A stretch of DNA of 64,000 nt. It comes from Pseudomonas aeruginosa PAO1 (GTDB taxonomy: Bacteria; Pseudomonadota; Gammaproteobacteria; Pseudomonadales; Pseudomonadaceae). This document shows, in pieces, positions 1-64,000 of this stretch. The stretch lies in NCBI RefSeq assembly GCF_000006765.1, contig NC_002516.2; one strand, given 5' to 3'. The first letter of the stretch is position 1. Each line of letters begins with the position of its first letter. The notes beneath the pieces were generated by a model. That model saw nothing but the letters and a program-made list of their open reading frames with translations. It was not told the DNA's origin and did not search any database. A program made the translations under genes and the position numbers.

Positions 1-2
1 GC

Positions 3-1295
3 GAAAAGACCGGCGACCTCAGCGTGGAGATCTTCCCGCTGCGCTATGCGGTCGCCGAGGACCGCAAGATCGAGTACCGCGACGACGAGATCGAGGCGCC
101 GGGCATCGCCAGCATCCTCTCGCGGGTGCTCAGCGATGCCAACGTGGTTGCGGTGGGCGACGAGCCGGGCAAGCTGCGCCCGGGACCGCAATCGAGCCAT
201 GCGGTGGTCCAGGCGGAACCGTCGCTGAATGCGGTGGTGGTGCGCGACCACAAGGACCGGTTGCCCATGTATCGCCGCCTGATCGAAGCCCTCGACCGGC
301 CCTCGGCGCGGATCGAGGTCGGCTTGTCGATCATCGACATCAATGCCGAGAACCTCGCCCAGCTGGGCGTCGACTGGAGCGCCGGGATTCGCCTGGGCAA
401 CAACAAGTCGATCCAGATCCGCACCACCGGCCAGGATAGCGAGGAGGGCGGCGGCGCCGGTAACGGGGCGGTCGGCAGCCTGGTGGACAGTCGCGGGCTG
501 GATTTCCTGCTGGCCAAGGTCACCCTGTTGCAGAGCCAGGGGCAGGCGCAGATCGGATCCCGGCCGACCCTGCTGACCCAGGAGAATACCCAGGCGGTGC
601 TCGACCAGAGCGAAACCTACTATGTGCGGGTCACGGGTGAGCGGGTGGCCGAGCTGAAGGCGATCACCTACGGCACCATGCTGAAAATGACGCCGCGAGT
701 GGTGACTCTCGGCGATACGCCGGAGATCAGCCTCAGCCTGCACATCGAGGACGGCAGCCAGAAACCCAATAGCGCCGGCCTGGACAAGATCCCCACGATC
801 AACCGCACGGTGATCGATACCATCGCCCGCGTGGGCCATGGCCAGAGCCTGCTGATCGGCGGCATCTACCGCGACGAACTGAGCCAGAGCCAGCGCAAGG
901 TACCCTGGCTCGGCGACATTCCCTATCTCGGCGCGCTGTTCCGCACTACCGCGGACACCGTGCGCCGCTCGGTGCGGCTGTTCCTCATCGAGCCGCGGCT
1001 GATCGACGATGGCGTCGGCCATTACCTGGCGCTGAACAACCGTCGCGACCTGCGCGGCGGCCTGCTTGAAATCGACGAGTTGTCGAACCAGAGCCTGTCG
1101 TTGCGCAAGCTGCTCGGTAGCGCCCGCTGCCAGGCGCTGGCGCCGGCCAGGGCCGAACAGGAGCGCTTGCGCCAGGCCGGCCAGGGTTCGTTCCTCACGC
1201 CCTGCCGGATGGGTGCGCAGGAGGGCTGGCGGGTGACCGACGGCGCCTGTCCCAAAGACGGCGCCTGGTGCGTCGGCGCGGAGCGCGGGAATTAG
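3..1295 (+). CDS. pscC: T3SS outer-membrane secretin PscC (5' truncated by window edge)
   Basis: Secretin C-domain ([44 protein letters not shown]); the frame is open from base 3; first of the psc series. Confidence 0.97.
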
Positions 1296-1296
1296 C

Positions 1297-2595
1297 ATGG
1301 CCTGGAAGATCCGCTTCTACAGCGGGCTGAACCAGGGCGCCGAAGTCTCGCTCGGAGAGGGCCGGGTGGCGCTTGGCAGCGATCCGTTGCAGGCCGACCT
1401 GGTGTTGCTCGACGAGGGCATCGCGGCAGTCCACCTGGTGCTCGAGGTCGATGCCCAGGGCGTGCGCCTGCTGGAGTGGGCGGAGGGCTGCGAGCCTCGC
1501 CAGGACGGCCAGGCGCAAGTCGCCGGAGCGATCCTGCAGGCGCTTGCCGGGCAGACCTGCGGCCCGCTGCGCTGGGCATTCTGCGACCCGCAGCGGAGTT
1601 TTCCCGAGCGTTTCCCCGAAGCCGAGGTGCAGACCGCGCCAGTGCGCCGCAAGTCGTCCGCCCGTGCCGGCGGGGCCTGGCTGCTCGGCGTCAGCCTGGC
1701 GCTGGCGCTGTGTCTGCTGGGCATGCTCGTCGAACCCTGGTCGGCCCGCCAGCACGGCATGGCCGGCGAGGAGCCCCTGGCGAAGGTGCGCGCCTACCTG
1801 CGCGAGCAGGGCATGAGCGAGGTGGATGTGCAGCGCCAGGGCGACAGTCTCCTGCTCGGCGGCTACCTGGAGGACAACGCCCGGCGCCTGGCGCTACAGC
1901 GCTACCTCGATGGCAGCGGCGTGGACTACCGACTGGAAGCACGGAGCATGGAAGACATTCGCCAGGGCGTGGATTTCATCCTGCAGAAATTCGGCTATCG
2001 GCAGATCCTCAGCAGCAACGCGGACAAGCCTGGCTGGGTCCGGCTCAACGGCGAACTGGCGGAACAGGACGAACGCTGGGCGCGGATCGACGCATTGCTG
2101 GAGTCCGAGGTGCCGGGCCTGCTCGGGGTGGAAAACCAGGTCCGGGTGGCCGGCTCGCACCTACGCCGCCTCGAGCGCCTGCTGGCGGACGCCGGCCTCG
2201 ACCGGCAACTGAGTTTCCGCGAGCGCGGCGAGCGCATCGAGTTGAGCGGCACGCTCGACGAGGTCCAGCTCAGCGCCTTCTACCGCCTGCAGCGCGAGTT
2301 CCAGCAGGAATTCGGCAACCGCCCGAGCCTGGTGCTGCTCAGTCGCGGCAAGCGCGCCAGCGGCGACGAACTGGAGTTCACGATTCGCTCGGTGTCGCTG
2401 GGGCGGGTGCCCTATGTAGTGCTCGGCGACGGCCAGAAATACCCGGTGGGCGCCTCGACATCCCGCGGTGTGCGAATCCTCGCCATCGAGCCGGAGTCGA
2501 TCCTGGTGGCCCGCGGCAAGCAGCGTTTCATCATCAATCTCAAAGGGGAGGTGCTCCATGATGACAGCCTTGGAAACGCGACTGTCGGTCGCTGA
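1297..2595 (+). CDS. pscD: T3SS inner-membrane ring protein PscD (YscD family)
   Basis: N-terminal FHA-like domain (WKIRFYSGLNQGAEV), one TM segment, periplasmic ring domains; directly after pscC. Confidence 0.96.
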   Translation: MAWKIRFYSGLNQGAEVSLGEGRVALGSDPLQADLVLLDEGIAAVHLVLEVDAQGVRLLEWAEGCEPRQDGQAQVAGAILQALAGQTCGPLRWAFCDPQRSFPERFPEAEVQTAPVRRKSSARAGGAWLLGVSLALALCLLGMLVEPWSARQHGMAGEEPLAKVRAYLREQGMSEVDVQRQGDSLLLGGYLEDNARRLALQRYLDGSGVDYRLEARSMEDIRQGVDFILQKFGYRQILSSNADKPGWVRLNGELAEQDERWARIDALLESEVPGLLGVENQVRVAGSHLRRLERLLADAGLDRQLSFRERGERIELSGTLDEVQLSAFYRLQREFQQEFGNRPSLVLLSRGKRASGDELEFTIRSVSLGRVPYVVLGDGQKYPVGASTSRGVRILAIEPESILVARGKQRFIINLKGEVLHDDSLGNATVGR

Positions 2596-2761
2596 CGGCA
2601 CGCATGCCGCAGCGCTCCGGCAGCGTCTGCAGGCGGCGCTGGCGGAGTGTCGCCGGGAACTGGCCAGAGGCGCCTGCCCGGAGCACTTCCAGTTCCTGCA
2701 ACAGCAGGCCCGGGCCCTCGAAGGCGGTCTCGGCATTCTTTCGCAGCTCACAGAGGACTAA
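2558..2761 (+). CDS. pscE: T3SS needle co-chaperone PscE, 67 aa
   Basis: MMTALETRL...QLTED; SD AAAGGGGAGGTG lies inside the 3' end of pscD; overlaps pscD by 38 nt. Confidence 0.93.
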   Translation: MMTALETRLSVADGTHAAALRQRLQAALAECRRELARGACPEHFQFLQQQARALEGGLGILSQLTED

Positions 2762-2763
2762 GC

Positions 2764-3021
2764 ATGGCGCAGATATTCAACCCCAACCCGGGGAATACCC
2801 TCGATACCGTGGCCAATGCCCTGAAGGAGCAGGCCAACGCAGCGAACAAGGACGTCAACGACGCGATCAAGGCCTTGCAGGGGACCGACAATGCCGACAA
2901 CCCGGCGCTGCTGGCCGAGCTGCAACACAAGATCAACAAGTGGTCGGTCATCTACAACATCAACTCGACGGTGACCCGTGCGCTGCGCGACCTGATGCAA
3001 GGCATCCTGCAGAAGATCTGA
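2764..3021 (+). CDS. pscF: T3SS needle subunit PscF, 85 aa
   Basis: MAQIFNPNPGNTLDTVANALKEQ...RDLMQGILQKI, a recognisable needle protein. Confidence 0.98.
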   Translation: MAQIFNPNPGNTLDTVANALKEQANAANKDVNDAIKALQGTDNADNPALLAELQHKINKWSVIYNINSTVTRALRDLMQGILQKI

Positions 3022-3023
3022 AC

Positions 3024-3371
3024 ATGGACACTTCACTGATACGCGAATTGGCGGAACTGGCGCTGGCCGGCAGCGGGCAGCACTGCCACGAAGAGGCGCT
3101 GTGCATCGCCGAGTGGCTGGAGCGCCTCGGACAGGACGAAGCGGCGCGGCTGATCCGGATTTCCAGCCTGGCCAACCAGGGGCGCTATCAGGAAGCCCTG
3201 GCCTTCGCCCATGGCAATCCCTGGCCGGCGCTGGAGCCCTGGTTCGCCTTGTGCGAGTGGCACCTGGGGCTGGGCGCCGCGCTGGACCGCAGGCTGGCCG
3301 GGCTGGGCGGCAGCAGCGATCCTGCCCTGGCCGACTTCGCCGCCGGCATGCGCGCCCAGGTGCGGACATGA
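3024..3371 (+). CDS. pscG: T3SS needle chaperone PscG (TPR), 115 aa
   Basis: MDTSLIRELAELALAGSGQHCHEEA, YscG family; ATG at 3024 within ORF 2604..3371. Confidence 0.95.
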   Translation: MDTSLIRELAELALAGSGQHCHEEALCIAEWLERLGQDEAARLIRISSLANQGRYQEALAFAHGNPWPALEPWFALCEWHLGLGAALDRRLAGLGGSSDPALADFAAGMRAQVRT

Positions 3372-3799
3372 GCCGCATCGACACGCCGCCGGGATTCGCC
3401 GTCTATCCGTCGGCCAGTCCAAAGGCGGCGAACCTGCCGGCTGTCGATCAGGTGCTGGCTTTCGAGCAGGCCCTCGGCGGCGAGCCGCCGGCGGCCGGAC
3501 GCCGCCTGGCCGGGTTGGAGAACGGCGCTCTCGGCGAGCGCCTGCTGCAGCGCTTTGCCCAGCCGCTGCAAGGGTTGGAGGCGGACCGCCTGGAGCTGAA
3601 GGCGATGCTCCGTGCGGAACTGCCGCTGGGGCGCCAGCAGCAAACCTTTCTCCTCCAGTTGCTCGGTGCAGTCGAGCATGCGCCGGGCGGCGAATACCTG
3701 GCGCAACTGGCGCGTCGCGAATTGCAGGTGCTGATCCCGCTCAACGGCATGCTCGACAACCTCGTGCGCAACAGCCACAAACTCGACCTGGAGTCATGA
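3368..3799 (+). CDS. pscH: PscH (YopR/YscH family), 143 aa
   Basis: [10 protein letters not shown]...HKLDLES; ATGA overlap with pscG; synteny. Confidence 0.92.
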
Positions 3800-4137
3800 T
3801 GGATATCTCTCGGATGGGCGCCCAGGCGCAGATCACCAGTCTCGAAGAACTCTCCGGCGGCCCGGCCGGCGCGGCCCACGTCGCCGAGTTCGAACGGGCG
3901 ATGGGCGGTGCCGGCAGCCTGGGCGGCGACCTGCTCAGCGAACTGGGGCAGATCAGGGAGCGTTTCAGCCAGGCCAAGCAGGAGTTGCAGATGGAGCTGT
4001 CGACGCCCGGCGACGATCCCAACAGCCTGATGCAGATGCAGTGGTCGCTGATGCGCATCACCATGCAGGAAGAGCTGATCGCCAAGACCGTCGGGCGCAT
4101 GAGCCAGAACGTCGAAACCCTGATGAAGACCCAATGA
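3799..4137 (+). CDS. pscI: T3SS inner rod PscI, 112 aa
   Basis: C-terminal [36 protein letters not shown], typical of YscI. Confidence 0.95.
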
Positions 4138-4880
4138 GGCGAACGGTGAAAGGTCTGTCGCGCATGGCGCTCCTGGCGCTGGTCCTGGCGTTGGGCGGGT
4201 GCAAGGTCGAACTCTATACCGGGATCAGCCAGAAGGAAGGCAACGAGATGCTGGCGCTGTTGCGTTCGGAGGGCGTTTCCGCGGACAAGCAGGCGGACAA
4301 GGATGGCACCGTGCGCCTGCTGGTGGAGGAATCGGATATCGCCGAGGCGGTGGAGGTGCTCAAGCGCAAGGGCTATCCGCGGGAGAACTTCTCCACGCTG
4401 AAGGATGTGTTTCCCAAGGACGGGCTGATTTCCTCGCCCATCGAAGAGCGCGCGCGGCTCAACTACGCCAAGGCCCAGGAGATTTCCCATACCCTTTCCG
4501 AGATCGATGGCGTGCTGGTGGCGCGGGTCCATGTGGTGCTGCCCGAGGAGCGCGACGGACTGGGCAGGAAGTCCTCGCCGGCATCGGCCTCGGTGTTCAT
4601 CAAGCACGCCGCCGACGTGCAACTGGATGCCTACGTGCCGCAGATCAAGCAACTGGTGAACAACGGCATCGAAGGACTCAGCTACGACCGCATCAGCGTG
4701 GTCCTGGTGCCGTCGGCCGGGGTCCGCCAGGTCCCGCTGGCGCCACGCTTCGAGAGTGTCTTCTCGATCCAGGTGGCGGAGCACTCGCGCGGACGCCTGC
4801 TCGGCCTGTTCGGCCTGCTGCTGGCGTTGCTGCTGGCGAGCAACCTGGCGCAGTTCTTCTGGCACCGGCAACGGGGCTGA
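4134..4880 (+). CDS. pscJ: T3SS inner-ring lipoprotein PscJ, 248 aa
   Basis: Lipobox LGGC, YscJ/FliF ring domain, C-terminal TM segment. Confidence 0.97.
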
Positions 4881-4888
4881 GCGGCGCG

Positions 4889-5515
4889 ATGCCATTGACG
4901 GCCTACCAGTTGCGCTTCTGCCCGGCCCGCTACATCCACGAGTCGCACCTACCCGCGGTATTGCTGCGGTTGCTGCCGGCGCTGCCGGACTGGCGGCGAC
5001 AGAGCGTTCTCAACGCCTGGCTGCTGGAGCAACTGGAATTGGACTGCGCGTTCCGCATGCCCGCGCAACTGGGCGGGCTGGCCCTTTACCCGCAGGCGGC
5101 GCTGGAACGGACCCTGGGCTGGCTCGGCGCGCTGCTGCACGGCCAGGCCTTGCGGCAGGTGCTGGACGGTGCGCGGGTACGGCGCATCCGCGCGCAGATC
5201 GGCGAACAGGGCCAGCGTTTCTGCCTGGAGCAGCTCGACCTGCTCATCGGTCGCTGGCCGCCCGGCTGGCAGCGGGCCTTGCCGGAAAACCCGGAAGAAG
5301 GCTATTTCCGGCGCTGCGGCCTGGCTTTCTGGCTGGCCGCCTGTAGCGATGCCGACTGCGGTTTCTCGCGGCGCCTGCGCCTGCGCCTGCGCCTGGAGGC
5401 CATGCCGGCCCCGGCGGACTGGACCTTCGACGAACAACGGCGATCCCTGGCGCGGACCCTGTGCCTGAAGGTCGCCCGACAAGCGAGCGATGAATGCTTC
5501 CATTTGTTGAACTAG
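4889..5515 (+). CDS. pscK: T3SS sorting platform protein PscK, 208 aa
   Basis: MPLTAYQLRFCPARYIH, YscK family; lies between pscJ and pscL. Confidence 0.93.
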   Translation: MPLTAYQLRFCPARYIHESHLPAVLLRLLPALPDWRRQSVLNAWLLEQLELDCAFRMPAQLGGLALYPQAALERTLGWLGALLHGQALRQVLDGARVRRIRAQIGEQGQRFCLEQLDLLIGRWPPGWQRALPENPEEGYFRRCGLAFWLAACSDADCGFSRRLRLRLRLEAMPAPADWTFDEQRRSLARTLCLKVARQASDECFHLLN

Positions 5516-6138
5516 ACGCCAGTCGCGTACGGCTGGCCCCCGGGCAGGCCCTGTTGCGCGCCCGCGACTACCAGGACTACCTCAGCGCCAACCGCCTGGT
5601 GGAAGCGGCCCGCGAGCGTGCCGCCGAAATCGAGCGCGAGGCCCACGAGGTTTACCAGGAGCAGAAGCGCCTGGGCTGGGAGGCCGGACTGGAGGAGGCG
5701 CGTCTGCGCCAGGCCGGGCTGATCCAGGAAACGCTACTGCGCTGCAATCGCTACTACCGGCAGGTCGATCGCCAGCTTGGCGAGGTGGTGCTGCAGGCGG
5801 TGCGCAAGGTGTTGCGCCACTACGACGCTGTCGAGCTGACCCTGGCGGCCACGCGCGAGGCACTGGCATTGGTGAGCAACCAGAAGCAGGTGATCCTGCA
5901 CGTCCAGCCGGAACAACTGGCCGCGGTGCGCGAGCAGGTCGCCCGGGTGCTCAAGGATTTCCCCGAGGTGGGCTACCTGGAAGTGGTCGGCGATGCCCGG
6001 TTGGACCAGGGCGGTTGCATCCTGGAAACCGAGATCGGGATCATCGACGCTTCGCTCGACAGCCAGTTGGCGGCGTTGCAGGCCGCATTGACGGAGAGCG
6101 TGGCGCGGAGCGGCGAGGAGGAAGGGGACGCCGGTTGA
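5494..6138 (+). CDS. pscL: T3SS stator PscL (YscL/FliH family)
   Basis: GWEAGLEEA repeat region and GGCILETEIGIIDASL; last gene of the operon. Confidence 0.96.
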   Translation: MLPFVELDASRVRLAPGQALLRARDYQDYLSANRLVEAARERAAEIEREAHEVYQEQKRLGWEAGLEEARLRQAGLIQETLLRCNRYYRQVDRQLGEVVLQAVRKVLRHYDAVELTLAATREALALVSNQKQVILHVQPEQLAAVREQVARVLKDFPEVGYLEVVGDARLDQGGCILETEIGIIDASLDSQLAALQAALTESVARSGEEEGDAG

Positions 6139-6240
6139 GGGAACCAGGCGCCGCCCCCGGCCCGGGCGTTGGCTCCGGGCCGAGGGCTGAGACGCTGCCG
6201 TTCGCCCGCGGCGGCGACGCTGGCGGTGCGGTCGGCGCCT

Positions 6241-8535
6241 TCAGAGCAGGGTGAAGCTGCGGCTTTCGGTTTGCGCCGAATCCAGGCCGACGAAGACCTT
6301 GAACTCGCCCGGCTCGGCCGTGTGCCTGAGCTGGCTGTCGTAGAACTTTAGGTCTGCCTCGCCGAGGCGGAAGACGATCTCCCGCGATTCGCCGGGCTCC
6401 AGCATCACCTTGCGGAACCCGCGCAGTTCCTTCACCGGACGGCTGAGGCTGGCGACCGGGTCCTGCAGATAAAGCTGGACCACCGTGGCGCCGGCGCGCT
6501 TGCCGCTGTTACTGAGCGTGACCCGCGCTTCCAGGGTAGCGCCGCGGGCCAGCCGTTCGCTGGACAGGCGCAGGGGCGAGAGACTGAACTCGGTGTAGCT
6601 GAGGCCGTAGCCGAACGGGTAGAGCGGGCCGTTGGCTTCGTCGAAATAGCGCGAGGTGTATTTGCCGGGGTTGTCGTGGTCCATCGGCCGGCCGGTGTTC
6701 AGGTGGTTGTAGTAAACCGGAACCTGGCCCACCGAGCGCGGGAAGGACATGGTCAGCTTGCCGCTGGGGTTGTGCTCGCCGAACAGCACGTCGGCGATGG
6801 CGTTGCCGCCTTCGGTGCCACTGAACCAGGTTTCCAGGATCGCGTCGGCGTTTTCCTGCTCCCAGCCCAGCGACAGCGGTCGGCCGTTCATCAGCACCAG
6901 CACCAGCGGCTTGCCGGTGGCCTTCAGTGCCTTCAGCAGCCGCCGCTGGCTGGCCGGGATGCGCAGGTCGGTGCGACTGGAGGCCTCGTGGGCCATGCCC
7001 TGCGATTCGCCGACCACGGCGACCACCAGGTCGGCGTCGCGCGCGGTGCGCAAGGCCTCCTCGAGCATCGCCTCGGCGGAGCGCGGATCGACCTCGACTT
7101 CCGGGTTGTAGCTGTTCAGGTAGTCGAGGATCGCCTGGTCGCCACTGACGTTGGCACCCTTGGCGTAGAGCAGGGTGGCACGCTCGCCGACGGCATTGGC
7201 CAGGCCCTGGTAGACGGTTACCGCCTGGCGTGGCACGCCGGCTGCCGACCAACTGCCGATGACGTCGCGCTGGCTCTTGGCCAGGGGGCCGATCACGGCG
7301 ATCCGCCCCTGTTTCTTCAGCGGCAGCAGACCGTCGCGGTTCTTCAGCAGGACCAGTCCTTCGCGAGCCACCTCGCGGGCGGCCTGGCGGTGCAGGCGGC
7401 TCTCGGCGTTGGTGTCGAACGGCGGGTCGTCCGGCTTGCCCAGGCGCCGGTAGGGATCGGCGAACAGGCCGAGGTCGTACTTCGCCGCCAGCACGTCGCG
7501 GCAGGCGCGATCGATGTCGGCCTGGTCGATCTCGCCGGCCGCCAGCAGCTTCGGTAGCCAGGTCGAGTAGAGATCGTCGTTCATGTTCATGTCGACACCG
7601 GCCTGGATCGCCAGGCGCGTGGCGTCCCGCTCGTTGCCGGCGAGGCCGTGCTTGATCAGTTCCTTCACCGCGCCGTGGTCACTGATGGTCAGCCCCTTGA
7701 AGCCCCACTGCTGGCGCAACAGGTCGGTCAGCAGCCAGCGGTTGGCGGTGGCGGGCACGCCGTTGATGGTGTTCAGCGAGACCATCACCGCGCCGGCGCC
7801 GGCGTCCACCGCGGCCTTGTAGGGCGGCAGGTAGTCCTGGAACATGCGCGGCAGGCTCATGTCCACGGTGTTGTAGTCGCGGCCGCCTTCGGCCGCGCCG
7901 TACAGGGCGAAGTGCTTGACCGCCGCCATGATGCTGTCCGGGGCGGCCAGGTTGGAGCCCTGGTAGGCACGGACCATCACGCCGGACAGCAGCGAGGTCA
8001 GGTAGGTGTCTTCGCCGAAGCCTTCCGAGACCCGCCCCCAGCGCGCGTCGCGGGTGATGTCGACCATAGGCGAGAAGCTCATGTCGAGCCCGTCGGCGCT
8101 GGCTTCGAGGGCGGAGATCCGCGCGCTGCGGGCGACCACCTCGGGGTCCCAGCTGGCGGCCAGGCCGAGGCTGATGGGAAAGATGGTGCGGTGCCCGTGG
8201 GCCACGTCGTAGGCATGGAACAGCGGGATCTTCAGGCGGCTATGGCGGACCTGGTCCTGCATGGCGCGAATGTCCGGGCGGGTCACGGTATTGAATATGG
8301 CGCCGACCTTGCCGGCGCGGATATCCGCCATCAGCGCTTCCTTGGGATGGTCGGCGCCGACGCTGACCAGGCGTAGCTGGCCGATCTTTTCCGCGTTGCT
8401 CATGCGAGCCATCAGGCTGGCGATGAAACGCTCCTTGTCGGTGGCCGGCGGATTGCCGGATTCGCCCTGGCCAGCCGCCAGTGCCGGGCTCCCGCTCAGC
8501 CCGATGAGAAGCCCCAGTACACACAGCCTGTTCAT
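6241..8535 (-). CDS. bglX: Periplasmic GH3 beta-glucosidase BglX, 764 aa
   Basis: Signal peptide, RWGRVSEGFGED, VKHFALYG, ISDH nucleophile motif, FnIII C-terminus; ATG at 8535 (the ORF track over-extends upstream). Confidence 0.95.
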   Translation of the reverse strand: MNRLCVLGLLIGLSGSPALAAGQGESGNPPATDKERFIASLMARMSNAEKIGQLRLVSVGADHPKEALMADIRAGKVGAIFNTVTRPDIRAMQDQVRHSRLKIPLFHAYDVAHGHRTIFPISLGLAASWDPEVVARSARISALEASADGLDMSFSPMVDITRDARWGRVSEGFGEDTYLTSLLSGVMVRAYQGSNLAAPDSIMAAVKHFALYGAAEGGRDYNTVDMSLPRMFQDYLPPYKAAVDAGAGAVMVSLNTINGVPATANRWLLTDLLRQQWGFKGLTISDHGAVKELIKHGLAGNERDATRLAIQAGVDMNMNDDLYSTWLPKLLAAGEIDQADIDRACRDVLAAKYDLGLFADPYRRLGKPDDPPFDTNAESRLHRQAAREVAREGLVLLKNRDGLLPLKKQGRIAVIGPLAKSQRDVIGSWSAAGVPRQAVTVYQGLANAVGERATLLYAKGANVSGDQAILDYLNSYNPEVEVDPRSAEAMLEEALRTARDADLVVAVVGESQGMAHEASSRTDLRIPASQRRLLKALKATGKPLVLVLMNGRPLSLGWEQENADAILETWFSGTEGGNAIADVLFGEHNPSGKLTMSFPRSVGQVPVYYNHLNTGRPMDHDNPGKYTSRYFDEANGPLYPFGYGLSYTEFSLSPLRLSSERLARGATLEARVTLSNSGKRAGATVVQLYLQDPVASLSRPVKELRGFRKVMLEPGESREIVFRLGEADLKFYDSQLRHTAEPGEFKVFVGLDSAQTESRSFTLL

Positions 8536-8705
8536 GCATGTTTTCTCGTTATTGGATAGACGCTCGTCGTGGCGGCGTGACATGTCGCGGCATGCCGCCC
8601 GGCGGGCGCGACATAAGGTGTTCGCAGCGCGGGCGGAAGTCAACGAGACGGCGATGGGCGAATCTGCCGCTTCTGACAGGTCCCGTGGCGCGCCGCTGGC
8701 GGCGC

Positions 8706-10763
8706 TCAGGCGACGCTGGCGAGCAACTGCTCGGCCGGCATCGGCCTGCCGAGCAGGAAGCCTTGCAGCGAATTGCAGCCGAGGCGGGTCAGGAACTCCT
8801 GCTGGGCCTCGGTTTCCACGCCCTCGGCGACGATCTTCAGGTTCAGCGTGCGGCCGAGGGCGACGATCGCCGAGACGATCGCGGCGTCGTCGCTGTCGTG
8901 GGCCAGCTCGTTGATGAAGCCACGGTCGATCTTCAGTTCGCTCGCCGGCAGGCGTTTGAGATACAGCAGGCTGGAGTAGCCGGTGCCGAAGTCGTCGATG
9001 GAGATGCCGACGCCCATCGCCGACAACTGCTCGAGGATCACCAGGCTGGCATCGGCATCGCGCATGGCGGTCGATTCGGTCACCTCGAGGATCAGGTGGC
9101 TGGGCTCCAGGCTGTGGCGCAGGAGTGCGTTGCGTACCGAGTCGACCAGGCCGGCATGGGCGAACTGCAGGGCCGAAAGGTTCACCGCGATGTTCCAGTC
9201 CGCATGTCCGCCGTCCAGCCAGAGGCGCATCTGCCGACAGGCTTCGTCGAGCACCCACTCGCCGATCTGCACGATCAGGCCGGTCTTTTCCGCCAGCGGC
9301 AGGAACTGGCCGGGGGTGATCAGCCCGTGTTGCGGATGCTCCCAGCGCAGCAGCGCTTCCACGCCGATCATCGGTCCGTTCGGCGCCAGTACCTTGGGCT
9401 GGTAGTGCAAGACCAGTTGCCGGCGCTCCAGGGCCTGGCGCAGGTCATGCAGTAGTTGCAACTGTTCCTGGGCGTTGGCGTTCATCGAACTCTCGAAGAA
9501 GCAGTAGCCGTTCCGTCCCTGGTCCTTGGCGTGATACATCGCCGCGTCGGCATTGATCATCAGCTCGTGGCGGGTCTGCCCGTCGCCGGGGTAGAGCGCG
9601 ATGCCGATGCTCGCCGAGATCCGCACCTCGTGGCGGGATATCTGGTACGGCTGGCTGATCCGCTTCACCAGCTTCTCGGCCAGGGTCGCGGCGTCGGCGG
9701 GCTCTCGGGCCTCGATCAGCAGGACGAACTCGTCGCCGCCGAGGCGGGCGATGGTGTCCTGGGCGCGGACGTTGGCGCGGATACGCTCGGCGACTTCGAT
9801 CAGCAACAGGTCGCCGAGGTGATGGCCGTAGGCATCGTTGACCGCCTTGAAGCCGTCCAGGTCCATGAACAGCACGGCGAACCGGCGATCGTCGCGGATC
9901 GCCTGCTGGATCGCCTGCTCCAGGCGGTCGTCGAGGAGCATGCGGTTGGGCAGCTTGGTCAGGTTGTCGTGCAGGGCCAACTGGATCAGCTCGCGGTTGG
10001 CTCGTGCGAGGGAGGTGGCGAGCACCGAGGTACGTGCCTCCAGGCGCGAGTCCAGCACCGAGACGATCAGGGCGATGGCGATCACCGCCAGGGTGATCAC
10101 GATGACCAGCACCGCCAGCCAGCCGTTGTCGATGCCTCGGCCGGCGGCGCCGCAGAAGCTGCCCAGGGGGAACTGCGCGGCGGCCATCCCGGTGTAGTGC
10201 ATGCCGACGATGGCGCAGCCCATCACCAGGGCGGCGCCGGCGCGGACCAGGACGATGCGCCGGCTGCCATGGCGCAGGCGGAAGGCGATCCACAGCGCGG
10301 CGCCGGAGGCGATCACCGCGATCAGGATGGAGAGGCCGAGCCACAGCGGGTCGTAGACGATCCCCGGCATCATCAGCAGGGCGGCCATCCCGGTGTAGTG
10401 CATGGCGGCGATGCCGCTGCCCATCAGCAGGGCGCCCAGCGCCAGGCGTTGCCAGGGGAGTTCCGCCTGGCACACCAGCCAGAGGGCGAAGGCCGAACTG
10501 CCGACGGCCAGCAGCAGCGACAGCAGGGTCAGGCCCAGGTCGTAGCCGAGCGGGATCGGCAGGCTGAAGGCGAGCATGCCGACGAAATGCATCGACCAGA
10601 TGCCGAAGCCCATGGCGAAAGCGCCGCCGATCAGCCAGGAGAGCGCCTCGCGGCCTTTCGCCAGGGTCACCCGGCCGGCCATGTCGAGAGCGGTGTAGGA
10701 CGCCAGGATGGCCACAATCAGGGAAAAGGCGACAAGAACCTGGTTGTAGCTGCTGATAAGCAT
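8706..10763 (-). CDS. mucR: MucR, MHYT-GGDEF-EAL c-di-GMP enzyme, 685 aa
   Basis: MHFVGM and two MHYTGM repeats, RxxD I-site (RAQD) before RLGGDEF, EAL and DDFGTG motifs. Confidence 0.95.
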   Translation of the reverse strand: MLISSYNQVLVAFSLIVAILASYTALDMAGRVTLAKGREALSWLIGGAFAMGFGIWSMHFVGMLAFSLPIPLGYDLGLTLLSLLLAVGSSAFALWLVCQAELPWQRLALGALLMGSGIAAMHYTGMAALLMMPGIVYDPLWLGLSILIAVIASGAALWIAFRLRHGSRRIVLVRAGAALVMGCAIVGMHYTGMAAAQFPLGSFCGAAGRGIDNGWLAVLVIVITLAVIAIALIVSVLDSRLEARTSVLATSLARANRELIQLALHDNLTKLPNRMLLDDRLEQAIQQAIRDDRRFAVLFMDLDGFKAVNDAYGHHLGDLLLIEVAERIRANVRAQDTIARLGGDEFVLLIEAREPADAATLAEKLVKRISQPYQISRHEVRISASIGIALYPGDGQTRHELMINADAAMYHAKDQGRNGYCFFESSMNANAQEQLQLLHDLRQALERRQLVLHYQPKVLAPNGPMIGVEALLRWEHPQHGLITPGQFLPLAEKTGLIVQIGEWVLDEACRQMRLWLDGGHADWNIAVNLSALQFAHAGLVDSVRNALLRHSLEPSHLILEVTESTAMRDADASLVILEQLSAMGVGISIDDFGTGYSSLLYLKRLPASELKIDRGFINELAHDSDDAAIVSAIVALGRTLNLKIVAEGVETEAQQEFLTRLGCNSLQGFLLGRPMPAEQLLASVA

Positions 10764-10796
10764 GAAAGCGTCCGAACGGGATAGCGGGAGAGAAGT

Positions 10797-10810
10797 GGTT
10801 GATATCAACC
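10797..10810. promoter_or_regulatory. Perfect 14-bp palindrome GGTTGATATCAACC upstream of mucR
   Basis: Read directly; 34 nt upstream of the mucR ATG in an AT-richer intergenic stretch. Confidence 0.4.
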
Positions 10811-11115
10811 TGATATTATTGCACGAGTCGCTTTCGCCAATGCCATCGGGCAGGACCAACGGTCGCCGGCGCAGGCGGAATCTTGCTCAACGGCCGGGCC
10901 TTTTGTACAGCGCTTTGTCTGCCGCCGGTCGCCGCCCGCCGGGGCAGGCGGCGGAAAGCTCGGCAGCGCTGGCAGGTTGACGCTACCCTGAAAGAAGCCA
11001 TGGTCGTCCGATCTTCCTCTGGCTTGATCAAAAAACTCTCATGGTCGCCGACGATGGCTTCAGCTGAATGGGGAATCGGTGAACTTTCTGAATGTCTCGA
11101 CAGGAGGTGCGTCTC

Positions 11116-11457
11116 ATGGAAAAGCCCTTCTCGGATGATGTCAGCGTGAATGTCCTGCGTCGCATGAAAGAAGGCGGCTTCGACTTCGCGCGCATCCATC
11201 CCATCGACTTCTTCGCCATCTTTCCCAGTGAGCGGGAGGCCCGCCAGGCAGCGGGCCAGTTTCGCGGCGAATCCCTCAGGGCCCAAGTCGTCGCTCGCGA
11301 CGATGGCTCCTGGAACCTGCAGGTCAGCAAGGTGATGTATGCCACCCATGCCGCCATCGGTGCCTTCGAACACGACCTGGAGGAAGTCGTGGTGCCGCTG
11401 GGCGGCGTGCTGGACGGGTGGGGCGTGACCCAGGAGGTCACTTCGCTGCGTCCGTGA
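11116..11457 (+). CDS. RraB-like (RNase E inhibitor fold) small protein, 113 aa
   Basis: SD CAGGAGGT before ATG 11116; acidic alpha/beta protein ending GGVLDGWG, like the RraB family. Confidence 0.75.
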   Translation: MEKPFSDDVSVNVLRRMKEGGFDFARIHPIDFFAIFPSEREARQAAGQFRGESLRAQVVARDDGSWNLQVSKVMYATHAAIGAFEHDLEEVVVPLGGVLDGWGVTQEVTSLRP

Positions 11458-11554
11458 CGGCGGCGGGACCCCGGCCGCGATCCCGGGCCGGGGCTCCTGC
11501 GTCGGGCTTTCCTTCCTCGAAGGCTTTCCTTCAGACTGGGGAAGGAGGTAAGCC

Positions 11555-12252
11555 ATGAGCGATATTCTGATCCTGACCCATGCCGAGTTCTGTCCGCCAG
11601 GCCATCTGGGTGCCGTGCTGGCGGAGCGCGGCCTGGACTTCCGCGTGATCCGCGCCGACCTCGGCGAACTCGCCGGTCTCGACGCCGAACGCCCGCGAGC
11701 GGTGGCGATCATGGGTGGGCCGATGAGCGTCAACGACGACCTGCCCTGGTTGCGCGACGAACTGGCGCTGCTGCGTCGCTTCATCGAGCGGCGCATCCCG
11801 CTGATCGGCCATTGCCTCGGCGGCCAGTTGCTGGCCCGCGCCCTGGGCGCGACGGTGCGGCACCAGCCCTACACCGAAATGGGCTGGCAGCCCATGCAGC
11901 GGGAAAGCCGCGACAGTCCATGGCTGGCCGGGCTGCCGGAGCGCTTCTCGATCTTCCAGTGGCACGGCGATGCCTTCGACCTGCCGCAGGGCGCCGAGCG
12001 CCTGCTGTCCAGTCCGTGGTGCGAGAACCAGGGGTTTTCCTGGGGTGGTCACGTACTCGGCCTGCAAGGCCATCCGGAAATGACCGAGGAACTGGTGCGG
12101 CGCTGGATCGCCGGCTGGCCGCACCTGCTCGATCCCTCCCAGCCCAGCCAGCAATCCGCGAGGACATGCTGGCCGGGTTGCCTGCCAGGATTGCCGGGCT
12201 GAATCGGGTGGCCGAGGGTTTCTACCGTCATTGGCTGTCGCTGATCAATTGA
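11555..12252 (+). pseudogene. Class I glutamine amidotransferase with an apparent 1-bp deletion near 12156
   Basis: Triad motifs GHCLGGQ and QGHPE are intact; frame 1 ends abnormally at 12202, while the plausible tail REDMLAGLPARIAGLNRVAEGFYRHWLSLIN continues in another frame to 12252. Confidence 0.7.
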
Positions 12253-12483
12253 CCTTCCCGGCCGCGGGCGCCCCCCTGGCACTACCGCCGGTCCGTTTTA
12301 TCGCTCGTTCGAGCGAGACGGCTGTCTGCATGGAAGGGAGGGGATAAGCCGTCTCCCTTCCGGGTCTGTTCTAGACTTATCGGTCCCACAGGTCGCTTCG
12401 CGATCGGCAGGTCGATGCCGGTCCGTGGCCGCGGGGCGCGCATGCCGTCGAACGGGGCGCCCTTCCTCTCCCTGTGGGCAGGA

Positions 12484-12500
12484 TGCACCAGACTGGGGCG
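12484..12500. promoter_or_regulatory. Candidate NtrC box TGCACCA-gac-TGGGGCG
   Basis: Left half matches TGCACCA-N3-TGGTGCA exactly and the right half at 5 of 7; upstream of a sigma54 site. Confidence 0.55.
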
Positions 12501-12550
12501 AACCCGCCGCGCCGACCCTGCGAATCGCCGACGAGCCGTGATCCGCGCGC

Positions 12551-12565
12551 TGGCACGGGCTTTGC
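12551..12565 (+). promoter_or_regulatory. sigma54 (-24/-12) promoter TGGCAC-GGGCT-TTGC
   Basis: Exact consensus spacing, 36 nt before ATG 12602. Confidence 0.8.
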
Positions 12566-12601
12566 GAGTTCCCCATCGTTCGTGACGACAAGGAGTCCGG
12601 C

Positions 12602-14014
12602 ATGGCACGCATGTTTTACGACGAGATGCACGATGCTGGCGGCGAATGCCGCTCGCATTATCGGGAATTCGCTCGCTGGCTGGCCGACACCCCTGAAGAG
12701 CAATTGCTGCAACGCCGGCGCGAAGCCGACCTGCTGTTCCATCGCGCCGGCATCACCTTCACCCTGTATGGCGACGAGCAGGGCACCGAGCGCCTGATCC
12801 CCTTCGACACCATCCCGCGCAGCATTCCCGCGGCGGAGTGGGCGCACATCGAGGCCGGCTGCATCCAGCGCGTCCAGGCGCTGAACCTGTTCCTCGCCGA
12901 CCTCTACCACGAACAGCGCATCCTCAAGGCCGGGGTGATTCCTGCCGAGCAGGTCCTGGCCAACGACCAGTACCAACTGGCGATGCAGGGACTGGACCTG
13001 CCGGGCAACGTCTACGCGCACATTGCCGGGGTCGACCTGGTCCGCGACGGCAGCGGCAACTACTACGTGCTGGAGGACAACCTGCGCACGCCCAGCGGTG
13101 TTTCCTACATGCTGGAAAACCGCAAGATGATGATGCGCCTGTTCCCCGAGCTGTTCGTCCGCCAGCGCGTGGCGCCGATCGACCACTACCCGGACCTGCT
13201 GCTCGACACCCTCAAGCGGGCCAGTGACGTCGAATCGCCGAGCGTGGTGGTATTGACGCCGGGACGTTTCAACAGCGCCTACTTCGAACACGCCTTCCTC
13301 GCCCGCGAGATGGGCGTGGAACTGGTCGAAGGCGCCGATCTGTTCGTCCGCGACGAGCGGGTCTACATGCGCACGACGGCCGGACCGCAACCGGTGGACG
13401 TGATCTACCGAAGGATCGACGACGCTTTCCTCGACCCGCTGGCGTTCAACCCGGATTCGCTGCTCGGCGTGCCCGGCCTGCTGGCCGCCTACCGGGCCGG
13501 CAACCTGGTGCTGGCCAACGCGATCGGTACCGGGGTGGCCGACGACAAGTCGATCTACCCCTACGTGCCGGACATGATCCGCTTCTACCTCGGCGAAGAC
13601 CCGCTGCTGCACAACGTGCCGACCTGGCAATGTCGCAAGCCGAAGGAACTGGCGCACGTCCTGGCGCACCTGCCGGAGCTGGTGGTGAAGGAGACCCAGG
13701 GTTCCGGCGGCTACGGCATGCTGGTCGGACCGGCGGCCAGCCGGGAGGAAATCGAGCTGTTCCGCGAGCGCCTGAAGGCTCGCCCGGAGGCCTATATCGC
13801 GCAACCGACGCTGTCCCTGTCGACCTGTCCGACTTTCGTCGAGAGCGGCGTCGCGCCACGCCATATCGACCTGCGGCCGTTCGTCCTGTCGGCGCCGGAT
13901 CGGGTTCGCCTGGTGCCTGGCGGGCTGACCCGGGTGGCGTTGCGCGAAGGCTCGCTGGTGGTCAATTCGTCCCAGGGCGGCGGCACCAAGGACACCTGGG
14001 TGGTGGAGGAATAA
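12602..14014 (+). CDS. Circularly permuted ATP-grasp type 2 protein (predicted peptide ligase)
   Basis: VLEDNLRTPSGVSY, DVIYRRIDD, VVNSSQGGGTKDTWV motifs. Confidence 0.9.
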   Translation: MARMFYDEMHDAGGECRSHYREFARWLADTPEEQLLQRRREADLLFHRAGITFTLYGDEQGTERLIPFDTIPRSIPAAEWAHIEAGCIQRVQALNLFLADLYHEQRILKAGVIPAEQVLANDQYQLAMQGLDLPGNVYAHIAGVDLVRDGSGNYYVLEDNLRTPSGVSYMLENRKMMMRLFPELFVRQRVAPIDHYPDLLLDTLKRASDVESPSVVVLTPGRFNSAYFEHAFLAREMGVELVEGADLFVRDERVYMRTTAGPQPVDVIYRRIDDAFLDPLAFNPDSLLGVPGLLAAYRAGNLVLANAIGTGVADDKSIYPYVPDMIRFYLGEDPLLHNVPTWQCRKPKELAHVLAHLPELVVKETQGSGGYGMLVGPAASREEIELFRERLKARPEAYIAQPTLSLSTCPTFVESGVAPRHIDLRPFVLSAPDRVRLVPGGLTRVALREGSLVVNSSQGGGTKDTWVVEE

Positions 14015-14016
14015 GC

Positions 14017-14970
14017 ATGCTCAGCCGGACCGCTTCCGACCTGTACTGGATGTCGCGCTACCTGGAACGCGCGGAGAACCTCGCCCGCATGCTCGACGTC
14101 AGCTACTCGCTGTCGCTGTTGCCGCAGGACCGCAACGGTGGCGGCCTGGACGAACTGGCCATGCCGCTGCTGATCACCGGCACCCTCGACGCCTACCTGG
14201 AGCGCCACGGCGAACTGGCCGCCGAGCGCCTGCTGAGTTTCTTCGCCCTCGACCCGGACAACCCGGCGAGCATCTACAGCTGCCTGGCCGCAGCGCGCGC
14301 CAGTGCCCATGCGGTACGCGGGCGGATCACCCTGGACATGTGGGAGAACATCAACGCCACCTGGCTGGAAATGCGCGGCATCGCCGCCGAGGGCATCCTG
14401 CGCTATGGCATCAGTCGTTTCTGCGAATGGGTGAAGGACCGCTCGCACCTGTTCCGCGGCGCGACCTTCGCCACCAGCATGCGCAACGATGCGTTCCGCT
14501 TCATCCGTCTCGGAACCTTCATCGAACGCGCCGACAATACCTTGCGCCTGCTCGATGCGCGCTACCAGACCCAGGGCGAAGCGGCGCTCGCCGGGGCGGA
14601 CGAGGGCACCGCGCGCGGCTACTACCAGTGGAGCGCGCTGCTGCGGGCGCTATCCGCCTTCGAGGGCTACACCGAGCTGTACCGCGCCTCGCCCAACGCG
14701 CGCAACATCGCCGAATTGCTGCTGTTGCGCGAGGACGTGCCACGTTCGCTGCTGTCCTGCATCGAGGAACTGAGCGAGATCCTTTCCGGCCTGCCCGGCG
14801 TCAACGGCCGGCCGGCGCAGCGCCTGGCCGCCGAGCTGGAGGCACGGGTGCGCTACACCGGCATCGACGAGGTGCTGGAACAGGGCCTGCATACCTGGAT
14901 CACCGACTACATCCTGCTGGTTCGCCAGTTGGCCAACGCCATTCACAGCTCCTACCTGGAGGCCGCATGA
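14017..14970 (+). CDS. Alpha-E domain protein, 317 aa
   Basis: MLSRTASDLYWMSRYLERAENLAR and a second FIERADNT ER motif. Confidence 0.9.
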   Translation: MLSRTASDLYWMSRYLERAENLARMLDVSYSLSLLPQDRNGGGLDELAMPLLITGTLDAYLERHGELAAERLLSFFALDPDNPASIYSCLAAARASAHAVRGRITLDMWENINATWLEMRGIAAEGILRYGISRFCEWVKDRSHLFRGATFATSMRNDAFRFIRLGTFIERADNTLRLLDARYQTQGEAALAGADEGTARGYYQWSALLRALSAFEGYTELYRASPNARNIAELLLLREDVPRSLLSCIEELSEILSGLPGVNGRPAQRLAAELEARVRYTGIDEVLEQGLHTWITDYILLVRQLANAIHSSYLEAA

Positions 14971-15767
14971 GACTCTCGATCACCCACGACACCACCTATC
15001 GCTACGAAGACCGGGTGCGCGCCAGCATCCAGTACCTGCGCCTGACCCCGCAGGACAGCGAGCGCCAGCACGTGGTCGATTGGCGCCTGGACCTGCCGCG
15101 CCCGGCGCGGCCGCTGCGCGATCCGTACGGCAACATCCTGCACGTCCTGACCCTGGACGAACCGCATGAGTCGGTCCTGATCGCCGCCCACGGCCTGGTC
15201 GAGATCGACGAGGAGCGCGAGGTGGAGCACGATCGCCAGTCGCCGTTGCCGTTCCTGCGCAGCACCCGCCTGACCGGCGCCGATGCCGAGATGCGCGCCT
15301 TCGCCGAACGCGCCATGGGCGGCCGCAAGGACCGCGGCGGCCTGCTCGACCTGATGCATGCGCTGCACGAGCATATCCTCTACCAGCCGGGGGCGACCCG
15401 CGTCGACAGCACCGCCATCGAGGCTTTCGGCGCACGCGCCGGGGTCTGCCAGGACCATGCGCATGCCTTCCTCGCCTGCGTCCGCAGCCAGGGCGTGCCG
15501 GGGCGCTACGTCTCCGGCTACCTCTACACCGAGGACGATACGCACCTGGCCAGCCATGCCTGGGCCGAGGCCTGGCTCGGCGACGGCTGGTACAGCTTCG
15601 ACGTGACCAACCGGCTCGGCCGTCCGGAGCGCCATCTCAAGCTGGCCGTCGGCCTCGACTACCTGGATGCCTGCCCGGTGCGCGGCTTGCGCCGTGGCGG
15701 CGGTTGCGAGCAGATGCATGCGAGGGTGCTGGTCAGCGTGCCGCTGCTGCAGGTGCAGCAACAGTGA
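14967..15767 (+). CDS. Transglutaminase-like protein, 266 aa
   Basis: GVCQDHAH (Cys), HAWAE (His), FDVTN (Asp) triad; ATGA overlap with the alpha-E gene. Confidence 0.9.
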   Translation: MRLSITHDTTYRYEDRVRASIQYLRLTPQDSERQHVVDWRLDLPRPARPLRDPYGNILHVLTLDEPHESVLIAAHGLVEIDEEREVEHDRQSPLPFLRSTRLTGADAEMRAFAERAMGGRKDRGGLLDLMHALHEHILYQPGATRVDSTAIEAFGARAGVCQDHAHAFLACVRSQGVPGRYVSGYLYTEDDTHLASHAWAEAWLGDGWYSFDVTNRLGRPERHLKLAVGLDYLDACPVRGLRRGGGCEQMHARVLVSVPLLQVQQQ

Positions 15768-15848
15768 CGATCCATTGCGCGCCTGGCGTTATCGGCGATT
15801 GCCTTTACGCTTGAGGGGCGGGGACGGACGGAATAAGGAAGATTCGAG

Positions 15849-16580
15849 ATGACCTACTGTGTCGCGATGCACCTGGCCGATGGGTTGGTGTTCGCCTCCG
15901 ATTCGCGGACCAACGCCGGGATCGACCATATCGCCACCTTCCGCAAGCTGTTCACCTTCGGCACGCCCGGCGAGCGCCTGCTGGTGGTGCAGACGGCCGG
16001 CAACCTGGCGACCTCGCAATCGGTGATCAACCTGCTGCAGCAGCGCATCCGCCGGGACGGCGCCAGCCTGCTCAACGTGCCCTCGGTCTACGACGCCACG
16101 GCGCTGGTCGCCGAGACCACCCGCGAGGTGCTGGCCCGCGACAGCGGCAATCTGGCCGGCAATACCGACCTGAGCTGTTCCTTCCTGGTCGGCGGGCAGA
16201 TCGCCGGCGGACCGCCGGCGCTGTACAGCATCTATCCCCAGGGCAACTTCATCCAGGCCACGCCGGACACGCCTTTCCTGCAACTGGGCGAAAGCAAGTA
16301 CGGCAAGCCGATCCTCGACCGCAACCTGACTTTCGACACGCCGCTGGAGCAGGCCCTGCGCTGCGCGCTGGTGTCGTTCGACTCGACCATCCGCAGCAAC
16401 CTCTCGGTGGGCATGCCGCTGGACCTGCTGGTCTACCACCGCGACAGCCTGATCCTGCCGGAGGGCTACCGGGTCACCGAGGACGACGCCTATTTCAGCG
16501 CCATCCGCCGCCAGTGGAGCGCCGGCCTGCACGACTTGCTGGAGCGCCTGCCGTCGCCGCCCTCGGCGTACAACATCTGA
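15849..16580 (+). CDS. Anbu proteasome-type Ntn peptidase
   Basis: MTYCV start leaving an N-terminal Thr; SDSRTNAG; GESKYGKPILDR. Confidence 0.92.
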   Translation: MTYCVAMHLADGLVFASDSRTNAGIDHIATFRKLFTFGTPGERLLVVQTAGNLATSQSVINLLQQRIRRDGASLLNVPSVYDATALVAETTREVLARDSGNLAGNTDLSCSFLVGGQIAGGPPALYSIYPQGNFIQATPDTPFLQLGESKYGKPILDRNLTFDTPLEQALRCALVSFDSTIRSNLSVGMPLDLLVYHRDSLILPEGYRVTEDDAYFSAIRRQWSAGLHDLLERLPSPPSAYNI

Positions 16581-16587
16581 CGCCGCT

Positions 16588-17409
16588 TCAGCCGGCCGCG
16601 CCCGCCTTGCGGCCGGCCATGTGGCGCAGGTAGCCGATCAACTGGCGCAACTCCTGGTCGTCGATCACCCGTTCCGGGAACGCCGGCATCTTCGCCTGCG
16701 GCCATTGCCGCAGCGCCTGCGGGTCGCGGATGTAGCGGGCGAGGAATTGCGGCTGGAAGTACTCGGTGGGGTTGTACGGCAGGTTCAGGTCCGGGCCGAA
16801 CTGGGCGTCGCCGGCACCGTTGAGACGGTGGCAGGCCAGGCAGTTCTTCTGGAACACGGCGAAGCCGGCGCGCACCTCCGCGCTGGCGTCAGCGGCCGGC
16901 AGCAGGGCCGGGAAGCGTTCGGCCAGAGGGGACTGGTAGCGGATGCGGACGACCTGGAAGGGCCATTGCTCCGGACCGATGCGTTTTTCCTCGGGTTTGC
17001 TCCAGACCAGATAGAACGGCCCGGCGGACGGCTTGCCCGCGCCCAGCGGCGGCCAGGGGCGCTGCGGATCCTCTATCGCCAGCCAGGCTTGCGAGCCCTG
17101 TTCGGCGAGCAGCGGGGCGGCCGGCAACTCGGCGGCGAAGCCGTCGCTGGCCACGGCCTGCAAATGGTCTTCGGGATGCACGCCTTTCAACAACGCCGCC
17201 AGTGGCACGGCGCGGTAGCGCATGTTCCGGCGGTAGGCGACGTCGGCCGGGATGTCCAGGTCGCGGGCCTGCGGATGCCTGAGCAGTTCTTCGCTGCTCC
17301 AGGTCTGCGTGCCCCCCGGCAGTTCCAGGCGGAGCTCGGCGGCCCAGGCGGCAGCCACAGGGAAGAGCAGGGCACCTAGCAACGCCAGGCGCGGGAGAGT
17401 GACAGGCAT
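16588..17409 (-). CDS. Exported c-type cytochrome with an N-terminal oxidoreductase-like domain
   Basis: Signal peptide (AAWA); C-terminal CLACH heme motif and KMP axial Met. Confidence 0.8.
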   Translation of the reverse strand: MPVTLPRLALLGALLFPVAAAWAAELRLELPGGTQTWSSEELLRHPQARDLDIPADVAYRRNMRYRAVPLAALLKGVHPEDHLQAVASDGFAAELPAAPLLAEQGSQAWLAIEDPQRPWPPLGAGKPSAGPFYLVWSKPEEKRIGPEQWPFQVVRIRYQSPLAERFPALLPAADASAEVRAGFAVFQKNCLACHRLNGAGDAQFGPDLNLPYNPTEYFQPQFLARYIRDPQALRQWPQAKMPAFPERVIDDQELRQLIGYLRHMAGRKAGAAG

Positions 17410-17521
17410 GCGGGTTCCTCGTGCATCCGCCGGTTATGGCATGGAGCGAGAGATTGGCACGGAACGGGGGCCTCGCGGTAGCATGCGGGCCATTGCATAG
17501 CTGGCTAACCAAGGGGTTCCC

Positions 17522-18409
17522 GTGCTCGCCGAGTTGTTCGCCGTGATGGCGCCCGTGCTGTTCGGCGCCGGTGTCGGTTACGTCTGGGTCCGTCTCGGAC
17601 ACGCCTATCCGACCGAGTTCGTTTCGCGCATCGTGTTCAACATCGGTTCGCCATGCCTGATCCTCGCCACCCTGGCGCATACCCGGGTGGACCTGCACAG
17701 TTTCGGCCGGATGGCCCTGGCCAGCGCGCTGATCTGCGTCTGCATGGCTGCGCTGGGCTGGGCGGCGGCGCGCCTCGGGCGCCAGGAGTGGCAGGTGCTG
17801 GTGCCGGCCTACAGCTTCCCGAATGTCGGCAACATGGGCCTGCCGGTGTGCCTGTATGCGTTCGGCGAGGCGGGGATGACCCTGGCGGTGGCGTTCTACC
17901 TGATCATGTCGATCGGCAACTTCAGCCTCGGCGTGTTCTGGATGAGCGGCGAGCGCTCCTGGCGCTCGCTGCTGGGCAATCCGATCCTGCTCAGCGTGCT
18001 GCTGGCCTTGTTGTTGATGGGGCTCGACCTGCAACTGCCACGCTGGATGGCGAATACCGTCGACCTGATGGCCGGGCTGACCATTCCGCTGATGCTGATC
18101 ACCCTCGGCGTGTCCCTGGCCAGCATCCGCCCGCGGCAACTGGGCAATGGCTTCTTCTATGGCGGCCTGCGTCTTCTGCTGGGGGCGCTGGTGGGCTGGT
18201 CGGTGGCGCTGGCGTTGCAATTGCCGCCGCTGGCGCAGGGGGTGCTGGTGGTGCAGTCGTCGATGCCGGTGGCGGTGTTCAACTATCTCTACGCCTTGCG
18301 CGGCAATCGTTCGCCGGATCAGGTCGCCAGCCTGGTGCTGTGTTCGACCCTGCTGTCGTTCGCCTTCATTCCGCTGCTGCTGACCTGGTGGCTGCCTGCG
18401 CTGCGCTGA
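17522..18409 (+). CDS. AEC (auxin efflux carrier-like) family transporter
   Basis: About 10 TM segments; FPNVGNMGLPV and SSMPVAV motifs; GTG start. Confidence 0.85.
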   Translation: MLAELFAVMAPVLFGAGVGYVWVRLGHAYPTEFVSRIVFNIGSPCLILATLAHTRVDLHSFGRMALASALICVCMAALGWAAARLGRQEWQVLVPAYSFPNVGNMGLPVCLYAFGEAGMTLAVAFYLIMSIGNFSLGVFWMSGERSWRSLLGNPILLSVLLALLLMGLDLQLPRWMANTVDLMAGLTIPLMLITLGVSLASIRPRQLGNGFFYGGLRLLLGALVGWSVALALQLPPLAQGVLVVQSSMPVAVFNYLYALRGNRSPDQVASLVLCSTLLSFAFIPLLLTWWLPALR

Positions 18410-18446
18410 CCGCGAGGCGGTGCGCAGCGTGCAGGCAGCAGGTGCC

Positions 18447-18548
18447 CTAGCGGATCAGACTGTTAAGGTTGGGAAGGATCAGGATGACTGTGGTGGCGAA
18501 GACGATGAGGCTCGCTTGCCGCCATCTTTTTGGCTGCTCGTTCAACAT
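18447..18548 (-). CDS. Candidate 33-aa single-pass small protein MLNEQPKRWRQASLIVFATTVILILPNLNSLIR
   Basis: ATG 18548 with purine-rich AGAAAGGCAGACAGG upstream; basic N-terminus followed by a hydrophobic stretch; lies in a 570-bp gap. Confidence 0.35.
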   Translation of the reverse strand: MLNEQPKRWRQASLIVFATTVILILPNLNSLIR

Positions 18549-18979
18549 GGCCTGTCTGCCTTTCTTGTTGTCGGGTGGCTGCCTGCTCCGCGCTACGGCC
18601 CGGCGGAACGGCTTGCCACGCAGTGGCGTACTCTTCGGTCGGCCCGGCATCCCCGGCGTCGACCTCCCTTTCGAACGCTTGCATGAATCAGTCTAAGCCC
18701 CGGCCTGCGCGGGCTTAGACCACTTGGATACAAGCTGCTGCGGTCTAGACATATTCCCTCTATATGACAGCGTGGTGACGGCTCTGGCGTGCGTCTCGAC
18801 CGTTCGTCCGGTGTCCGGGTTTCCGGTCGAAAGATGGCATGGTGCTATCTTCCCGGCGTTGCAGGCTGAGCTGGGCGGTCAATCAGCCTGAGCGGTTCGG
18901 TCATTGTCCCGCCGGCGAGCCTGTTTAAGGTAGGCGGAGGCCCGCTCGGCCGGACGAGAACAGGATAAGAGAGACCGCC

Positions 18980-20185
<1,206 letters not shown>

Positions 20186-20198
20186 AGGGAGAACCGGA

Positions 20199-22343
20199 AT
20201 GACTGACGCTATCCGTTACGAAAAAGGCCAGGACAACGTCGTCGTCCTGACCATGGACATGCCCGGGCAGAGCGCCAACACCATGAACGGTGTCTACCGC
20301 GAGGCGATGGCGAAGACCATCGCACGGCTGGAGGCGGAGAAAGAGGGGATCGCCGGCGTGGTGCTGACCTCGGCGAAGAAGACCTTCTTCGCCGGCGGCG
20401 ATCTCAACGAGCTGATCAAGGTCACCAAGGCCGACGCCCCGGCCTTCTACCAGGGCATCCTCGAACTCAAGGGCCAACTGCGGCGCCTGGAGACCCTCGG
20501 CAAGCCGGTGGTCGCCGCGATCAACGGCGCTGCGCTGGGCGGCGGCTGGGAGATCTGCCTGGCCTGCCACCACCGCATCGCCCTGGACAATCCCGGCGTG
20601 CAGCTCGGCCTGCCGGAGGTGACTCTCGGCCTGTTGCCGGGCGGCGGCGGGATCGTGCGCATGGTGCGCCTGCTTGGTCTGGAGAAAGCCCTGCCGTACC
20701 TCGCCGAAGGCAAGAAGGTGCGTCCGGCGGAAGCGCTCAAGGCCGGGCTGATCCACGAACTGGCCGACAGCCCCGAGGAAATGCTGGAGAAGGCCCGCGC
20801 CTGGATCCTCGCCAACCCGGCGGCGAAGCAGCCCTGGGACAGCGCCGGCTACAAGATTCCCGGCGGTACGCCTGCCAGTCCCAACGTGGCGCAGATGCTG
20901 GCCATCGCACCGTCGGTGCTGCGCGACAAGACCAAGGGTTGCTTCCCGGCGCCCGAGAAGATCATGTGCGCGGCGGTGGAGGGCGCCCAGGTCGATTTCG
21001 ACACCGCGCAACTGATCGAGGCGCGCTATTTCACCGAGCTGACCACCGGCCAGGTGGCGAAGAACATGATCGGCACCTTCTGGTTCCAGCTCAACGAGAT
21101 CAACGCCGGCAAGTCGCGGCCGCAGGGGTATCCGGTGCGGGCGACGAAAAAGGTCGGCGTGCTCGGCGCCGGGATGATGGGCGCGGGCATCGCCTACGTA
21201 TCGGCGGCGGCCGGCATCGAGGTGGTGCTCAAGGACGTCTCGCTGGAAGCGGCGGAGAAGGGCAAGGCTTATTCGGCCAGGCTGCTGGACAAGAAAGTTG
21301 CGCGCGGGCACCTGTCCGCCGAGAAGCGCGACGCCTTCCTCGCGCGGATCGTGCCGAGCGTCAGCGAAGCCGACTTCGAAGGCTGCGACCTGATCATCGA
21401 GGCGGTCTTCGAGGACCGCGCGCTGAAAGGCAAGGTCACCGCCGAGGCCGAGAAACATGCCCTGGCCGATGCGGTGGTGGCGTCCAATACCTCGACCCTG
21501 CCGATCACCGGTCTGGCCCAGGCGGTGGCGCGGCCGGAGAAGTTCATCGGCCTGCACTTCTTCAGCCCGGTGGACAAGATGCCGCTGGTGGAGATCATCC
21601 GCGGCGAAAAGACCAGCGACGAAACCCTGGCACGCGGTTTCGACTACGTGCTGCAGATCAAGAAAACGCCGATCGTGGTCAACGACAGCCGCGGCTTCTT
21701 CACCTCGCGGGTATTCGGCACCTTCACCAACGAAGGCATCGCCATGCTCGGCGAAGGCGTGAGCGCCGCGATGATCGACAACCAGGCGCGCCAGGCCGGT
21801 ATGCCGGTGGGGCCGCTGGCGATTTCCGACGAAGTCTCGCTGAGCCTGATGACCCACATCCGCAACCAGACCGCCCGCGACCTCGAGGCCGAGGGCAAGG
21901 CTCTGCCGACGCACCCCGCGTTCGCCGTGATCGACCTGATGGTCAATGAGTACAAGCGCCCGGGCAAGGCGGCCGGCGCCGGCTTCTACGACTACCCGGC
22001 GAACGGCAGGAAACATCTCTGGGCGGAACTCAAGAGCCGCTTCGAGAAGCCCGATGCGCAAATATCCGCCGAGGACGTACGCGACCGCCTGCTGTTCATC
22101 CAGGCCATCGAGACCGTGCGTTGCGTGGAGGAGGGGGTATTGCACTCCACCGCCGACGCGAACATCGGCTCGATCTTCGGTATCGGTTTCGCCGCCTGGA
22201 GCGGGGGCGCCTTGCAGTTCATCAACCAGTACGGCCTGAAGGACTTCATCGCCCGCGCCCAATACCTGGTCGAACAGTACGGCGAGCGCTTCGAGCCGCC
22301 GGCGCTGTTGCTGGAGAAGGCGGCGAAGGGCGAGCTGTTCTGA
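20199..22343 (+). CDS. Enoyl-CoA hydratase / 3-hydroxyacyl-CoA dehydrogenase (FadB/FadJ-like)
   Basis: Crotonase domain (ALGGGWEI, LPEVTLG), GAGMMGAGIA Rossmann motif, ASNTSTL, GLHFFSP. Confidence 0.95.
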   Translation: MTDAIRYEKGQDNVVVLTMDMPGQSANTMNGVYREAMAKTIARLEAEKEGIAGVVLTSAKKTFFAGGDLNELIKVTKADAPAFYQGILELKGQLRRLETLGKPVVAAINGAALGGGWEICLACHHRIALDNPGVQLGLPEVTLGLLPGGGGIVRMVRLLGLEKALPYLAEGKKVRPAEALKAGLIHELADSPEEMLEKARAWILANPAAKQPWDSAGYKIPGGTPASPNVAQMLAIAPSVLRDKTKGCFPAPEKIMCAAVEGAQVDFDTAQLIEARYFTELTTGQVAKNMIGTFWFQLNEINAGKSRPQGYPVRATKKVGVLGAGMMGAGIAYVSAAAGIEVVLKDVSLEAAEKGKAYSARLLDKKVARGHLSAEKRDAFLARIVPSVSEADFEGCDLIIEAVFEDRALKGKVTAEAEKHALADAVVASNTSTLPITGLAQAVARPEKFIGLHFFSPVDKMPLVEIIRGEKTSDETLARGFDYVLQIKKTPIVVNDSRGFFTSRVFGTFTNEGIAMLGEGVSAAMIDNQARQAGMPVGPLAISDEVSLSLMTHIRNQTARDLEAEGKALPTHPAFAVIDLMVNEYKRPGKAAGAGFYDYPANGRKHLWAELKSRFEKPDAQISAEDVRDRLLFIQAIETVRCVEEGVLHSTADANIGSIFGIGFAAWSGGALQFINQYGLKDFIARAQYLVEQYGERFEPPALLLEKAAKGELF

Positions 22344-22359
22344 GTCCTGACGTCGCATG

Positions 22360-22387
22360 GAGAGCCGGCCTTCGGGCCGGCTTTCTC
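22360..22387 (+). terminator. Hairpin GAGAGCCGGCC-TTCG-GGCCGGCTTTCTC after the fadB-like gene
   Basis: GC stem with a UUCG tetraloop just after stop 22343. Confidence 0.65.
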
Positions 22388-22456
22388 GTGGTCGCGTACC
22401 GCGGCGGATGACGCCACCCCGGTATGCCCAGGTTCTTGCCAGCCAGGCCGCCACGG

Positions 22457-22537
22457 GTAGGGCGAATAGCGCCATGGGCGCTATCCGCCGATATGCCGAG
22501 GTTCGGCGGATAACCGCGATGCGGTTATCCGCCCTAC
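22457..22537. repeat. Inverted pair of GTAG-type REP elements (REPIN-like)
   Basis: GTAGGGCGAATAGCGCCATGGGCGCTATCCGCC (22457-22489) and the inverted GGCGGATAACCGCGATGCGGTTATCCGCCCTAC (22505-22537). Confidence 0.8.
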
Positions 22538-22594
22538 GCCGTGCGTCGGTACGGGCCAGCCTCCAGGCTGCCACGGGCGCTTCCGCCGATGTGC

Positions 22595-23509
22595 CTACGC
22601 GGGACCTGGGTGTTCCTCGCCGGGGTAGCGCAGCAGGTTGATCACGGCGCTCAACGCCGCCGGGTGGTTGCGGCGGTTCGGATAATAGAGATGGAAACCG
22701 GGAAAGGGGGCGCACCAATCCGCCAGGACCCGTTCCAGGCGGCCGGCGGCGAGGTGCTCGGCGACTTCCTCCTCGATGGCGAAGGCAATCCCGACATCGG
22801 CCAGCGCCGCCTGTAGCATCAGGCGCGGGTCGTCGAGGACCAGCGGTCCGCTCATGGCCACCGAAAGCGCTTTCGTGCCCTTGCTGAATTGCCATTTGTA
22901 CAGCTCTCCGGAAGACACCTTGCGCCAGCCGATGCAACGGTGGCCGAGCAGTTCCTCCGGGCTACCCGGCCTGCCTTGCCGTCGGAAGTAAGCCGGGGTC
23001 GCGACGATGGCCAAGCGCAGGTCCGGGCCGACCCGCACGGCGCGCATGCCGTGCTGGAGGTCTTCGCCGAGGCGGATGCCGGCGTCGAAACCGGCTTCGA
23101 CGATATTGGCGAAACCTTCGTCCGCCACCACTTCCAGGGTGATGCCGGGATAGTCGCGGGCCAGTTCGCCGAAACGTGGTGCGAGGACGAGACCGATGGC
23201 GTTTCGCGGTGCGTTGATTCGTACCAGGCCGTGAGGCGTTTCGCGAAAGCGGTTAAGGCTGTCCAGCGCGGCGGCGATGTCTTCGAACGCCGGGTCCAGG
23301 TGTGCCAGCAGGTGCTCGCCGGCCTCGGTCGGCGAGACGTTGCGAGTGGTGCGGTTGAGCAGGCGGATGCCGAGCTGGGTTTCCAGTTCGCGCAGGGTGT
23401 GGCTGAGCGTCGGCGGGGTTACGCCGAGGGTGGCGGCGGCGCGGCGGAAACTGCGTTCGCGAGCGATGGCGACGAAGGCGGCGAGACCGGCGAGATCGGG
23501 CTTCTTCAT
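22595..23509 (-). CDS. LysR-family regulator
   Basis: N-terminal HTH (SFRRAAATLGVTPPTLS, LLNRTTRNVSPTEAG); divergent from an oxidoreductase. Confidence 0.93.
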   Translation of the reverse strand: MKKPDLAGLAAFVAIARERSFRRAAATLGVTPPTLSHTLRELETQLGIRLLNRTTRNVSPTEAGEHLLAHLDPAFEDIAAALDSLNRFRETPHGLVRINAPRNAIGLVLAPRFGELARDYPGITLEVVADEGFANIVEAGFDAGIRLGEDLQHGMRAVRVGPDLRLAIVATPAYFRRQGRPGSPEELLGHRCIGWRKVSSGELYKWQFSKGTKALSVAMSGPLVLDDPRLMLQAALADVGIAFAIEEEVAEHLAAGRLERVLADWCAPFPGFHLYYPNRRNHPAALSAVINLLRYPGEEHPGPA

Positions 23510-23660
23510 TGGATTATTAAAATAACTCGATCAATGAAAGAGATTTTTCCAGGATAGTTAGCTATTCGGCAGCAATATAGCATCGTCGGGAAACCTGGTT
23601 CATGAACAGGGTGGGGCCGGGGAAACCGCTCTTTTCAGAGCCTTCCGACGAGGTCGTACG

Positions 23661-24632
23661 ATGCAGCATGTCCGTCTTGGCAACAGCGGCCTGAAAGTCT
23701 CCCGACTCTGCCTGGGGTGCATGACCTATGGCGATCCGGCGTGGCGTCCGTGGGTGCTGGACGAGGAACGGGCGCGTCCGTTCATTCGCGAGGCGCTGGA
23801 AGCCGGGATCGACTTCTTCGACAGTGCCGATATCTATTCCACCGGCGAGAGCGAGCGGATCCTCGGGCGTGCGCTCAGGGACTTCGCGCAGCGCGAGGAC
23901 CTGGTAATCGCCACCAAGGCGTTCTTTCCCATGAGCGACAGGCCCAACGCCTGCGGCTTGTCGCGCAAGCACCTGCTTGCCAGCGTGGATGCCTCGCTGC
24001 GGCGGTTGGGTACGGACTACCTGGATCTCTTCGTGATCCATCGCTTCGATCCGGACACCCCGATCGAGGAAACCTGCGAAACCCTCGACAGCCTGGTGCG
24101 TGTCGGCAAGGTCCGTTACCTCGGCGCCTCGTCGATGCCGGCCTGGCGCTTCATGAAGATGCTCGCCTTCCAGCGCCACCACGGCCTGGCGCAATTCATC
24201 TCGATGCAGAGCCAGTACAACCTGATCGTTCGCGAGGACGAGGAGGACCTCGTGCCGCTGTGCCGGGAAGAGGGGATCGCGTTGACGCCCTGGTCGCCGC
24301 TGGCGCGTGGGCTGCTGGCCGGAGCGCGAAGCGCCGGCACGCTGCGGACCCGGACGGACGAACAGGCCCCGCGCTGGTACGGCGGCAGGGAGGAGGTCGA
24401 GTCGACCCTCGGCGCGTTGGAGAAGCTCGCCGCTGCCCGCGGGCTTCCACCGGCGCAACTCGCCCTGGCCTGGCTGCTTGGCCGGAACGGTGTCGCGGCG
24501 CCGATCGTCGGCCTGTCCAGGCCGCATCACCTCGAGGATGCCCTCGCGGCGCTGACGCTGGACCTCGCCGAAGAGGAGTGCGCCACGCTGGAGGCGCCGC
24601 TCACGGCGCGCGCCCGGACCCCGCGCTGGTAG
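23661..24632 (+). CDS. Aldo/keto reductase
   Basis: LGNSGLKVSRLCLGCM, FFDSADIY, IATK, DYLDLFVIH, WSPLARG. Confidence 0.93.
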   Translation: MQHVRLGNSGLKVSRLCLGCMTYGDPAWRPWVLDEERARPFIREALEAGIDFFDSADIYSTGESERILGRALRDFAQREDLVIATKAFFPMSDRPNACGLSRKHLLASVDASLRRLGTDYLDLFVIHRFDPDTPIEETCETLDSLVRVGKVRYLGASSMPAWRFMKMLAFQRHHGLAQFISMQSQYNLIVREDEEDLVPLCREEGIALTPWSPLARGLLAGARSAGTLRTRTDEQAPRWYGGREEVESTLGALEKLAAARGLPPAQLALAWLLGRNGVAAPIVGLSRPHHLEDALAALTLDLAEEECATLEAPLTARARTPRW

Positions 24633-24654
24633 GGCGCACATCGACGGAGAAAGC

Positions 24655-25653
24655 ATGATGAGACGACAGGCTTCCGTGTTGCTGCTGGTATCCATGGTAT
24701 CGGCGACCGTCTTGCCGGTTTTCGCCCGTGCGCCGGGCGAGCGCGAGCCGTCCTGCGCCGCGACGAGCATCGTCCTGCCAGCGGGGGCCCGGTATCCCAA
24801 CGGCATCGCCCATGCCGCCGATGGAACGCTGTACGTCGGTCTGGTCACCAGCGGGCGCATCCTGCGCAAGCCTCCCGGGGGCGAGTGGGAAACCTTCTTC
24901 GCCGGCAGCCCGGCGATCTTCGCTGCCACCGCGCTGCGGCTGGACGAGCCGCGTGGCCTGCTCTGGGGCAATTCGCCGGACTTCCTACCCGCTGGCCGGC
25001 GCCGGCCGCATGGGGTGTTCGCCCTGGATCTCGCGAGCGGTGCCGTGCGCCGATATCTGACCCTGCCCGGCGACGGGATGGGTAACGATCTCGCGGTGGC
25101 GCCCGACGGAACGGTCTACCTGAGCGAAACTCGGGATGGCAGCCTGATGCGGCTGCGGCCCGGGGAACCGGCGTTCCAGGTGTTGCTGCGCGACAGCCGC
25201 CTGGCCGGCCCCGGCGGGCTGGGCGCGGCGGGCATCGTCCGGGTGGACGACGACACCCTGCTGGTCGGCAACTTCGGTAGCGGGGCGATCCATGTCGTCG
25301 AAGGGGTCGCCACGCGTCCGCGGCTGCGCGAGATGGAGCTGCCCCGAACGCTGGAGAATCCGGATGGCATGGCGCTGGCTCCGGACGGCTCGCTGATCGT
25401 GCTGGAGAACGCCATCCGCAGCGGCGCCGGCAAGGTGCTGCGGATCGCCGAGCCGCTCGCTCCAGGGCGGCGCGGCATCGAAGTGATACGCGAGGGCCTG
25501 GAGTCGCCGGTCAACCTGACCGTCACCGGACAGGGTTGCGCCTATGTCAGCGAGTCCCGCATTCGCCACCGCCTGTTGCCGGGGCGCGAGGGCGAGGTGC
25601 CGGCGCGTTTCCTGATCCACCGGCTGCCCCTGGACGCGGCCGGGGGCCGTTGA
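24655..25653 (+). CDS. Exported beta-propeller protein (SMP-30/gluconolactonase-like)
   Basis: Signal peptide; repeated PNGIA / NDLAVAPDG / PDGMALAPDG blades. Confidence 0.7.
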   Translation: MMRRQASVLLLVSMVSATVLPVFARAPGEREPSCAATSIVLPAGARYPNGIAHAADGTLYVGLVTSGRILRKPPGGEWETFFAGSPAIFAATALRLDEPRGLLWGNSPDFLPAGRRRPHGVFALDLASGAVRRYLTLPGDGMGNDLAVAPDGTVYLSETRDGSLMRLRPGEPAFQVLLRDSRLAGPGGLGAAGIVRVDDDTLLVGNFGSGAIHVVEGVATRPRLREMELPRTLENPDGMALAPDGSLIVLENAIRSGAGKVLRIAEPLAPGRRGIEVIREGLESPVNLTVTGQGCAYVSESRIRHRLLPGREGEVPARFLIHRLPLDAAGGR

Positions 25654-25661
25654 TCGGCCGC

Positions 25662-26033
25662 TCAGGCGTTGGCGAAACGGCCTTCCAGATAGGCGATGAT
25701 CTCGCTGGATTCGTACATCCAGCGCACCTGGCCGTTTTCCTCGATGCGCAGGCACGGCACCTTGACCTTGCCGCCGCCTTCCAGCAAAGCCTGGCGGGCC
25801 TGCGGATCGTTCATGGCGTCCTTGAGTTGCATCGGCAGGTTCAGCCGGTGCATGGCGCGGCGTGTCTTCACGCAGAACGGACAGGCGCGGAACTGGTAGA
25901 GCGACAGGTTCCGCAGCGCCCGCTCGACCTCGGCCTGAGCCTCGGCGCTGCGCTGCAGCTTGCGGGGGCGGCTGACGAAGTCGGCGAGGATAATCGCCTG
26001 ACCCAGTCCGTTACGTACTGCCTTGAGCAACAT
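25662..26033 (-). CDS. Glutaredoxin-like protein
   Basis: CPFC motif, KVPCL, WMYESSEII. Confidence 0.85.
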   Translation of the reverse strand: MLLKAVRNGLGQAIILADFVSRPRKLQRSAEAQAEVERALRNLSLYQFRACPFCVKTRRAMHRLNLPMQLKDAMNDPQARQALLEGGGKVKVPCLRIEENGQVRWMYESSEIIAYLEGRFANA

Positions 26034-26277
26034 GGCGTGTGCCTCGCGGGAAAACCGCCAGTTTACGTGGCGGTTCCGGGCATGGGGAGTCCTTCCGTCT
26101 CCTGTGCAGATTTCTTTACGGCTGGGCGTCTCGGGAATCTTTCTGCCGGCTGCTTGTTTTTTGGCGAATCGTCCGGATATTCCTTTCGAGGCCAGGGCGA
26201 CGGTTCCCTTGCCCGCGCTCCTGTGTTAATTAAATCAAACGAAAACGACAATAACCCCACTTCTTCAGAGAGTCTTT

Positions 26278-27000
26278 ATGTCGCTCCGCATCTGTATCCT
26301 GGAAACCGATATCCTTCGTCCCGAGCTGATCGAGCGCTACGAAGGCTACGGCCGGATGTTCCAGCAACTGTTCGCCAAGCAACCGATCGCCGCCGAATTC
26401 GTCATCTACAACGTGGTGGAGGGGCGCTATCCGGCGGACGACGAGTGCTTCGACGCCTACCTGGTGACCGGCAGCAAGGCCGACTCCTTCGGTCCCGACC
26501 CGTGGATCCAGACCCTGAAGACCTTCCTCCTGGACCGCTACGAGCGCGGCGACAAGCTCCTCGGCGTGTGTTTCGGCCACCAGTTGCTGGCCCTGCTGCT
26601 CGGTGGCAAGGCCGAGCGCGCCAGCCAGGGCTGGGGCATGGGCATCCACCAGTACCAGTTGAACGAACGGGCCGACTGGATGAGCCCGGCGCTGCCGGAC
26701 CTGACCCTGTTGATCAGCCACCAGGACCAGGTCACCCGGCTGCCGGAAAACGCGCGGGTGATCGCTTCCAGCGACTTCTGTCCCTATGCCGCCTACGCCA
26801 TCGGCGACCAGGTGCTGTGCTTCCAGGGGCATCCCGAGTTCGTCCACGACTATTCCCGCGAACTGCTCGAACTGCGCCAGCAGCACCTGGGCGAGGAACT
26901 CTATCGCAAGGGGGTCGATAGCCTGGCGAGGGATCACCAGGGCACCGTCGTCGCCGAATGGATGATGCGTTTCGTCGCGCGCCAGCCGACCGGCGCCTGA
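26278..27000 (+). CDS. pauD2: Class I glutamine amidotransferase (gamma-glutamyl hydrolase, PauD2)
   Basis: GVCFGHQ and QGHPE; synteny with PA1742. Confidence 0.8.
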   Translation: MSLRICILETDILRPELIERYEGYGRMFQQLFAKQPIAAEFVIYNVVEGRYPADDECFDAYLVTGSKADSFGPDPWIQTLKTFLLDRYERGDKLLGVCFGHQLLALLLGGKAERASQGWGMGIHQYQLNERADWMSPALPDLTLLISHQDQVTRLPENARVIASSDFCPYAAYAIGDQVLCFQGHPEFVHDYSRELLELRQQHLGEELYRKGVDSLARDHQGTVVAEWMMRFVARQPTGA

Positions 27001-27057
27001 GCCGGCCCCGCGCCATGCGAGCGCCGCCAGCCTCCCGGGGTTGGCGGCGTTTTCGTT

Positions 27058-27297
27058 TCAGGCCGGGCAGTCGAGGATGAAGCGCTCCGGGATCCAGCGC
27101 TGCGGGCGTGCCGGCGGGGTGCCGCTCTGCAGCTTCAGCGCCAGGTTGGCCGCCAGCGCGCGGACCATCGCCTGGTTGCATTCGATGGTGCGCGCCAGTG
27201 CGCCTGCCGAGCCTTGGGCGAGGCCGAGTAGCGAGTAGCCATTGGTCAATATCGCCAGGGCGGCGACGATCCAGAATTTCCGTGTTTGCCTTCTCAT
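27058..27297 (-). CDS. Small exported or membrane protein, 79 aa
   Basis: Hydrophobic N-terminus, two Cys; 27 nt from the upstream small gene. Confidence 0.6.
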   Translation of the reverse strand: MRRQTRKFWIVAALAILTNGYSLLGLAQGSAGALARTIECNQAMVRALAANLALKLQSGTPPARPQRWIPERFILDCPA

Positions 27298-27324
27298 GCT
27301 GTTTCCCGGGAAAGAAGCCGGCGT

Positions 27325-27543
27325 TCAACCGGCGCGTCGACTGTTCAACCCCGAGAGCAGGCCTGGCAGGGCCTGGCCGATCTGGTTGGAGAAGGTCGTG
27401 GCGGTGTCGTTGTCCGGTGTGGCGTTCCTGGCGCTTTCGGCGCCGGCGACGAGGCTCAGCACGACCAGCATGAGGATGGCGTACAGACCCAGGGTAGCCA
27501 GGGCGGTGTTGCGGGCGTAATGGCGTGGGCTGCGACGTTTCAT
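27325..27543 (-). CDS. Small membrane or exported protein, 72 aa (PA1744 equivalent)
   Basis: Basic N-terminus plus a long hydrophobic helix; SD CGGAAG; MexT-type box upstream. Confidence 0.7.
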   Translation of the reverse strand: MKRRSPRHYARNTALATLGLYAILMLVVLSLVAGAESARNATPDNDTATTFSNQIGQALPGLLSGLNSRRAG

Positions 27544-27619
27544 GGCGGCTTCCGTGATCGATACCTCGGATGGGCATAGGATCGCGGAGAAGAATTCGAT
27601 TGGATAACGAATTTTCGCG

Positions 27620-27643
27620 CTATTAACTATCGACAGAAATGAT
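27620..27643 (-). promoter_or_regulatory. MexT nod-box-like site ATCA-TTTCT-GTCGAT-AGTT-AATAG
   Basis: Matches ATCA-N5-GTCGAT-N4-ACYAT in the first two blocks exactly and in the third at 3 of 5. Confidence 0.7.
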
Positions 27644-27697
27644 GCTTTGGCCGAACGACCGGTACGGGTTGCGGGGCCCGGGTTCGGGCCCGATGGA

Positions 27698-28186
27698 TCA
27701 GGACGAAGTCGGCGCGAGCAGGCGATCGACCACCTGCCGGGCTCGCTCGAAGGAGGGGTAGCCGCTGCGCGCGACCGGCAGCTCGGCGTAGGCCTGGCGA
27801 TAGGTCTCGGCCTTGGGAATATCAGCGCGCGGCAACAGGAAGGGCTCGGCGTAGATCTTGTAGAGCATCGCGTTGGCCAGCGGGTAGCGTCGCTCGGCGG
27901 AACGTTCGAGGAGGCGGGTGATGCGCTCGCAATCGCTGGCCTGGCCGTCGCGGCGAGCGATCAGCACGGCCTGGTAGAAGTCCGCCTCGCCGCTGCGGTC
28001 GTCGCGCGCCGCGCGCTCCAGCAGGGCCTGGGCCAGCGGCAGGCGATCGCGGTCGTTGGCGACGATGATCAGTTTCGCCTGCAGCATGTCGTTCTCGTAC
28101 AGCAGTTTTTCCCTGTCGCTGTCCTGGCGGCAGGTGGCGCAGCTTGCCAACAGCGGGATCAGGCAAAGTGCAATCCATTTCGGCAT
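27698..28186 (-). CDS. Lipoprotein with Sel1/TPR-like helices, 162 aa
   Basis: MPKWIALCLIPLLASC lipobox; helical ADFYQA / LLERSAERRYPLA repeats. Confidence 0.7.
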   Translation of the reverse strand: MPKWIALCLIPLLASCATCRQDSDREKLLYENDMLQAKLIIVANDRDRLPLAQALLERAARDDRSGEADFYQAVLIARRDGQASDCERITRLLERSAERRYPLANAMLYKIYAEPFLLPRADIPKAETYRQAYAELPVARSGYPSFERARQVVDRLLAPTSS

Positions 28187-28309
28187 GGCGGTTGTTTCCT
28201 TGTCATGGATGAGACGGCACGAGGCTGGAATCCAATGGAGAGGCGAGGCGCCTCCAAGGTTCCCTCGCATGCAGTCTAGTCGGCTCGTAGCGGATGGGAC
28301 CGGCCGTTC

Positions 28310-28323
28310 TTGATACGCATCAA
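28310..28323. promoter_or_regulatory. Perfect Anr/Fnr box TTGAT-ACGC-ATCAA
   Basis: Exact consensus, 83 nt before ATG 28407. Confidence 0.85.
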
Positions 28324-28406
28324 CTGGCGCCGGCGGGCAAGGCGTACGGTGAAAGATGCAGGGCGGCGCACGAAGCGCCTGTCCCGAAGCCAAGAAGGAA
28401 ACGCTC

Positions 28407-28913
28407 ATGATTCGTGAAGTTGAAGGTGACATTCTGCTTTCCGGGGCCCAGGTGATCGCCCACGGCATCGCGCCCCAGGACCATTTCGACAGCGGCCTGG
28501 CCCTCGCCTTGCGCGAACGCTGGCCGTCGATGGTTCGCGACTACCGGCATGCCGCCCATGCCAGGGCGCCCGAGCCGGGCGGCATCTGGGTCTGGGCCGG
28601 GGTCGACGAGCAGGGCAAGACCCAGTGCATCGTCAACCTGATCACCCAGGGCATGCTGCACAGCGGTCGTAGCGCCAAGCCGGGCAAGGCGAGCCTGGAG
28701 GATGTCGGCCATGCCCTGCGCGAGCTGGCCCGCTATGTGCGCAGCGAAGGGGTGAGCAGCCTGGCTCTGCCCTGCGTGGCGACGGGAGTGGGCGGGCTGG
28801 ACTGGTCCGAGGTCAAGCCGCTGGTGGTTCGCCACCTGGGCGACCTGGAGATCCCGGTGATTCTCTACGAGGTCTATCGCAAGGGCGTGGCGGCCGAGGA
28901 AAAGCTGGCCTGA
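28407..28913 (+). CDS. Macrodomain protein (DarG/TARG1-like), 168 aa
   Basis: VEGDIL, GLALAL, IVNLITQ, LALPCVATGVGGLDW; SD AAGAAGGAAA. Confidence 0.8.
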   Translation: MIREVEGDILLSGAQVIAHGIAPQDHFDSGLALALRERWPSMVRDYRHAAHARAPEPGGIWVWAGVDEQGKTQCIVNLITQGMLHSGRSAKPGKASLEDVGHALRELARYVRSEGVSSLALPCVATGVGGLDWSEVKPLVVRHLGDLEIPVILYEVYRKGVAAEEKLA

Positions 28914-28915
28914 AC

Positions 28916-28943
28916 GAAAAGCCCGGCGTGAGCCGGGCTTTTC
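28916..28943. terminator. Bidirectional intrinsic terminator GAAAAGCCCGGC-GTGA-GCCGGGCTTTTC
   Basis: Perfect stem between convergent genes. Confidence 0.85.
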
Positions 28944-28984
28944 AGGGTTGCGGGGAAAAGAAAAACGTTCCTGGCAGGCGGCGT

Positions 28985-29173
28985 TCAACCCTGCGCATCG
29001 GTGTCGCTCGCGGTTGGCGCCGTGGCCTGTTGCTGCTGGGCCTGCTCGATGGCGTGCTGGTTCAGTTGGACCATGCGGTTTTCCATCAGGCTGGATTCGT
29101 CGGCGAAGCTGGCTTGCACTGCGAGGGTGGTAGCCATGCCGAGGAGAATGGCGGCGAAGACATTGCGTTTCAT
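28985..29173 (-). CDS. Small secreted protein, 62 aa
   Basis: Sec signal (ASFA), Q/A-rich mature part; SD CCGGAGG; AT-rich upstream region. Confidence 0.7.
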   Translation of the reverse strand: MKRNVFAAILLGMATTLAVQASFADESSLMENRMVQLNQHAIEQAQQQQATAPTASDTDAQG

Positions 29174-29281
29174 GATGACCTCCGGTTTTCCTTGGGAATG
29201 TCATCAGGATAATCCGTAATAATTTTTTAAAAATAGCAGTTCAGGAGAGTTACCTTTGCGTAATAAGTAATTATTGGGCGC

Positions 29282-29309
29282 AAAAAAGCCCGGTATCAAC
29301 CGGGCTTTC
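29282..29309 (-). terminator. Intrinsic terminator AAAAAAGCCCGG-TATCAA-CCGGGCTTT
   Basis: Stem with a U6 tail on the minus strand after the crotonase gene. Confidence 0.8.
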
Positions 29310-29322
29310 GCTGGAGCGGGCC

Positions 29323-30012
29323 TTAGCCCAGGTGCTTCTTGTCCAGCTCGATCGCCTGGTCGAGGGTTTCCAGCAGTGCCTTGCGCACCTTGAGCTTGGT
29401 ATTGCGGTGCGCGGTCATGTTGAGTTTCTTCAACTGCTGGGCCGCTGCACGCGCGCTTTCCTGCAACTGGTCGGCGCTGACCAGGGTGTCGAGGAAGCCG
29501 GCATCCACCGCAGCGGCCGGACTGAACATCTCGGCATTGATGACCGAGCGGGTGAACGCCGACTTGCGCAGGCGATCGCGGGCCAGCTCGATGCCGACAT
29601 GGTGCATGGTCATGCCGATGGCGACTTCGTTCAGGCCGATCTGGAACGGCCCGTCGACGCCGATCCGGTAGTCGGCCGAGAGCAGCAGGAAGGCGCCCTT
29701 GGCTACCGCGTGCCCGGGGCAGGCGACGATCACCGGGTAGGGATGGGAGAGCAAGCGGCGAGCCAGGGTCGAGCCGGCGGCGACCAGGTTGACGGCATTC
29801 TCCGGGCCGGAGGTCATGACCTTCAGGTCGTAGCCACCGGAGAGGATGCCCGGCTGGCCAGTGACGATGACCACGGCCTTGTCCTGCAAGGCCTGGTCGA
29901 GAGCCTGGTTGAAGGCGTCGATCACCGCCGGGGAGATGGCGTTCACCTTGCCGTTGTTGAGGGTCAGGGTGGCGATGCCGTCTTCGAACTGGTAGCTGAT
30001 CAACTCGCTCAT
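29323..30012 (-). CDS. Enoyl-CoA hydratase / crotonase family protein
   Basis: NNGKVNAIS, SGGYDL, GHAVAKGAF, GLNEVAIG. Confidence 0.9.
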   Translation of the reverse strand: MSELISYQFEDGIATLTLNNGKVNAISPAVIDAFNQALDQALQDKAVVIVTGQPGILSGGYDLKVMTSGPENAVNLVAAGSTLARRLLSHPYPVIVACPGHAVAKGAFLLLSADYRIGVDGPFQIGLNEVAIGMTMHHVGIELARDRLRKSAFTRSVINAEMFSPAAAVDAGFLDTLVSADQLQESARAAAQQLKKLNMTAHRNTKLKVRKALLETLDQAIELDKKHLG

Positions 30013-30396
30013 GGCAGGATTCCTTTTGGTGGAGTGGCGCAGACCTTACTGATGGCCGCCGTCGGCGTAAAGCGCTTTGGCTGACCCGCGGGTCATGCGC
30101 GATTGCGCTTGCGCGGCCTCCCGGCCAGGGCTCCAGCGACGCCTGCGCGTTCCTGCCAGAAGAAACGGTTGAGTCTGACCGGGGAAGACAGCAATATGGG
30201 CCCTATCGTTAGTCCGGCCTTGCATGCGGTGCAGGCCAGCCGTTTCGAGGATGTCCGCCAGGCGCGATCCGCCACCGGGACGAGAACGGACGAAGGTCTC
30301 CGGCGGTCCGCTGGAGGCCGGTACGCGGGGGCGTCCTCGCGAGGAACCTATCAATCAGGCGCGGGTCGGGTTACGAACCCGTTGAGGAGATCCAAA

Positions 30397-30681
30397 GTGA
30401 GCGAGTCCCTGTCCATCCATCATGACGTGGGCGGCCATCAATTCGAGACGACGGTGGATGGCCATCGTGCCTATCTGGCCTATATGGACCTGGGCAAGCA
30501 GACGCTGGATATCTACCGGACCTTCGTACCGGATTCGCTGCGTGGTCGCGGTATCGCCGCTGCGTTGACCGAGCACGCCCTGCAGTACGCCGACCGCATG
30601 GGCTACAGCGTGATCCCGTCCTGCTCCTACGTGGAGCGTTACATCGAGCGTCGTCAGCGTCAGGCCGATCCGGCCGCCTGA
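30397..30681 (+). CDS. Small GNAT acetyltransferase (YjdJ-like), 94 aa
   Basis: SD GAGGAG before GTG 30397; RTFVPDSLRGRGIA, VIPSCSYV. Confidence 0.8.
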   Translation: MSESLSIHHDVGGHQFETTVDGHRAYLAYMDLGKQTLDIYRTFVPDSLRGRGIAAALTEHALQYADRMGYSVIPSCSYVERYIERRQRQADPAA

Positions 30682-30695
30682 GCAGGCGCGCAATG

Positions 30696-30725
30696 AAAAA
30701 CGCCGGGCATCAGCCCGGCGTTTTC
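30696..30725. terminator. Bidirectional terminator AAAAACGCCGGGC-ATCA-GCCCGGCGTTTTC
   Basis: Perfect stem between convergent genes. Confidence 0.85.
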
Positions 30726-30738
30726 GTTTCCGCCTCGC

Positions 30739-31815
30739 TCAGCCGCGCTGGCGTTTCGGCAGCACGTCCTTGAGCTTGGCGTGCATGCTGCGGATGCTCT
30801 TCTCGGTGGTCGCCCAGTCGATGCAGGCGTCGGTGATGGAGACGCCGTACTGAAGTTGGTCGAGATCCTTCGGAATCGGCTGGCTGCCCCAGCCCAGGTG
30901 GCTTTCCACCATCAGGCCGACGATCGAGTTGTTGCCTTCGACGATCTGGTTGCTGACGTTGTCCATCACCAGCGGTTGCAGGGCCGGGTCCTTGTTGGAG
31001 TTGGCGTGGCTGCAGTCGACCATGATGTTCAGCGGGATTTTCGCCTTGTTCAGGTCCTGCTCGCAGAGCGCGACGCTGACCGAATCGTAGTTCGGCTTGC
31101 CGTTGCCGCCGCGCAACACCACGTGACCGTAGCGGTTGCCCTTGGTGGTCACGATGGACACGCCGCCCTGCTGGTTGATGCCGAGGAAGCGATGCGGGCT
31201 GGAGACCGACTGCAGGGCATTGATCGCCACGGTCAGGCTGCCATCGGTGCCGTTCTTGAAGCCGACCGCGGAAGACAGGCCGGAGGCCATCTCGCGGTGA
31301 GTCTGCGATTCGGTGGTACGGGCGCCGATCGCCGACCAACTGATCAGGTCCTGCAGGTACTGCGGGGAAATCGGGTCGAGCGCTTCGGTGGCGGTGGGCA
31401 AGCCTTTCTCGGCAAGGTCGCGGAGCAGTTGGCGGCCGATGTGCAGGCCATCCTGGATCTTGAACGAGTCGTCCAGGTACGGATCGTTGATCAGGCCTTT
31501 CCAGCCCACCGTGGTACGCGGCTTCTCGAAGTACACGCGCATCACCAGGAACAGCGTATCCGCCACTTCGGCCGCGAGCGCCTTGAGGCGGTCGGCGTAT
31601 TCGTGGGCGGCCTTGATGTCGTGGATGGAGCAGGGGCCGATCACCACGAACAGACGGTGGTCCTTGCCATCCAGGATGTCGCGCACCACCTGGCGACCCT
31701 GGGCCACGGTCTGCAGGGCCTTGTCGGTCAGGGGAATTTCACGCTTGAGCTGCTCCGGCGTGATCAGGGTCTCGTTGGAGGCAACGTTAAGGTCGTCGAT
31801 CTGTAAATCAGCCAT
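30739..31815 (-). CDS. aroF: Class I DAHP synthase, 358 aa
   Basis: GPCSIHD, RVYFEKPRTTVGWKGLINDP, GARTTESQTHRE, DCSHANS. Confidence 0.9.
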   Translation of the reverse strand: MADLQIDDLNVASNETLITPEQLKREIPLTDKALQTVAQGRQVVRDILDGKDHRLFVVIGPCSIHDIKAAHEYADRLKALAAEVADTLFLVMRVYFEKPRTTVGWKGLINDPYLDDSFKIQDGLHIGRQLLRDLAEKGLPTATEALDPISPQYLQDLISWSAIGARTTESQTHREMASGLSSAVGFKNGTDGSLTVAINALQSVSSPHRFLGINQQGGVSIVTTKGNRYGHVVLRGGNGKPNYDSVSVALCEQDLNKAKIPLNIMVDCSHANSNKDPALQPLVMDNVSNQIVEGNNSIVGLMVESHLGWGSQPIPKDLDQLQYGVSITDACIDWATTEKSIRSMHAKLKDVLPKRQRG

Positions 31816-32129
31816 CGTGGTACTCAATCAGGTCACGGGCGCCGGCCGCCGGGAGGCCCCCTGCGAAAGGGCGCAGGCATGAAGTTCGCAAACGGGGAGA
31901 CGAACCTTAACGTGTCGGGCCGGGCCTAGACAATGGGCGGGATGCGGTTCGCCGGTGTTTTCCCCGCTCTGCGCACGTTTTCTTCGTTGCTCCGGGCCAA
32001 GGCTGCCAGCGGAGTTGCAGGCGAGGCCGCCGCGGACGATATTGTGCAGGTGCTGCGGAGGGGCGCGCCTTGCGCGTATCCGCTGGCCGAGGAGGGCGCC
32101 AGCGCTATCGCAGGAGCCGAAGCATACGG

Positions 32130-32510
32130 ATGATGGCCGGGATCCATTTCTTCCTTTCTATCGAGGTCAGCAGCGTGCCGTCCCTGGAACTCACCGATCT
32201 GGACGCCGACCGGCAGTTGCTTGCCCTGGAAGGGGTTTCCCTGTTGGTATTCACCAGCGAAGGCTGCGCGTCGTGCCGCTGGGCCCGGCGCCATCTCCCC
32301 GCGATGGAGCTGCCCATCGAGCGCCTGTGCTGGGTGGACGCCGGCCGCAATGGCGGCCTGGTGGAACGCTACGGCGTCTTTCACCTGCCGGCCCTGTTCA
32401 TGGTCCGCGACGGCCGCTTCCATGGCGCACTGAACGTTCCGCTGCACCAGGAAGCCTTGCGGGGTGCGGTGCTGGCGGGGTCGACCGCTTTACCTGAGGA
32501 GTTGCCCTGA
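32130..32510 (+). CDS. Thioredoxin-fold protein (start uncertain)
   Basis: CASC motif and FHLPALF cis-Pro; stop overlaps the next ATG. Confidence 0.7.
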   Translation: MMAGIHFFLSIEVSSVPSLELTDLDADRQLLALEGVSLLVFTSEGCASCRWARRHLPAMELPIERLCWVDAGRNGGLVERYGVFHLPALFMVRDGRFHGALNVPLHQEALRGAVLAGSTALPEELP

Positions 32511-33457
32511 TGGATTCAAAGCAGCAACGGATCGGCGTCATCGGTACGGGAGCCATCGGCGGCTTCTATGGATTGATGCTGGCGCATGCCGGTCACGACG
32601 TGCATTTTCTCCTGCGCAGCGAGTTCGAGGCGGTCAATCGCGCCGGACTCAGCCTGAATAGTGCGGTGCATGGCTTCCGGCGCCTGGCGCCGGTCCAGGC
32701 CTACCATTCGGCGCAGGACATGCCGCCCTGCGACTGGTTGCTGGTGGGCGCCAAGACCACCGGCAATGACGAACTGGCACCCCTGATCCGCGCAGCGGCG
32801 GCGCCGGGAGCCAAGGTTCTGCTGCTGCAGAACGGTCTGGGCGTGGAGGAGCGGCTGCGGCCGCTGCTGCCGGAAAGCCTGCATCTGCTGGGCGGCCTCT
32901 GCTTCATCTGTGTGCATCGCGGCGAACCGGGCGTGATCGAGCACCAGGCCTACGGCGGAGTGAATCTCGGCTATCATTCCGGACCGGCCGACGAGCGACG
33001 CCGGCGCGAGATCGTCGAGGAGGGTGCCGCGCTGTTCCGCGAGTCCGGGCTGGAGTCCACGGCGATGCCCGACCTGGAACAGGCGCGCTGGCAGAAGCTG
33101 GTCTGGAACATCCCCTACAACGGGCTGTCGGTATTGCTGAAGAGCAGCACCGCGCCGCTGATGGCCAACGCGGACAGTCGGTCGCTGATCGAGGCGATCA
33201 TGGAGGAAGTCATCGGTGCTGCCGGCGCCTGCGGCTTCATCCTGCCTGAGGGCTATGCGGACCAACTGCTGGCGGCGACCGAGCGGATGCCCGACTATCG
33301 GCCGAGCATGTACCACGACTTCGCCCATGGGCGGCCACTGGAGCTGGCGGCGATCTATGCCGCGCCCCTGGCCCGCGCTGCTGCTGCGGGCTACCGGATG
33401 CCCAGGGTCGAGGCGCTGCACCAGGCGTTGCGCTTCCTCGAAGCGCAACCGCGCTGA
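32510..33457 (+). CDS. Ketopantoate reductase-like oxidoreductase
   Basis: GTGAIGG, LQNGLG, WQKLVWNIPYN, PSMYHD. Confidence 0.85.
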   Translation: MDSKQQRIGVIGTGAIGGFYGLMLAHAGHDVHFLLRSEFEAVNRAGLSLNSAVHGFRRLAPVQAYHSAQDMPPCDWLLVGAKTTGNDELAPLIRAAAAPGAKVLLLQNGLGVEERLRPLLPESLHLLGGLCFICVHRGEPGVIEHQAYGGVNLGYHSGPADERRRREIVEEGAALFRESGLESTAMPDLEQARWQKLVWNIPYNGLSVLLKSSTAPLMANADSRSLIEAIMEEVIGAAGACGFILPEGYADQLLAATERMPDYRPSMYHDFAHGRPLELAAIYAAPLARAAAAGYRMPRVEALHQALRFLEAQPR

Positions 33458-33619
33458 AGGGCCGAGCGCGGCGACCAGCCGGCGCCGCGCTCGCAGGGAG
33501 AAAAGGGATTTACCCCAACGGGCCGGAAAAAGCCCGAAACAGCAGGGAACGCTAGGAGAATGGATGCTTGCTGCTAATCTGCTAATGAGGCCCGCCGCGC
33601 AGGCTGTCGAGGAGGCCGC

Positions 33620-34117
33620 ATGATTCGTTCGATTCTCTATGCCACCGATCTGGGGCTCTATGCTCCCTATGTCCTGCAACACGCCCTGTCGCTGACCCGC
33701 GCCTACAACGCCGAGCTCTATGTCGTCCATGTGGTGGAGCCCCTCGGGCTGTTCGCCGAGTCGGTCCTGCAGACCTACCTTGACACCGAGCGTCTCCAGG
33801 ACCTGCGGGCGCAAGGGCTGGACAACGTCATGGAAAGCATCGAGAAGCGGGTCCTGGAAGGGTTTCGCGATGAACTCGGCGAGTTGCCCCAGGATGCGGC
33901 GCTGGTCAAGAGCGTGCGGGTGGTGCAGGGCGACCCGCCGCAGATGATCCTCGATGAGGCGGAAAAGCTGGCCGTGGACCTGATCGTCGCCGGCAGCCAT
34001 AGCCACGGCACCCAGCTCGATACGCCGCTGGGCCGGACTGCCGCGCGTCTGGTGCAACTGGCGGAGGTACCGGTGTACCTGGTGCCGATGTTGCAGCACC
34101 GTAGTCGCGACCTGTAG
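33620..34117 (+). CDS. Universal stress protein
   Basis: ILYATD, DLIVAGSH, LGRTAARLVQLAEVPVYLV. Confidence 0.9.
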   Translation: MIRSILYATDLGLYAPYVLQHALSLTRAYNAELYVVHVVEPLGLFAESVLQTYLDTERLQDLRAQGLDNVMESIEKRVLEGFRDELGELPQDAALVKSVRVVQGDPPQMILDEAEKLAVDLIVAGSHSHGTQLDTPLGRTAARLVQLAEVPVYLVPMLQHRSRDL

Positions 34118-34188
34118 GCCAGCGGTCGGCTGGTGAAAAAGCGTGCAAAATCAAAAAAAACGTCTAATTTTATTCCTCAAACCATTAA

Positions 34189-35223
<1,035 letters not shown>

Positions 35224-35232
35224 TCGCCTCGG

Positions 35233-35273
35233 CCCATGAAAAAGCCCGGCCTGGTGCCGGGCTTTTTCATGGC
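35233..35273. terminator. Bidirectional terminator CATGAAAAAGCCCGGC-CTGGT-GCCGGGCTTTTTCATG
   Basis: Long perfect stem between convergent genes. Confidence 0.9.
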
Positions 35274-35279
35274 TGGCCC

Positions 35280-35627
35280 TCAGAGCATGTCGAGATTGTC
35301 GCGTCCGGCCAGCCTGGCCAGCGCTTCGCGATCGGCGTCCGCGGCCTGCTCGGCTCGCGGTTCGAGGACTTCATGGAGGAAGCTCATGAACACGGTGTAG
35401 ACCTGTTCGCGCCCGTCGTCGTGGCGAACCACGAAGAACGGCGCGGTCTCTACGCCATACTGGGCGGCGACCATCCAGCCTGCGCTGTTCGGGTCGCGTT
35501 CGTCGGCCACCAGGGTGCGATGGATGCGCGGCAGGTAGCCGCCTTGTTCCAGGCGTTGCCGGACTTCCTTGCACTTGCGGCAGTCCTCGCCGTTGGCGAG
35601 GACTTTCTTGACCATGGTGATGCGCAT
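35280..35627 (-). CDS. Small CxxC thioredoxin-like protein, 115 aa
   Basis: DCRKC and VETAPFFVV; directly downstream of cysH. Confidence 0.65.
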   Translation of the reverse strand: MRITMVKKVLANGEDCRKCKEVRQRLEQGGYLPRIHRTLVADERDPNSAGWMVAAQYGVETAPFFVVRHDDGREQVYTVFMSFLHEVLEPRAEQAADADREALARLAGRDNLDML

Positions 35628-35691
35628 GCTGGGTCTCCGCTCGGGGTTCGACCCGCACTTTACCCCGATTGCATACGCTCTATCGACGGTT

Positions 35692-36426
35692 TCAGGCCTT
35701 GCTGATCAGGTTGCCGGCGTGCAGCCCGCACTCCTTGTGGGTGGCTTCCTCCCACCACCAGCGGCCCTCGCGCTCGTGCTGGTTGGGCAGCACCGGACGG
35801 GTGCAGGGTTCGCAGCCGATGCTGATATAGCCGCGTTCGTGCAGGCTGTTGTAGGGCAGTTCGAGCATGCGGATATAGCCCCAGACTTCCTCGCTGGTCA
35901 TGGACGACAGCGGGTTGAACTTGTACAGCGGCTTTTCCGGCGTGGAAAAGGCACCGTCGATTTCCAGCACTGCCACCTGGCTGCGCGTGCCGGGGCTCTG
36001 GTCGCGGCGTTGGCCGGTGGCCCAGGCGCGCACACCGGCGAGCTTGCGCTTGAGCGGTTCGATCTTGCGGATGCCGCAGCACTCGCCGTGGCCGTCCCGG
36101 TAGAAGCTGAACAGGCCCTTTTCCTTCACCAGGGGTTCGAGCAGGCGCGGGTCGGGGGAAAGCACGTCGATGGCGATGCCGTAGTGTTCGCGGACCTGGT
36201 CGATGAAACGATAGGTTTCCGGGTGCAGGCGACCGGTGTCGAGGCTGAACACCTTCACGTTGCGGTTGAGCTTCCAGGCCATGTCTACCAGGACGACGTC
36301 CTCGGCGCCGCTGAAGGAGATCCACAGCTCGTCGCCGAAGTGCTCGAAGGCGGCTTTCAGGATGTCCTGGGGGGATTTGTCGGCAAGGCTGGAGGCGAGG
36401 GCGGGAAGGTCGAAAGGCTGGCTCAT
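35692..36426 (-). CDS. cysH: APS reductase CysH ([4Fe-4S] type); alternative start at 36495
   Basis: [23 protein letters not shown]-terminal KECGLH. Confidence 0.95.
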
Positions 36427-36629
36427 CGGGCTGGGGTCCTGGTGCTGGGCGGCGCTGTTGCGCTCTGTGGCGGGAATGGTAGCAAAGGGCAGCATATGGC
36501 CCTAAATAACCATTTACCCCTGTCGACCTTGATTCCAGGAATAAGCCGGCGTTGCCTTGCCCTCGGCGAGGGGCTAGAGTGCCGCGTCCGTCGTCACCCC
36601 ATCGTTCAGAGAATTTCGAGGAGAGTCCT

Positions 36630-37247
36630 GTGGAAATTGCCTGTCTTGACCTGGAAGGCGTGCTGGTTCCGGAAATCTGGATCGCGTTCGCGGAAAAAAC
36701 CGGTATCGACGCCTTGAAGGCGACCACCCGGGACATTCCGGACTACGACGTGCTGATGAAGCAGCGCCTGCGCATCCTCGACGAACATGGCCTGAAGCTG
36801 GGCGACATCCAGGAGGTGATCGCCACCCTGAAGCCGCTGGAGGGGGCGGTGGAATTCGTCGACTGGCTGCGCGAGCGCTTCCAGGTGGTGATTCTCTCCG
36901 ACACCTTCTACGAGTTCTCCCAGCCGCTGATGCGCCAGCTGGGCTTCCCGACCCTGTTGTGCCACAAGCTGGAGATCGACGACAGCGACCGCGTGGTCGG
37001 CTATCAATTGCGCCAGAAGGATCCCAAGCGGCAGTCGGTGATCGCCTTCAAGAGCCTCTACTATCGGGTGATCGCCGCCGGCGATTCCTACAACGACACC
37101 ACCATGCTTTCCGAGGCCCACGCCGGCATCCTGTTCCATGCCCCGGAAAACGTGATCCGCGAGTTTCCCCAGTTCCCCGCGGTGCATACCTACGAAGACC
37201 TCAAGCGCGAGTTCCTCAAGGCTTCCAGCCGTTCGCTGAGCCTGTAG
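36630..37247 (+). CDS. thrH: ThrH phosphoserine phosphatase / homoserine phosphotransferase, 205 aa
   Basis: GTG start, HAD motif CLDLEGVL, GDSYNDTTML. Confidence 0.95.
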   Translation: MEIACLDLEGVLVPEIWIAFAEKTGIDALKATTRDIPDYDVLMKQRLRILDEHGLKLGDIQEVIATLKPLEGAVEFVDWLRERFQVVILSDTFYEFSQPLMRQLGFPTLLCHKLEIDDSDRVVGYQLRQKDPKRQSVIAFKSLYYRVIAAGDSYNDTTMLSEAHAGILFHAPENVIREFPQFPAVHTYEDLKREFLKASSRSLSL

Positions 37248-37261
37248 CCGCGCCGCCGATG

Positions 37262-37290
37262 AAAGAGCCCGCGGAACGCGGGCTCTTTTC
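37262..37290. terminator. Terminator AAAGAGCCCGCG-GAA-CGCGGGCTCTTTT
   Basis: Stem between the convergent thrH and pabB. Confidence 0.8.
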
Positions 37291-38651
37291 TATTCCGGGG
37301 ACGCTGTCCCGGCCATTCCTTCCAGGGTTTCCAGCAGCACCCGGACCTTGTCCAGGGTTTCCTGGTACTCGTCCTCCCAGTGCGAGTCGGCGACGATGCC
37401 GCCGCCGCCCCAGCAACTGACCTGGCCGTCCCTGACCAGCAGGGTGCGGATGGCGATCGAGCTGTCCATCTCGCCGCGCACGTCGAGGTAGAACAGGCTG
37501 CCGCAGTAGATGCCGCGTCGGCTCGGTTCCAGCTCGTCGATGATCTGCATGGCGCGAATCTTCGGCGCGCCGGTGATCGAGCCGCCGGGGAAGCTGCCTT
37601 CCAGCAGGTCGAGGGCGTCCTTGCCCGGCGCCAGTTCGCCGGTGACGCTGCTCACCAGGTGATGCACGTTGGGATAGCTTTCCAGGGCAAACAGCTCCGG
37701 TACCCGTACGCTGCCAGGTTGGCAACTGCGTCCGATGTCGTTGCGCAGCAGGTCGACGATCATCAGGTTTTCCGCGCGGTCCTTGGGGCTGGCCAGCAGC
37801 GACGCCGCCAGCGCCATGTCCTCCTCGGGGGTCTTGCCGCGCGGGCGGGTGCCCTTGATCGGCCGGGTTTCCACCTTGCCCTTGCCGAGCTTGAGGAAGC
37901 GCTCCGGCGACAGGCTGAGGATCGCGCCGTCGGCCAGTCGCAGGTAGCCGGAGAACGGCGTCGGGCAGGCCTCGCGCAGGGCGCGATAGGCCGGCCACGG
38001 CGAGCCGCTGCAAGCGGCCTGGAAGCGCTGGCTATAGTTCACCTGGTAGCAGTCGCCTGCCTGGATGTAGTCCTGGATGCGGCGGATCGCCTGCCGATAG
38101 TCGGATGCGCTGATGCTCCGTCGGAATTTTCCCAGAAGCTTGAAGTTGCCGGCCGTGCCTTGCGCTTCCTCGCTGAACAGGGCGATCAGGCGCTGGCGTT
38201 CGCGCTCGTCCAATCGCGGGTGGAATACCAGTTGGCTGGTGCCGGCCTGGTGGTCGCTGATCAGCGCCCAGGCATACAGGCCGACGGAGGCCAGCGGCAG
38301 GCCCAGGTCATCGCGGGCGTGTTCGCCGATGCGCTCGATGCGCCGACCCAGGTCGTAGGATAAATAGCCCAGCAGACCGCCGGCGAAGGGCAGTTCGTAC
38401 GGCGCTGGCAGCTGCGCGGGGCCCAGGCTTCCGGCCGCTTCGCGTAGGCGGGCGAAGAAGCGGTTGGCCGATTCGTCGGGCAGCGGCGCCAGTTCTGCCA
38501 ATGGCCAGGCGCTCATAAGGTCATAGCGTCCACGGGTAGCGATGGGGCGACCCGAATCGAGCATCACCGCACCGGGCGCCTCATGGATGATGGCAAAGAG
38601 ACAGCTTGGGTCGCTATGGTAGGGCAGGGGGTGAACATGACAACTGGGCAT
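37290..38651 (-). CDS. pabB: Aminodeoxychorismate synthase component I
   Basis: GDCYQVN, SPERF, PIKGT, ENLMIVDLLRND, FPGGSITGAPK. Confidence 0.93.
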   Translation of the reverse strand: MPSCHVHPLPYHSDPSCLFAIIHEAPGAVMLDSGRPIATRGRYDLMSAWPLAELAPLPDESANRFFARLREAAGSLGPAQLPAPYELPFAGGLLGYLSYDLGRRIERIGEHARDDLGLPLASVGLYAWALISDHQAGTSQLVFHPRLDERERQRLIALFSEEAQGTAGNFKLLGKFRRSISASDYRQAIRRIQDYIQAGDCYQVNYSQRFQAACSGSPWPAYRALREACPTPFSGYLRLADGAILSLSPERFLKLGKGKVETRPIKGTRPRGKTPEEDMALAASLLASPKDRAENLMIVDLLRNDIGRSCQPGSVRVPELFALESYPNVHHLVSSVTGELAPGKDALDLLEGSFPGGSITGAPKIRAMQIIDELEPSRRGIYCGSLFYLDVRGEMDSSIAIRTLLVRDGQVSCWGGGGIVADSHWEDEYQETLDKVRVLLETLEGMAGTASPE

Positions 38652-38752
38652 GGAAAGTGGGGGTAGTGGGACAGTCAGGAATTCTAGTTCGCCGGAATCG
38701 TCGATCCTAGAGCCATTTCTTCAGTTTACGTAAGAAGGGTGATCTGCTAATT

Positions 38753-41521
38753 ATGGAAATATCCCACGGAGATTTGGCTCCGTACCACAATGATAATGAC
38801 ACAGGGATACAGGCCGTGGATGCAGTACAGGATCCAGCAGCCGGCAGCCTTTCGCGCTCCAGAATAGTGCCGCCTCAGGTGCCAGCCGAATATTCTCTTC
38901 GCCCCGCGATCCGCAACCTGCTGGATCGCAATCCCCATTCACGCGTTCTGATGTTTTCCGCACCTGCCGGCTTCGGCAAGACCTGCGCGCTCGCCGCCCT
39001 GGCCAGGGAGCGCACTGTAGCAGACCAGGCGGTGGCCTGGCTGTCGCTGGCCGAAGAAGACGACGACCCCGCCCGTTTCTGCCGGCAGCTCATCGAGGCG
39101 CTGGGCGAAGCCGTGCCGCAGCTTGGCGACGACGCCCAGACCTACCTGCAGAACACCATGCGGGTCCCGGTGGTGGCGGTGATCGAAAGCCTGCTCGGCG
39201 ATCTCGATCGCTATGCGCGGCCGTTGCTGCTGGTGCTGGACGACCTGCACCTGGTTAGCAACCCGGACATCTTCACCGGCCTCAACCGCCTGGTGCAGTA
39301 CGCACCGCCCGGGCTGGTCCTGGCCCTGGGCACGCGTTCGCAGCCGGCGCTGAGCCTGGCTACCTGGCGGGCCAAGGGACTGTTGCTGGAAATCGGCCTC
39401 GAGGAGCTGCGCCTCGGCTTCGAGGAAACCCGCGAATACCTCGAGCGCAGCGGTCTCTATCTGGACGAGCCCTGCCTGAAGGCGCTCTATGGCCAGACCG
39501 AAGGCTGGGTGGTGGGCGTGCATCTCGTCAGCCTGTGGCTGCGCCAGCAACCGCAGGTGCAGGAAATGGCCCTGCTCGACGGCGACAAGCAGGCGGTCAG
39601 CGCCTATCTGCTGGCGGCGGTCTTCGAACGCTTGCCTGGCGACCTGCAGGAAGCGCTGCTGGCCCTTGGCGTTGCCAGCCAATTGAGCGGCGACCTGGCC
39701 AACGCCCTGACCGGGCGCCAGGACGGCCAGGCGCTGCTGGAGCGCCTGGAGTCCATGCAATTGTTCCTCCTGCCGCTGGATCGCGAACGCCAGTGGTATC
39801 GCTTCCACCTGCTGTTCGCCGACTTCCTCCGCAACCGCCTGCGCGACTCCGATCCGGACCGTTTCAAGCAACTGCATTTCAACGCCAGCCTGTGGTTCAC
39901 CAACCACCACATGCCGACGTTCGCCATCGAGCATGCCTGTGCGGCGGAAGACCCGGAGATGATCGCCGCGCTGGTCGACGGATGCGGACTGGAGCTGATC
40001 AACCGCGGCCAGCTCAGCCTGATCTACCGTTGGCGCAAGCATGTGCCGGACGAAATCGCCGAGCGCTATCCGATCCTGGTCCTTACCGATGTCTGGTCGC
40101 GGGCCAGCGACCTCAGCCTGGGCGAGGCCAACCGGATCATCGACGAACTGCTGGCGCGCTGGGGGGAGAGCCGCGGCGACGGGCCGATGGGCGACCAGTA
40201 CCTCTCCGCGCTGGCGGTGAAGGCGGTGGTGGCGTTGCAGAAGGACGATCTGGAACTGTGCATCGCCCTGGCTCGCCGGGTCGAAGTCCAGCTCGGGCAG
40301 AACGCTGCCTTCCTCGAAGTGGCGGTGTTGATCACTGCCGCGCTGGCCCAGGTGGTCCGTGGCCAGGGCGACCAGGCGCGGCGCCTGCTGGGGCTGGCGC
40401 AGCAGCGCAATCATTTCCTCGAAGGGCGCTACCTGGACATGCAACTGGCCAACGTCGAGGTGATCCTCGCACTCGAGCAGGGCCAGGTGAAGCAGGCGCA
40501 ACTGCTCATCGAGCGGCTCCGCCAGCGTGCCCGGCCGCTGTTCGAGAAGTCCAGGAGCGCGCTGGCGCTGCCGACCATCACCGAGGCCCTGACCGCCTAC
40601 TACAGGATCGAGCTGGACGGGCTGGAAGAGCGCCTGGGCTGGGCGCTCGGGCATGTGGATGTGATCAATCCGATCGATTTCTATGCCCAGGGGCAGATCT
40701 GCCTGGCGCGCACCCAGCGCCTGCTGGGACGGCCGAAGGAGGCGCTGGCCAGCCTGGCGGCGATGCAGGCCCTGGCCTCGCGCAATCAGTCGTGGCGCTT
40801 CTTCGCCCAGGCCATGGCCGAAGAGATCAACCTGATCCTCCAGGACAGCGGCCCCGACCGCCTGAAGCGCGCCGAGCAGCGGTTGAAGAGCGTGGACTGG
40901 AACAAGATGGCGGCACACTACCGCAACATGGCCTTCAACCCGGTCAACTGGTCGCTGGGTGTGAGCCGCGTGCGCCTGTTGCAGGGGCGAGGACATTTCA
41001 GCGAGGCGCTGCACGAGATCACTCAGTTGCGCGGCACCTTGCAGCCCGGTTGGCATGGCCTGCAGCGCCTGCGCCTGGATATCCTGGCGGCGCTCAGCTA
41101 TCAGCGCCTGGGCTACCAGGAACGGGCCAACAGCCTGCTCGGCGAATGCCTGATCAATGCCGAACGGGAAGGGGTGCGCAGCCTCTTCATCGAGGAAGGC
41201 GACGGCATTCGCCAGTTGCTCCAGCAACTCGAATCCACCGAGCGCCAGCCGGCGCTACAGACCTTCATTCGCGGCCTGCTCGGCATCTGGCCCGGGCAGG
41301 GCGTGCGCAAGCCCCAGGATGCGCTCGAGGAAGGCCTGACGGAGCGCGAGCGCGAAGTGGTCTGCCTGGCCGCACAGGGCCTATCCAACGAAGAAATCGG
41401 CCAGCGCCTGTCGCTGGCCCTGGGGACCGTCAAATGGCATCTGCACAACATCTACGAAAAGCTCAAGGTGCGCAATCGCACCCAGGCGATCCGGCGAGCC
41501 CGCGAGCTGAGCCTGCTCTGA
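38753..41521 (+). CDS. MalT-type STAND ATPase-TPR-LuxR regulator (copy 1)
   Basis: Walker A APAGFGKT, Walker B LLLVLDDLH, QWYRFHLLF, C-terminal LTERE...VKWHLHNIYEKL HTH. Confidence 0.9.
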   Translation: MEISHGDLAPYHNDNDTGIQAVDAVQDPAAGSLSRSRIVPPQVPAEYSLRPAIRNLLDRNPHSRVLMFSAPAGFGKTCALAALARERTVADQAVAWLSLAEEDDDPARFCRQLIEALGEAVPQLGDDAQTYLQNTMRVPVVAVIESLLGDLDRYARPLLLVLDDLHLVSNPDIFTGLNRLVQYAPPGLVLALGTRSQPALSLATWRAKGLLLEIGLEELRLGFEETREYLERSGLYLDEPCLKALYGQTEGWVVGVHLVSLWLRQQPQVQEMALLDGDKQAVSAYLLAAVFERLPGDLQEALLALGVASQLSGDLANALTGRQDGQALLERLESMQLFLLPLDRERQWYRFHLLFADFLRNRLRDSDPDRFKQLHFNASLWFTNHHMPTFAIEHACAAEDPEMIAALVDGCGLELINRGQLSLIYRWRKHVPDEIAERYPILVLTDVWSRASDLSLGEANRIIDELLARWGESRGDGPMGDQYLSALAVKAVVALQKDDLELCIALARRVEVQLGQNAAFLEVAVLITAALAQVVRGQGDQARRLLGLAQQRNHFLEGRYLDMQLANVEVILALEQGQVKQAQLLIERLRQRARPLFEKSRSALALPTITEALTAYYRIELDGLEERLGWALGHVDVINPIDFYAQGQICLARTQRLLGRPKEALASLAAMQALASRNQSWRFFAQAMAEEINLILQDSGPDRLKRAEQRLKSVDWNKMAAHYRNMAFNPVNWSLGVSRVRLLQGRGHFSEALHEITQLRGTLQPGWHGLQRLRLDILAALSYQRLGYQERANSLLGECLINAEREGVRSLFIEEGDGIRQLLQQLESTERQPALQTFIRGLLGIWPGQGVRKPQDALEEGLTEREREVVCLAAQGLSNEEIGQRLSLALGTVKWHLHNIYEKLKVRNRTQAIRRARELSLL

Positions 41522-41523
41522 CC

Positions 41524-44247
41524 ATGGGCCATCGCGACGGTGTTCCCGCCAGCACCATTCCGCTGTTGCAGACCAAGCTGTTCCCGCCAGGCGCCGGAGG
41601 GCTGCCGCTGCTGCCCCGCCAGGCGCTGATCGACCGCCTGTACGAGGCCCGCGGGCGACGCGCGATGGTGCTCAGCGCGCCGGCCGGCTTCGGCAAGAGC
41701 ACCATCCTCTGCCAGTTGCGCCTGCGCCTGCTGGAGCAGGGCGCGGCGGTGGCATGGTTGTCCTGCGACGAGACCGACAGCGAACCGCAGCGTCTGATCC
41801 AGTACCTGCTGGCGAGCATCCAGCGAGTGGTCCCGGCATTCGGCGGCAATACCGCCAATCTGCTCGGCACCGACGTCGCGGTGCCGCTGGAGGGTATCCT
41901 GGATGCCTTCCTCGCCGACCTGCGTCGCCTGGAAGGCCCCTTGTACCTGTTCCTCGACGATTTCCACCGCATCCGCCACGCCGCCTTGCCGCATGGGGTT
42001 CGCTACCTGATCGAGAACCTGCCCGATCACGTGCGGGTGGTGGCCTCGACCCGCTTCCGCCCGCGCTTCCTGGTCGACGAGCCGACCCTCAAGCCCTGGA
42101 CCTTCTGCCTGAGCGCGGAAGACCTGCGGCTATCGCGCGAGGAGAGCGATGCGTTTCTCCTCGACCTCAAGGGGCTGGAGCTGGGCGAGCGCGAGCTGAA
42201 GCTGCTGTTCAAGCGCACCGAAGGCTGGATCACGGCGTTGCACCTGGCGGCCCTGGCCCTCAGTCGCAATACCGACCGGGAAGGTTTCCTCCTCGGGCTC
42301 TCCGGGACCGAACGGAACATCGCCGACTACCTGGCGGAAGACGTGCTGGCCAGCCTGCCCGCCGACCTGCAGCTGTTCCTCGACCAGACCTCGGTGCTCG
42401 ATGAGTTCAATGCGGAACTGTGCAATGCGCTGACCGGGCGTCGCGACGGCCTGGACATGCTCATGCGCCTGCAGAACGAGCAGTTGTTCGTCATCGCCCT
42501 GGACGACCAGCGCGAATGGTTCCGCTACCACCATCTGTTCGCCGAGTTCCTCCAGGGGCGGCTGTCCCGGCATGCCGATCCGACCCCGTTGCTGCATGCG
42601 GCGGCGCGCTGGTGCGAGGGGCGCGACCTGGCCGACCGGGCGATCAAGTACGCCCTTCGCGCCCGCGACTACCTGTTCGCCGCCGAGTTGCTGGAGCGCC
42701 AGGGCGCGCGCCTGATCGCCGGTAACCGGGTGTACGGCATCCTCGGCATGCTCAACGGCATTCCCGCCGAGGTGATCCGCGAGCATCCAGTGTTCCAGAT
42801 CTTCTACGCCTGGCAACTGGCGTTCGAGCAACGCTTCGCCGAGGCCGAGGCGTTGATCGAGGAGGTCAGCCACCGCCTCTTGCAGGGGCGCGGCAAGGTC
42901 ATGCACTTCGGGCTCGGCGAGTTGCTCGCCGCCGCCCAGGTGCTCAAGGCCCTGGTGTTGCTCTACCAGGACAAGCTCGAAGCCTGCCTGAAGGTCGCCC
43001 GTCACTGGCTGTCCATGGTCCCGAGCAACCAGCCGGTGTTCCGCGCCAGCCTGCTCTGCGTGCAGGCTTCGGCGCATGCGCTGCTCGGCGACTACGCCGA
43101 GGCCGCCGGCGCCATCGGTTCCGCGCGGGAGGACCTGAAAGTCGCCGACAGCGAGTACCTGCAGGTGGTGACCAGCCTGATCGAATCCCTGATCTGCAAG
43201 GAGAGTGGCGACCTGGAGCGGGGCAGGGCGATCGCCGAGTCGGCGCGCAACCGGGTCGAGCAGGTATTCGGCCGGCGCAGCCGGGTCGGCGGACCCTTGT
43301 CGCTGGCCTATGCCGACCTGCTCTACGAGCAGGACCGGCATGCCGGCGTGCTCGCCGAACTACCGCTGGCGACGGTCTGGCGGGATGTCGCGACGCCGGT
43401 GGAACTGCTCAGTCGCGGCCAGTTGGTCATGGCCAAGGCGCGCTTCTTCTCCGGCGCCGCCGAGCAGGGGCTGGCGCAACTCGACGAATGGCTGAGCGGT
43501 CTGCTCTCGCCCGGCTACGAGCGTGTCTATGCTCACGCCATGAGCTGCAAGGTGCAGTTCCTGCTGTGGCTGCGCCGTCCGAACGAAGCCGAACGGGTCT
43601 GCCTGCAACTGGAGCGGCATCTTGCCGGGCTCTCCGGCGAGCGGCATGCCGACGCACAGACCGCCCTGGTCCTGGCGGAGGCTCGGCTGGCATTGTCCGA
43701 GCGTCACGCGGAACGCGCGCAGAGCAAGCTGGAAAGCTGTCTGGCCGGCTACTCTTCCGCTTACCAGAGGGATCGGCGGCTGCGTTTGTCCTTGTTACTT
43801 TCTGTGGCGTATTGGCAGAAAGGTAACAGCGAAAAAGCCATCGGCCTGTTCCTCGCCACGCTCGAGGAAGCCTGGAATCTCGGCTACCGCCGGCTGTTCC
43901 AGGACGACGCGTTGTGGCTGTTGCCGATGTGGGAAAGCTGGAGGGAAGCGGAGCCCAAGCGTGCCGCGGCCTGGCAGGGGCTGGCCGACCTGCTCCGCGA
44001 GCAGTGCCGGAAGCTCTCCGTGGACCCGGAAAGTTTCGATGAAAATCAGGATGTTAGCCATCGCGAACGGGAAATCCTGCGGCTGGTGGCGGCGGGCTTG
44101 TCGAACCGCGATATCGCGCAGGCGGTGCACCTGTCGGAAGCCACCATCAAGTGGCACCTGCACAACCTGTTCGCCAAGCTGGGTGTGAAGAGCAGAACGC
44201 AAGCCGTACTAAAGGGTAAAAGCCTGGGACTGCTGAGCGAGGCGTGA
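41524..44247 (+). CDS. MalT-type STAND ATPase-TPR-LuxR regulator (copy 2), 907 aa
   Basis: ATG 2 nt after the stop of copy 1; APAGFGKS, LFLDDFH, WFRYHHLF, IKWHLHNLFAKL. Confidence 0.9.
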   Translation: MGHRDGVPASTIPLLQTKLFPPGAGGLPLLPRQALIDRLYEARGRRAMVLSAPAGFGKSTILCQLRLRLLEQGAAVAWLSCDETDSEPQRLIQYLLASIQRVVPAFGGNTANLLGTDVAVPLEGILDAFLADLRRLEGPLYLFLDDFHRIRHAALPHGVRYLIENLPDHVRVVASTRFRPRFLVDEPTLKPWTFCLSAEDLRLSREESDAFLLDLKGLELGERELKLLFKRTEGWITALHLAALALSRNTDREGFLLGLSGTERNIADYLAEDVLASLPADLQLFLDQTSVLDEFNAELCNALTGRRDGLDMLMRLQNEQLFVIALDDQREWFRYHHLFAEFLQGRLSRHADPTPLLHAAARWCEGRDLADRAIKYALRARDYLFAAELLERQGARLIAGNRVYGILGMLNGIPAEVIREHPVFQIFYAWQLAFEQRFAEAEALIEEVSHRLLQGRGKVMHFGLGELLAAAQVLKALVLLYQDKLEACLKVARHWLSMVPSNQPVFRASLLCVQASAHALLGDYAEAAGAIGSAREDLKVADSEYLQVVTSLIESLICKESGDLERGRAIAESARNRVEQVFGRRSRVGGPLSLAYADLLYEQDRHAGVLAELPLATVWRDVATPVELLSRGQLVMAKARFFSGAAEQGLAQLDEWLSGLLSPGYERVYAHAMSCKVQFLLWLRRPNEAERVCLQLERHLAGLSGERHADAQTALVLAEARLALSERHAERAQSKLESCLAGYSSAYQRDRRLRLSLLLSVAYWQKGNSEKAIGLFLATLEEAWNLGYRRLFQDDALWLLPMWESWREAEPKRAAAWQGLADLLREQCRKLSVDPESFDENQDVSHREREILRLVAAGLSNRDIAQAVHLSEATIKWHLHNLFAKLGVKSRTQAVLKGKSLGLLSEA

Positions 44248-44478
44248 GCGGCAGCCGCCATCGCTCCATCCCTTGGATGGGCTGGCGGCGGAAGGGGTGG
44301 CCCAGTAGCTTGGAATCCAGGACGAGAGAGCATGAGGCTCTACCGAATCCATGTCCGGGACACCTAGGGAAGCAGTACCGGACCTGGAGACCGGCGAGAT
44401 GCCGGTCGATCTGCCGGGGACAGGATGCAAACGGCAGTGCCCTGGGGCAAACCACACCTGAACACTGGAGAAATAACA

Positions 44479-44916
44479 ATGAAAAAGCACCTGTTCCTTG
44501 CAACTGCTGTTCTGGCTGCTCCCTTGCTGGCGCATGCCGACCTGAAAGCCATGGACGATGGCGCGCTGTCCGACGTGACCGGCCAGGCAGGCATCAGCAT
44601 TTCCGGTACTTTCCAGGGCTCCGTCGGGGCCGTGACCTACACCGATACCGACACCAACGGCGGCTCCCTGCGGCTGGAGAACATCAGCCTGCCGGCGCTG
44701 ACCATCGACGATACCAAGCCGCTGACCATCGACGTCGTCACCACCGATATCGGCGGCAAGTCGACCCAGCAACTGGCCATCGGCCTGCCGGCCATCACCG
44801 GCGACGTGACCGTTGGCGCCATCAAGGTGGGCGACACCAGCGCCGCCAGCATCGGCTCGCTGACCGTCTCCGGGCTGAACATGGCCGGTTCCACCATCAA
44901 GGTCTGGGGTCACTGA
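44479..44916 (+). CDS. Secreted beta-rich DUF6160/FilA-like protein, 145 aa
   Basis: SD TGGAG; signal peptide (AHA); AMDDGALSDVTGQAG motif; G/S/T/I/V-rich; ends KVWGH. Confidence 0.75.
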   Translation: MKKHLFLATAVLAAPLLAHADLKAMDDGALSDVTGQAGISISGTFQGSVGAVTYTDTDTNGGSLRLENISLPALTIDDTKPLTIDVVTTDIGGKSTQQLAIGLPAITGDVTVGAIKVGDTSAASIGSLTVSGLNMAGSTIKVWGH

Positions 44917-44994
44917 TCCAGGAACCGAGTCGAGACGCGAAGACCTCGCCGAGGCATCGGCGGGGTCTTTCTCCGAAAGAGGTACGACGGGGCG

Positions 44995-45756
44995 ATGTTC
45001 GAGATTTTGCTGGGAAGTCTGATCGGACTGTTCGGGTTCACCCAGACGGTCGATACCAAGCCGCAACCGCAGGGCACGGTCAACCTCAGCCAGCCTCTGA
45101 CCCCCAATGGACCCTACCGCGAATCGGTGCAACTGGAGCCGATGAGCCAGTTGCAGTTCCGCAACGTCATCCGCCAGGCCTATGACTACAGCTGCGGCTC
45201 GGCGGCGCTTACCACGCTGCTGGACTACTACCTCGGGCGCAACCTCGAGGAACGCCAGGTCATGGAAGGGCTGCTGCGCTATGGCGAGGCCGATAAGATC
45301 GTGCAGCGCCGCGGTTTCTCGCTGCTCGACATGAAGCGCTACGCCGCTGCGCTGGGCTACAAGAGCGGTGGTTTTCGCGCCGAGTTCAGCGACCTGGACG
45401 CTCTCGAGCATCCGGCGCTGGTCCCCATCCACTATGCCGGCTTCAAGCATTTCGTGGTGGTGCGCGATGTCTACAACGATCACGTCTTCGTCGCCGATCC
45501 GGCCTTGGGCAACATCAGCTTCACCCGGACGCGCTTCGAGGAAATCTGGGACCAGAACGTCCTGTTCGTGATCTTCCCGAGTGGGCAGGAGCCCCGCAAC
45601 GCGCTGGCGCTGAACGATCGCGACATGCGCCTGGTGGACGACCGCACCGTCAGCCTGCTGGCGTTCCGCGAGTTTCCGCAGATCAACAAGATCACTGAAA
45701 ACCAGGTCCGTGAGCTGGGCACTGGTGGCGACGTCATACACCTGCGCACCAAGTAG
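44995..45756 (+). CDS. Stand-alone C39 peptidase (FapD/FilB-like)
   Basis: RQAYDYSCGSAAL (Cys), GFSLLDMKRY, FKHFVVV (His), VADPALG (Asp); no ABC domain. Confidence 0.88.
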   Translation: MFEILLGSLIGLFGFTQTVDTKPQPQGTVNLSQPLTPNGPYRESVQLEPMSQLQFRNVIRQAYDYSCGSAALTTLLDYYLGRNLEERQVMEGLLRYGEADKIVQRRGFSLLDMKRYAAALGYKSGGFRAEFSDLDALEHPALVPIHYAGFKHFVVVRDVYNDHVFVADPALGNISFTRTRFEEIWDQNVLFVIFPSGQEPRNALALNDRDMRLVDDRTVSLLAFREFPQINKITENQVRELGTGGDVIHLRTK

Positions 45757-45796
45757 CAGATACCCAAAAACAAGAACAATCTCTGGGGATAGCGCC

Positions 45797-46822
45797 ATGA
45801 GAATCAGGGGGTACACATGCGCGGCGGCGCTGATGCTGTCTATCAGCGGTTTGTCCGTTGCCGAGGAAGCCTCGGTCGACCAGGCCCGTGACGCGCTGGC
45901 CAAGAAGAATGACGATGCCGACAGCGCCAAGGCGCTGGAGGAGGTCTTCCAGGCCGCCGAGAAGAGCTACACCTTGCTCAAGAAGGGCGAGCGGACCCTG
46001 ACCTACGGTTTCGACTACGCGCTGGTGCGCGACCAGCGGCTGACCCTGGTGCCGCTGACCAAGACCAGTGGCGGCACGCAGATCTACGGCCTCGCCGGCC
46101 GGCAGAGCCAGTCCCAGCACACCTTCACCAACTCCTTCACCTTCGACTACGGGATCTGGGACAACCTCACCTTCAGTTTCCGCCTGCCGCTGGTAGCCAA
46201 GTACGACACCGAGATGGATACCCACGCCTACAGCCTCGGCGACGTTTCCGCGACCTTGCGCTGGCAGCCCTGGGCGGCGGTGCGCGGGCGGCCGGTCACC
46301 ACGCTGTATACCACCATCGGCCTGCCGACCGGCGACAGTCCCTACAAGACCAACCTGGACAAGGACATCTCCACCGGCAACGGCTACTACAGCCTGGGCT
46401 TCGGCGCGAACATGTCCTATGTGATCGACCCGGTGGTCCTCTACGGCTCGCTCGGCTACACCTGGAACCTGCCGGTGGACGACGTGCACCAGACCCTGGC
46501 CGACAACTCCCAGCTGGAGAAGGTCTCGCCCGGCAACACGATCAACTTCAACATGGGCATGGCCTACGCGCTGTCCTACGACGTCTCGCTGGCGACTTCG
46601 TACCAGATGGCCTACACGCTGAAGAACCGCTACCACACCACTGCCGGTACGTTCGAGTCGTCCGAACAGACCAGTAGCATCATGAACTTCTCGCTCGGCT
46701 TGCGGACGTCACCGGACTACATCGTCAACGTCAACGCCGGTTTCGGCCTCACGGAAGACTCGCCGGATGTACTGCTGGGGTTATCCGTACCCCTCGATAT
46801 CAAAGGGCTGAAGGCCCAGTAA
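45797..46822 (+). CDS. FapF-like outer-membrane beta-barrel, 341 aa
   Basis: Signal peptide, helical N-region, GDVSATLRWQP, LPTGDSPY, TGNGYYS, DPVVLYGSLGYTWN, GFGLTEDSPD. Confidence 0.75.
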   Translation: MRIRGYTCAAALMLSISGLSVAEEASVDQARDALAKKNDDADSAKALEEVFQAAEKSYTLLKKGERTLTYGFDYALVRDQRLTLVPLTKTSGGTQIYGLAGRQSQSQHTFTNSFTFDYGIWDNLTFSFRLPLVAKYDTEMDTHAYSLGDVSATLRWQPWAAVRGRPVTTLYTTIGLPTGDSPYKTNLDKDISTGNGYYSLGFGANMSYVIDPVVLYGSLGYTWNLPVDDVHQTLADNSQLEKVSPGNTINFNMGMAYALSYDVSLATSYQMAYTLKNRYHTTAGTFESSEQTSSIMNFSLGLRTSPDYIVNVNAGFGLTEDSPDVLLGLSVPLDIKGLKAQ

Positions 46823-46841
46823 CCCGCGAGCGAGGCCTGTT

Positions 46842-48440
46842 ATGAAGATGCGCATTGCGCCGCTCTGGCTGGCGCTGGCAGGGGTGTGCCTGGCCTGGAT
46901 TCCGCCGGCCGGCGCGCAGATGGCCAACGACCTGACCATCGGCAACCCGAAAGCCATGGCCCTCGGCAACGCCGTGACCGCCGACGAGACCGGCATCGAT
47001 TCGGTGCACTACAACCCGGCGGCGCTGACCAGGATGAAGGGCCGCCAGGCGACCGTGAAGCTGCTCACCGGGGTGATGGACATCCGCGCCGGCTTCAAGG
47101 CGCCGCCGAACTACGGCGAAGGCACCTTCGGCCTGCGCGACGACCCGGTTGCCAACAGCCACAGCCGGACCCTGACCCCGACCATGTACCTGCCCGGTCT
47201 CGGCGGCATGACCGACGTGCCGTTGCTGGTGGCGCCGCTGGCCGGGATCTCGATCAACCCGCCGGGCTCCAAGTTCACCTTCGCCACCAACGTCTACACC
47301 CCGCAAGCGCTGGGCTACAGCCGCGATTCCGATAGCGATCCGGCGCGCTACCAGGGACGCGAGGTGTCGTTGCAGCGGCTCACCTACTTCTCGCCGACCC
47401 TGGCCTACCAGGTCAACGACGAGCTGTCGGTCGGCCTGTCGGTGGGTTTCTCCCACCAGGCAGTAGCGTTGAACGAGGATTTCCGGGCGCCGAACCAGTT
47501 GCTCGGGCTGTTGCAGCAGACCAAGGAGATCGGTTGCCTGCCGGGAATGCAGGAGATCCTCGAGGTGTTCTTCAACGTCTGCGGCGGCAATATCGGTCCG
47601 TTCCAGAACCTGGCCAATATCGATCTGGACATGCAACAGTCGCTTTCGCCCAGCTTCAACCTCGGCGTGCTCTGGGAGCCCACCGACTGGTTCGCCTGGG
47701 GCGCGACCTACCAGAGCGAGTCGCGGATGAGGCTCAAGGGCAAGTACCGGGTCGACTACGGCCAGGGCTGGCAGGGTTTCTGGACCGGGGTGCACAAGTC
47801 GCTCGGCGGTGCGATCCTCGGCCAGATGTTCCCCTACGGGAACGTCGACGAAGAGCATGGCAACGCCACGATGAACATGGTCTATCCGGATGCCTTCTCC
47901 ACCGGCGTGAAGCTGCGCCCGTTCAAGAAGTGGCAATTCAACTTCGACCTGAAATGGAACGGCTACAGCGACTGGAACGAGTTCAAGATCGAGTTCGACC
48001 GCGAGCTCGACCTGCTGCGCATCGCCAAGTACCTCGACTCGAAGGACGCCACCAGCCACAGCATCACCCTCGACCGCGGCTACCGCGATACCTGGAGCTG
48101 GGCCATGGGCGTGCAGTACGACGTCAACGACCGTTTGCAGCTGCGCGCCGGCTACGAATACCGGCCTTCGGCGATCCCCAAGGGCCAGGCGGACATCCTG
48201 GTGCCGATCGGCGATGCCAATCTCTACGGCCTGGGGCTGGGCTACCAGTGGGACAAGGACACGGTGATCGATGTCGGTTTCAACTACTTCGTCACCAAGC
48301 AGAGCGTCAAGGCCGATAACAGCTGCAACCTGAACTGCACCGGGCTCGACAACCTGGTGTACAACCCCTACGCGGGACTGGACGTGGACACCACGGTGAA
48401 GGCCTATATTTTCGCCATGACCTACCGTACGACCTTCTGA
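46842..48440 (+). CDS. FadL/OmpP1/TodX-type outer-membrane channel, 532 aa
   Basis: AMALGNAVTA...HYNPAAL hatch, alternating beta-strands, C-terminal Phe (YRTTF). Confidence 0.82.
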   Translation: MKMRIAPLWLALAGVCLAWIPPAGAQMANDLTIGNPKAMALGNAVTADETGIDSVHYNPAALTRMKGRQATVKLLTGVMDIRAGFKAPPNYGEGTFGLRDDPVANSHSRTLTPTMYLPGLGGMTDVPLLVAPLAGISINPPGSKFTFATNVYTPQALGYSRDSDSDPARYQGREVSLQRLTYFSPTLAYQVNDELSVGLSVGFSHQAVALNEDFRAPNQLLGLLQQTKEIGCLPGMQEILEVFFNVCGGNIGPFQNLANIDLDMQQSLSPSFNLGVLWEPTDWFAWGATYQSESRMRLKGKYRVDYGQGWQGFWTGVHKSLGGAILGQMFPYGNVDEEHGNATMNMVYPDAFSTGVKLRPFKKWQFNFDLKWNGYSDWNEFKIEFDRELDLLRIAKYLDSKDATSHSITLDRGYRDTWSWAMGVQYDVNDRLQLRAGYEYRPSAIPKGQADILVPIGDANLYGLGLGYQWDKDTVIDVGFNYFVTKQSVKADNSCNLNCTGLDNLVYNPYAGLDVDTTVKAYIFAMTYRTTF

Positions 48441-48450
48441 GGGCTGGAGC

Positions 48451-49641
48451 ATGATGCGCGCATCCATCGTACTTTGCGTCTTCTCCCTGGCGCTGCCGGC
48501 ATCTTCGCCGGGCTGGGCCTCCGGCGGGCGCTACCTGACTTGGGTGGACGACAATGGCGGGGTGCACAACACCTTCGTCGACGGCCAGTTCGACCGCCAG
48601 CAGCGCCAGGCGCGGCAGCGCATCGGCCAGAGCGACCAGGCGCGGGTGCTGAACAAGGCGGACAACGCCACGCAGTGGCCGGGGAACAGCAGCGGAGGGG
48701 AGAGCAAGCGTCGCTACTACACCTGGATCGATGCCAACGGCAACGTGCAGAACAGCTTCTATGCCGGCGCCCAGGTCGCCGGCCAGCGCGCCGACTACGT
48801 CCTGCCCAACGGCGAGCACTCCGCCGAATACATCGATGCCGAGGCCTTCGAGGGCAAGGGTTTCGTTCGCAGCGAGAACGGCAGTCCCTACTACACCTGG
48901 GTGGACGAGAAGGGCCGCATGCACAACTCGCAGATCCCGCCCGAGGAGCGCGCGGCGCGCTTCAAGCGGGAGGCCGCACCTTCGTCGCAGATCGCCTTCA
49001 CCGAGGGCCGGCAGATCGAGTTCAAGCAGCGTCCGGCGGCGTTGCCCGGCCTGGATGGCGCCGGCCAGCAGAGCGATGCGCTGAAGGCTTTGCTCAAGGG
49101 CACCGAGATGACCATCGACGATCTCTACCAGGACCTGCAACGGCGCTGCTGCGAGCAGATCGCCGAGAGCGACTTCACCGAACTGGATGCCGACGAACCG
49201 CGCTACGAGGAGTTGAACCGCTTCTCGCCGAGCTTCGACTTTCCCATGGGCAGGAGCTTCTACGCGGCGATCCGGCTGCCGCGCTCCCAGGGTGTCTACG
49301 GCCTGCGCATCCGCAGTTTCGCCAACCGCCAGGTGGTCTACCCGTCGCTGCTGTTCCTCGACGAGCACAAGCGGCCGACCCGGCTGGTCAGCGACGCGGT
49401 GTACAAGCTGAACCCGGAAACCTGGTATCGCTACGCTTTCATCGAGGGTACGGTGCCGGTGCGAGCCAATCGCGGCGAGCGCTACGTGCTGCTGCTGACC
49501 ACCGACGAGGACCGCTCGCTGCAAACCCTCGACAACAAGCCGTTCAAGCGTCCGCTGCAGGACCTGGCGGTGAACGAGGCGGGTATGCAGGTGCATGAGC
49601 ACGCCCGGCAGGGCGGCTTCGAGCTGGCCGTGGTGCGTTGA
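48451..49641 (+). CDS. Exported protein with three YxTW[VI]DxxG repeats and a MalM/FilE-like C-domain
   Basis: Signal peptide; repeats at 48529, 48712 and 48886; C-terminal YGLRIRSF...VYPSLLFLDE. Confidence 0.65.
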   Translation: MMRASIVLCVFSLALPASSPGWASGGRYLTWVDDNGGVHNTFVDGQFDRQQRQARQRIGQSDQARVLNKADNATQWPGNSSGGESKRRYYTWIDANGNVQNSFYAGAQVAGQRADYVLPNGEHSAEYIDAEAFEGKGFVRSENGSPYYTWVDEKGRMHNSQIPPEERAARFKREAAPSSQIAFTEGRQIEFKQRPAALPGLDGAGQQSDALKALLKGTEMTIDDLYQDLQRRCCEQIAESDFTELDADEPRYEELNRFSPSFDFPMGRSFYAAIRLPRSQGVYGLRIRSFANRQVVYPSLLFLDEHKRPTRLVSDAVYKLNPETWYRYAFIEGTVPVRANRGERYVLLLTTDEDRSLQTLDNKPFKRPLQDLAVNEAGMQVHEHARQGGFELAVVR

Positions 49642-49652
49642 AATCCGAGACA

Positions 49653-49684
49653 TGAAAAAGCCCGGCCGGAGCCGGGCTTCTTCA
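49653..49684. terminator. Bidirectional terminator AAAAAGCCCGGC-CGGA-GCCGGGCTTCTT
   Basis: Stem between convergent operons. Confidence 0.85.
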
Positions 49685-49697
49685 TACCGGAAGCACG

Positions 49698-50681
49698 TCA
49701 GCCCTGGTGCTGCTGGACGTGGCCGAACAGCTGCTGGGAGAAGCGTACGCGCTCTTCCGCGGACTCTTCGATGCCTTTCGCCTTGAGTTCTTCCAGTCGC
49801 GCCTCGACGGCGTGGCAGCGGTGCACCAGGCCGCTGTCGTTGGCGATCTGGATGTTCAGGCCCGGGCGGGCGTTGAGTTCGAGGATCAGCGGGCCTTTCT
49901 CCTGGTCGAGAACCATGTCCACGCCGATGTAGCCGAGGCCCGACAACTCGTAGCAACCGGCCGCCAGCTTCATGAAGCCGTCCCAGTTCGGCAGTTGCAC
50001 GCCGTCCACCGCGTTGGTGGTGTCCGGGTGCTTGGCGATCTTGTTGTTCAGCCAGGTGCCGCGCAGGGTGACACCGGTGGCCAGGTCGACGCCCACGCCG
50101 ATGGCGCCCTGGTGCAGGTTGGCCTTGCCGCCCGACTGCCGGGTCGGCAGGCGCAGCATGGCCATCACCGGGTAGCCCATCAGTACGATGATGCGGATGT
50201 CCGGCACACCTTCGTAGCTGATGCTCTTGAAGATCTGGTCGGGGGTCACCCGGTACTCGATCAGTACGCGGTCGCGATGGCCGCCGAGGGAGTAGAGGCC
50301 GGAGAGGATGCTCGAGATGTGGTGCTCGATCTCCTCGTGGCTGACGATCTTCCCCGACACGGTCTTGTAGCGGCCCTCGAAGCGGTCGGCGATCACCATG
50401 ATGCCGTCGCCGCCGGCGCCCTGCGCCGGCTTGATGACGAAATCGTTGTGCTCGCCGATGATCTCGTTGAGCTTGTCGATGCCTTTCTCGGTCTCGATGA
50501 TGCCGTACATCTCCGGCACGTGGATGCCGGCCTCGAGCGCGCGTTCCTTGGTGATGATCTTGTCGTCCACCACCGGATACAGGTGCCGCTTGTTGTACTT
50601 CAGGACGTAATCGGCATTGCGTCGGTTGATGCCCATCACGCCTTTCGCGGTCAGGTCTTTCCAGGTCTTCCAGATCGACAT
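49698..50681 (-). CDS. RimK-related alpha-L-glutamate ligase-like ATP-grasp protein
   Basis: VIKPAQGAGGDGI, KANLHQG, GYIGVD, LELNARPG. Confidence 0.85.
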   Translation of the reverse strand: MSIWKTWKDLTAKGVMGINRRNADYVLKYNKRHLYPVVDDKIITKERALEAGIHVPEMYGIIETEKGIDKLNEIIGEHNDFVIKPAQGAGGDGIMVIADRFEGRYKTVSGKIVSHEEIEHHISSILSGLYSLGGHRDRVLIEYRVTPDQIFKSISYEGVPDIRIIVLMGYPVMAMLRLPTRQSGGKANLHQGAIGVGVDLATGVTLRGTWLNNKIAKHPDTTNAVDGVQLPNWDGFMKLAAGCYELSGLGYIGVDMVLDQEKGPLILELNARPGLNIQIANDSGLVHRCHAVEARLEELKAKGIEESAEERVRFSQQLFGHVQQHQG

Positions 50682-50684
50682 GGT

Positions 50685-52211
50685 TCAGTCCTTGAGCAGG
50701 GCCTTGAAGCGGAACAGCTCGGTCAGGCGGTAGCCGCGGTAGCGGCCCATGGCGAGCATGAAGGCGACCAGGATCAGCAGCACGGCCGGGAAGGTGAAGA
50801 TGAAGTACACCAGTTCCGGGATGCGCATGAGGATGTGCGCCAGCGATGCCGCGAACAGGGTGCCGATGGCCACCTTCATCGCATGGCCGCCGCCGCGCTC
50901 TTCCCAGGTGATCGACAGGCGTTCGATGGTCATGGTCAGGATCACCATCGGGAACAGGGCGATCGACAGGCCGCTCTCGAAGCCGAGCTTGTGGCTGAAC
51001 AGGCTGATCACCGCGATCATCACCACCACGAAGGTCAGCACCACCGAGAGGCGCGGCAGCATCTGCAGCTTCAGGTGCTCGAGATAGGAGCGCAGCGACA
51101 GGCCCAGGGCGGTGATCACGGTGAACAGGGCGATACCCCATTGCAGGCCGGTCTCGCGGAAGGCCAGGGCGATCAGAACCGGGGTGAAGGTGCCAAGGGT
51201 CTGCAGGCCGATCAGGTTGCGCAGGATCAGGATCACCAGCACGCCGATCGGGATCATGATCATGATCTGGAAGGTCTGCTGGGTGGACAGCGGCAGGCCG
51301 TACAGGGAGTACTCGAGGAAGGCCGCCTCGGTGTTCTCGTCGGACAGCTTGGCCAGGCGGATGGCGTTCATCTCGCTGCTGTTCAGGCTGAAGCTGACCT
51401 GGGCCTTCTTGCCGCCGTCGATGGTCATCAGCGGCTCATCGCCAAGCCACCAGATCAGGCGATCGGAGGGCAGGCCCTGTTCGCCGGTGACCACGTTGAA
51501 ATACAGCCAGTTCTCGCCGTTGAAGCTGCGCAGCCACAGTTCCGGGCTCTGTTGCAGGTCGGCGACCAGGCGGATGGTATGGACCCGCTCCATCGGCACG
51601 TGGGCGATGGACAGCAGGGTTTCGACGATATGCGCTTTCTTTTCCAGGCTGGTGTCGCCGGCCATCAGCAGCTTGACGTTGTCGTCGTTGCCGTTGTTGG
51701 CGCGCTTGATGGCTTCGCTGACGAAGGTCTCGACGTCGGCCGAGTGCTGGCGAATGGGGGCCAGCAGGGCTTCTGCGGCGATCTTCTCCGGGCCTTCCAG
51801 GGGCAGGCTGTCGCGGAAGATCGGGCCTTTCTCCTTGGTCTTCTCGCCGGTGTAGCGCTTGGTCAGCACCAGGCGGTAATACAGGGTCTGCTTGCCGTTG
51901 GCGCGGCGGGCGGACCAGGTCACCTTGCGATTGCCGTCGGCGCGATTGATGCTGACGCCGTAATTGTTGGAGACGAAGCTTTCGTTGAGGCTGACGTAGT
52001 CCTGGCTCAACGGCGGAACGAACATCTGCACCTTGACCGGGGTTTTCGGCGTGGCGACGAAGTCGACCTTGGCATCGATGTTCCAGAGGTCATCGGTTTC
52101 GGCTTCGGTAACGGGAATACCCTGGACGAAAATCTGATAGGCGGTGATCGCCACACCCAGGGTCAGCAGGATGGCGATCAGGACTTTCAGATGCAGGTTG
52201 AGAGAGCGCAT
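50685..52211 (-). CDS. Inactive transglutaminase fused to a 7TM domain
   Basis: N-terminal TM, periplasmic domain, seven C-terminal TM segments (GTFTPVLIALAF, LFPMVILTMTIER). Confidence 0.82.
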   Translation of the reverse strand: MRSLNLHLKVLIAILLTLGVAITAYQIFVQGIPVTEAETDDLWNIDAKVDFVATPKTPVKVQMFVPPLSQDYVSLNESFVSNNYGVSINRADGNRKVTWSARRANGKQTLYYRLVLTKRYTGEKTKEKGPIFRDSLPLEGPEKIAAEALLAPIRQHSADVETFVSEAIKRANNGNDDNVKLLMAGDTSLEKKAHIVETLLSIAHVPMERVHTIRLVADLQQSPELWLRSFNGENWLYFNVVTGEQGLPSDRLIWWLGDEPLMTIDGGKKAQVSFSLNSSEMNAIRLAKLSDENTEAAFLEYSLYGLPLSTQQTFQIMIMIPIGVLVILILRNLIGLQTLGTFTPVLIALAFRETGLQWGIALFTVITALGLSLRSYLEHLKLQMLPRLSVVLTFVVVMIAVISLFSHKLGFESGLSIALFPMVILTMTIERLSITWEERGGGHAMKVAIGTLFAASLAHILMRIPELVYFIFTFPAVLLILVAFMLAMGRYRGYRLTELFRFKALLKD

Positions 52212-52216
52212 GTCGT

Positions 52217-52756
52217 TTACTCAGCAGGTTTTGCATCAGGTTTGCAGCCGGGTTTCCCGGCCGAGTATTTCAAACTCGGATCGACCAGTGCGTCGAATTT
52301 CTTCAAGGCCTCCGAGCCGATCAAAAGCGGGTATTGGAATGCACTTCGGTCGGTCAGGTTCACTTCGATGGTGCGAATCGCCTTGCCCATGCAGACCTGC
52401 AGCTCGATCACCGGACGGGCGGTATAGGCCTTGCCCTCGTCGGGGTTGAAGTCGCCGTGGCGGCGCTTGATCTTGCTGATCCGCGCCAGGGGCTTCTCGA
52501 TCGGGGTGTCGTCGGCGTTGTCGGTGGCCAGGTAGAAGCGCACCCAGGTTTCGCCGTCGCGCTTGAAACGCTTGATGTCGCGGGCGCTGAGGGAGGCGGT
52601 CTTGGCGCCGGTGTCGAGCTTGGCGGCCAGCTGGATGTCCGGGTCGTTGATGCGCGCGTATTCGTTCAGGCCGTAGACCGTCTTTTCGGCGGCTACGCTC
52701 AGGCCTGGTACGGCGATGAATAGGCAGAGCAGGGGAGCTAAGGGCTTGAGTTTCAT
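52217..52756 (-). CDS. Exported RimB-like retropepsin (so-called ATP-dependent zinc protease family), 179 aa
   Basis: Signal peptide, AKLDTGAKTASL, RPVI, EVNLTDR...LIG. Confidence 0.85.
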   Translation of the reverse strand: MKLKPLAPLLCLFIAVPGLSVAAEKTVYGLNEYARINDPDIQLAAKLDTGAKTASLSARDIKRFKRDGETWVRFYLATDNADDTPIEKPLARISKIKRRHGDFNPDEGKAYTARPVIELQVCMGKAIRTIEVNLTDRSAFQYPLLIGSEALKKFDALVDPSLKYSAGKPGCKPDAKPAE

Positions 52757-53046
52757 AAGTCCTGGTTGGTGTCGCGTTCGGCGGGTCGATCTTGCGATCG
52801 CTGTCCAGTCCGTGACGGAAAACCCTGCGTCATCGACCTGCGCTCGGCAGGCCGGGCATGCCGGGCGCCCCGCCAGGCGCATGCGGGCCGCATTCTATCA
52901 CGCGGTTTTTCGGCAGCGACAGCCGCTTATACCACTTGGTCGGGGTTTTGCCCCTGGGATGAAACGAAATTCCATCCAGGGGCTCGAAGCGTTACCGGAA
53001 GCGGGCAAGGGACCTTGGCGGTGCCGAGCCGCTGGCCCCGGAGCGG

Positions 53047-53865
53047 TTATTTGAAGCGCCGTTCCACGCCTTTTTCGACGAGGATCTTTGCGGAAATCTC
53101 CTCCACCGAGAAATGCGTGGAGTTGATGTAGGCGATGTTTTCGCGGCGGAACAGGCTTTCGACCTCGCGTACCTCGAATTCGCACTGGGCGAAGCTGGCG
53201 TAGCGACTGTTGGGCTTGCGCTCGTTGCGAATCGCGGTGAGGCGATCGGGGTCGATGGTCAGGCCGAACAGCTTGTGCTTGTACTGCTTGAGGGCGTTCG
53301 GCAGTTGCAGGCGCTCCATGTCCTCTTCCGTCAACGGGTAGTTGGCGGCGCGGATGCCATACTGCAGGGCCATGTACAGGCAGGTGGGCGTCTTGCCGCA
53401 GCGCGAGACGCCGACCAGGATCAGGTCGGCCTTGTCGTAGTAGTGGGTGCGGGCGCCGTCGTCGTTGTCGAGGGCGAAGTTCACCGCCTCGATGCGATCC
53501 ATGTAGTTGGAGTTGTGGCCGATGGAGTGGGACTTGCCGACCGAATAGGACGAGTCGGCCGAAAGCTCCTGTTCCAGAGGCGAAAGAAAGGTGGCGAAGA
53601 TATCGATCATGAAACCGTTGGATTGCGCCAGGACCGCCCGGATGTCGCGGTTCACGATGGTATCGAAGATGATCGGGCGGGCCCCGTCCGACTCGGCAGC
53701 ATTATTGATTTGCTGTACCATGGCGCGCGCTTTTTCTTCGGTATCGATGTACGGTCTCGTCAGTTTGACGAAGCTGATGTTCTCGAACTGTGCCAGAAGG
53801 CTTTGGCCCAGGGTTTCGGCGGTGATACCGGTGCCGTCCGAGATGAAGAATGCGGTTCGTTTCAT
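53047..53865 (-). CDS. ppsR: PEP synthase regulatory kinase/pyrophosphorylase (alternative GTG start 53871)
   Basis: [27 protein letters not shown]; divergent from ppsA. Confidence 0.92.
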
Positions 53866-54036
53866 TTGCACCGAAAGCCTTAAGGTAGGAACGATTCTTG
53901 GCTATGATAGGCCGCGCGTTGTCAGAGGCCTTTCTGTCGCAGCATTGTCACTTATTTCTAAGGGCCAGGCCAGAATCCAGCGGAGCTGCTCCTGGCCCCG
54001 CTTGAGCTTTTCCAATTCAATAGTGGAGAGATCACC

Positions 54037-56412
54037 TTGGTAGAGTACGTAGTTTCCCTCGATAAGCTCGGCGTCCATGATGTAGAGCATGTGGGGGGCA
54101 AGAACGCATCCCTCGGCGAGATGATCAGCAACCTGGCCGGTGCCGGCGTTTCCGTACCCGGCGGATTTGCCACAACCGCCCAGGCCTACCGTGACTTCCT
54201 CGAGCAGAGTGGCCTCAACGACCGTATCCACGCGGCCCTGGACGCCCTGGACGTCGACGACGTCAACGCCCTGGCCAAGACCGGCGCGCAGATCCGCCAG
54301 TGGGTGATGGAAGCCGAGTTCCCGGCCCGTCTCGACAGCGAGATCCGCCAGGCCTTCGCCGCCCTGGCCAACGGCAACGACAACCTCGCCGTGGCAGTGC
54401 GTTCCTCCGCTACCGCCGAAGACCTTCCGGACGCCTCGTTCGCCGGCCAGCAGGAAACCTTCCTCAATATCCGCGGCGTGGACAATGTGATCCGCGCAGC
54501 AAAAGAGGTCTTCGCCTCCCTGTTCAACGACCGCGCCATCGCCTACCGCGTGCACCAGGGCTTCGACCACAAGCTGGTCGCCTTGTCCGCCGGCGTGCAG
54601 CGCATGGTCCGCTCGGAAACCGGCACCGCCGGGGTGATGTTCACCCTGGACACCGAATCCGGCTTCCGCGACGTGGTCTTCATCACTGGTGCCTACGGCC
54701 TGGGCGAGACCGTGGTCCAGGGCGCGGTGAACCCCGACGAGTTCTACGTCCACAAGCCGACCCTGGAAGCCGGGCGTCCGGCCATCCTGCGCCGCAACCT
54801 GGGTAGCAAGGCGATCAAGATGATCTACGGCGACGAAGCCAAGGCCGGTCGCTCGGTCAAGGTAGTGGACGTCGATCGCGCCGATCGCGCCCGCTTCGCC
54901 CTGAGCGACGCCGAGGTCACCGAGCTGGCCAAGCAGGCCATGATCATCGAGAAGCACTATGGCCGCCCGATGGACATCGAATGGGCCAAGGACGGTGACG
55001 ACGGCAAGCTGTACATCGTCCAGGCACGCCCGGAAACCGTGAAGAGCCGCGCCAGCGCCACGGTCATGGAGCGCTACCTGCTGAAAGAGAAGGGGACCGT
55101 CCTGGTGGAAGGACGTGCCATCGGCCAGCGCATCGGTGCCGGTCCGGTCAAGGTGATCAACGACGTGTCGGAAATGGACAAGGTCCAACCGGGTGACGTC
55201 CTGGTCTCCGACATGACCGACCCGGACTGGGAGCCGGTGATGAAGCGCGCCAGCGCCATCGTCACCAACCGCGGCGGGCGCACCTGCCACGCGGCGATCA
55301 TCGCTCGCGAACTGGGCATCCCGGCGGTGGTCGGTTGCGGCAATGCCACCCAGATCCTGCAGGATGGCCAGGGGGTGACCGTTTCCTGTGCCGAAGGCGA
55401 TACCGGCTTCATCTTCGAAGGCGAACTCGGTTTCGATGTGCGCAAGAACTCGGTCGACGCCATGCCCGACCTTCCGTTCAAGATCATGATGAACGTCGGC
55501 AATCCCGATCGCGCTTTCGATTTCGCCCAGTTGCCGAACGAAGGCGTGGGCCTGGCCCGCCTCGAATTCATCATCAACCGCATGATCGGCGTGCACCCCA
55601 AGGCGTTGCTGAACTTCGCCGGCCTGCCGGCGGACATCAAGGAAAGCGTGGAGAAGCGCATCGCCGGCTATCCCGATCCGGTCGGCTTCTACGTCGAGAA
55701 GCTGGTGGAGGGCATCAGCACCCTGGCCGCGGCGTTCTGGCCGAAGAAGGTCATCGTGCGCCTGTCCGACTTCAAGTCCAATGAGTACGCCAACCTGATC
55801 GGCGGCAAGCTCTACGAGCCGGAAGAAGAGAACCCGATGCTCGGCTTCCGTGGCGCCTCGCGCTACATCAGCGAGTCGTTCCGCGACTGCTTCGAGCTGG
55901 AGTGTCGTGCGCTGAAGAAGGTCCGCAACGAAATGGGCCTGACCAACGTCGAGATCATGGTGCCCTTCGTGCGCACCCTGGGCGAGGCGAGCCAGGTGGT
56001 CGAGCTGCTGGCCGGGAACGGCCTGAAGCGCGGCGAGAACGGACTGAAGGTCATCATGATGTGCGAACTGCCGTCGAACGCCCTGCTGGCCGACGAGTTC
56101 CTCGAGTTCTTCGATGGCTTCTCCATCGGTTCCAACGACCTGACCCAGCTGACCCTGGGCCTGGATCGCGATTCCGGCATCGTTGCCCACCTGTTCGACG
56201 AGCGCAATCCGGCGGTGAAGAAGCTGCTGGCCAACGCCATCGCTGCCTGCAACAAGGCCGGCAAGTACATCGGCATCTGCGGCCAGGGTCCGTCGGACCA
56301 CCCGGACCTGGCCCGCTGGCTGATGGAGCAGGGCATCGAGAGCGTCTCGTTGAACCCCGACTCGGTGCTGGATACCTGGTTCTTCCTCGCCGAGGGGCAA
56401 GACCAGGCCTGA
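54037..56412 (+). CDS. ppsA: Phosphoenolpyruvate synthase
   Basis: [29 protein letters not shown] phospho-His, FSIGSNDL; TTG start. Confidence 0.97.
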
Positions 56413-56432
56413 TCGGTCCTCGCTGTATCCGG

Positions 56433-56458
56433 AAAGGGCGGGTAACACCGCCCTTTTT
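56433..56458 (+). terminator. Intrinsic terminator AAAGGGCGG-GTAACA-CCGCCCTTTTT
   Basis: Stem plus U-tail after ppsA. Confidence 0.85.
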
Positions 56459-56481
56459 CGTGCCTCCTGTACAAGACAAGC

Positions 56482-57492
56482 ATGCAAAGCAGTAGTCGCC
56501 TCTTTCCTGTCGCCCTGGTCAGCGCCGAATTGCGCGCCGACCTTACCGAAGACATCTACCGCCTGAAGCCCGGCAACAGCCCCGATGCCAGCGTCGAGCT
56601 GGTCGTAACCCGGCTCGGACAGCAGGCCGCCGGCGAGCGGCGCGGACCGCCTGTGATCCTCCTGCACGGGAGTTTTTCCAACCGCCGCTTCTGGTACTCG
56701 CCGCGTGCGCTCGGATTAGGTCCTTACCTGGCGCGGGCGGGGTTCGATGTCTGGCTGCCGGAAATGCGCGGCCATGGCCTGTCGATTCGCAACGATGGTT
56801 ACCGGGACAACCGGGTCGCCGACTACGCGCGCTACGACCTGCCGGCGCTGGCCTCCTTCATCCACGAGCAGTGCGGGCAGCCGGCGCACTGGATTGGCCA
56901 CTCCCTCGGTGGGGTGGTGCTGGCGGCGGGGCTGGGCGGGGGCTATCTGGACCAGGCACGGATCGCTTCCGTGGCGTTGTTCGGTAGCCAGGTCAGCACC
57001 GCGCACTGGCTGTTCAGGTTGCCCATGGCAGGCATCCTCGCGCGCCTGCTGCTGCGCCGCGTCGACGCGCTATCCGGAAGCCGTTGGCGGCAGGGCCCGG
57101 AAGACGAGCCGGTCGGCCTGGCGCTGGAGGTCCTGCGTTGGCATGGGCTGTTCGGCCGCTTCGGCGAGCCGGGCAACGACTGGTGGAAGGGGCTCGCCGC
57201 AGTCGACGTACCGCTATTGGCGGTCGCCGGGGCTGGGGACCGGCAGGACCCGTCCTGGGCCTGTCGCAAGTTGTTCGAGCAGTTCGCCTCGTCCGAGCGC
57301 GAATACCTGTTGCTCGGACACGAGGCTGGCTACGCCGAGGACTACGGGCATATCGAGATGCTGATCGGCAAGGCGGCCCAGCTAGAGGTCTGGCCCTTGG
57401 TGGAGCGCTGGCTGCGCCAGCGATCGCCGGCGGGCGACGAATCCGCGTGGAGCGAGGCGCTAGACGTATCGGAAGCCGGAATCAGCGGCTAA
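56482..57492 (+). CDS. estX: Alpha/beta hydrolase EstX
   Basis: LHGSF, GHSLG nucleophile elbow, DYGH; synteny with PA1771. Confidence 0.8.
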   Translation: MQSSSRLFPVALVSAELRADLTEDIYRLKPGNSPDASVELVVTRLGQQAAGERRGPPVILLHGSFSNRRFWYSPRALGLGPYLARAGFDVWLPEMRGHGLSIRNDGYRDNRVADYARYDLPALASFIHEQCGQPAHWIGHSLGGVVLAAGLGGGYLDQARIASVALFGSQVSTAHWLFRLPMAGILARLLLRRVDALSGSRWRQGPEDEPVGLALEVLRWHGLFGRFGEPGNDWWKGLAAVDVPLLAVAGAGDRQDPSWACRKLFEQFASSEREYLLLGHEAGYAEDYGHIEMLIGKAAQLEVWPLVERWLRQRSPAGDESAWSEALDVSEAGISG

Positions 57493-57598
57493 CATGTGAC
57501 GCAAATGGCGGCTCCGGTCACGCCGGCGCCGCCGGGGCGGGCGGCCGATGTTCCTCCGGAGCTGCCCGAGCCGATCCCTTCACCCACAGGAGCTTCCC

Positions 57599-58087
57599 AT
57601 GCATTACGTCACTCCCGATCTGTGCGATGCCTATCCTGAGCTGGTCCAGGTCGTCGAACCCATGTTCAGCAACTTCGGCGGCCGCGACTCCTTCGGCGGC
57701 GAGATCGTCACCATCAAGTGCTTCGAAGACAACTCGTTGGTCAAGGAGCAGGTCGACAAGGACGGCAAGGGCAAGGTCCTGGTCGTCGATGGCGGTGGTT
57801 CGCTGCGCCGCGCCCTGCTGGGCGACATGCTGGCCGAGAAAGCGGCGAAGAACGGCTGGGAAGGGATCGTCGTGTATGGCTGCATCCGTGACGTCGACGT
57901 GATCGCCCAGACCGACCTTGGCGTCCAGGCCCTGGCCAGTCATCCGCTGAAGACCGACAAGCGCGGCATCGGCGATCTGAACGTCGCCGTGACCTTCGGC
58001 GGCGTCACCTTCCGCCCCGGCGAGTTCGTGTATGCCGACAACAACGGCATCATCGTTTCTCCGCAGGCCTTGAAGATGCCCGAATAG
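57599..58087 (+). CDS. rraA: RraA/MenG family protein, 162 aa
   Basis: [34 protein letters not shown]. Confidence 0.92.
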
Positions 58088-58274
58088 GGCTTTTTAACAG
58101 CCGTTCCGGCCCCGGTGACGCAGGCAGCGTCCCGGGGCTTTTTGCTGGAATGAACCCGGGGTGCGCATACGGGTCTCAGGACTGGCTTTAAGGTTGTGCC
58201 GCAAGTCCATGAATTGACTGGTACCGGACTTGTGTTTTTACTGTCGAAATGGTCGTTTTACCAAGGGAAGCGCA

Positions 58275-59273
58275 ATGCAAGCGTACGAGTCGGGTGACGA
58301 GCGCGGCCTGATCTATGGCTACGTCCTCAACGGGCGCGGCGGCGGACGCCGTGTCGGACGCAACCAGATAGCGGTGCTCGACCTGCTGCCGGAGGAAAGT
58401 CTTTGGCTGCACTGGGACCGCGGCGTACCGGAGGCACAGGCCTGGCTGCGGGATTCCGCGGGGCTCAGCGAGTTCGCCTGCGATCTGCTGCTGGAGGAGG
58501 CGACCCGCCCCCGTTTGCTCGATCTCGGGGCCGAAAGCCTGCTGGTGTTCCTCCGTGGAGTGAACCTGAATCCGGGCGCGGAGCCGGAAGACATGGTTTC
58601 GCTGCGGGTATTCGCCGACGCGCGCCGGGTGATCTCGCTGCGCCTGCGGCCGCTGAAGGCGGTGGCCGATCTGCTCGAGGACCTGGAGGCGGGGAAAGGG
58701 CCGAAGACAGCATCCGAGGTCGTGTACTACCTCGCGCACTACCTGACCGATCGCGTCGACACGCTGATCAGCGGGATAGCCGACCAGCTCGATGCTGTCG
58801 AGGAGCTGGTCGAGGCGGACGAGCGCGCCAGTCCCGACCAGCACCAGTTGCGTACCCTGCGCCGCCGGTCGGCGGGGTTGCGGCGCTACCTGGCGCCGCA
58901 GCGGGACATCTACTCGCAACTGGCGCGCTACAAGCTGTCCTGGTTCGTCGAGGACGACGCCGATTACTGGAACGAGCTGAACAACCGGCTGACGCGGAAT
59001 CTCGAAGAACTCGAGTTGATACGGGAGCGCATCAGCGTCCTGCAGGAAGCCGAGTCGCGGCGAATCACCGAACGGATGAACCGCACCATGTATCTCCTTG
59101 GTATAATCACCGGCTTTTTCCTGCCGATGAGCTTCGTCACCGGCCTGCTGGGAATCAATGTCGGCGGCATTCCAGGGGCGGATGCACCGCATGGGTTCTG
59201 GCTGGCCTGCCTGCTGATCGGCGGGGTCGCCACCTTCCAGTGGTGGGTATTTCGTCGGCTGCGCTGGCTCTGA
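58275..59273 (+). CDS. cmaX: CorA/ZntB-family cation channel CmaX, 332 aa
   Basis: TRPR, FLPMSFVTGLLGINVGG (GIN signature), two C-terminal TM segments. Confidence 0.92.
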   Translation: MQAYESGDERGLIYGYVLNGRGGGRRVGRNQIAVLDLLPEESLWLHWDRGVPEAQAWLRDSAGLSEFACDLLLEEATRPRLLDLGAESLLVFLRGVNLNPGAEPEDMVSLRVFADARRVISLRLRPLKAVADLLEDLEAGKGPKTASEVVYYLAHYLTDRVDTLISGIADQLDAVEELVEADERASPDQHQLRTLRRRSAGLRRYLAPQRDIYSQLARYKLSWFVEDDADYWNELNNRLTRNLEELELIRERISVLQEAESRRITERMNRTMYLLGIITGFFLPMSFVTGLLGINVGGIPGADAPHGFWLACLLIGGVATFQWWVFRRLRWL

Positions 59274-59327
59274 CGTGACCTGGAGTGAGGAGAGGGCGTC
59301 ACTCCCTCGTACAGACATGAGGTGCGC

Positions 59328-59576
59328 ATGCACGATCCGTTCGAAGAGTCCCTGCGGGACCTGCTCAAGGCTTCGGCTCCCCAGCCGGACGACGACGCGC
59401 GTCTGGGACGGGTGCTGAAGACCGCCAATCGCCAGGTCGGCGCCGGTGACCTGTTCAGCCTCATGGGGCACTGGCTGCAGGCGCTGATGATCGGCATCAA
59501 CAACGGTTCGCCGCATCTGGCGCCGGTTTCCCGTATTTCCGCGAAAAACGCATCTTCTGCTGACAAGGCTGAGTGA
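59328..59576 (+). CDS. crfX: CrfX small protein, 82 aa
   Basis: SD GAGGTG; MHDPFEESLRDLL; synteny. Confidence 0.85.
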   Translation: MHDPFEESLRDLLKASAPQPDDDARLGRVLKTANRQVGAGDLFSLMGHWLQALMIGINNGSPHLAPVSRISAKNASSADKAE

Positions 59577-59578
59577 AC

Positions 59579-60403
59579 ATGCAATTCGATATCTGGACCC
59601 AGAGCTTGCTGACCGCGATGAACACCCTGTGGGGCAAGCTGGCAGGCTTCATCCCCAACCTGCTCGGCGCCCTGGTGGTCGTTCTGCTCGGCTTCGTCAT
59701 CGCCAAGCTGCTCGATGCGCTGCTTTCCAAGCTGCTGGCCAAGCTGGGCCTGGACCGGCTGATGGGTGGCACCGGCCTGACCAAGCTGCTGGCCCGGGTC
59801 GGCATCCAGGTTCCGGTCTCGACGCTGGTCGGCAAGATCGTCTACTGGTTCGTACTGCTCGTCTTCCTCGTATCCGCCGCCGAGTCGCTCGGCCTGCAGC
59901 GGGTATCCGCCACGCTGGACGTCCTCGCCCTGTACCTGCCCAAGGTGTTCGGCGCGGCCCTGGTGCTGATCGTCGGCGTGCTCCTGGCGCAACTGGTGAA
60001 CAGCGTCGTGCGCGGCGCGGCGGACGGCGTCGGACTCGAATACGCGAACGGCCTGGGGCGGATCGCCCAGTGGCTGGTCATCATCATCAGCATCTCGGTG
60101 GCGGTGGGGCAGCTCGAGGTCAAGACCGACCTGCTCAACTACATCATCGCCATCGTCCTGATCACCGTCGGCCTGGCCGCTGCGCTGGCCCTGGGCCTGG
60201 GCAGCCGCGAGGTCGCCGGGCAGATCATTGCAGGAATCTACGTCCGCGAGCTGTATCAGGTCGGACAACAGGTGAAAGTGGGTGACGTTGAAGGCACTAT
60301 TGAAGAGATAGGTACGGTCAAGACCATCCTGCTGACGGAAGAGGGAGAGCTTGTGTCGCTGGCCAACCGTCTACTGCTCGATCAGCGAGTTACCAGCCGC
60401 TGA
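59579..60403 (+). CDS. cmpX: CmpX, MscS-like mechanosensitive-channel family protein, 274 aa
   Basis: TM helix repeats (FIPNLLGAL, YLPKVFGA) and an MscS beta-domain. Confidence 0.9.
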   Translation: MQFDIWTQSLLTAMNTLWGKLAGFIPNLLGALVVVLLGFVIAKLLDALLSKLLAKLGLDRLMGGTGLTKLLARVGIQVPVSTLVGKIVYWFVLLVFLVSAAESLGLQRVSATLDVLALYLPKVFGAALVLIVGVLLAQLVNSVVRGAADGVGLEYANGLGRIAQWLVIIISISVAVGQLEVKTDLLNYIIAIVLITVGLAAALALGLGSREVAGQIIAGIYVRELYQVGQQVKVGDVEGTIEEIGTVKTILLTEEGELVSLANRLLLDQRVTSR

Positions 60404-60474
60404 TCCGGGAGAGATAATGGACGTGGCTGCTCTGCAGGGCGGCCCGGCTTACGATATGACTGGCCTGATCTCAC

Positions 60475-61065
60475 TTGAATAAGCCTCACCCCCTGTCACA
60501 GCGGTATGACCCACGCCAGCTTTCCGATGAAGAGCTGGTCGAGCGTGCGCACTCGGAGCTGTTCCACGTGACGCGCGCCTATGAAGAATTGATGCGGCGT
60601 TACCAGCGCACGCTGTTCAACGTCTGTGCCCGCTACCTGGGCAACGACCGCGACGCGGACGACGTGTGCCAGGAGGTGATGCTGAAAGTTTTGTACGGGT
60701 TGAAGAACTTTGAGGGCAAGTCGAAGTTCAAAACGTGGCTATATAGCATCACGTACAACGAGTGCATCACGCAGTACCGCAAGGAGCGCCGCAAGCGCCG
60801 ATTGATGGATGCGCTCAGCCTCGACCCGCTGGAGGAGGCTTCCGAGGAGAAGTCGCCGAAGGTTGAGGAGCGGGGCGGATTGGATCGTTGGCTCGTCCAT
60901 GTCAATCCGATAGATCGGGAGATTCTGGTTCTTCGCTTCGTCGCGGAACTGGAGTTTCAGGAGATAGCGGATATCATGCACATGGGTCTGAGTGCGACGA
61001 AAATGCGCTACAAGCGGGCACTGGACCGCCTGCGCGAAAAGTTTTCAGATGCGACCGAAACATAG
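60475..61065 (+). CDS. sigX: ECF sigma factor SigX (196 aa from TTG)
   Basis: DADDVCQEVMLK, FKTWLYSI, sigma4 HTH; directly upstream of oprF. Confidence 0.95.
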   Translation: MNKPHPLSQRYDPRQLSDEELVERAHSELFHVTRAYEELMRRYQRTLFNVCARYLGNDRDADDVCQEVMLKVLYGLKNFEGKSKFKTWLYSITYNECITQYRKERRKRRLMDALSLDPLEEASEEKSPKVEERGGLDRWLVHVNPIDREILVLRFVAELEFQEIADIMHMGLSATKMRYKRALDRLREKFSDATET

Positions 61066-61103
61066 TTGGGTAAATATTGTCTCTCTATGCGGGAAGTTCT
61101 GAT

Positions 61104-61131
61104 AAACTTGCCACCCAAGTTGTGCGGCTGA
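61104..61131 (+). promoter_or_regulatory. Candidate AlgU-type promoter AAACTT-N17-GCTGA before oprF
   Basis: One mismatch in each element against GAACTT-N16/17-TCTGA. Confidence 0.45.
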
Positions 61132-61173
61132 TTGTTGGACAACTAACTGACCATCAAGATGGGGATTTAACGG

Positions 61174-62226
61174 ATGAAACTGAAGAACACCTTAGGCGTT
61201 GTCATCGGCTCGCTGGTTGCCGCTTCGGCAATGAACGCCTTTGCCCAGGGCCAGAACTCGGTAGAGATCGAAGCCTTCGGCAAGCGCTACTTCACCGACA
61301 GCGTTCGCAACATGAAGAACGCGGACCTGTACGGCGGCTCGATCGGTTACTTCCTGACCGACGACGTCGAGCTGGCGCTGTCCTACGGTGAGTACCATGA
61401 CGTTCGTGGCACCTACGAAACCGGCAACAAGAAGGTCCACGGCAACCTGACCTCCCTGGACGCCATCTACCACTTCGGTACCCCGGGCGTAGGTCTGCGT
61501 CCGTACGTGTCGGCTGGTCTGGCTCACCAGAACATCACCAACATCAACAGCGACAGCCAAGGCCGTCAGCAGATGACCATGGCCAACATCGGCGCTGGTC
61601 TGAAGTACTACTTCACCGAGAACTTCTTCGCCAAGGCCAGCCTCGACGGCCAGTACGGTCTGGAGAAGCGTGACAACGGTCACCAGGGCGAGTGGATGGC
61701 TGGCCTGGGCGTCGGCTTCAACTTCGGTGGTTCGAAAGCCGCTCCGGCTCCGGAACCGGTTGCCGACGTTTGCTCCGACTCCGACAACGACGGCGTTTGC
61801 GACAACGTCGACAAGTGCCCGGATACCCCGGCCAACGTCACCGTTGACGCCAACGGCTGCCCGGCTGTCGCCGAAGTCGTACGCGTACAGCTGGACGTGA
61901 AGTTCGACTTCGACAAGTCCAAGGTCAAAGAGAACAGCTACGCTGACATCAAGAACCTGGCTGACTTCATGAAGCAGTACCCGTCCACTTCCACCACCGT
62001 TGAAGGTCACACCGACTCCGTCGGCACCGACGCTTACAACCAGAAGCTGTCCGAGCGTCGTGCCAACGCCGTTCGTGACGTACTGGTCAACGAGTACGGT
62101 GTAGAAGGTGGTCGCGTGAACGCTGTTGGTTACGGCGAGTCCCGCCCGGTTGCCGACAACGCCACCGCTGAAGGCCGCGCTATCAACCGTCGCGTTGAAG
62201 CCGAAGTAGAAGCTGAAGCCAAGTAA
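61174..62226 (+). CDS. oprF: Major porin OprF
   Basis: MKLKNTLGVVIG, APAPEPV linker, Cys-rich DSDNDGVCD loop, OmpA domain. Confidence 0.99.
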   Translation: MKLKNTLGVVIGSLVAASAMNAFAQGQNSVEIEAFGKRYFTDSVRNMKNADLYGGSIGYFLTDDVELALSYGEYHDVRGTYETGNKKVHGNLTSLDAIYHFGTPGVGLRPYVSAGLAHQNITNINSDSQGRQQMTMANIGAGLKYYFTENFFAKASLDGQYGLEKRDNGHQGEWMAGLGVGFNFGGSKAAPAPEPVADVCSDSDNDGVCDNVDKCPDTPANVTVDANGCPAVAEVVRVQLDVKFDFDKSKVKENSYADIKNLADFMKQYPSTSTTVEGHTDSVGTDAYNQKLSERRANAVRDVLVNEYGVEGGRVNAVGYGESRPVADNATAEGRAINRRVEAEVEAEAK

Positions 62227-62244
62227 TCGGCTGAGCCTCTAAGG

Positions 62245-62270
62245 AAAAACCCGGCCCAGGCCGGGTTTTT
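62245..62270. terminator. Bidirectional terminator AAAAACCCGGC-CCAG-GCCGGGTTTTT
   Basis: Between the convergent oprF and cobA. Confidence 0.9.
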
Positions 62271-62294
62271 CTTTGCCTGGAAAAAGACCGCTCG

Positions 62295-63032
62295 TCAGGC
62301 GCTCAGGGAAATCGGTTGCGACACGATGTCGCGGGTTACTTCGCCGATCACCAGGATCGCCGGGCTTTTCAAGGCGAAACGTCCGGCGTCCCGCAGTAGC
62401 TCGCCGAGGTTGCTGCGGCATTCGCGCTGGTTGCCCAGGGTGGCGTTCTCGATCATCGCCAGCGGCGTATCCTCGGCCATACCTCCAGCCAGCAGCCCGG
62501 CCTGGATCTCTGCGAGACGGGCGACGCCCATGTAGACCACCAGCGTGGTACCGCTGCGTGCCAGGGCTTCCCAGGCCAGCGGGCTGTCGTCCTGGGTATG
62601 CGCGGTCACCAGGGTCACGCCGCGGCTGATGCCGCGGTAGGTCAGCGGTATGCCGCAGGCAGTGGCGCCAGCCAGCCCGGCGGTGATGCCGTTCACTATC
62701 TCGCTGTCTATCCCGTGCCGGGCCAGCCATTCGGCTTCTTCGCCGGCGCGGCCGAAGATGCATGGATCGCCGCCTTTCAGGCGCACCACGCTGCGTCCCT
62801 GGCGGGCATGCCGCAGCATCAGGCGCTGGATGAAGTCCTGCGGTGTGGAGCGGCAGCCGCCGCGTTTGCCGACCCGGACCAGCCGGGCGGACGGACAGTG
62901 CTCCAGTATGCTCGGGTTGACCAGATCGTCGACCATCACCACATCCGCGTCCTGCAGGGCGCGAACTGCCTTCAGGGTCAACAGTTCCGGATCGCCGGGA
63001 CCCGCACCCACCAGCCAGACCTTACCGCTCAT
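62295..63032 (-). CDS. cobA: Uroporphyrinogen-III C-methyltransferase, 245 aa
   Basis: VWLVGAGPGDPELLT, RLKGGDP. Confidence 0.93.
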   Translation of the reverse strand: MSGKVWLVGAGPGDPELLTLKAVRALQDADVVMVDDLVNPSILEHCPSARLVRVGKRGGCRSTPQDFIQRLMLRHARQGRSVVRLKGGDPCIFGRAGEEAEWLARHGIDSEIVNGITAGLAGATACGIPLTYRGISRGVTLVTAHTQDDSPLAWEALARSGTTLVVYMGVARLAEIQAGLLAGGMAEDTPLAMIENATLGNQRECRSNLGELLRDAGRFALKSPAILVIGEVTRDIVSQPISLSA

Positions 63033-63043
63033 CGTCGTTCTCC

Positions 63044-64000
63044 TCAGGCATTCGCTGCCATGGGCCGGGGGGCCGCCAGCAGTCTCTTGATTTCCGGTAC
63101 GCAGGAGCCGCAGCCGGTGCCGCAGCCGAACTCGCGCTTCAATCCGTCCAGGTCCAATCCGCGGGCGATGCCGCCGAGCACCGTTTGCTGGCTGACGTTC
63201 TGGCAACTGCACAGGGTCTTGCCGCCCGCACCCTGGCTGGGTCGTCCCGGTGCCGCGCCGAGTGGGGCGAGCAGCCAGCGGCGTAGCTCGCTATCGGCCC
63301 GGCCGGTAAGCCAGAGCTCTTTCAACCAGTCACGGGCGAGGGTTTCGCCGGCGAGCCGGACGGCGACGATGCGCCCGTCTTCGAGGCGCACGCGCTTGCC
63401 GATGGCCCGCCGTGGGTCGTCGTAGGCGAGGATCGGCCCGTCGAGCAATTCGAGTTGGCGATCTATCCGCTCCAGCAGGTCTGCGCCAGGTGCCTCATGG
63501 TGTGCGGCGCTGACCAGCAGGGCGGGGCGCTCGCGTCCGGCGAGACTGAAGCTGGCGTGGTCGAAGACTTCGCACAGCGCACGGAGGGCCTCGAAACGCG
63601 CCTGGATATCGGTTTCCACCAGCGCGAACAGGCGCCAGGGCAGTTCGACGGACTCGACCTGAACCCCGGCGTGCTTGAGTTCGGGTTGTTTCGACAGGGG
63701 GTCGAACGCCGGCAGGGTCAGGACATTGCAGCCCAGGCCCTTGAGGAAGCGATCGCCCCAGTGCATCGGCAGGAAGGCCTGGCCGGGGCGCACCGAGTCG
63801 TCTGCGCTCACCGGCAGGACCAGGGCGCCACGCCGGCTCTTCAGGCGCACGAGCTGCCCGTCCAGCAGTTGGCGGCGGCGCAGTTCCTCGGGATGCAGGT
63901 GCACCAGGGCCTCCTCTTCATGGCCGAACAGGCGTGCGCAGGTGCCGGTCCGGCTCATGCCGTGCCACTGGTCGCGCAAGCGTCCGGTATTGAGGGTCAG
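63044..64000 (-). CDS. nasC: Assimilatory nitrate reductase catalytic subunit (5' truncated)
   Basis: LTLNTGRLRDQWH molybdopterin-binding domain, PLSKQPELKH, C-terminal BFD-like CSC...CGTGCGSC. Confidence 0.92.
   Translation of the reverse strand: MTLNTGRLRDQWHGMSRTGTCARLFGHEEEALVHLHPEELRRRQLLDGQLVRLKSRRGALVLPVSADDSVRPGQAFLPMHWGDRFLKGLGCNVLTLPAFDPLSKQPELKHAGVQVESVELPWRLFALVETDIQARFEALRALCEVFDHASFSLAGRERPALLVSAAHHEAPGADLLERIDRQLELLDGPILAYDDPRRAIGKRVRLEDGRIVAVRLAGETLARDWLKELWLTGRADSELRRWLLAPLGAAPGRPSQGAGGKTLCSCQNVSQQTVLGGIARGLDLDGLKREFGCGTGCGSCVPEIKRLLAAPRPMAANA

Follow-up and report, generated by a model that had tools for sequence, protein, structure and literature searches.

A probable Fil-type pilus system with a Fap-related secretion core encoded by PA1761–PA1765 of Pseudomonas aeruginosa

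Five co-oriented open reading frames, PA1761–PA1765, occupy positions 44479–49641 on the plus strand of the window, the 64,000-nucleotide stretch of Pseudomonas aeruginosa PAO1 DNA that was analysed. They are separated by intergenic gaps of 78, 40, 19 and 10 nt and were assigned to families by Pfam and NCBIfam profile searches, in which all NCBIfam Fil matches score under the curated 'exception' cut-offs of models built for Acinetobacter. The features of the operon are the following:

44479–44916, plus strand: PA1761, 145 aa, predicted FilA/DUF6160-type pilus subunit precursor
44479–44538, plus strand: signal peptide of PA1761 (aa 1–20)
44539–44586, plus strand: propeptide of PA1761, DLKAMDDGALSDVTGQ (aa 21–36, 16 residues, Gly-Gln end)
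44587–44913, plus strand: predicted mature subunit (aa 37–145, 109 residues, WGH at the end)
44939–44970, plus strand: terminator-like hairpin between PA1761 and PA1762 (14-bp stem, then UUUCU)
44995–45756, plus strand: PA1762, 253 aa, stand-alone C39 cysteine peptidase of FilB/FapD type
45797–46822, plus strand: PA1763, 341 aa, outer-membrane barrel of FilC/FapF type
46842–48440, plus strand: PA1764, 532 aa, FadL/TodX-family outer-membrane barrel of FilD type
48451–49641, plus strand: PA1765, 396 aa, exported DUF4124-like/MalM protein at the FilE position
49652–49685, both strands: bidirectional intrinsic terminator, an extended hairpin common to the operon and a convergent ATP-grasp gene

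The terminator hairpin contains a 9-bp GC stem (49658–49679) and has folding z-scores of −4.9 on the plus strand and −6.4 on the minus strand, with none of 200 shuffles folding equally well. The initial annotation of five co-oriented genes ending at one terminator is thus upheld, with the internal terminator-like site at 44939–44970 as an addition. Its assignment of export signals to all five proteins stands for PA1761, PA1763, PA1764 and PA1765, each of which has a Sec signal peptide of the classical kind, in which a basic N-terminus precedes a hydrophobic core and an AxA-like site. PA1762 begins with a hydrophobic segment, MFEILLGSLIGLFGF, that is devoid of basic residues and appears better called a signal-anchor or atypical signal; since a classical signal peptide is lacking, we infer the topology of this protein.

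PA1761 matches Pfam DUF6160 (E = 7e-23; 81 bits, cut-off 27), while the NCBIfam FilA model aligns to its C-terminus only (51 bits, cut-off 220). Profile searches expanded the subunit family to 730 representative clusters, and the leader was present in 138 of 146 full-length members. Among these 138, the leader shows L or M at −15 (96%), M, L, I or V at −12 (98%), D at −10 (93%), L or M at −7 (99%) and G at −2 (97%), followed by G at +2 (99%), and 112 of them end in His. Both ends of PA1761 agree with the FilA-type family pattern, a …DDxxLxxxTGQ leader and a …G-H end. In canonical double-glycine leaders, positions −4, −7, −12 and −15 are hydrophobic and position −2 is Gly, and the propeptides of the 138 members share this spacing. 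The family differs from such leaders in two respects: the leader comes after a Sec signal peptide, and 98% of members have Gln at P1, whereas the known C39 specificity is for Gly-Gly or Gly-Ala. Gly (or Ala/Ser) at −1 was sought over the subunit family and was not the rule, although in other clusters the products of minor subunit-like genes have this leader too, with G-Q, G-R, G-G, G-A or G-K at its end. The AlphaFold2 (AF2) model of PA1761 is beta-rich with moderate confidence (pLDDT 68). No FapC-type imperfect Q/N-rich repeats were found in its sequence or model, nor did any Fap subunit model match, in line with the original description of a subunit without long FapC-type repeats.

PA1762 matches Peptidase_C39 (E = 1e-20), FilB (E = 1e-87, 294 bits) and FapD (E = 7e-35, 120 bits); because the last score lies under the NCBIfam FapD cut-off of 330 bits, PA1762 is a relative of FapD and not an equivalog. 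The catalytic residues Q61, C67, H152 and D168 are present and invariant in 10 homologues. The same Gln, Cys, His and Asp are found in the C39 domains of bacteriocin ABC transporters, from which PA1762 differs in standing alone, unfused to an ABC transporter, and in being predicted to act outside the cytoplasm. In FapD, a C39 enzyme of the periplasm, the active-site Cys is required for Fap secretion (PMC5557850). PA1762 has been found in an extracellular proteome as a 'Peptidase C39 domain-containing protein, 29 kDa' (PMC10613653).

PA1763 scores higher with FilC (E = 2e-85, 287 bits) than with FapF (E = 1e-18, 67 bits), and its sequence retrieves FapF from the PDB (phmmer, E = 1e-13). With its AF2 model (pLDDT 74.8) as the query, the top 18 Foldseek matches were all FapF crystal structures, with E-values from 1e-19 to 4e-17, TM-scores of 0.75–0.86 and rmsd of 2.2–3.9 Å. 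A periplasmic helical region is predicted at its N-terminus (aa 25–58). Barrels of this type are also similar to the hydrophobic-compound channel COG4313. PA1764 matches Toluene_X/FadL over profile positions 2–421 (E = 2e-131), FilD (E = 2e-154) and, weakly, PorV_fam (E = 3e-8); it has FadL homologues in the PDB and appears in the literature as a FadL homologue (PMC6137939). PA1765 combines DUF4124 and MalM domains (E = 3e-33): the repeats are three DUF4124-like YxTWxDxxGxxxN motifs, the MalM domain is C-terminal, and a Cys-Cys pair is conserved. A search of PA1765 against the PDB returned no relative.

When compared with the Acinetobacter baumannii fil locus by tblastn, PA1762, PA1763 and PA1764 matched FilB, FilC and FilD at 52%, 41% and 39% identity, respectively, and collinearly, so that PA1761–PA1764 follow the A-B-C-D order of Acinetobacter fil. 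The FilA leader (…MDDAALSAATGQ followed by DG…) and its C-terminal …SGH match the ends of PA1761. However, PA1761 is 145 aa long against about 280 aa for FilA, and only the leader and the last ~37 residues are common to the two. The P. aeruginosa locus further differs in having two MalT-type regulators upstream, and in PA1765, which has MalM and the three DUF4124-like motifs where Acinetobacter has FilE_C. PA1765 shows weak similarity to Acinetobacter FilE_C (PF22881; BLASTP E = 0.001; hhalign probability 61%, E = 8e-5, 62 columns), and in Pfam it matches MalM and not FilE_C, whereas an A. baumannii FilE fragment does match FilE_C. The likeness to filABCDE that had been proposed from gene order therefore extends to four of the five proteins and to the order A–D, and the fifth is not a clear FilE. 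The FilF lipoprotein, present in the A. baumannii locus, is absent here, where the terminator and the convergent gene directly follow PA1765. Pili of FilA have been purified from Acinetobacter and imaged (PMC11539960), and for strain Tol 5 the subunit of the Fil pilus is given as FilA (PMC11784438). Among 51 genome loci, synteny of the five genes holds in Pseudomonas and its relatives and in Endozoicomonadaceae as far as the sequences reach, and a core of DUF6160, C39, barrel and FadL genes recurs in distant metagenomic clusters.

A solved filament belongs to the same subunit family. The PDB entry 9XFV, Pilus-like-alpha, shows folded subunits arranged in a helical pilus and comes from cryo-EM of drip water from a cave (PNAS 2026, PMC12956863), and alpha-helical segments of its chain were used in that work to fix the hand of the map. 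It was retrieved by PA1761 at the sequence level (phmmer, E = 1.7e-7) and was the only PDB match of the AF2 model with a Foldseek E-value ≤0.001 (3e-4, probability 1.0), at a TM-score of 0.42–0.49 with the model at pLDDT 68. In the 9XFV-type precursor P0358, chain residue 1 comes directly after …SGQ and the chain extends to a C-terminal His; PA1761 has this type of leader and the C-terminal His as well. The 15 residues missing from 9XFV could be disordered instead of cleaved. The genes of P0358 and of the related P0345 have as neighbours those of FilB-type peptidases, a FilC-type barrel, a FadL-type (FilD-type) protein and a MalT-type regulator. The differences are that the mature 9XFV chain has 173 aa against the 109 aa predicted for PA1761 (64 fewer), that its clusters hold three further subunit-like genes and that identity to PA1761 is about 28–31%. 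We consider that PA1761–PA1765 probably constitute the Fil-type pilus system of P. aeruginosa, in which a Fap-related secretion core serves a filament of folded subunits.

A different reading would place the FadL-type channel at the core of a device for uptake or secretion of hydrophobic molecules, with the small protein as a surface binder or carrier and not a polymer. It draws on PA1764, a full-length FadL-family protein that is ~100 aa longer than FadL and retains the N-terminal hatch with its NPA motif, on the COG4313-like character of PA1763-type barrels, on the fact that MalM domains accompany a transport regulon, and on the increase of PA1761 and PA1762 in a mutant of the alkane-pathway enzyme rubredoxin reductase (PMC12431658). 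Yet no linked catabolic gene set is conserved with the module in the loci examined, and the cluster retains a protease together with a subunit family that has a processed leader and conserved ends, as polymerising subunits typically do; relatives of PA1761 do form pili. We regard such a device as unlikely. As to the coupling to uptake of a hydrophobic substrate that the initial annotation had raised, the FadL-type gene accompanies these clusters constantly across widely differing bacteria, and a part in building the pilus would account for this no less well.

The initial annotation had inferred a distinct surface fibre or amyloid. The amyloid reading would be a second Fap-like functional amyloid, whose subunit would pass the FapF-like barrel in unfolded form and assemble into cross-beta fibrils outside the cell. 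The resemblance of peptidase and barrel to FapD and FapF that the annotation had noted is real: the profile and Foldseek matches above mark PA1762 and PA1763 as true homologues, both systems pair a stand-alone C39 peptidase with a FapF-fold barrel that has a helical periplasmic N-terminal part, and the modelled subunit is beta-rich. Nevertheless, a search of the five proteins with Pfam and NCBIfam models returned no match to FapA, FapB, FapC or FapE, leaving FapA, FapE and the amyloid repeat subunits without counterpart, and PA1761 lacks imperfect Q/N-rich repeats. PA1761–PA1765 add a FadL-type barrel, and the protein they would export belongs to DUF6160 and has an obvious leader; the substrate of FapD is still unknown (PMC5557850). 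The FilB and FilC models outscore those of FapD and FapF for both proteins, and the only solved structure of the family, 9XFV, is an ordered helical pilus whose folded subunits include alpha-helical segments. The amyloid proposal was thus not borne out, and we judge it quite improbable against a Fil-type pilus.

Upstream of the operon, the window contains two regulatory genes and two conserved elements:

38753–41521, plus strand: MalT-type STAND/LuxR regulator, probably PA1759 (922 aa; Pfam AAA_22/AAA_16, TPR_MalT and GerE)
41524–44247, plus strand: second MalT-type STAND/LuxR regulator, probably PA1760 (907 aa; a paralogue 30% identical to the first)
44266–44280, no strand assigned: palindrome CCATCCCTTGGATGG, just 5′ of the leader and almost invariant among nine aligned upstream regions
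44302–44468, plus strand: 5′ leader folded into five hairpins and a closing helix (RNAalifold prediction)

Tandem MalT-type regulators precede the operon in all Pseudomonas loci examined, and a metagenomic Fil-type cluster also has a MalT-type regulator (30% identity). The PA1759 transcript has been associated with Hfq/Crc (PMC5990048). The palindrome is conserved across species whose proteins share only 55–75% identity and is a candidate operator for the LuxR-type regulators. In the leader, RNAalifold predicted 49 pairs, 23 of them with compensatory changes; 91.4% of cells were paired, compared with 30–45% with slid partners, and the observed level of covariation was reached by none of 500 shuffles. 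In the Shine-Dalgarno GGAG, the first two G are predicted to be paired in the closing helix, and conserved GGA motifs lie unpaired at 44318–44323, in loops at 44366–44370 and 44422–44426, and in the Shine-Dalgarno sequence at 44467–44470. A search of the leader against Rfam gave no match. The hairpin at 44939–44970 is a probable attenuator that raises output of the subunit over that of the machinery: among 48 loci examined, a GC-rich hairpin with a U-rich run occupies the same place, with differing sequences, in the Pseudomonas-type loci with a single subunit and in three loci of Kistimonas. Scant mention in the literature and the minimal make-up, with one very short subunit, might suggest a remnant that is silent or decaying and now serves no function in P. 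aeruginosa. This is hardly credible given five intact ORFs that are 96–100% identical in P. paraeruginosa, their exact sequences on at least 1000 contigs, the retained catalytic residues of PA1762, a leader RNA and internal hairpin conserved with compensatory changes, and detection of the PA1762 protein (PMC10613653).

A pathway for the Fil-type pilus can be proposed from these relationships. The five proteins would cross the inner membrane via Sec, and the signal-peptidase cut would leave the subunit with its 16-residue propeptide and double-glycine-like hydrophobic spacing. PA1762, presumably periplasmic and probably membrane-tethered, would then cut the propeptide off after Gly-Gln. By analogy with the role of FapF, the mature 109-residue beta-rich subunit would exit through the FapF-type barrel PA1763 and, by homology, may polymerise into a thin helical filament similar to 9XFV and to Acinetobacter FilA pili. 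PA1764, the constant partner, and PA1765, which is lineage-specific, are probably accessory factors in biogenesis or anchoring. Expression would probably be set at three levels, by the two MalT-type regulators, the structured leader and the partial terminator after the subunit gene. As the initial annotation had it, no functional study of PA1761–PA1765 in P. aeruginosa was found in the literature, where mentions are confined to expression and proteome tables. Fil-type pilus systems are known but barely studied, and the P. aeruginosa locus is probably an additional member.

The five-gene locus described in the initial annotation was correctly observed: five open reading frames lie on the + strand at 44479–49641, with intergenic gaps of 78, 40, 19 and 10 nt. 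Identical public entries labelled P. aeruginosa exist for four of the five products. Since PA1762 has been published as a 29-kDa 'Peptidase C39 domain-containing protein' (PMC10613653) and PA1764 has been included among FadL homologues (PMC6137939), the operon corresponds to PA1761–PA1765. Both flanks are consistent with this assignment, with a pabB-like gene and two MalT-type STAND/LuxR regulator genes on the 5' side and a convergent ATP-grasp and 7TM-transglutaminase pair, followed by ppsA, on the 3' side. PA1761, PA1763, PA1764 and PA1765 carry ordinary Sec signal peptides; the N-terminus of PA1762 is a hydrophobic stretch without basic residues.

Family assignments of the operon products (Pfam and NCBIfam; every NCBIfam Fil match lies below the curated cut-off, the models being of the 'exception' type and built for Acinetobacter proteins)
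PA1761, subunit: DUF6160, E 7e-23; C-terminus matches the FilA model
PA1762, C39 peptidase: Peptidase_C39; FilB, E 1e-87, 294 bits; FapD, E 7e-35, 120 bits
PA1763, FapF-type barrel: FilC, E 2e-85, 287 bits; FapF, E 1e-18, 67 bits
PA1764, FadL-type barrel: Toluene_X/FadL, E 2e-131; FilD, E 2e-154
PA1765: DUF4124 and MalM, E 3e-33

PA1762 retains the C39 oxyanion residue Gln61 and the catalytic Cys67, His152 and Asp168, all of which are invariant across ten homologues. The C-terminal half of PA1763 matches FapF crystal structures in a sequence search (E 1e-13), and its AlphaFold model (pLDDT 74.8) shows helices at residues 25–58 followed by a barrel. The top 18 Foldseek matches of this model were exclusively FapF (E 1e-19 to 4e-17, target TM 0.75–0.86, rmsd 2.2–3.9 Å), with a COG4313 channel next. 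The proposed resemblance to FapD and FapF is real. Rouse et al. 2017 (PMC5557850) describe FapF as the secretion pore of the Fap system and FapD as a C39 protease of the periplasm; Fap secretion requires the active-site Cys of FapD, the substrate of which is still unknown. PA1764, a FadL-family protein of full length, exceeds FadL by ~100 residues, keeps the NPA motif in its hatch and weakly matches PorV_fam (E 3e-8). FadL-fold proteins also act in protein secretion, for example PorV of type IX secretion. A FadL-type protein is constant in Fil-type clusters across very different bacteria, so its role may lie in biogenesis or anchoring instead of the uptake of nutrients. No solved relative of PA1765 was found in the PDB.

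The likeness to Acinetobacter Fil suggested in the initial annotation is likewise genuine. In the A. baumannii fil locus (L052; VB31459, CP035931.1, a record mislabelled 'plasmid' that carries chromosomal genes), FilB, FilC and FilD are 52%, 41% and 39% identical to PA1762, PA1763 and PA1764, respectively, and collinear with them. Similarity between PA1761 and FilA is confined to the leader and the last ~37 residues, FilE harbors a Pfam FilE_C domain where PA1765 has MalM, and the window contains no counterpart of FilF. The C-terminal domains of PA1765 and FilE resemble each other weakly (BLASTP E 0.001, hhalign probability 61%). In L052, filB contains an in-frame stop (6820–7533) and filE is split by stops (10560–11818), a sign of decay in this strain or else of an error in the assembly. 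In Acinetobacter sp. Tol 5, FilA has been termed the 'Fil pilus subunit' (PMC11784438), and cryo-EM has shown 'curved, thin FilA pili' purified from A. genomosp. 16 (PMC11539960). Our literature search found no work on FilA pilus assembly or on FilA, FilB and FilC together in Acinetobacter, and for DUF6160 and PA1759–PA1765 nothing functional, only expression and proteome tables plus FilF vaccine papers.

The subunit family comprises 730 clusters at E <= 0.001 when 1.84 billion representative proteins are searched with a profile; members range from 145 to ~520 aa in length, and PA1761 is one of the shortest. In 138 of the 146 listed full-length members, the signal peptide is followed by a fixed leader motif, and 112 of these 138 end in a C-terminal His, typically within Y/W-G/A-H.

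Conserved leader positions, numbered backward from the conserved Gln (−1), with frequencies across the 138 members
−15: L/M, 96%
−12: M/L/I/V, 98%
−10: D, 93%
−7: L/M, 99%
−3: T/S, 93%
−2: G, 97%
−1: Q, 98%
+2: G, 99%

Double-glycine leaders cut by C39 peptidases are characterized by hydrophobic residues at −4, −7, −12 and −15 and Gly at −2. The subunit-family leader has the same hydrophobic positions and Gly −2, but differs in having Gln at P1. Minor subunit-like genes of other clusters carry the same leader, ending in G-Q, G-R or G-K, and also in the canonical G-G or G-A. In PA1761 the signal peptide is predicted to end at AHA (residue 20), followed by the propeptide DLKAMDDGALSDVTGQ (residues 21–36); the AF2 model contains a short helix at 27–34 and then eight strands. 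No second gene in the window carries the leader motif.

The C-terminal tail of the FilB-type peptidase (window 45595–45680, PA1762 residues ~201–229) contains a conserved L-x-L-xxx-D-M-R-h-h-D-D-x-T-h-S-x-x-A-F motif. It bears a faint likeness to the subunit leader (h-DD-xx-h-S) and might represent a pseudo-substrate or a shared docking motif. An alphaproteobacterial Fap-like cluster was found on the Croceicoccus marinus plasmid pCME4A9I (L059, 3519–7783; FapD E 1e-45, FapF E 1e-31). Its protein in the FapE position contains the double-glycine-like motif ALSEEVLARQRGG|I, a hint that a leader on a protein encoded in the cluster may be cut by FapD-type enzymes too. In P0300, a giant subunit-family protein (2064 aa) from the representative search, ten FilA-like stretches separate the usual leader from a WGH-type end; it could be a concatenated 'pre-polymerised' subunit or an artefact of gene calling.

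The sole significant PDB match of PA1761 is 9XFV (E 1.7e-7), which was also the only Foldseek match of the PA1761 model (E 3e-4, probability 1.0, TM just 0.42–0.49). No solved relative of A. baumannii FilA was found by sequence search. The 9XFV entry, 'pilus-like-alpha', is a helical filament from cave drip water with a rise of 11.7 Å and a twist of 283.9°, whose sequence was inferred from the map (PMC12956863). In P0358, a close precursor of the 9XFV protein, chain residue 1 aligns to the Asp directly after …LSTVSGQ, and the chain reaches the terminal His. By this alignment, the built subunit lacks the signal peptide and a 15-residue propeptide, as cleavage after Gly-Gln predicts; disorder of the missing residues is a possible alternative.

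The P0358 gene adjoins three weaker DUF6160 genes and a gene for a FilB-type peptidase 50% identical to PA1762. The cluster of a P0358 relative, P0345, encodes a MalT-type regulator 30% identical to that of the window, a C39 peptidase (52% identical to PA1762), a FilC-type barrel (38% to PA1763) and a FadL-type protein (36% to PA1764), and this core recurs in a third distant cluster, L062. All five genes are syntenic in Pseudomonas, its relatives and Endozoicomonadaceae (51 genome loci, wherever sequence covers them), with two or three subunit genes in the Endozoicomonadaceae loci. A match on a Vibrio plasmid, H7, was dropped: it is a lone barrel gene with no annotated peptidase or subunit neighbour in an incomplete gene table. 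Genes similar to thrH and/or pabB adjoin Fil-type clusters in Endozoicomonadaceae and on a metagenomic contig (L043/L064, 685–3055; L045–L048; L054, 93–1568), as they do at 37290–38651 of the window. The chromosomal position of the cluster seems to be old and vertically inherited. The ATP-grasp (ATPgrasp_ST) and 7TM inactive-transglutaminase genes (49698–52211, − strand) are convergent with the operon and use its terminator as well. This pair is adjacent to the operon in many, not all, related loci, and is therefore probably unrelated to the pilus.

The 230-nt region 5' of PA1761 is unusually conserved. The non-coding elements of the locus are as follows.

44266–44280: palindrome CCATCCCTTGGATGG, just 3' of the second regulator gene, nearly invariant across species
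44302–44468: structured 5' leader RNA (~165 nt), five hairpins and a closing helix reaching the Shine-Dalgarno sequence
44939–44970, + strand: hairpin between PA1761 and PA1762, 14-bp stem followed by UUUCU
49652–49685, both strands: strong hairpin at the operon end, z −4.9 (+) and −6.4 (−), also serving the convergent gene

The palindrome is a candidate operator for the LuxR-type regulators. A tandem pair of paralogous MalT-type STAND regulators (30% identical; window 38753–44247) precedes the operon in all Pseudomonas loci examined, and PA1759, probably the first of the two, has been reported as an Hfq/Crc-associated transcript (PMC5990048). Compensatory changes in the leader RNA were detected at 23 of the 49 predicted pairs; 91% of cells are paired, compared with 30–45% with slid partners, and none of 500 shuffles reached the observed covariation. 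GGA motifs are located in two apical loops, one unpaired stretch and the Shine-Dalgarno sequence, an arrangement that resembles known RsmA/CsrA targets. RsmA/CsrA may act on this leader, or it may represent a new riboregulator. No Rfam family matched either the leader or the PA1761–PA1762 hairpin. A promoter scan revealed no sigma-70-like promoter upstream of PA1761, and visual inspection led us to reject a sigma-54 reading of the conserved TGGCA…TTGC stretch, as the spacing is wrong and the TTGC is missing in the window. The sequence of the PA1761–PA1762 hairpin varies among species; among 48 loci examined, those with a single subunit gene (Pseudomonas-type) and three from Kistimonas have a GC-rich hairpin with a U-rich tail here. 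Partial terminators that raise the subunit share are common for major pilin genes, and we read this hairpin as one that would raise the subunit:machinery ratio.

The analysis directly shows the homologies, catalytic residues that are intact, a conserved leader, genes that occur together and a solved family pilus without that leader. A putative pathway is built on this basis. The subunit would be exported by Sec, and PA1762 would cleave its double-glycine-like propeptide in the periplasm at the Gly-Gln site, after Gln36. The FapF-type barrel PA1763 would then provide the export pore, mature PA1761 would polymerise into a pilus of folded subunits, and PA1764 and PA1765 would act as accessory factors. 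The amyloid possibility raised in the initial annotation is unsupported, and the link to hydrocarbons is speculative. PA1761–PA1765 fits best among the Fil pilus systems, as a new and minimal member of a group already known by name and images, not by mechanism. We tentatively propose, with slightly less than even confidence, that Fil-type clusters constitute a distinct, widespread pilus pathway (Sec, a stand-alone periplasmic C39 peptidase that removes the propeptide, a FapF-type barrel acting together with a FadL-type one, folded subunits), of which PA1761–PA1765 would be the minimal P. aeruginosa core-genome form, held off through its MalT-type regulators and a GGA-loop leader that might bind RsmA.

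If true, the leader-and-C39 logic would also point to the substrate of FapD. A concrete processing site is hereby proposed for a periplasmic C39 peptidase, an enzyme class whose substrate has been in question since the 2017 FapF paper. The analysis joins the Acinetobacter Fil pili, an anonymous cave-water cryo-EM pilus and the FapD/FapF secretion core, a link absent from the literature found. Surface fibres are central to work on P. aeruginosa attachment and biofilms, where type IV pili, Cup fimbriae, Tad pili and the Fap amyloid are known; PA1761–PA1765 would add a further, unstudied class of fibre encoded in the core genome.

What the first reader, a model, noticed from the sequence alone, without database searches (positions are those of the whole stretch)
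44551..44586. Double-glycine-like leader hidden after the subunit's signal peptide
After the predicted AHA cleavage site the chain reads DLKA-MDDGALSDVTGQ-AG. Counting G as -2, hydrophobic residues fall at -4 (V), -7 (L) and -12 (M). This is the register of C39-cleaved double-glycine leaders, with Q in place of G/A/S at -1. The next gene is a C39 peptidase with Cys, His and Asp intact. Inference: two-step processing, in which the periplasmic C39 removes a propeptide to license export or polymerisation.
Basis: partly seen in the sequence, partly recalled or inferred. Interest (0 to 1): 0.7.

Follow-up and report, generated by a model that had tools for sequence, protein, structure and literature searches.

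The report
Propeptide on a pilus subunit
A small secreted Pseudomonas protein carries, after its signal peptide, a 16-residue tag shaped like the leaders that C39 peptidases cut; the next gene is such a peptidase, and a solved filament of a relative starts exactly after the tag.

Summary
Window 44479-44916 encodes a 145-aa DUF6160 protein (PA1761-like). It has a signal peptide (1-20, AHA|D), then a 16-residue segment DLKAMDDGALSDVTGQ, then a beta-rich domain.

In 129 family representatives (clusters at 50% identity) these positions are 85-97% hydrophobic. G(-2) and Q(-1) are each 95%, and the spacing from the AxA signal-peptidase site is fixed.

The next gene is a C39 peptidase with invariant Gln/Cys/His/Asp and a double-glycine-peptidase fold. 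FapF-like, FadL-like and MalM-like genes follow.

In related operons, up to four otherwise unrelated secreted proteins upstream of the peptidase share only this tag, ending GQ, AA, GR or GA.

The key evidence is PDB 9XFV, a native environmental filament. It is 100% identical to residues 38-210 of a 210-aa precursor, so it starts immediately after ...VSGQ. Its gene lies in a homologous operon.

Still inferred: that the C39 enzyme makes the cut, that this protein (not only its relative) is cut, and what the cut licenses. Some family members have no C39 gene within 10 kb.

The parts
44479..44538 (+). Sec signal peptide of the subunit (residues 1-20, MKKHLFLATAVLAAPLLAHA; predicted signal-peptidase I site AHA|D)
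   Evidence: Read directly from the sequence. A-x-A at -19..-17 is conserved across the family. AF2 places a helix at 3-21.
44539..44586 (+). 16-residue double-glycine-type propeptide (residues 21-36, DLKAMDDGALSDVTGQ). Predicted cut is after Q36.
   Evidence: Family profile, invariant G35/Q36, short helix at 27-31 and low pLDDT outside the beta core. The homolog filament 9XFV starts at +1.
44587..44916 (+). Predicted mature filament subunit (residues 37-145, AGISISG...IKVWGH) plus stop codon
   Evidence: Pfam DUF6160 at 81 bits. PDB 9xfv_A matches by sequence at E 1.7e-7 and is the only significant fold match (E 5.2e-4, TMq 0.55).
44939..44972 (+). GC-rich 14-bp hairpin between the subunit gene and the peptidase gene (possible partial terminator or mRNA stabiliser)
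   Evidence: RNA fold. Not called as a canonical terminator. Its function is inferred only.
44995..45756 (+). Stand-alone C39 cysteine peptidase (PA1762-like, FilB/FapD clade). It has an N-terminal conserved hydrophobic segment and a ~45-residue linker. Catalytic Q61 (45175-45177), C67 (45193-45195), H152 (45448-45450), D168 (45496-45498).
   Evidence: Pfam PF03412 at 73.9 bits. NCBIfam FilB 294 bits and FapD 120 bits, both below cut-off. Catalytic residues invariant in 111 homologs. The model's best fold matches are PCAT1, ComA and LahT150 (TMt 0.70-0.77). PA1762 is listed as a C39-domain protein in PMC10613653.
45797..46822 (+). FilC-like / FapF-like outer-membrane protein (presumed secretion pore)
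   Evidence: NCBIfam FilC 287 bits and FapF 67 bits, both below cut-off. Always follows the peptidase gene.
46842..48440 (+). FadL/TodX-family outer-membrane barrel (FilD-like)
   Evidence: Pfam Toluene_X at 439 bits. NCBIfam FilD at 515 bits, below cut-off.
48451..49641 (+). Secreted DUF4124 + MalM-domain protein (last gene of the operon)
   Evidence: Pfam MalM 115 bits and DUF4124 41 bits. Conserved position in related loci.
38753..44247 (+). Two tandem MalT-type STAND/LuxR regulators (38753-41521 and 41524-44247) directly upstream; candidate regulators of the operon
   Evidence: Pfam GerE, TPR_MalT and AAA domains. A MalT-type regulator also neighbours distant DUF6160 loci. Regulation is inferred from position only.

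Best explanation
The 145-aa protein is a pre-pro-subunit of an extracellular filament, of the kind solved as 'pilus-like-alpha' (PDB 9XFV).

Step 1 (inferred from sequence): Sec export and signal-peptidase I cleavage at AHA|D.

Step 2 (inferred): the remaining 16-residue N-terminal tag forms a short amphipathic helix. This places L22, M25, L30 and V33 in the hydrophobic groove of the neighbouring C39 peptidase, as double-glycine leaders do in LahT150 and ComA. The peptidase cuts after G35-Q36, so the mature protein starts at A37.

Step 3 (inferred): the mature subunit leaves through the FapF-like and/or FadL-like outer-membrane proteins and polymerises.

The tag acts as a shared recognition signal. 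In multi-subunit operons every major and minor subunit carries it, much as type IV prepilins share one leader for one prepilin peptidase.

Shown here: the motif and its conservation; the intact peptidase; the gene linkage; and that a native homologous filament lacks exactly the signal peptide plus tag.
For: - The register matches experimentally defined leader determinants: Leu-12, Leu-7, Val-4, a helix from -4 to -11, and small residues at the cut (PMC6363468). The AF2 model puts a helix at residues 27-31, i.e. -10 to -6, outside the confident beta core.
- Family-wide profile: 85-97% hydrophobic at -15/-12/-7/-4, G(-2) 95%, Q(-1) 95%, fixed 16-residue length.
- The peptidase has invariant Q61/C67/H152/D168. 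Its sequence matches 6MPZ and 4RY2, and its best fold matches are double-glycine peptidase domains.
- Linkage: all metagenome loci of the short form with enough flank have FilB, C, D and E directly downstream. All 130 FilB-bearing loci with at least 900 nt upstream have a tag-bearing ORF upstream.
- In L081, L166, L175 and L177, four successive secreted proteins upstream of the peptidase share the tag (ending GQ, AA, GR or GA). Their mature parts are barely alignable: tag identity is 41-52% against about 27%, which is the floor for global alignment.
- 9xfv_A (25 chains, native filament from cave water, 2.9-3.4 A) is 100% identical to residues 38-210 of P0312. That precursor reads ...SASAMTAIDDSTLSTVSGQ|DGVSIAGD (PMC12956863).
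- The P0312 operon (L177) has homologs of the window's peptidase (E 5e-80), FilC (1e-78) and FilD (2e-141) in the same order.
- The related peptidase FapD works in the periplasm, and its catalytic Cys is needed for secretion (PMC5557850).
Against: - No direct data exist for this protein. The solved homolog is only about 19% identical in the fold alignment.
- The 9XFV model was built into density with the full-length sequence as a guide, so the missing residues could in principle be disordered rather than cleaved. A one-residue uncertainty (G|Q versus Q|D) also remains.
- Q, and R in some minor subunits, at P1 departs from the small residues that the narrow pocket of canonical C39 enzymes demands.
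- About 15 long-form DUF6160 loci with the same tag have no FilB, C, D or E homolog within 10 kb, even at E<10. I could not test whether those genomes encode one elsewhere (one search was uninformative).
- The peptidase N-terminus (MFEILLGSLIGLFGF...) has no basic residue and is sequence-conserved. This is unusual for a signal peptide, so its periplasmic location is inferred.
Confidence: 0.75

Rival explanations
1. The tag is removed at or near GQ, but by a different protease. The neighbouring C39 peptidase processes something else, for example the plug or linker of the FapF-like pore or another machinery protein, as was once proposed for FapD and FapF.
For: Orphan DUF6160 genes keep the same tag with no C39 gene within 10 kb. 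The substrate of FapD was still undetermined in the Fap literature I could read. P1 = Q is atypical for C39 enzymes.
Against: The tag reproduces exactly the positions that C39 enzymes read. Every FilB-bearing locus has a tag-bearing ORF upstream. Unrelated proteins in one operon share only the tag. No other protease gene is conserved in these operons.
Confidence: 0.13
2. The segment is not cleaved in this protein. It is a permanent N-terminal extension, for example a targeting or chaperone-binding helix for the outer-membrane machinery, with the C39 protein acting as a non-cutting receptor like the C39-like domain of HlyB. On this reading its absence from 9XFV reflects disorder.
For: The 9XFV model lists only built residues. 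Non-catalytic C39-like domains that bind substrates are known. Conservation runs on without a break into +2 G, +3 V/I and +5 I.
Against: The catalytic Gln/Cys/His/Asp are invariant in 111 homologs, which argues for an active enzyme. The FapD catalytic Cys is required for secretion. The model boundary in 9XFV coincides to the residue with the predicted cut site, which disorder alone would not be expected to produce.
Confidence: 0.09
3. The resemblance to double-glycine leaders is a chance feature of one sequence.
For: The loose pattern occurs about 10 times in the six-frame translation of the window. Composition-matched shuffles give it somewhere in 30 residues in 0.16% of trials.
Against: The pattern is conserved in register across 129 representatives drawn from 50%-identity clusters, and across unrelated paralogs. 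It always sits next to, or in the same operon as, a C39 gene in the Fil-type loci.
Confidence: 0.02

Closest known systems
Double-glycine leader peptides cut by the C39 domain of peptidase-containing ABC transporters (ComA, LahT, PCAT1)
   Same: Hydrophobic residues at -15/-12/-7/-4, acidic residues between them, Gly at -2, and a leader of about 16 residues. The peptidase has the same fold and the same Gln/Cys/His/Asp.
   Different: The tag lies after a Sec signal peptide, not at the very N-terminus of a cytoplasmic precursor. P1 is Q (or A/R), not G/A/S. The peptidase is a stand-alone protein with an N-terminal hydrophobic segment and no ABC transporter. The cargo is a folded filament subunit, not a bacteriocin or pheromone.
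Pseudomonas Fap functional-amyloid system (FapD periplasmic C39 peptidase + FapF pore)
   Same: A stand-alone C39 peptidase gene lies next to a FapF-like outer-membrane protein gene. FapD acts in the periplasm and its catalytic Cys is needed for secretion.
   Different: Scores are far below the FapD and FapF equivalog cut-offs (120 vs 330; 67 vs 700). There are no FapA/B/C/E homologs. The subunit is a DUF6160 beta-rich protein, and the operon adds FadL-like and MalM-like genes. The papers say Fap proteins lack canonical C39 recognition sequences and that FapD's substrate is undetermined, whereas here the candidate site is explicit.
Acinetobacter 'Fil' putative pilus system (NCBIfam FilA-FilD models NF050077-NF050080)
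   Same: Same gene order (subunit, C39 peptidase, FilC, FadL-like FilD), and all four window proteins hit these models best.
   Different: All four scores are well below the curated cut-offs (51/220, 294/475, 287/630, 515/970). The subunit is about half the length of FilA. I found no published mechanism for Fil.
Pilus-like-alpha, PDB 9XFV (native filament from karst-cave water; PMC12956863)
   Same: Homologous subunit by sequence (E 1.7e-7) and the only significant fold match. The operon is homologous, with the same peptidase, FilC and FilD. The precursor has the same tag ending GQ.
   Different: The 9XFV subunit is longer (173 vs 109 mature residues, with an inserted segment). Its operon has four tagged subunits and an AraC regulator. 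The paper is a methods paper and gives no account of biogenesis.
Type IV prepilins and prepilin peptidase (conceptual analogue; from general knowledge)
   Same: One dedicated peptidase and one short conserved N-terminal leader shared by major and minor subunits, removed before assembly.
   Different: Unrelated enzyme (aspartic membrane protease), cleavage on the cytoplasmic face, unrelated pilin fold and machinery.

Membership tests
Double-glycine (GG) leader peptides | Hydrophobic residues at -4, -7, -12 (and -15) relative to the cut | tested here: met
   V33, L30, M25 and L22. Family-wide 85-97% LIVMF at these positions. Positions as defined in PMC6363468.
Double-glycine (GG) leader peptides | Gly at -2 | tested here: met
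   G35. 95% G and 5% A in 129 representatives. Invariant in the 62-sequence alignment.
Double-glycine (GG) leader peptides | Gly, Ala or Ser at -1 | tested here: not met
   Q36. Q in 95% of the family. A or R occurs only in some minor subunits.
Double-glycine (GG) leader peptides | Leader at the extreme N-terminus of a precursor without a Sec signal, exported by an ABC transporter with a fused C39 domain | tested here: not met
   The tag follows a Sec signal peptide. The peptidase is a 253-aa stand-alone protein, and the operon has no ABC transporter.
Double-glycine (GG) leader peptides | Leader actually removed at the motif | not testable with these tools
   Indirect only: the homolog filament 9XFV begins at +1. 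No data for the window's own protein.
Peptidase family C39 | Catalytic Cys, His and Asp, plus the upstream Gln | tested here: met
   Q61, C67, H152 and D168 align with the LahT and PCAT1 catalytic residues and are invariant in 111 homologs.
Peptidase family C39 | Pfam PF03412 above gathering score, and C39 fold | tested here: met
   73.9 bits against a cut-off of 22. Foldseek best matches are PCAT1, ComA and LahT150, TMt 0.70-0.77.
FapD / FapF (Fap amyloid system) | NCBIfam equivalog scores for FapD and FapF, and presence of FapB/FapC amyloid subunits | tested here: not met
   FapD 120 against 330; FapF 67 against 700. The subunit is DUF6160, not FapC-like.
Acinetobacter Fil system (NCBIfam FilA-D) | Scores above the curated cut-offs of NF050077-NF050080 | tested here: not met
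   51/220, 294/475, 287/630 and 515/970. Same gene order, so this is a related but distinct subfamily.
DUF6160 (Pfam PF19657) | Score above the gathering threshold | tested here: met
   81.1 bits against 27, residues 3-74.
Pilus-like-alpha filament (9XFV) system | Homologous subunit and homologous assembly genes in the same order | tested here: met
   Subunit E 1.7e-7 and the sole significant fold match. The L177 operon matches at FilB 5e-80, FilC 1e-78 and FilD 2e-141.
Pilus-like-alpha filament (9XFV) system | Forms an extracellular helical filament | not testable with these tools
   Shown only for the Burkholderiales homolog (PMC12956863).

The most novel reading that the evidence does not exclude
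DUF6160 subunits, a FilB/FapD-type C39 peptidase and FapF-like plus FadL-like outer-membrane proteins together make up a widespread, so far unclassified class of Gram-negative surface filament. 9XFV would be its first structure. Its subunits would be 'pre-pro-pilins': exported by Sec, then matured in the periplasm by a double-glycine-type peptidase that reads a fixed 16-residue tag ending G-Q. This would give the first explicit substrate rule for the periplasmic C39 clade, whose substrate in the Fap amyloid system has been unknown since 2017. It would also link an anonymous environmental cryo-EM filament to a defined operon present in P. aeruginosa (PA1761-PA1765).
Probability: 0.5. Interest if true: 0.8.

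Novelty: new variant of a known kind. Interest (0 to 1): 0.72.

Why it matters
C39 peptidases are textbook cytoplasmic leader-cutters fused to ABC exporters. A periplasmic branch (FapD) is known to be essential for amyloid secretion, but its substrate is unknown.

This locus offers a concrete, testable substrate and cut site for that branch. It assigns a probable function (filament subunit) to an uncharacterised Pfam family. It connects an anonymous environmental cryo-EM filament to its genes and biogenesis. It also points to an unstudied surface structure in P. aeruginosa.

The tag could serve as a simple sequence rule for finding further substrates, including giant proteins that carry it.

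Tried and rejected
It says little about distant clades.
- The 62-sequence alignment was too diverse for the metagenome scan. A 12-sequence alignment worked.
- I tried to learn whether genomes with orphan DUF6160 genes encode a FilB-like peptidase elsewhere. Local HMMs found none within 10 kb. The last homolog search, with a divergent FilB, was swamped by Pseudomonas hits. This stays unresolved.
- The supplement of the 9XFV paper is not held, so I could not read how the authors treated the N-terminus.
- Literature searches for DUF6160, for FilA/FilB with peptidase, and for C39 with pilus or pilin found no description of this processing.
- The promoter and terminator scan around the subunit gene found nothing.
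- I considered a cut between G35 and Q36. It shifts all hydrophobic positions off the canonical register and does not fit the first residue of 9XFV, so I rejected it as the primary reading.
- None of ten long-form relatives reached the FilA cut-off, so no true Acinetobacter FilA was available for comparison.

Full report
THE SEQUENCE. The finding's coordinates (44551-44586, + strand) translate to MDDGALSDVTGQ, residues 25-36 of a 145-aa protein whose likely start is ATG 44479, preceded by GGAG. The protein reads MKKHLFLATAVLAAPLLAHA | DLKAMDDGALSDVTGQ | AGISISGTF...IKVWGH. The first part is a standard Sec signal peptide with an AHA|D site. The protein is 99% identical to a P. aeruginosa 'DUF6160 family protein'. 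The neighbouring peptidase is PA1762 (Q9I2X7), listed as a C39-domain protein (PMC10613653). The operon is therefore probably PA1761-PA1765; the numbering beyond PA1762 rests on my memory of the PAO1 map, supported by the ppsA-like and pabB-like genes in the window.

CHANCE VERSUS CONSERVATION. For a single sequence the pattern is uncommon but not rare. Composition-matched shuffles give it in the exact register in 1e-4 of trials, and anywhere in 30 residues in 1.6e-3. Conservation settles the question. An exhaustive HMMER search of 1.84 billion cluster representatives found 225 relatives. I anchored 129 of the 148 retrieved representatives on the G-x motif. In these, LIVMF occupies -15, -12, -7 and -4 in 95%, 96%, 97% and 85%. 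G is at -2 in 95% and Q at -1 in 95%, acidic residues dominate -11 and -10, and the other positions vary. An A-x-A signal-peptidase motif sits at -19..-17, so the tag has a fixed length of 16 residues. In a 62-sequence alignment with 32% mean column identity, G35, Q36 and G38 are three of only five invariant columns. Many members read almost exactly like the textbook LSxxELxxIxGG, for example ISDEELGEVTGQ and IQDDELSQVTGQ. The positions match those shown by mutagenesis and by a co-crystal structure to be read by double-glycine peptidases: Leu-12, Leu-7 and Val-4 sit in a hydrophobic groove, residues -4 to -11 form a short helix, and a narrow pocket accepts small P1/P2 residues (PMC6363468). 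An AlphaFold2 model of the window protein (mean pLDDT 78) has a short helix at residues 27-31 (-10 to -6) with pLDDT near 60. The confident beta-rich core begins at residue 39.

THE PEPTIDASE AND THE OPERON. The next gene (44995-45756) matches Pfam Peptidase_C39 (73.9 bits). Its best NCBIfam matches are 'putative pilus system C39 family peptidase FilB' (294 bits, cut-off 475) and FapD (120 bits, cut-off 330). Q61, C67, H152 and D168 align with the catalytic residues of LahT150 and PCAT1 and are invariant in 111 distinct homologs. A model of the protein has a confident core at about residues 65-205. Its best fold matches are the peptidase domains of PCAT1, ComA and LahT150 (TMt 0.70-0.77). The N-terminus (MFEILLGSLIGLFGFTQTVDTKP) is a conserved hydrophobic segment with small-xxx-small spacing and no basic residue, followed by a low-confidence linker. 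I read it as a signal-anchor or an atypical signal peptide. Periplasmic location is inferred from two things: FapD was shown to act in the periplasm (PMC5557850), and the candidate substrates carry Sec signals. Downstream lie a FilC/FapF-like outer-membrane protein, a FadL/TodX-type barrel and a DUF4124+MalM protein. Upstream lie two MalT-type STAND/LuxR regulators.

LINKAGE ACROSS GENOMES. Among 80 genome loci found through the peptidase and 80 metagenome loci found through the subunit, every short-form subunit locus with enough flank has the peptidase, FilC, FilD and the MalM-like gene directly downstream. All 130 loci with a FilB-type gene and at least 900 nt upstream have a tag-bearing secreted ORF upstream on the same strand, at a median of 638 nt from the tag to the catalytic motif. 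Most of these are orthologous Pseudomonas-type operons, so they are not independent counts.

SHARED TAG ON UNRELATED PROTEINS. Four divergent operons are more telling: L081, L166, L175 and L177. In each, four successive secreted proteins precede the peptidase, and each carries the tag at the same distance from its signal peptide. Examples are ..EVTGQ|SG..DIYAA|G..NVEAA|GG and ..QLTAA|EG in L081, and ..VSGQ|DG..VWGQ|AL..VTGR|DG and ..VSGA|GI in L177. Their mature parts are barely alignable: tag identity is 41-52%, against about 27% for the mature parts, which is the floor for global alignments. A segment shared by otherwise unrelated proteins in an operon that encodes a leader peptidase is what a recognition tag looks like. 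The endings show that P2 is G/A and that P1 tolerates Q, A and R.

EVIDENCE FROM A SOLVED STRUCTURE. A sequence search of the PDB with the window protein hit one entry, 9xfv_A ('bacteria pilus (like)', 25 chains, E 1.7e-7). The chain begins at the position equivalent to A37 and ends at the shared C-terminal ...W(G/A)H. It is also the only significant fold match for the subunit model (E 5.2e-4, TMq 0.55). 9XFV is 'pilus-like-alpha', a native filament imaged at 2.9-3.4 A in drip water from a karst cave. Its sequence was read from the density and assigned to a UniProt entry. The paper is about determining handedness and says nothing on biogenesis (PMC12956863).

I recovered the matching precursor, P0312 from Burkholderiales bacterium PBB6. 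It has 210 residues, and residues 38-210 are 100% identical to the 173-residue chain. The precursor begins MKFAKLTAVAAILGALSVSASAMTAIDDSTLSTVSGQ|DGVSIAGD.... The filament model therefore contains everything after GQ and nothing before it. Its gene lies in the operon chorismate-binding enzyme - AraC regulator - four tagged subunits - C39 peptidase - FilC-like - FadL-like. The last three are homologous to the window's genes at E 5e-80, 1e-78 and 2e-141. This is the strongest support for cleavage at the predicted site. It is not proof, because built residues could stop where order stops. Even so, a boundary that coincides to the residue with the predicted cut is unlikely to come from disorder alone.

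CAVEATS. The P1 residue is Q, not G/A/S, so the S1 pocket must differ from that of LahT-type enzymes; I could not examine this. About 15 loci with long-form DUF6160 genes have the same tag but no FilB, C, D or E homolog within 10 kb, even at E<10. These are Marinobacter-type loci sharing the cysB-cysH-thrH-pabB neighbourhood of the window, plus Alkalimarinus coralli. Whether those genomes encode the peptidase elsewhere could not be tested. No experiment bears on the P. aeruginosa protein itself. The literature I could search only lists PA1761/PA1762 as hypothetical genes up 13.5- and 17.9-fold in a rubB mutant (PMC12431658) and PA1762 in an extracellular proteome.

COMPARISON WITH KNOWN SYSTEMS. 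It works like a double-glycine leader with its C39 peptidase. It is not a member of that class as usually defined: the tag lies after a Sec signal, P1 is Q, and no ABC transporter is involved. Its closest experimentally studied relative is the FapD/FapF pair of the Fap amyloid system. There the peptidase is periplasmic and essential, but the substrate is undetermined, and the authors noted that Fap proteins lack canonical C39 sequences. By annotation it is closest to the Acinetobacter Fil system, but all four scores fall well below the curated cut-offs, and I found no published mechanism for Fil. Searches for DUF6160, FilA/FilB with peptidase, and C39 with pilus or pilin returned nothing describing this processing.

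VERDICT. I rate it a new variant of a known kind: a post-Sec, periplasmic, G-Q-type version of double-glycine leader processing, acting on filament subunits. Interest is fairly high because it yields a directly testable substrate rule for the periplasmic C39 clade and ties a structure of unknown origin to its genes.

Noticed in passing
window 44902-44913 (residues 142-145, VWGH): The extreme C-terminus is conserved across the whole family as aromatic-small-His. The final H is at least 90% conserved, and 9XFV ends ...WMWAH. It could be a secretion or subunit-contact signal.
   Followed up: no
window 44939-44972: A 14-bp GC-rich hairpin sits between the subunit gene and the peptidase gene, with only a weak U tract, and is not called as a terminator. 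It might set the ratio of subunit to machinery, as in other pilus operons.
   Followed up: partly
window 44995-45063 (peptidase residues 1-23): The peptidase N-terminus MFEILLGSLIGLFGFTQTVDTKP is conserved in sequence, has a G-xxx-G-xx-G pattern, an acidic residue at position 3 and no basic residue. This is unusual for a signal peptide and suggests a membrane anchor that packs against another helix.
   Followed up: partly
window 37290-38651 (-); also L177 7035-8510, L166 93-1568, L176 7740-9101, L155 6426-7880: A chorismate-binding (PabB/TrpE-like) gene lies just upstream of DUF6160 loci in Pseudomonas, in Burkholderiales and in marine gammaproteobacteria, whether or not the peptidase operon is present. 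Such synteny across classes is unexplained.
   Followed up: no
L134, L144, L155, L161, L176 (about 1-5 kb downstream of the DUF6160 gene); L170 16173-20837: Orphan long-form DUF6160 genes with no C39 nearby lie beside DUF58 plus a TgpA-type transglutaminase-like membrane protein, or beside MoxR-DUF58-VWA genes. The transglutaminase core is also a papain-like cysteine-protease fold. Coincidence or an alternative processing route is untested.
   Followed up: partly
protein P0130 (2,064 aa): A giant protein starts with the same signal peptide plus tag (...KFEMLEDDEMSKVSGR|DGIEIYG), so the tag is not restricted to small subunits.
   Followed up: no
window 38753-41521 and 41524-44247: Two tandem, paralogous 900-residue MalT-type STAND/LuxR regulators lie directly upstream of the operon. 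A similar regulator neighbours the distant orphan loci.
   Followed up: partly
window 49698-50681 (-) and 50685-52211 (-): Convergent with the operon are a RimK-related alpha-L-glutamate ligase-like ATP-grasp gene and an 'inactive transglutaminase fused to 7TM' gene. No link to the filament operon is evident.
   Followed up: no
L153 about 8647 (+): A further secreted ORF about 7 kb from an orphan DUF6160 gene has a tag-like segment QMLAMNEYELQQTTAQ, with A instead of G at -2. It may be a divergent substrate or a chance match.
   Followed up: no
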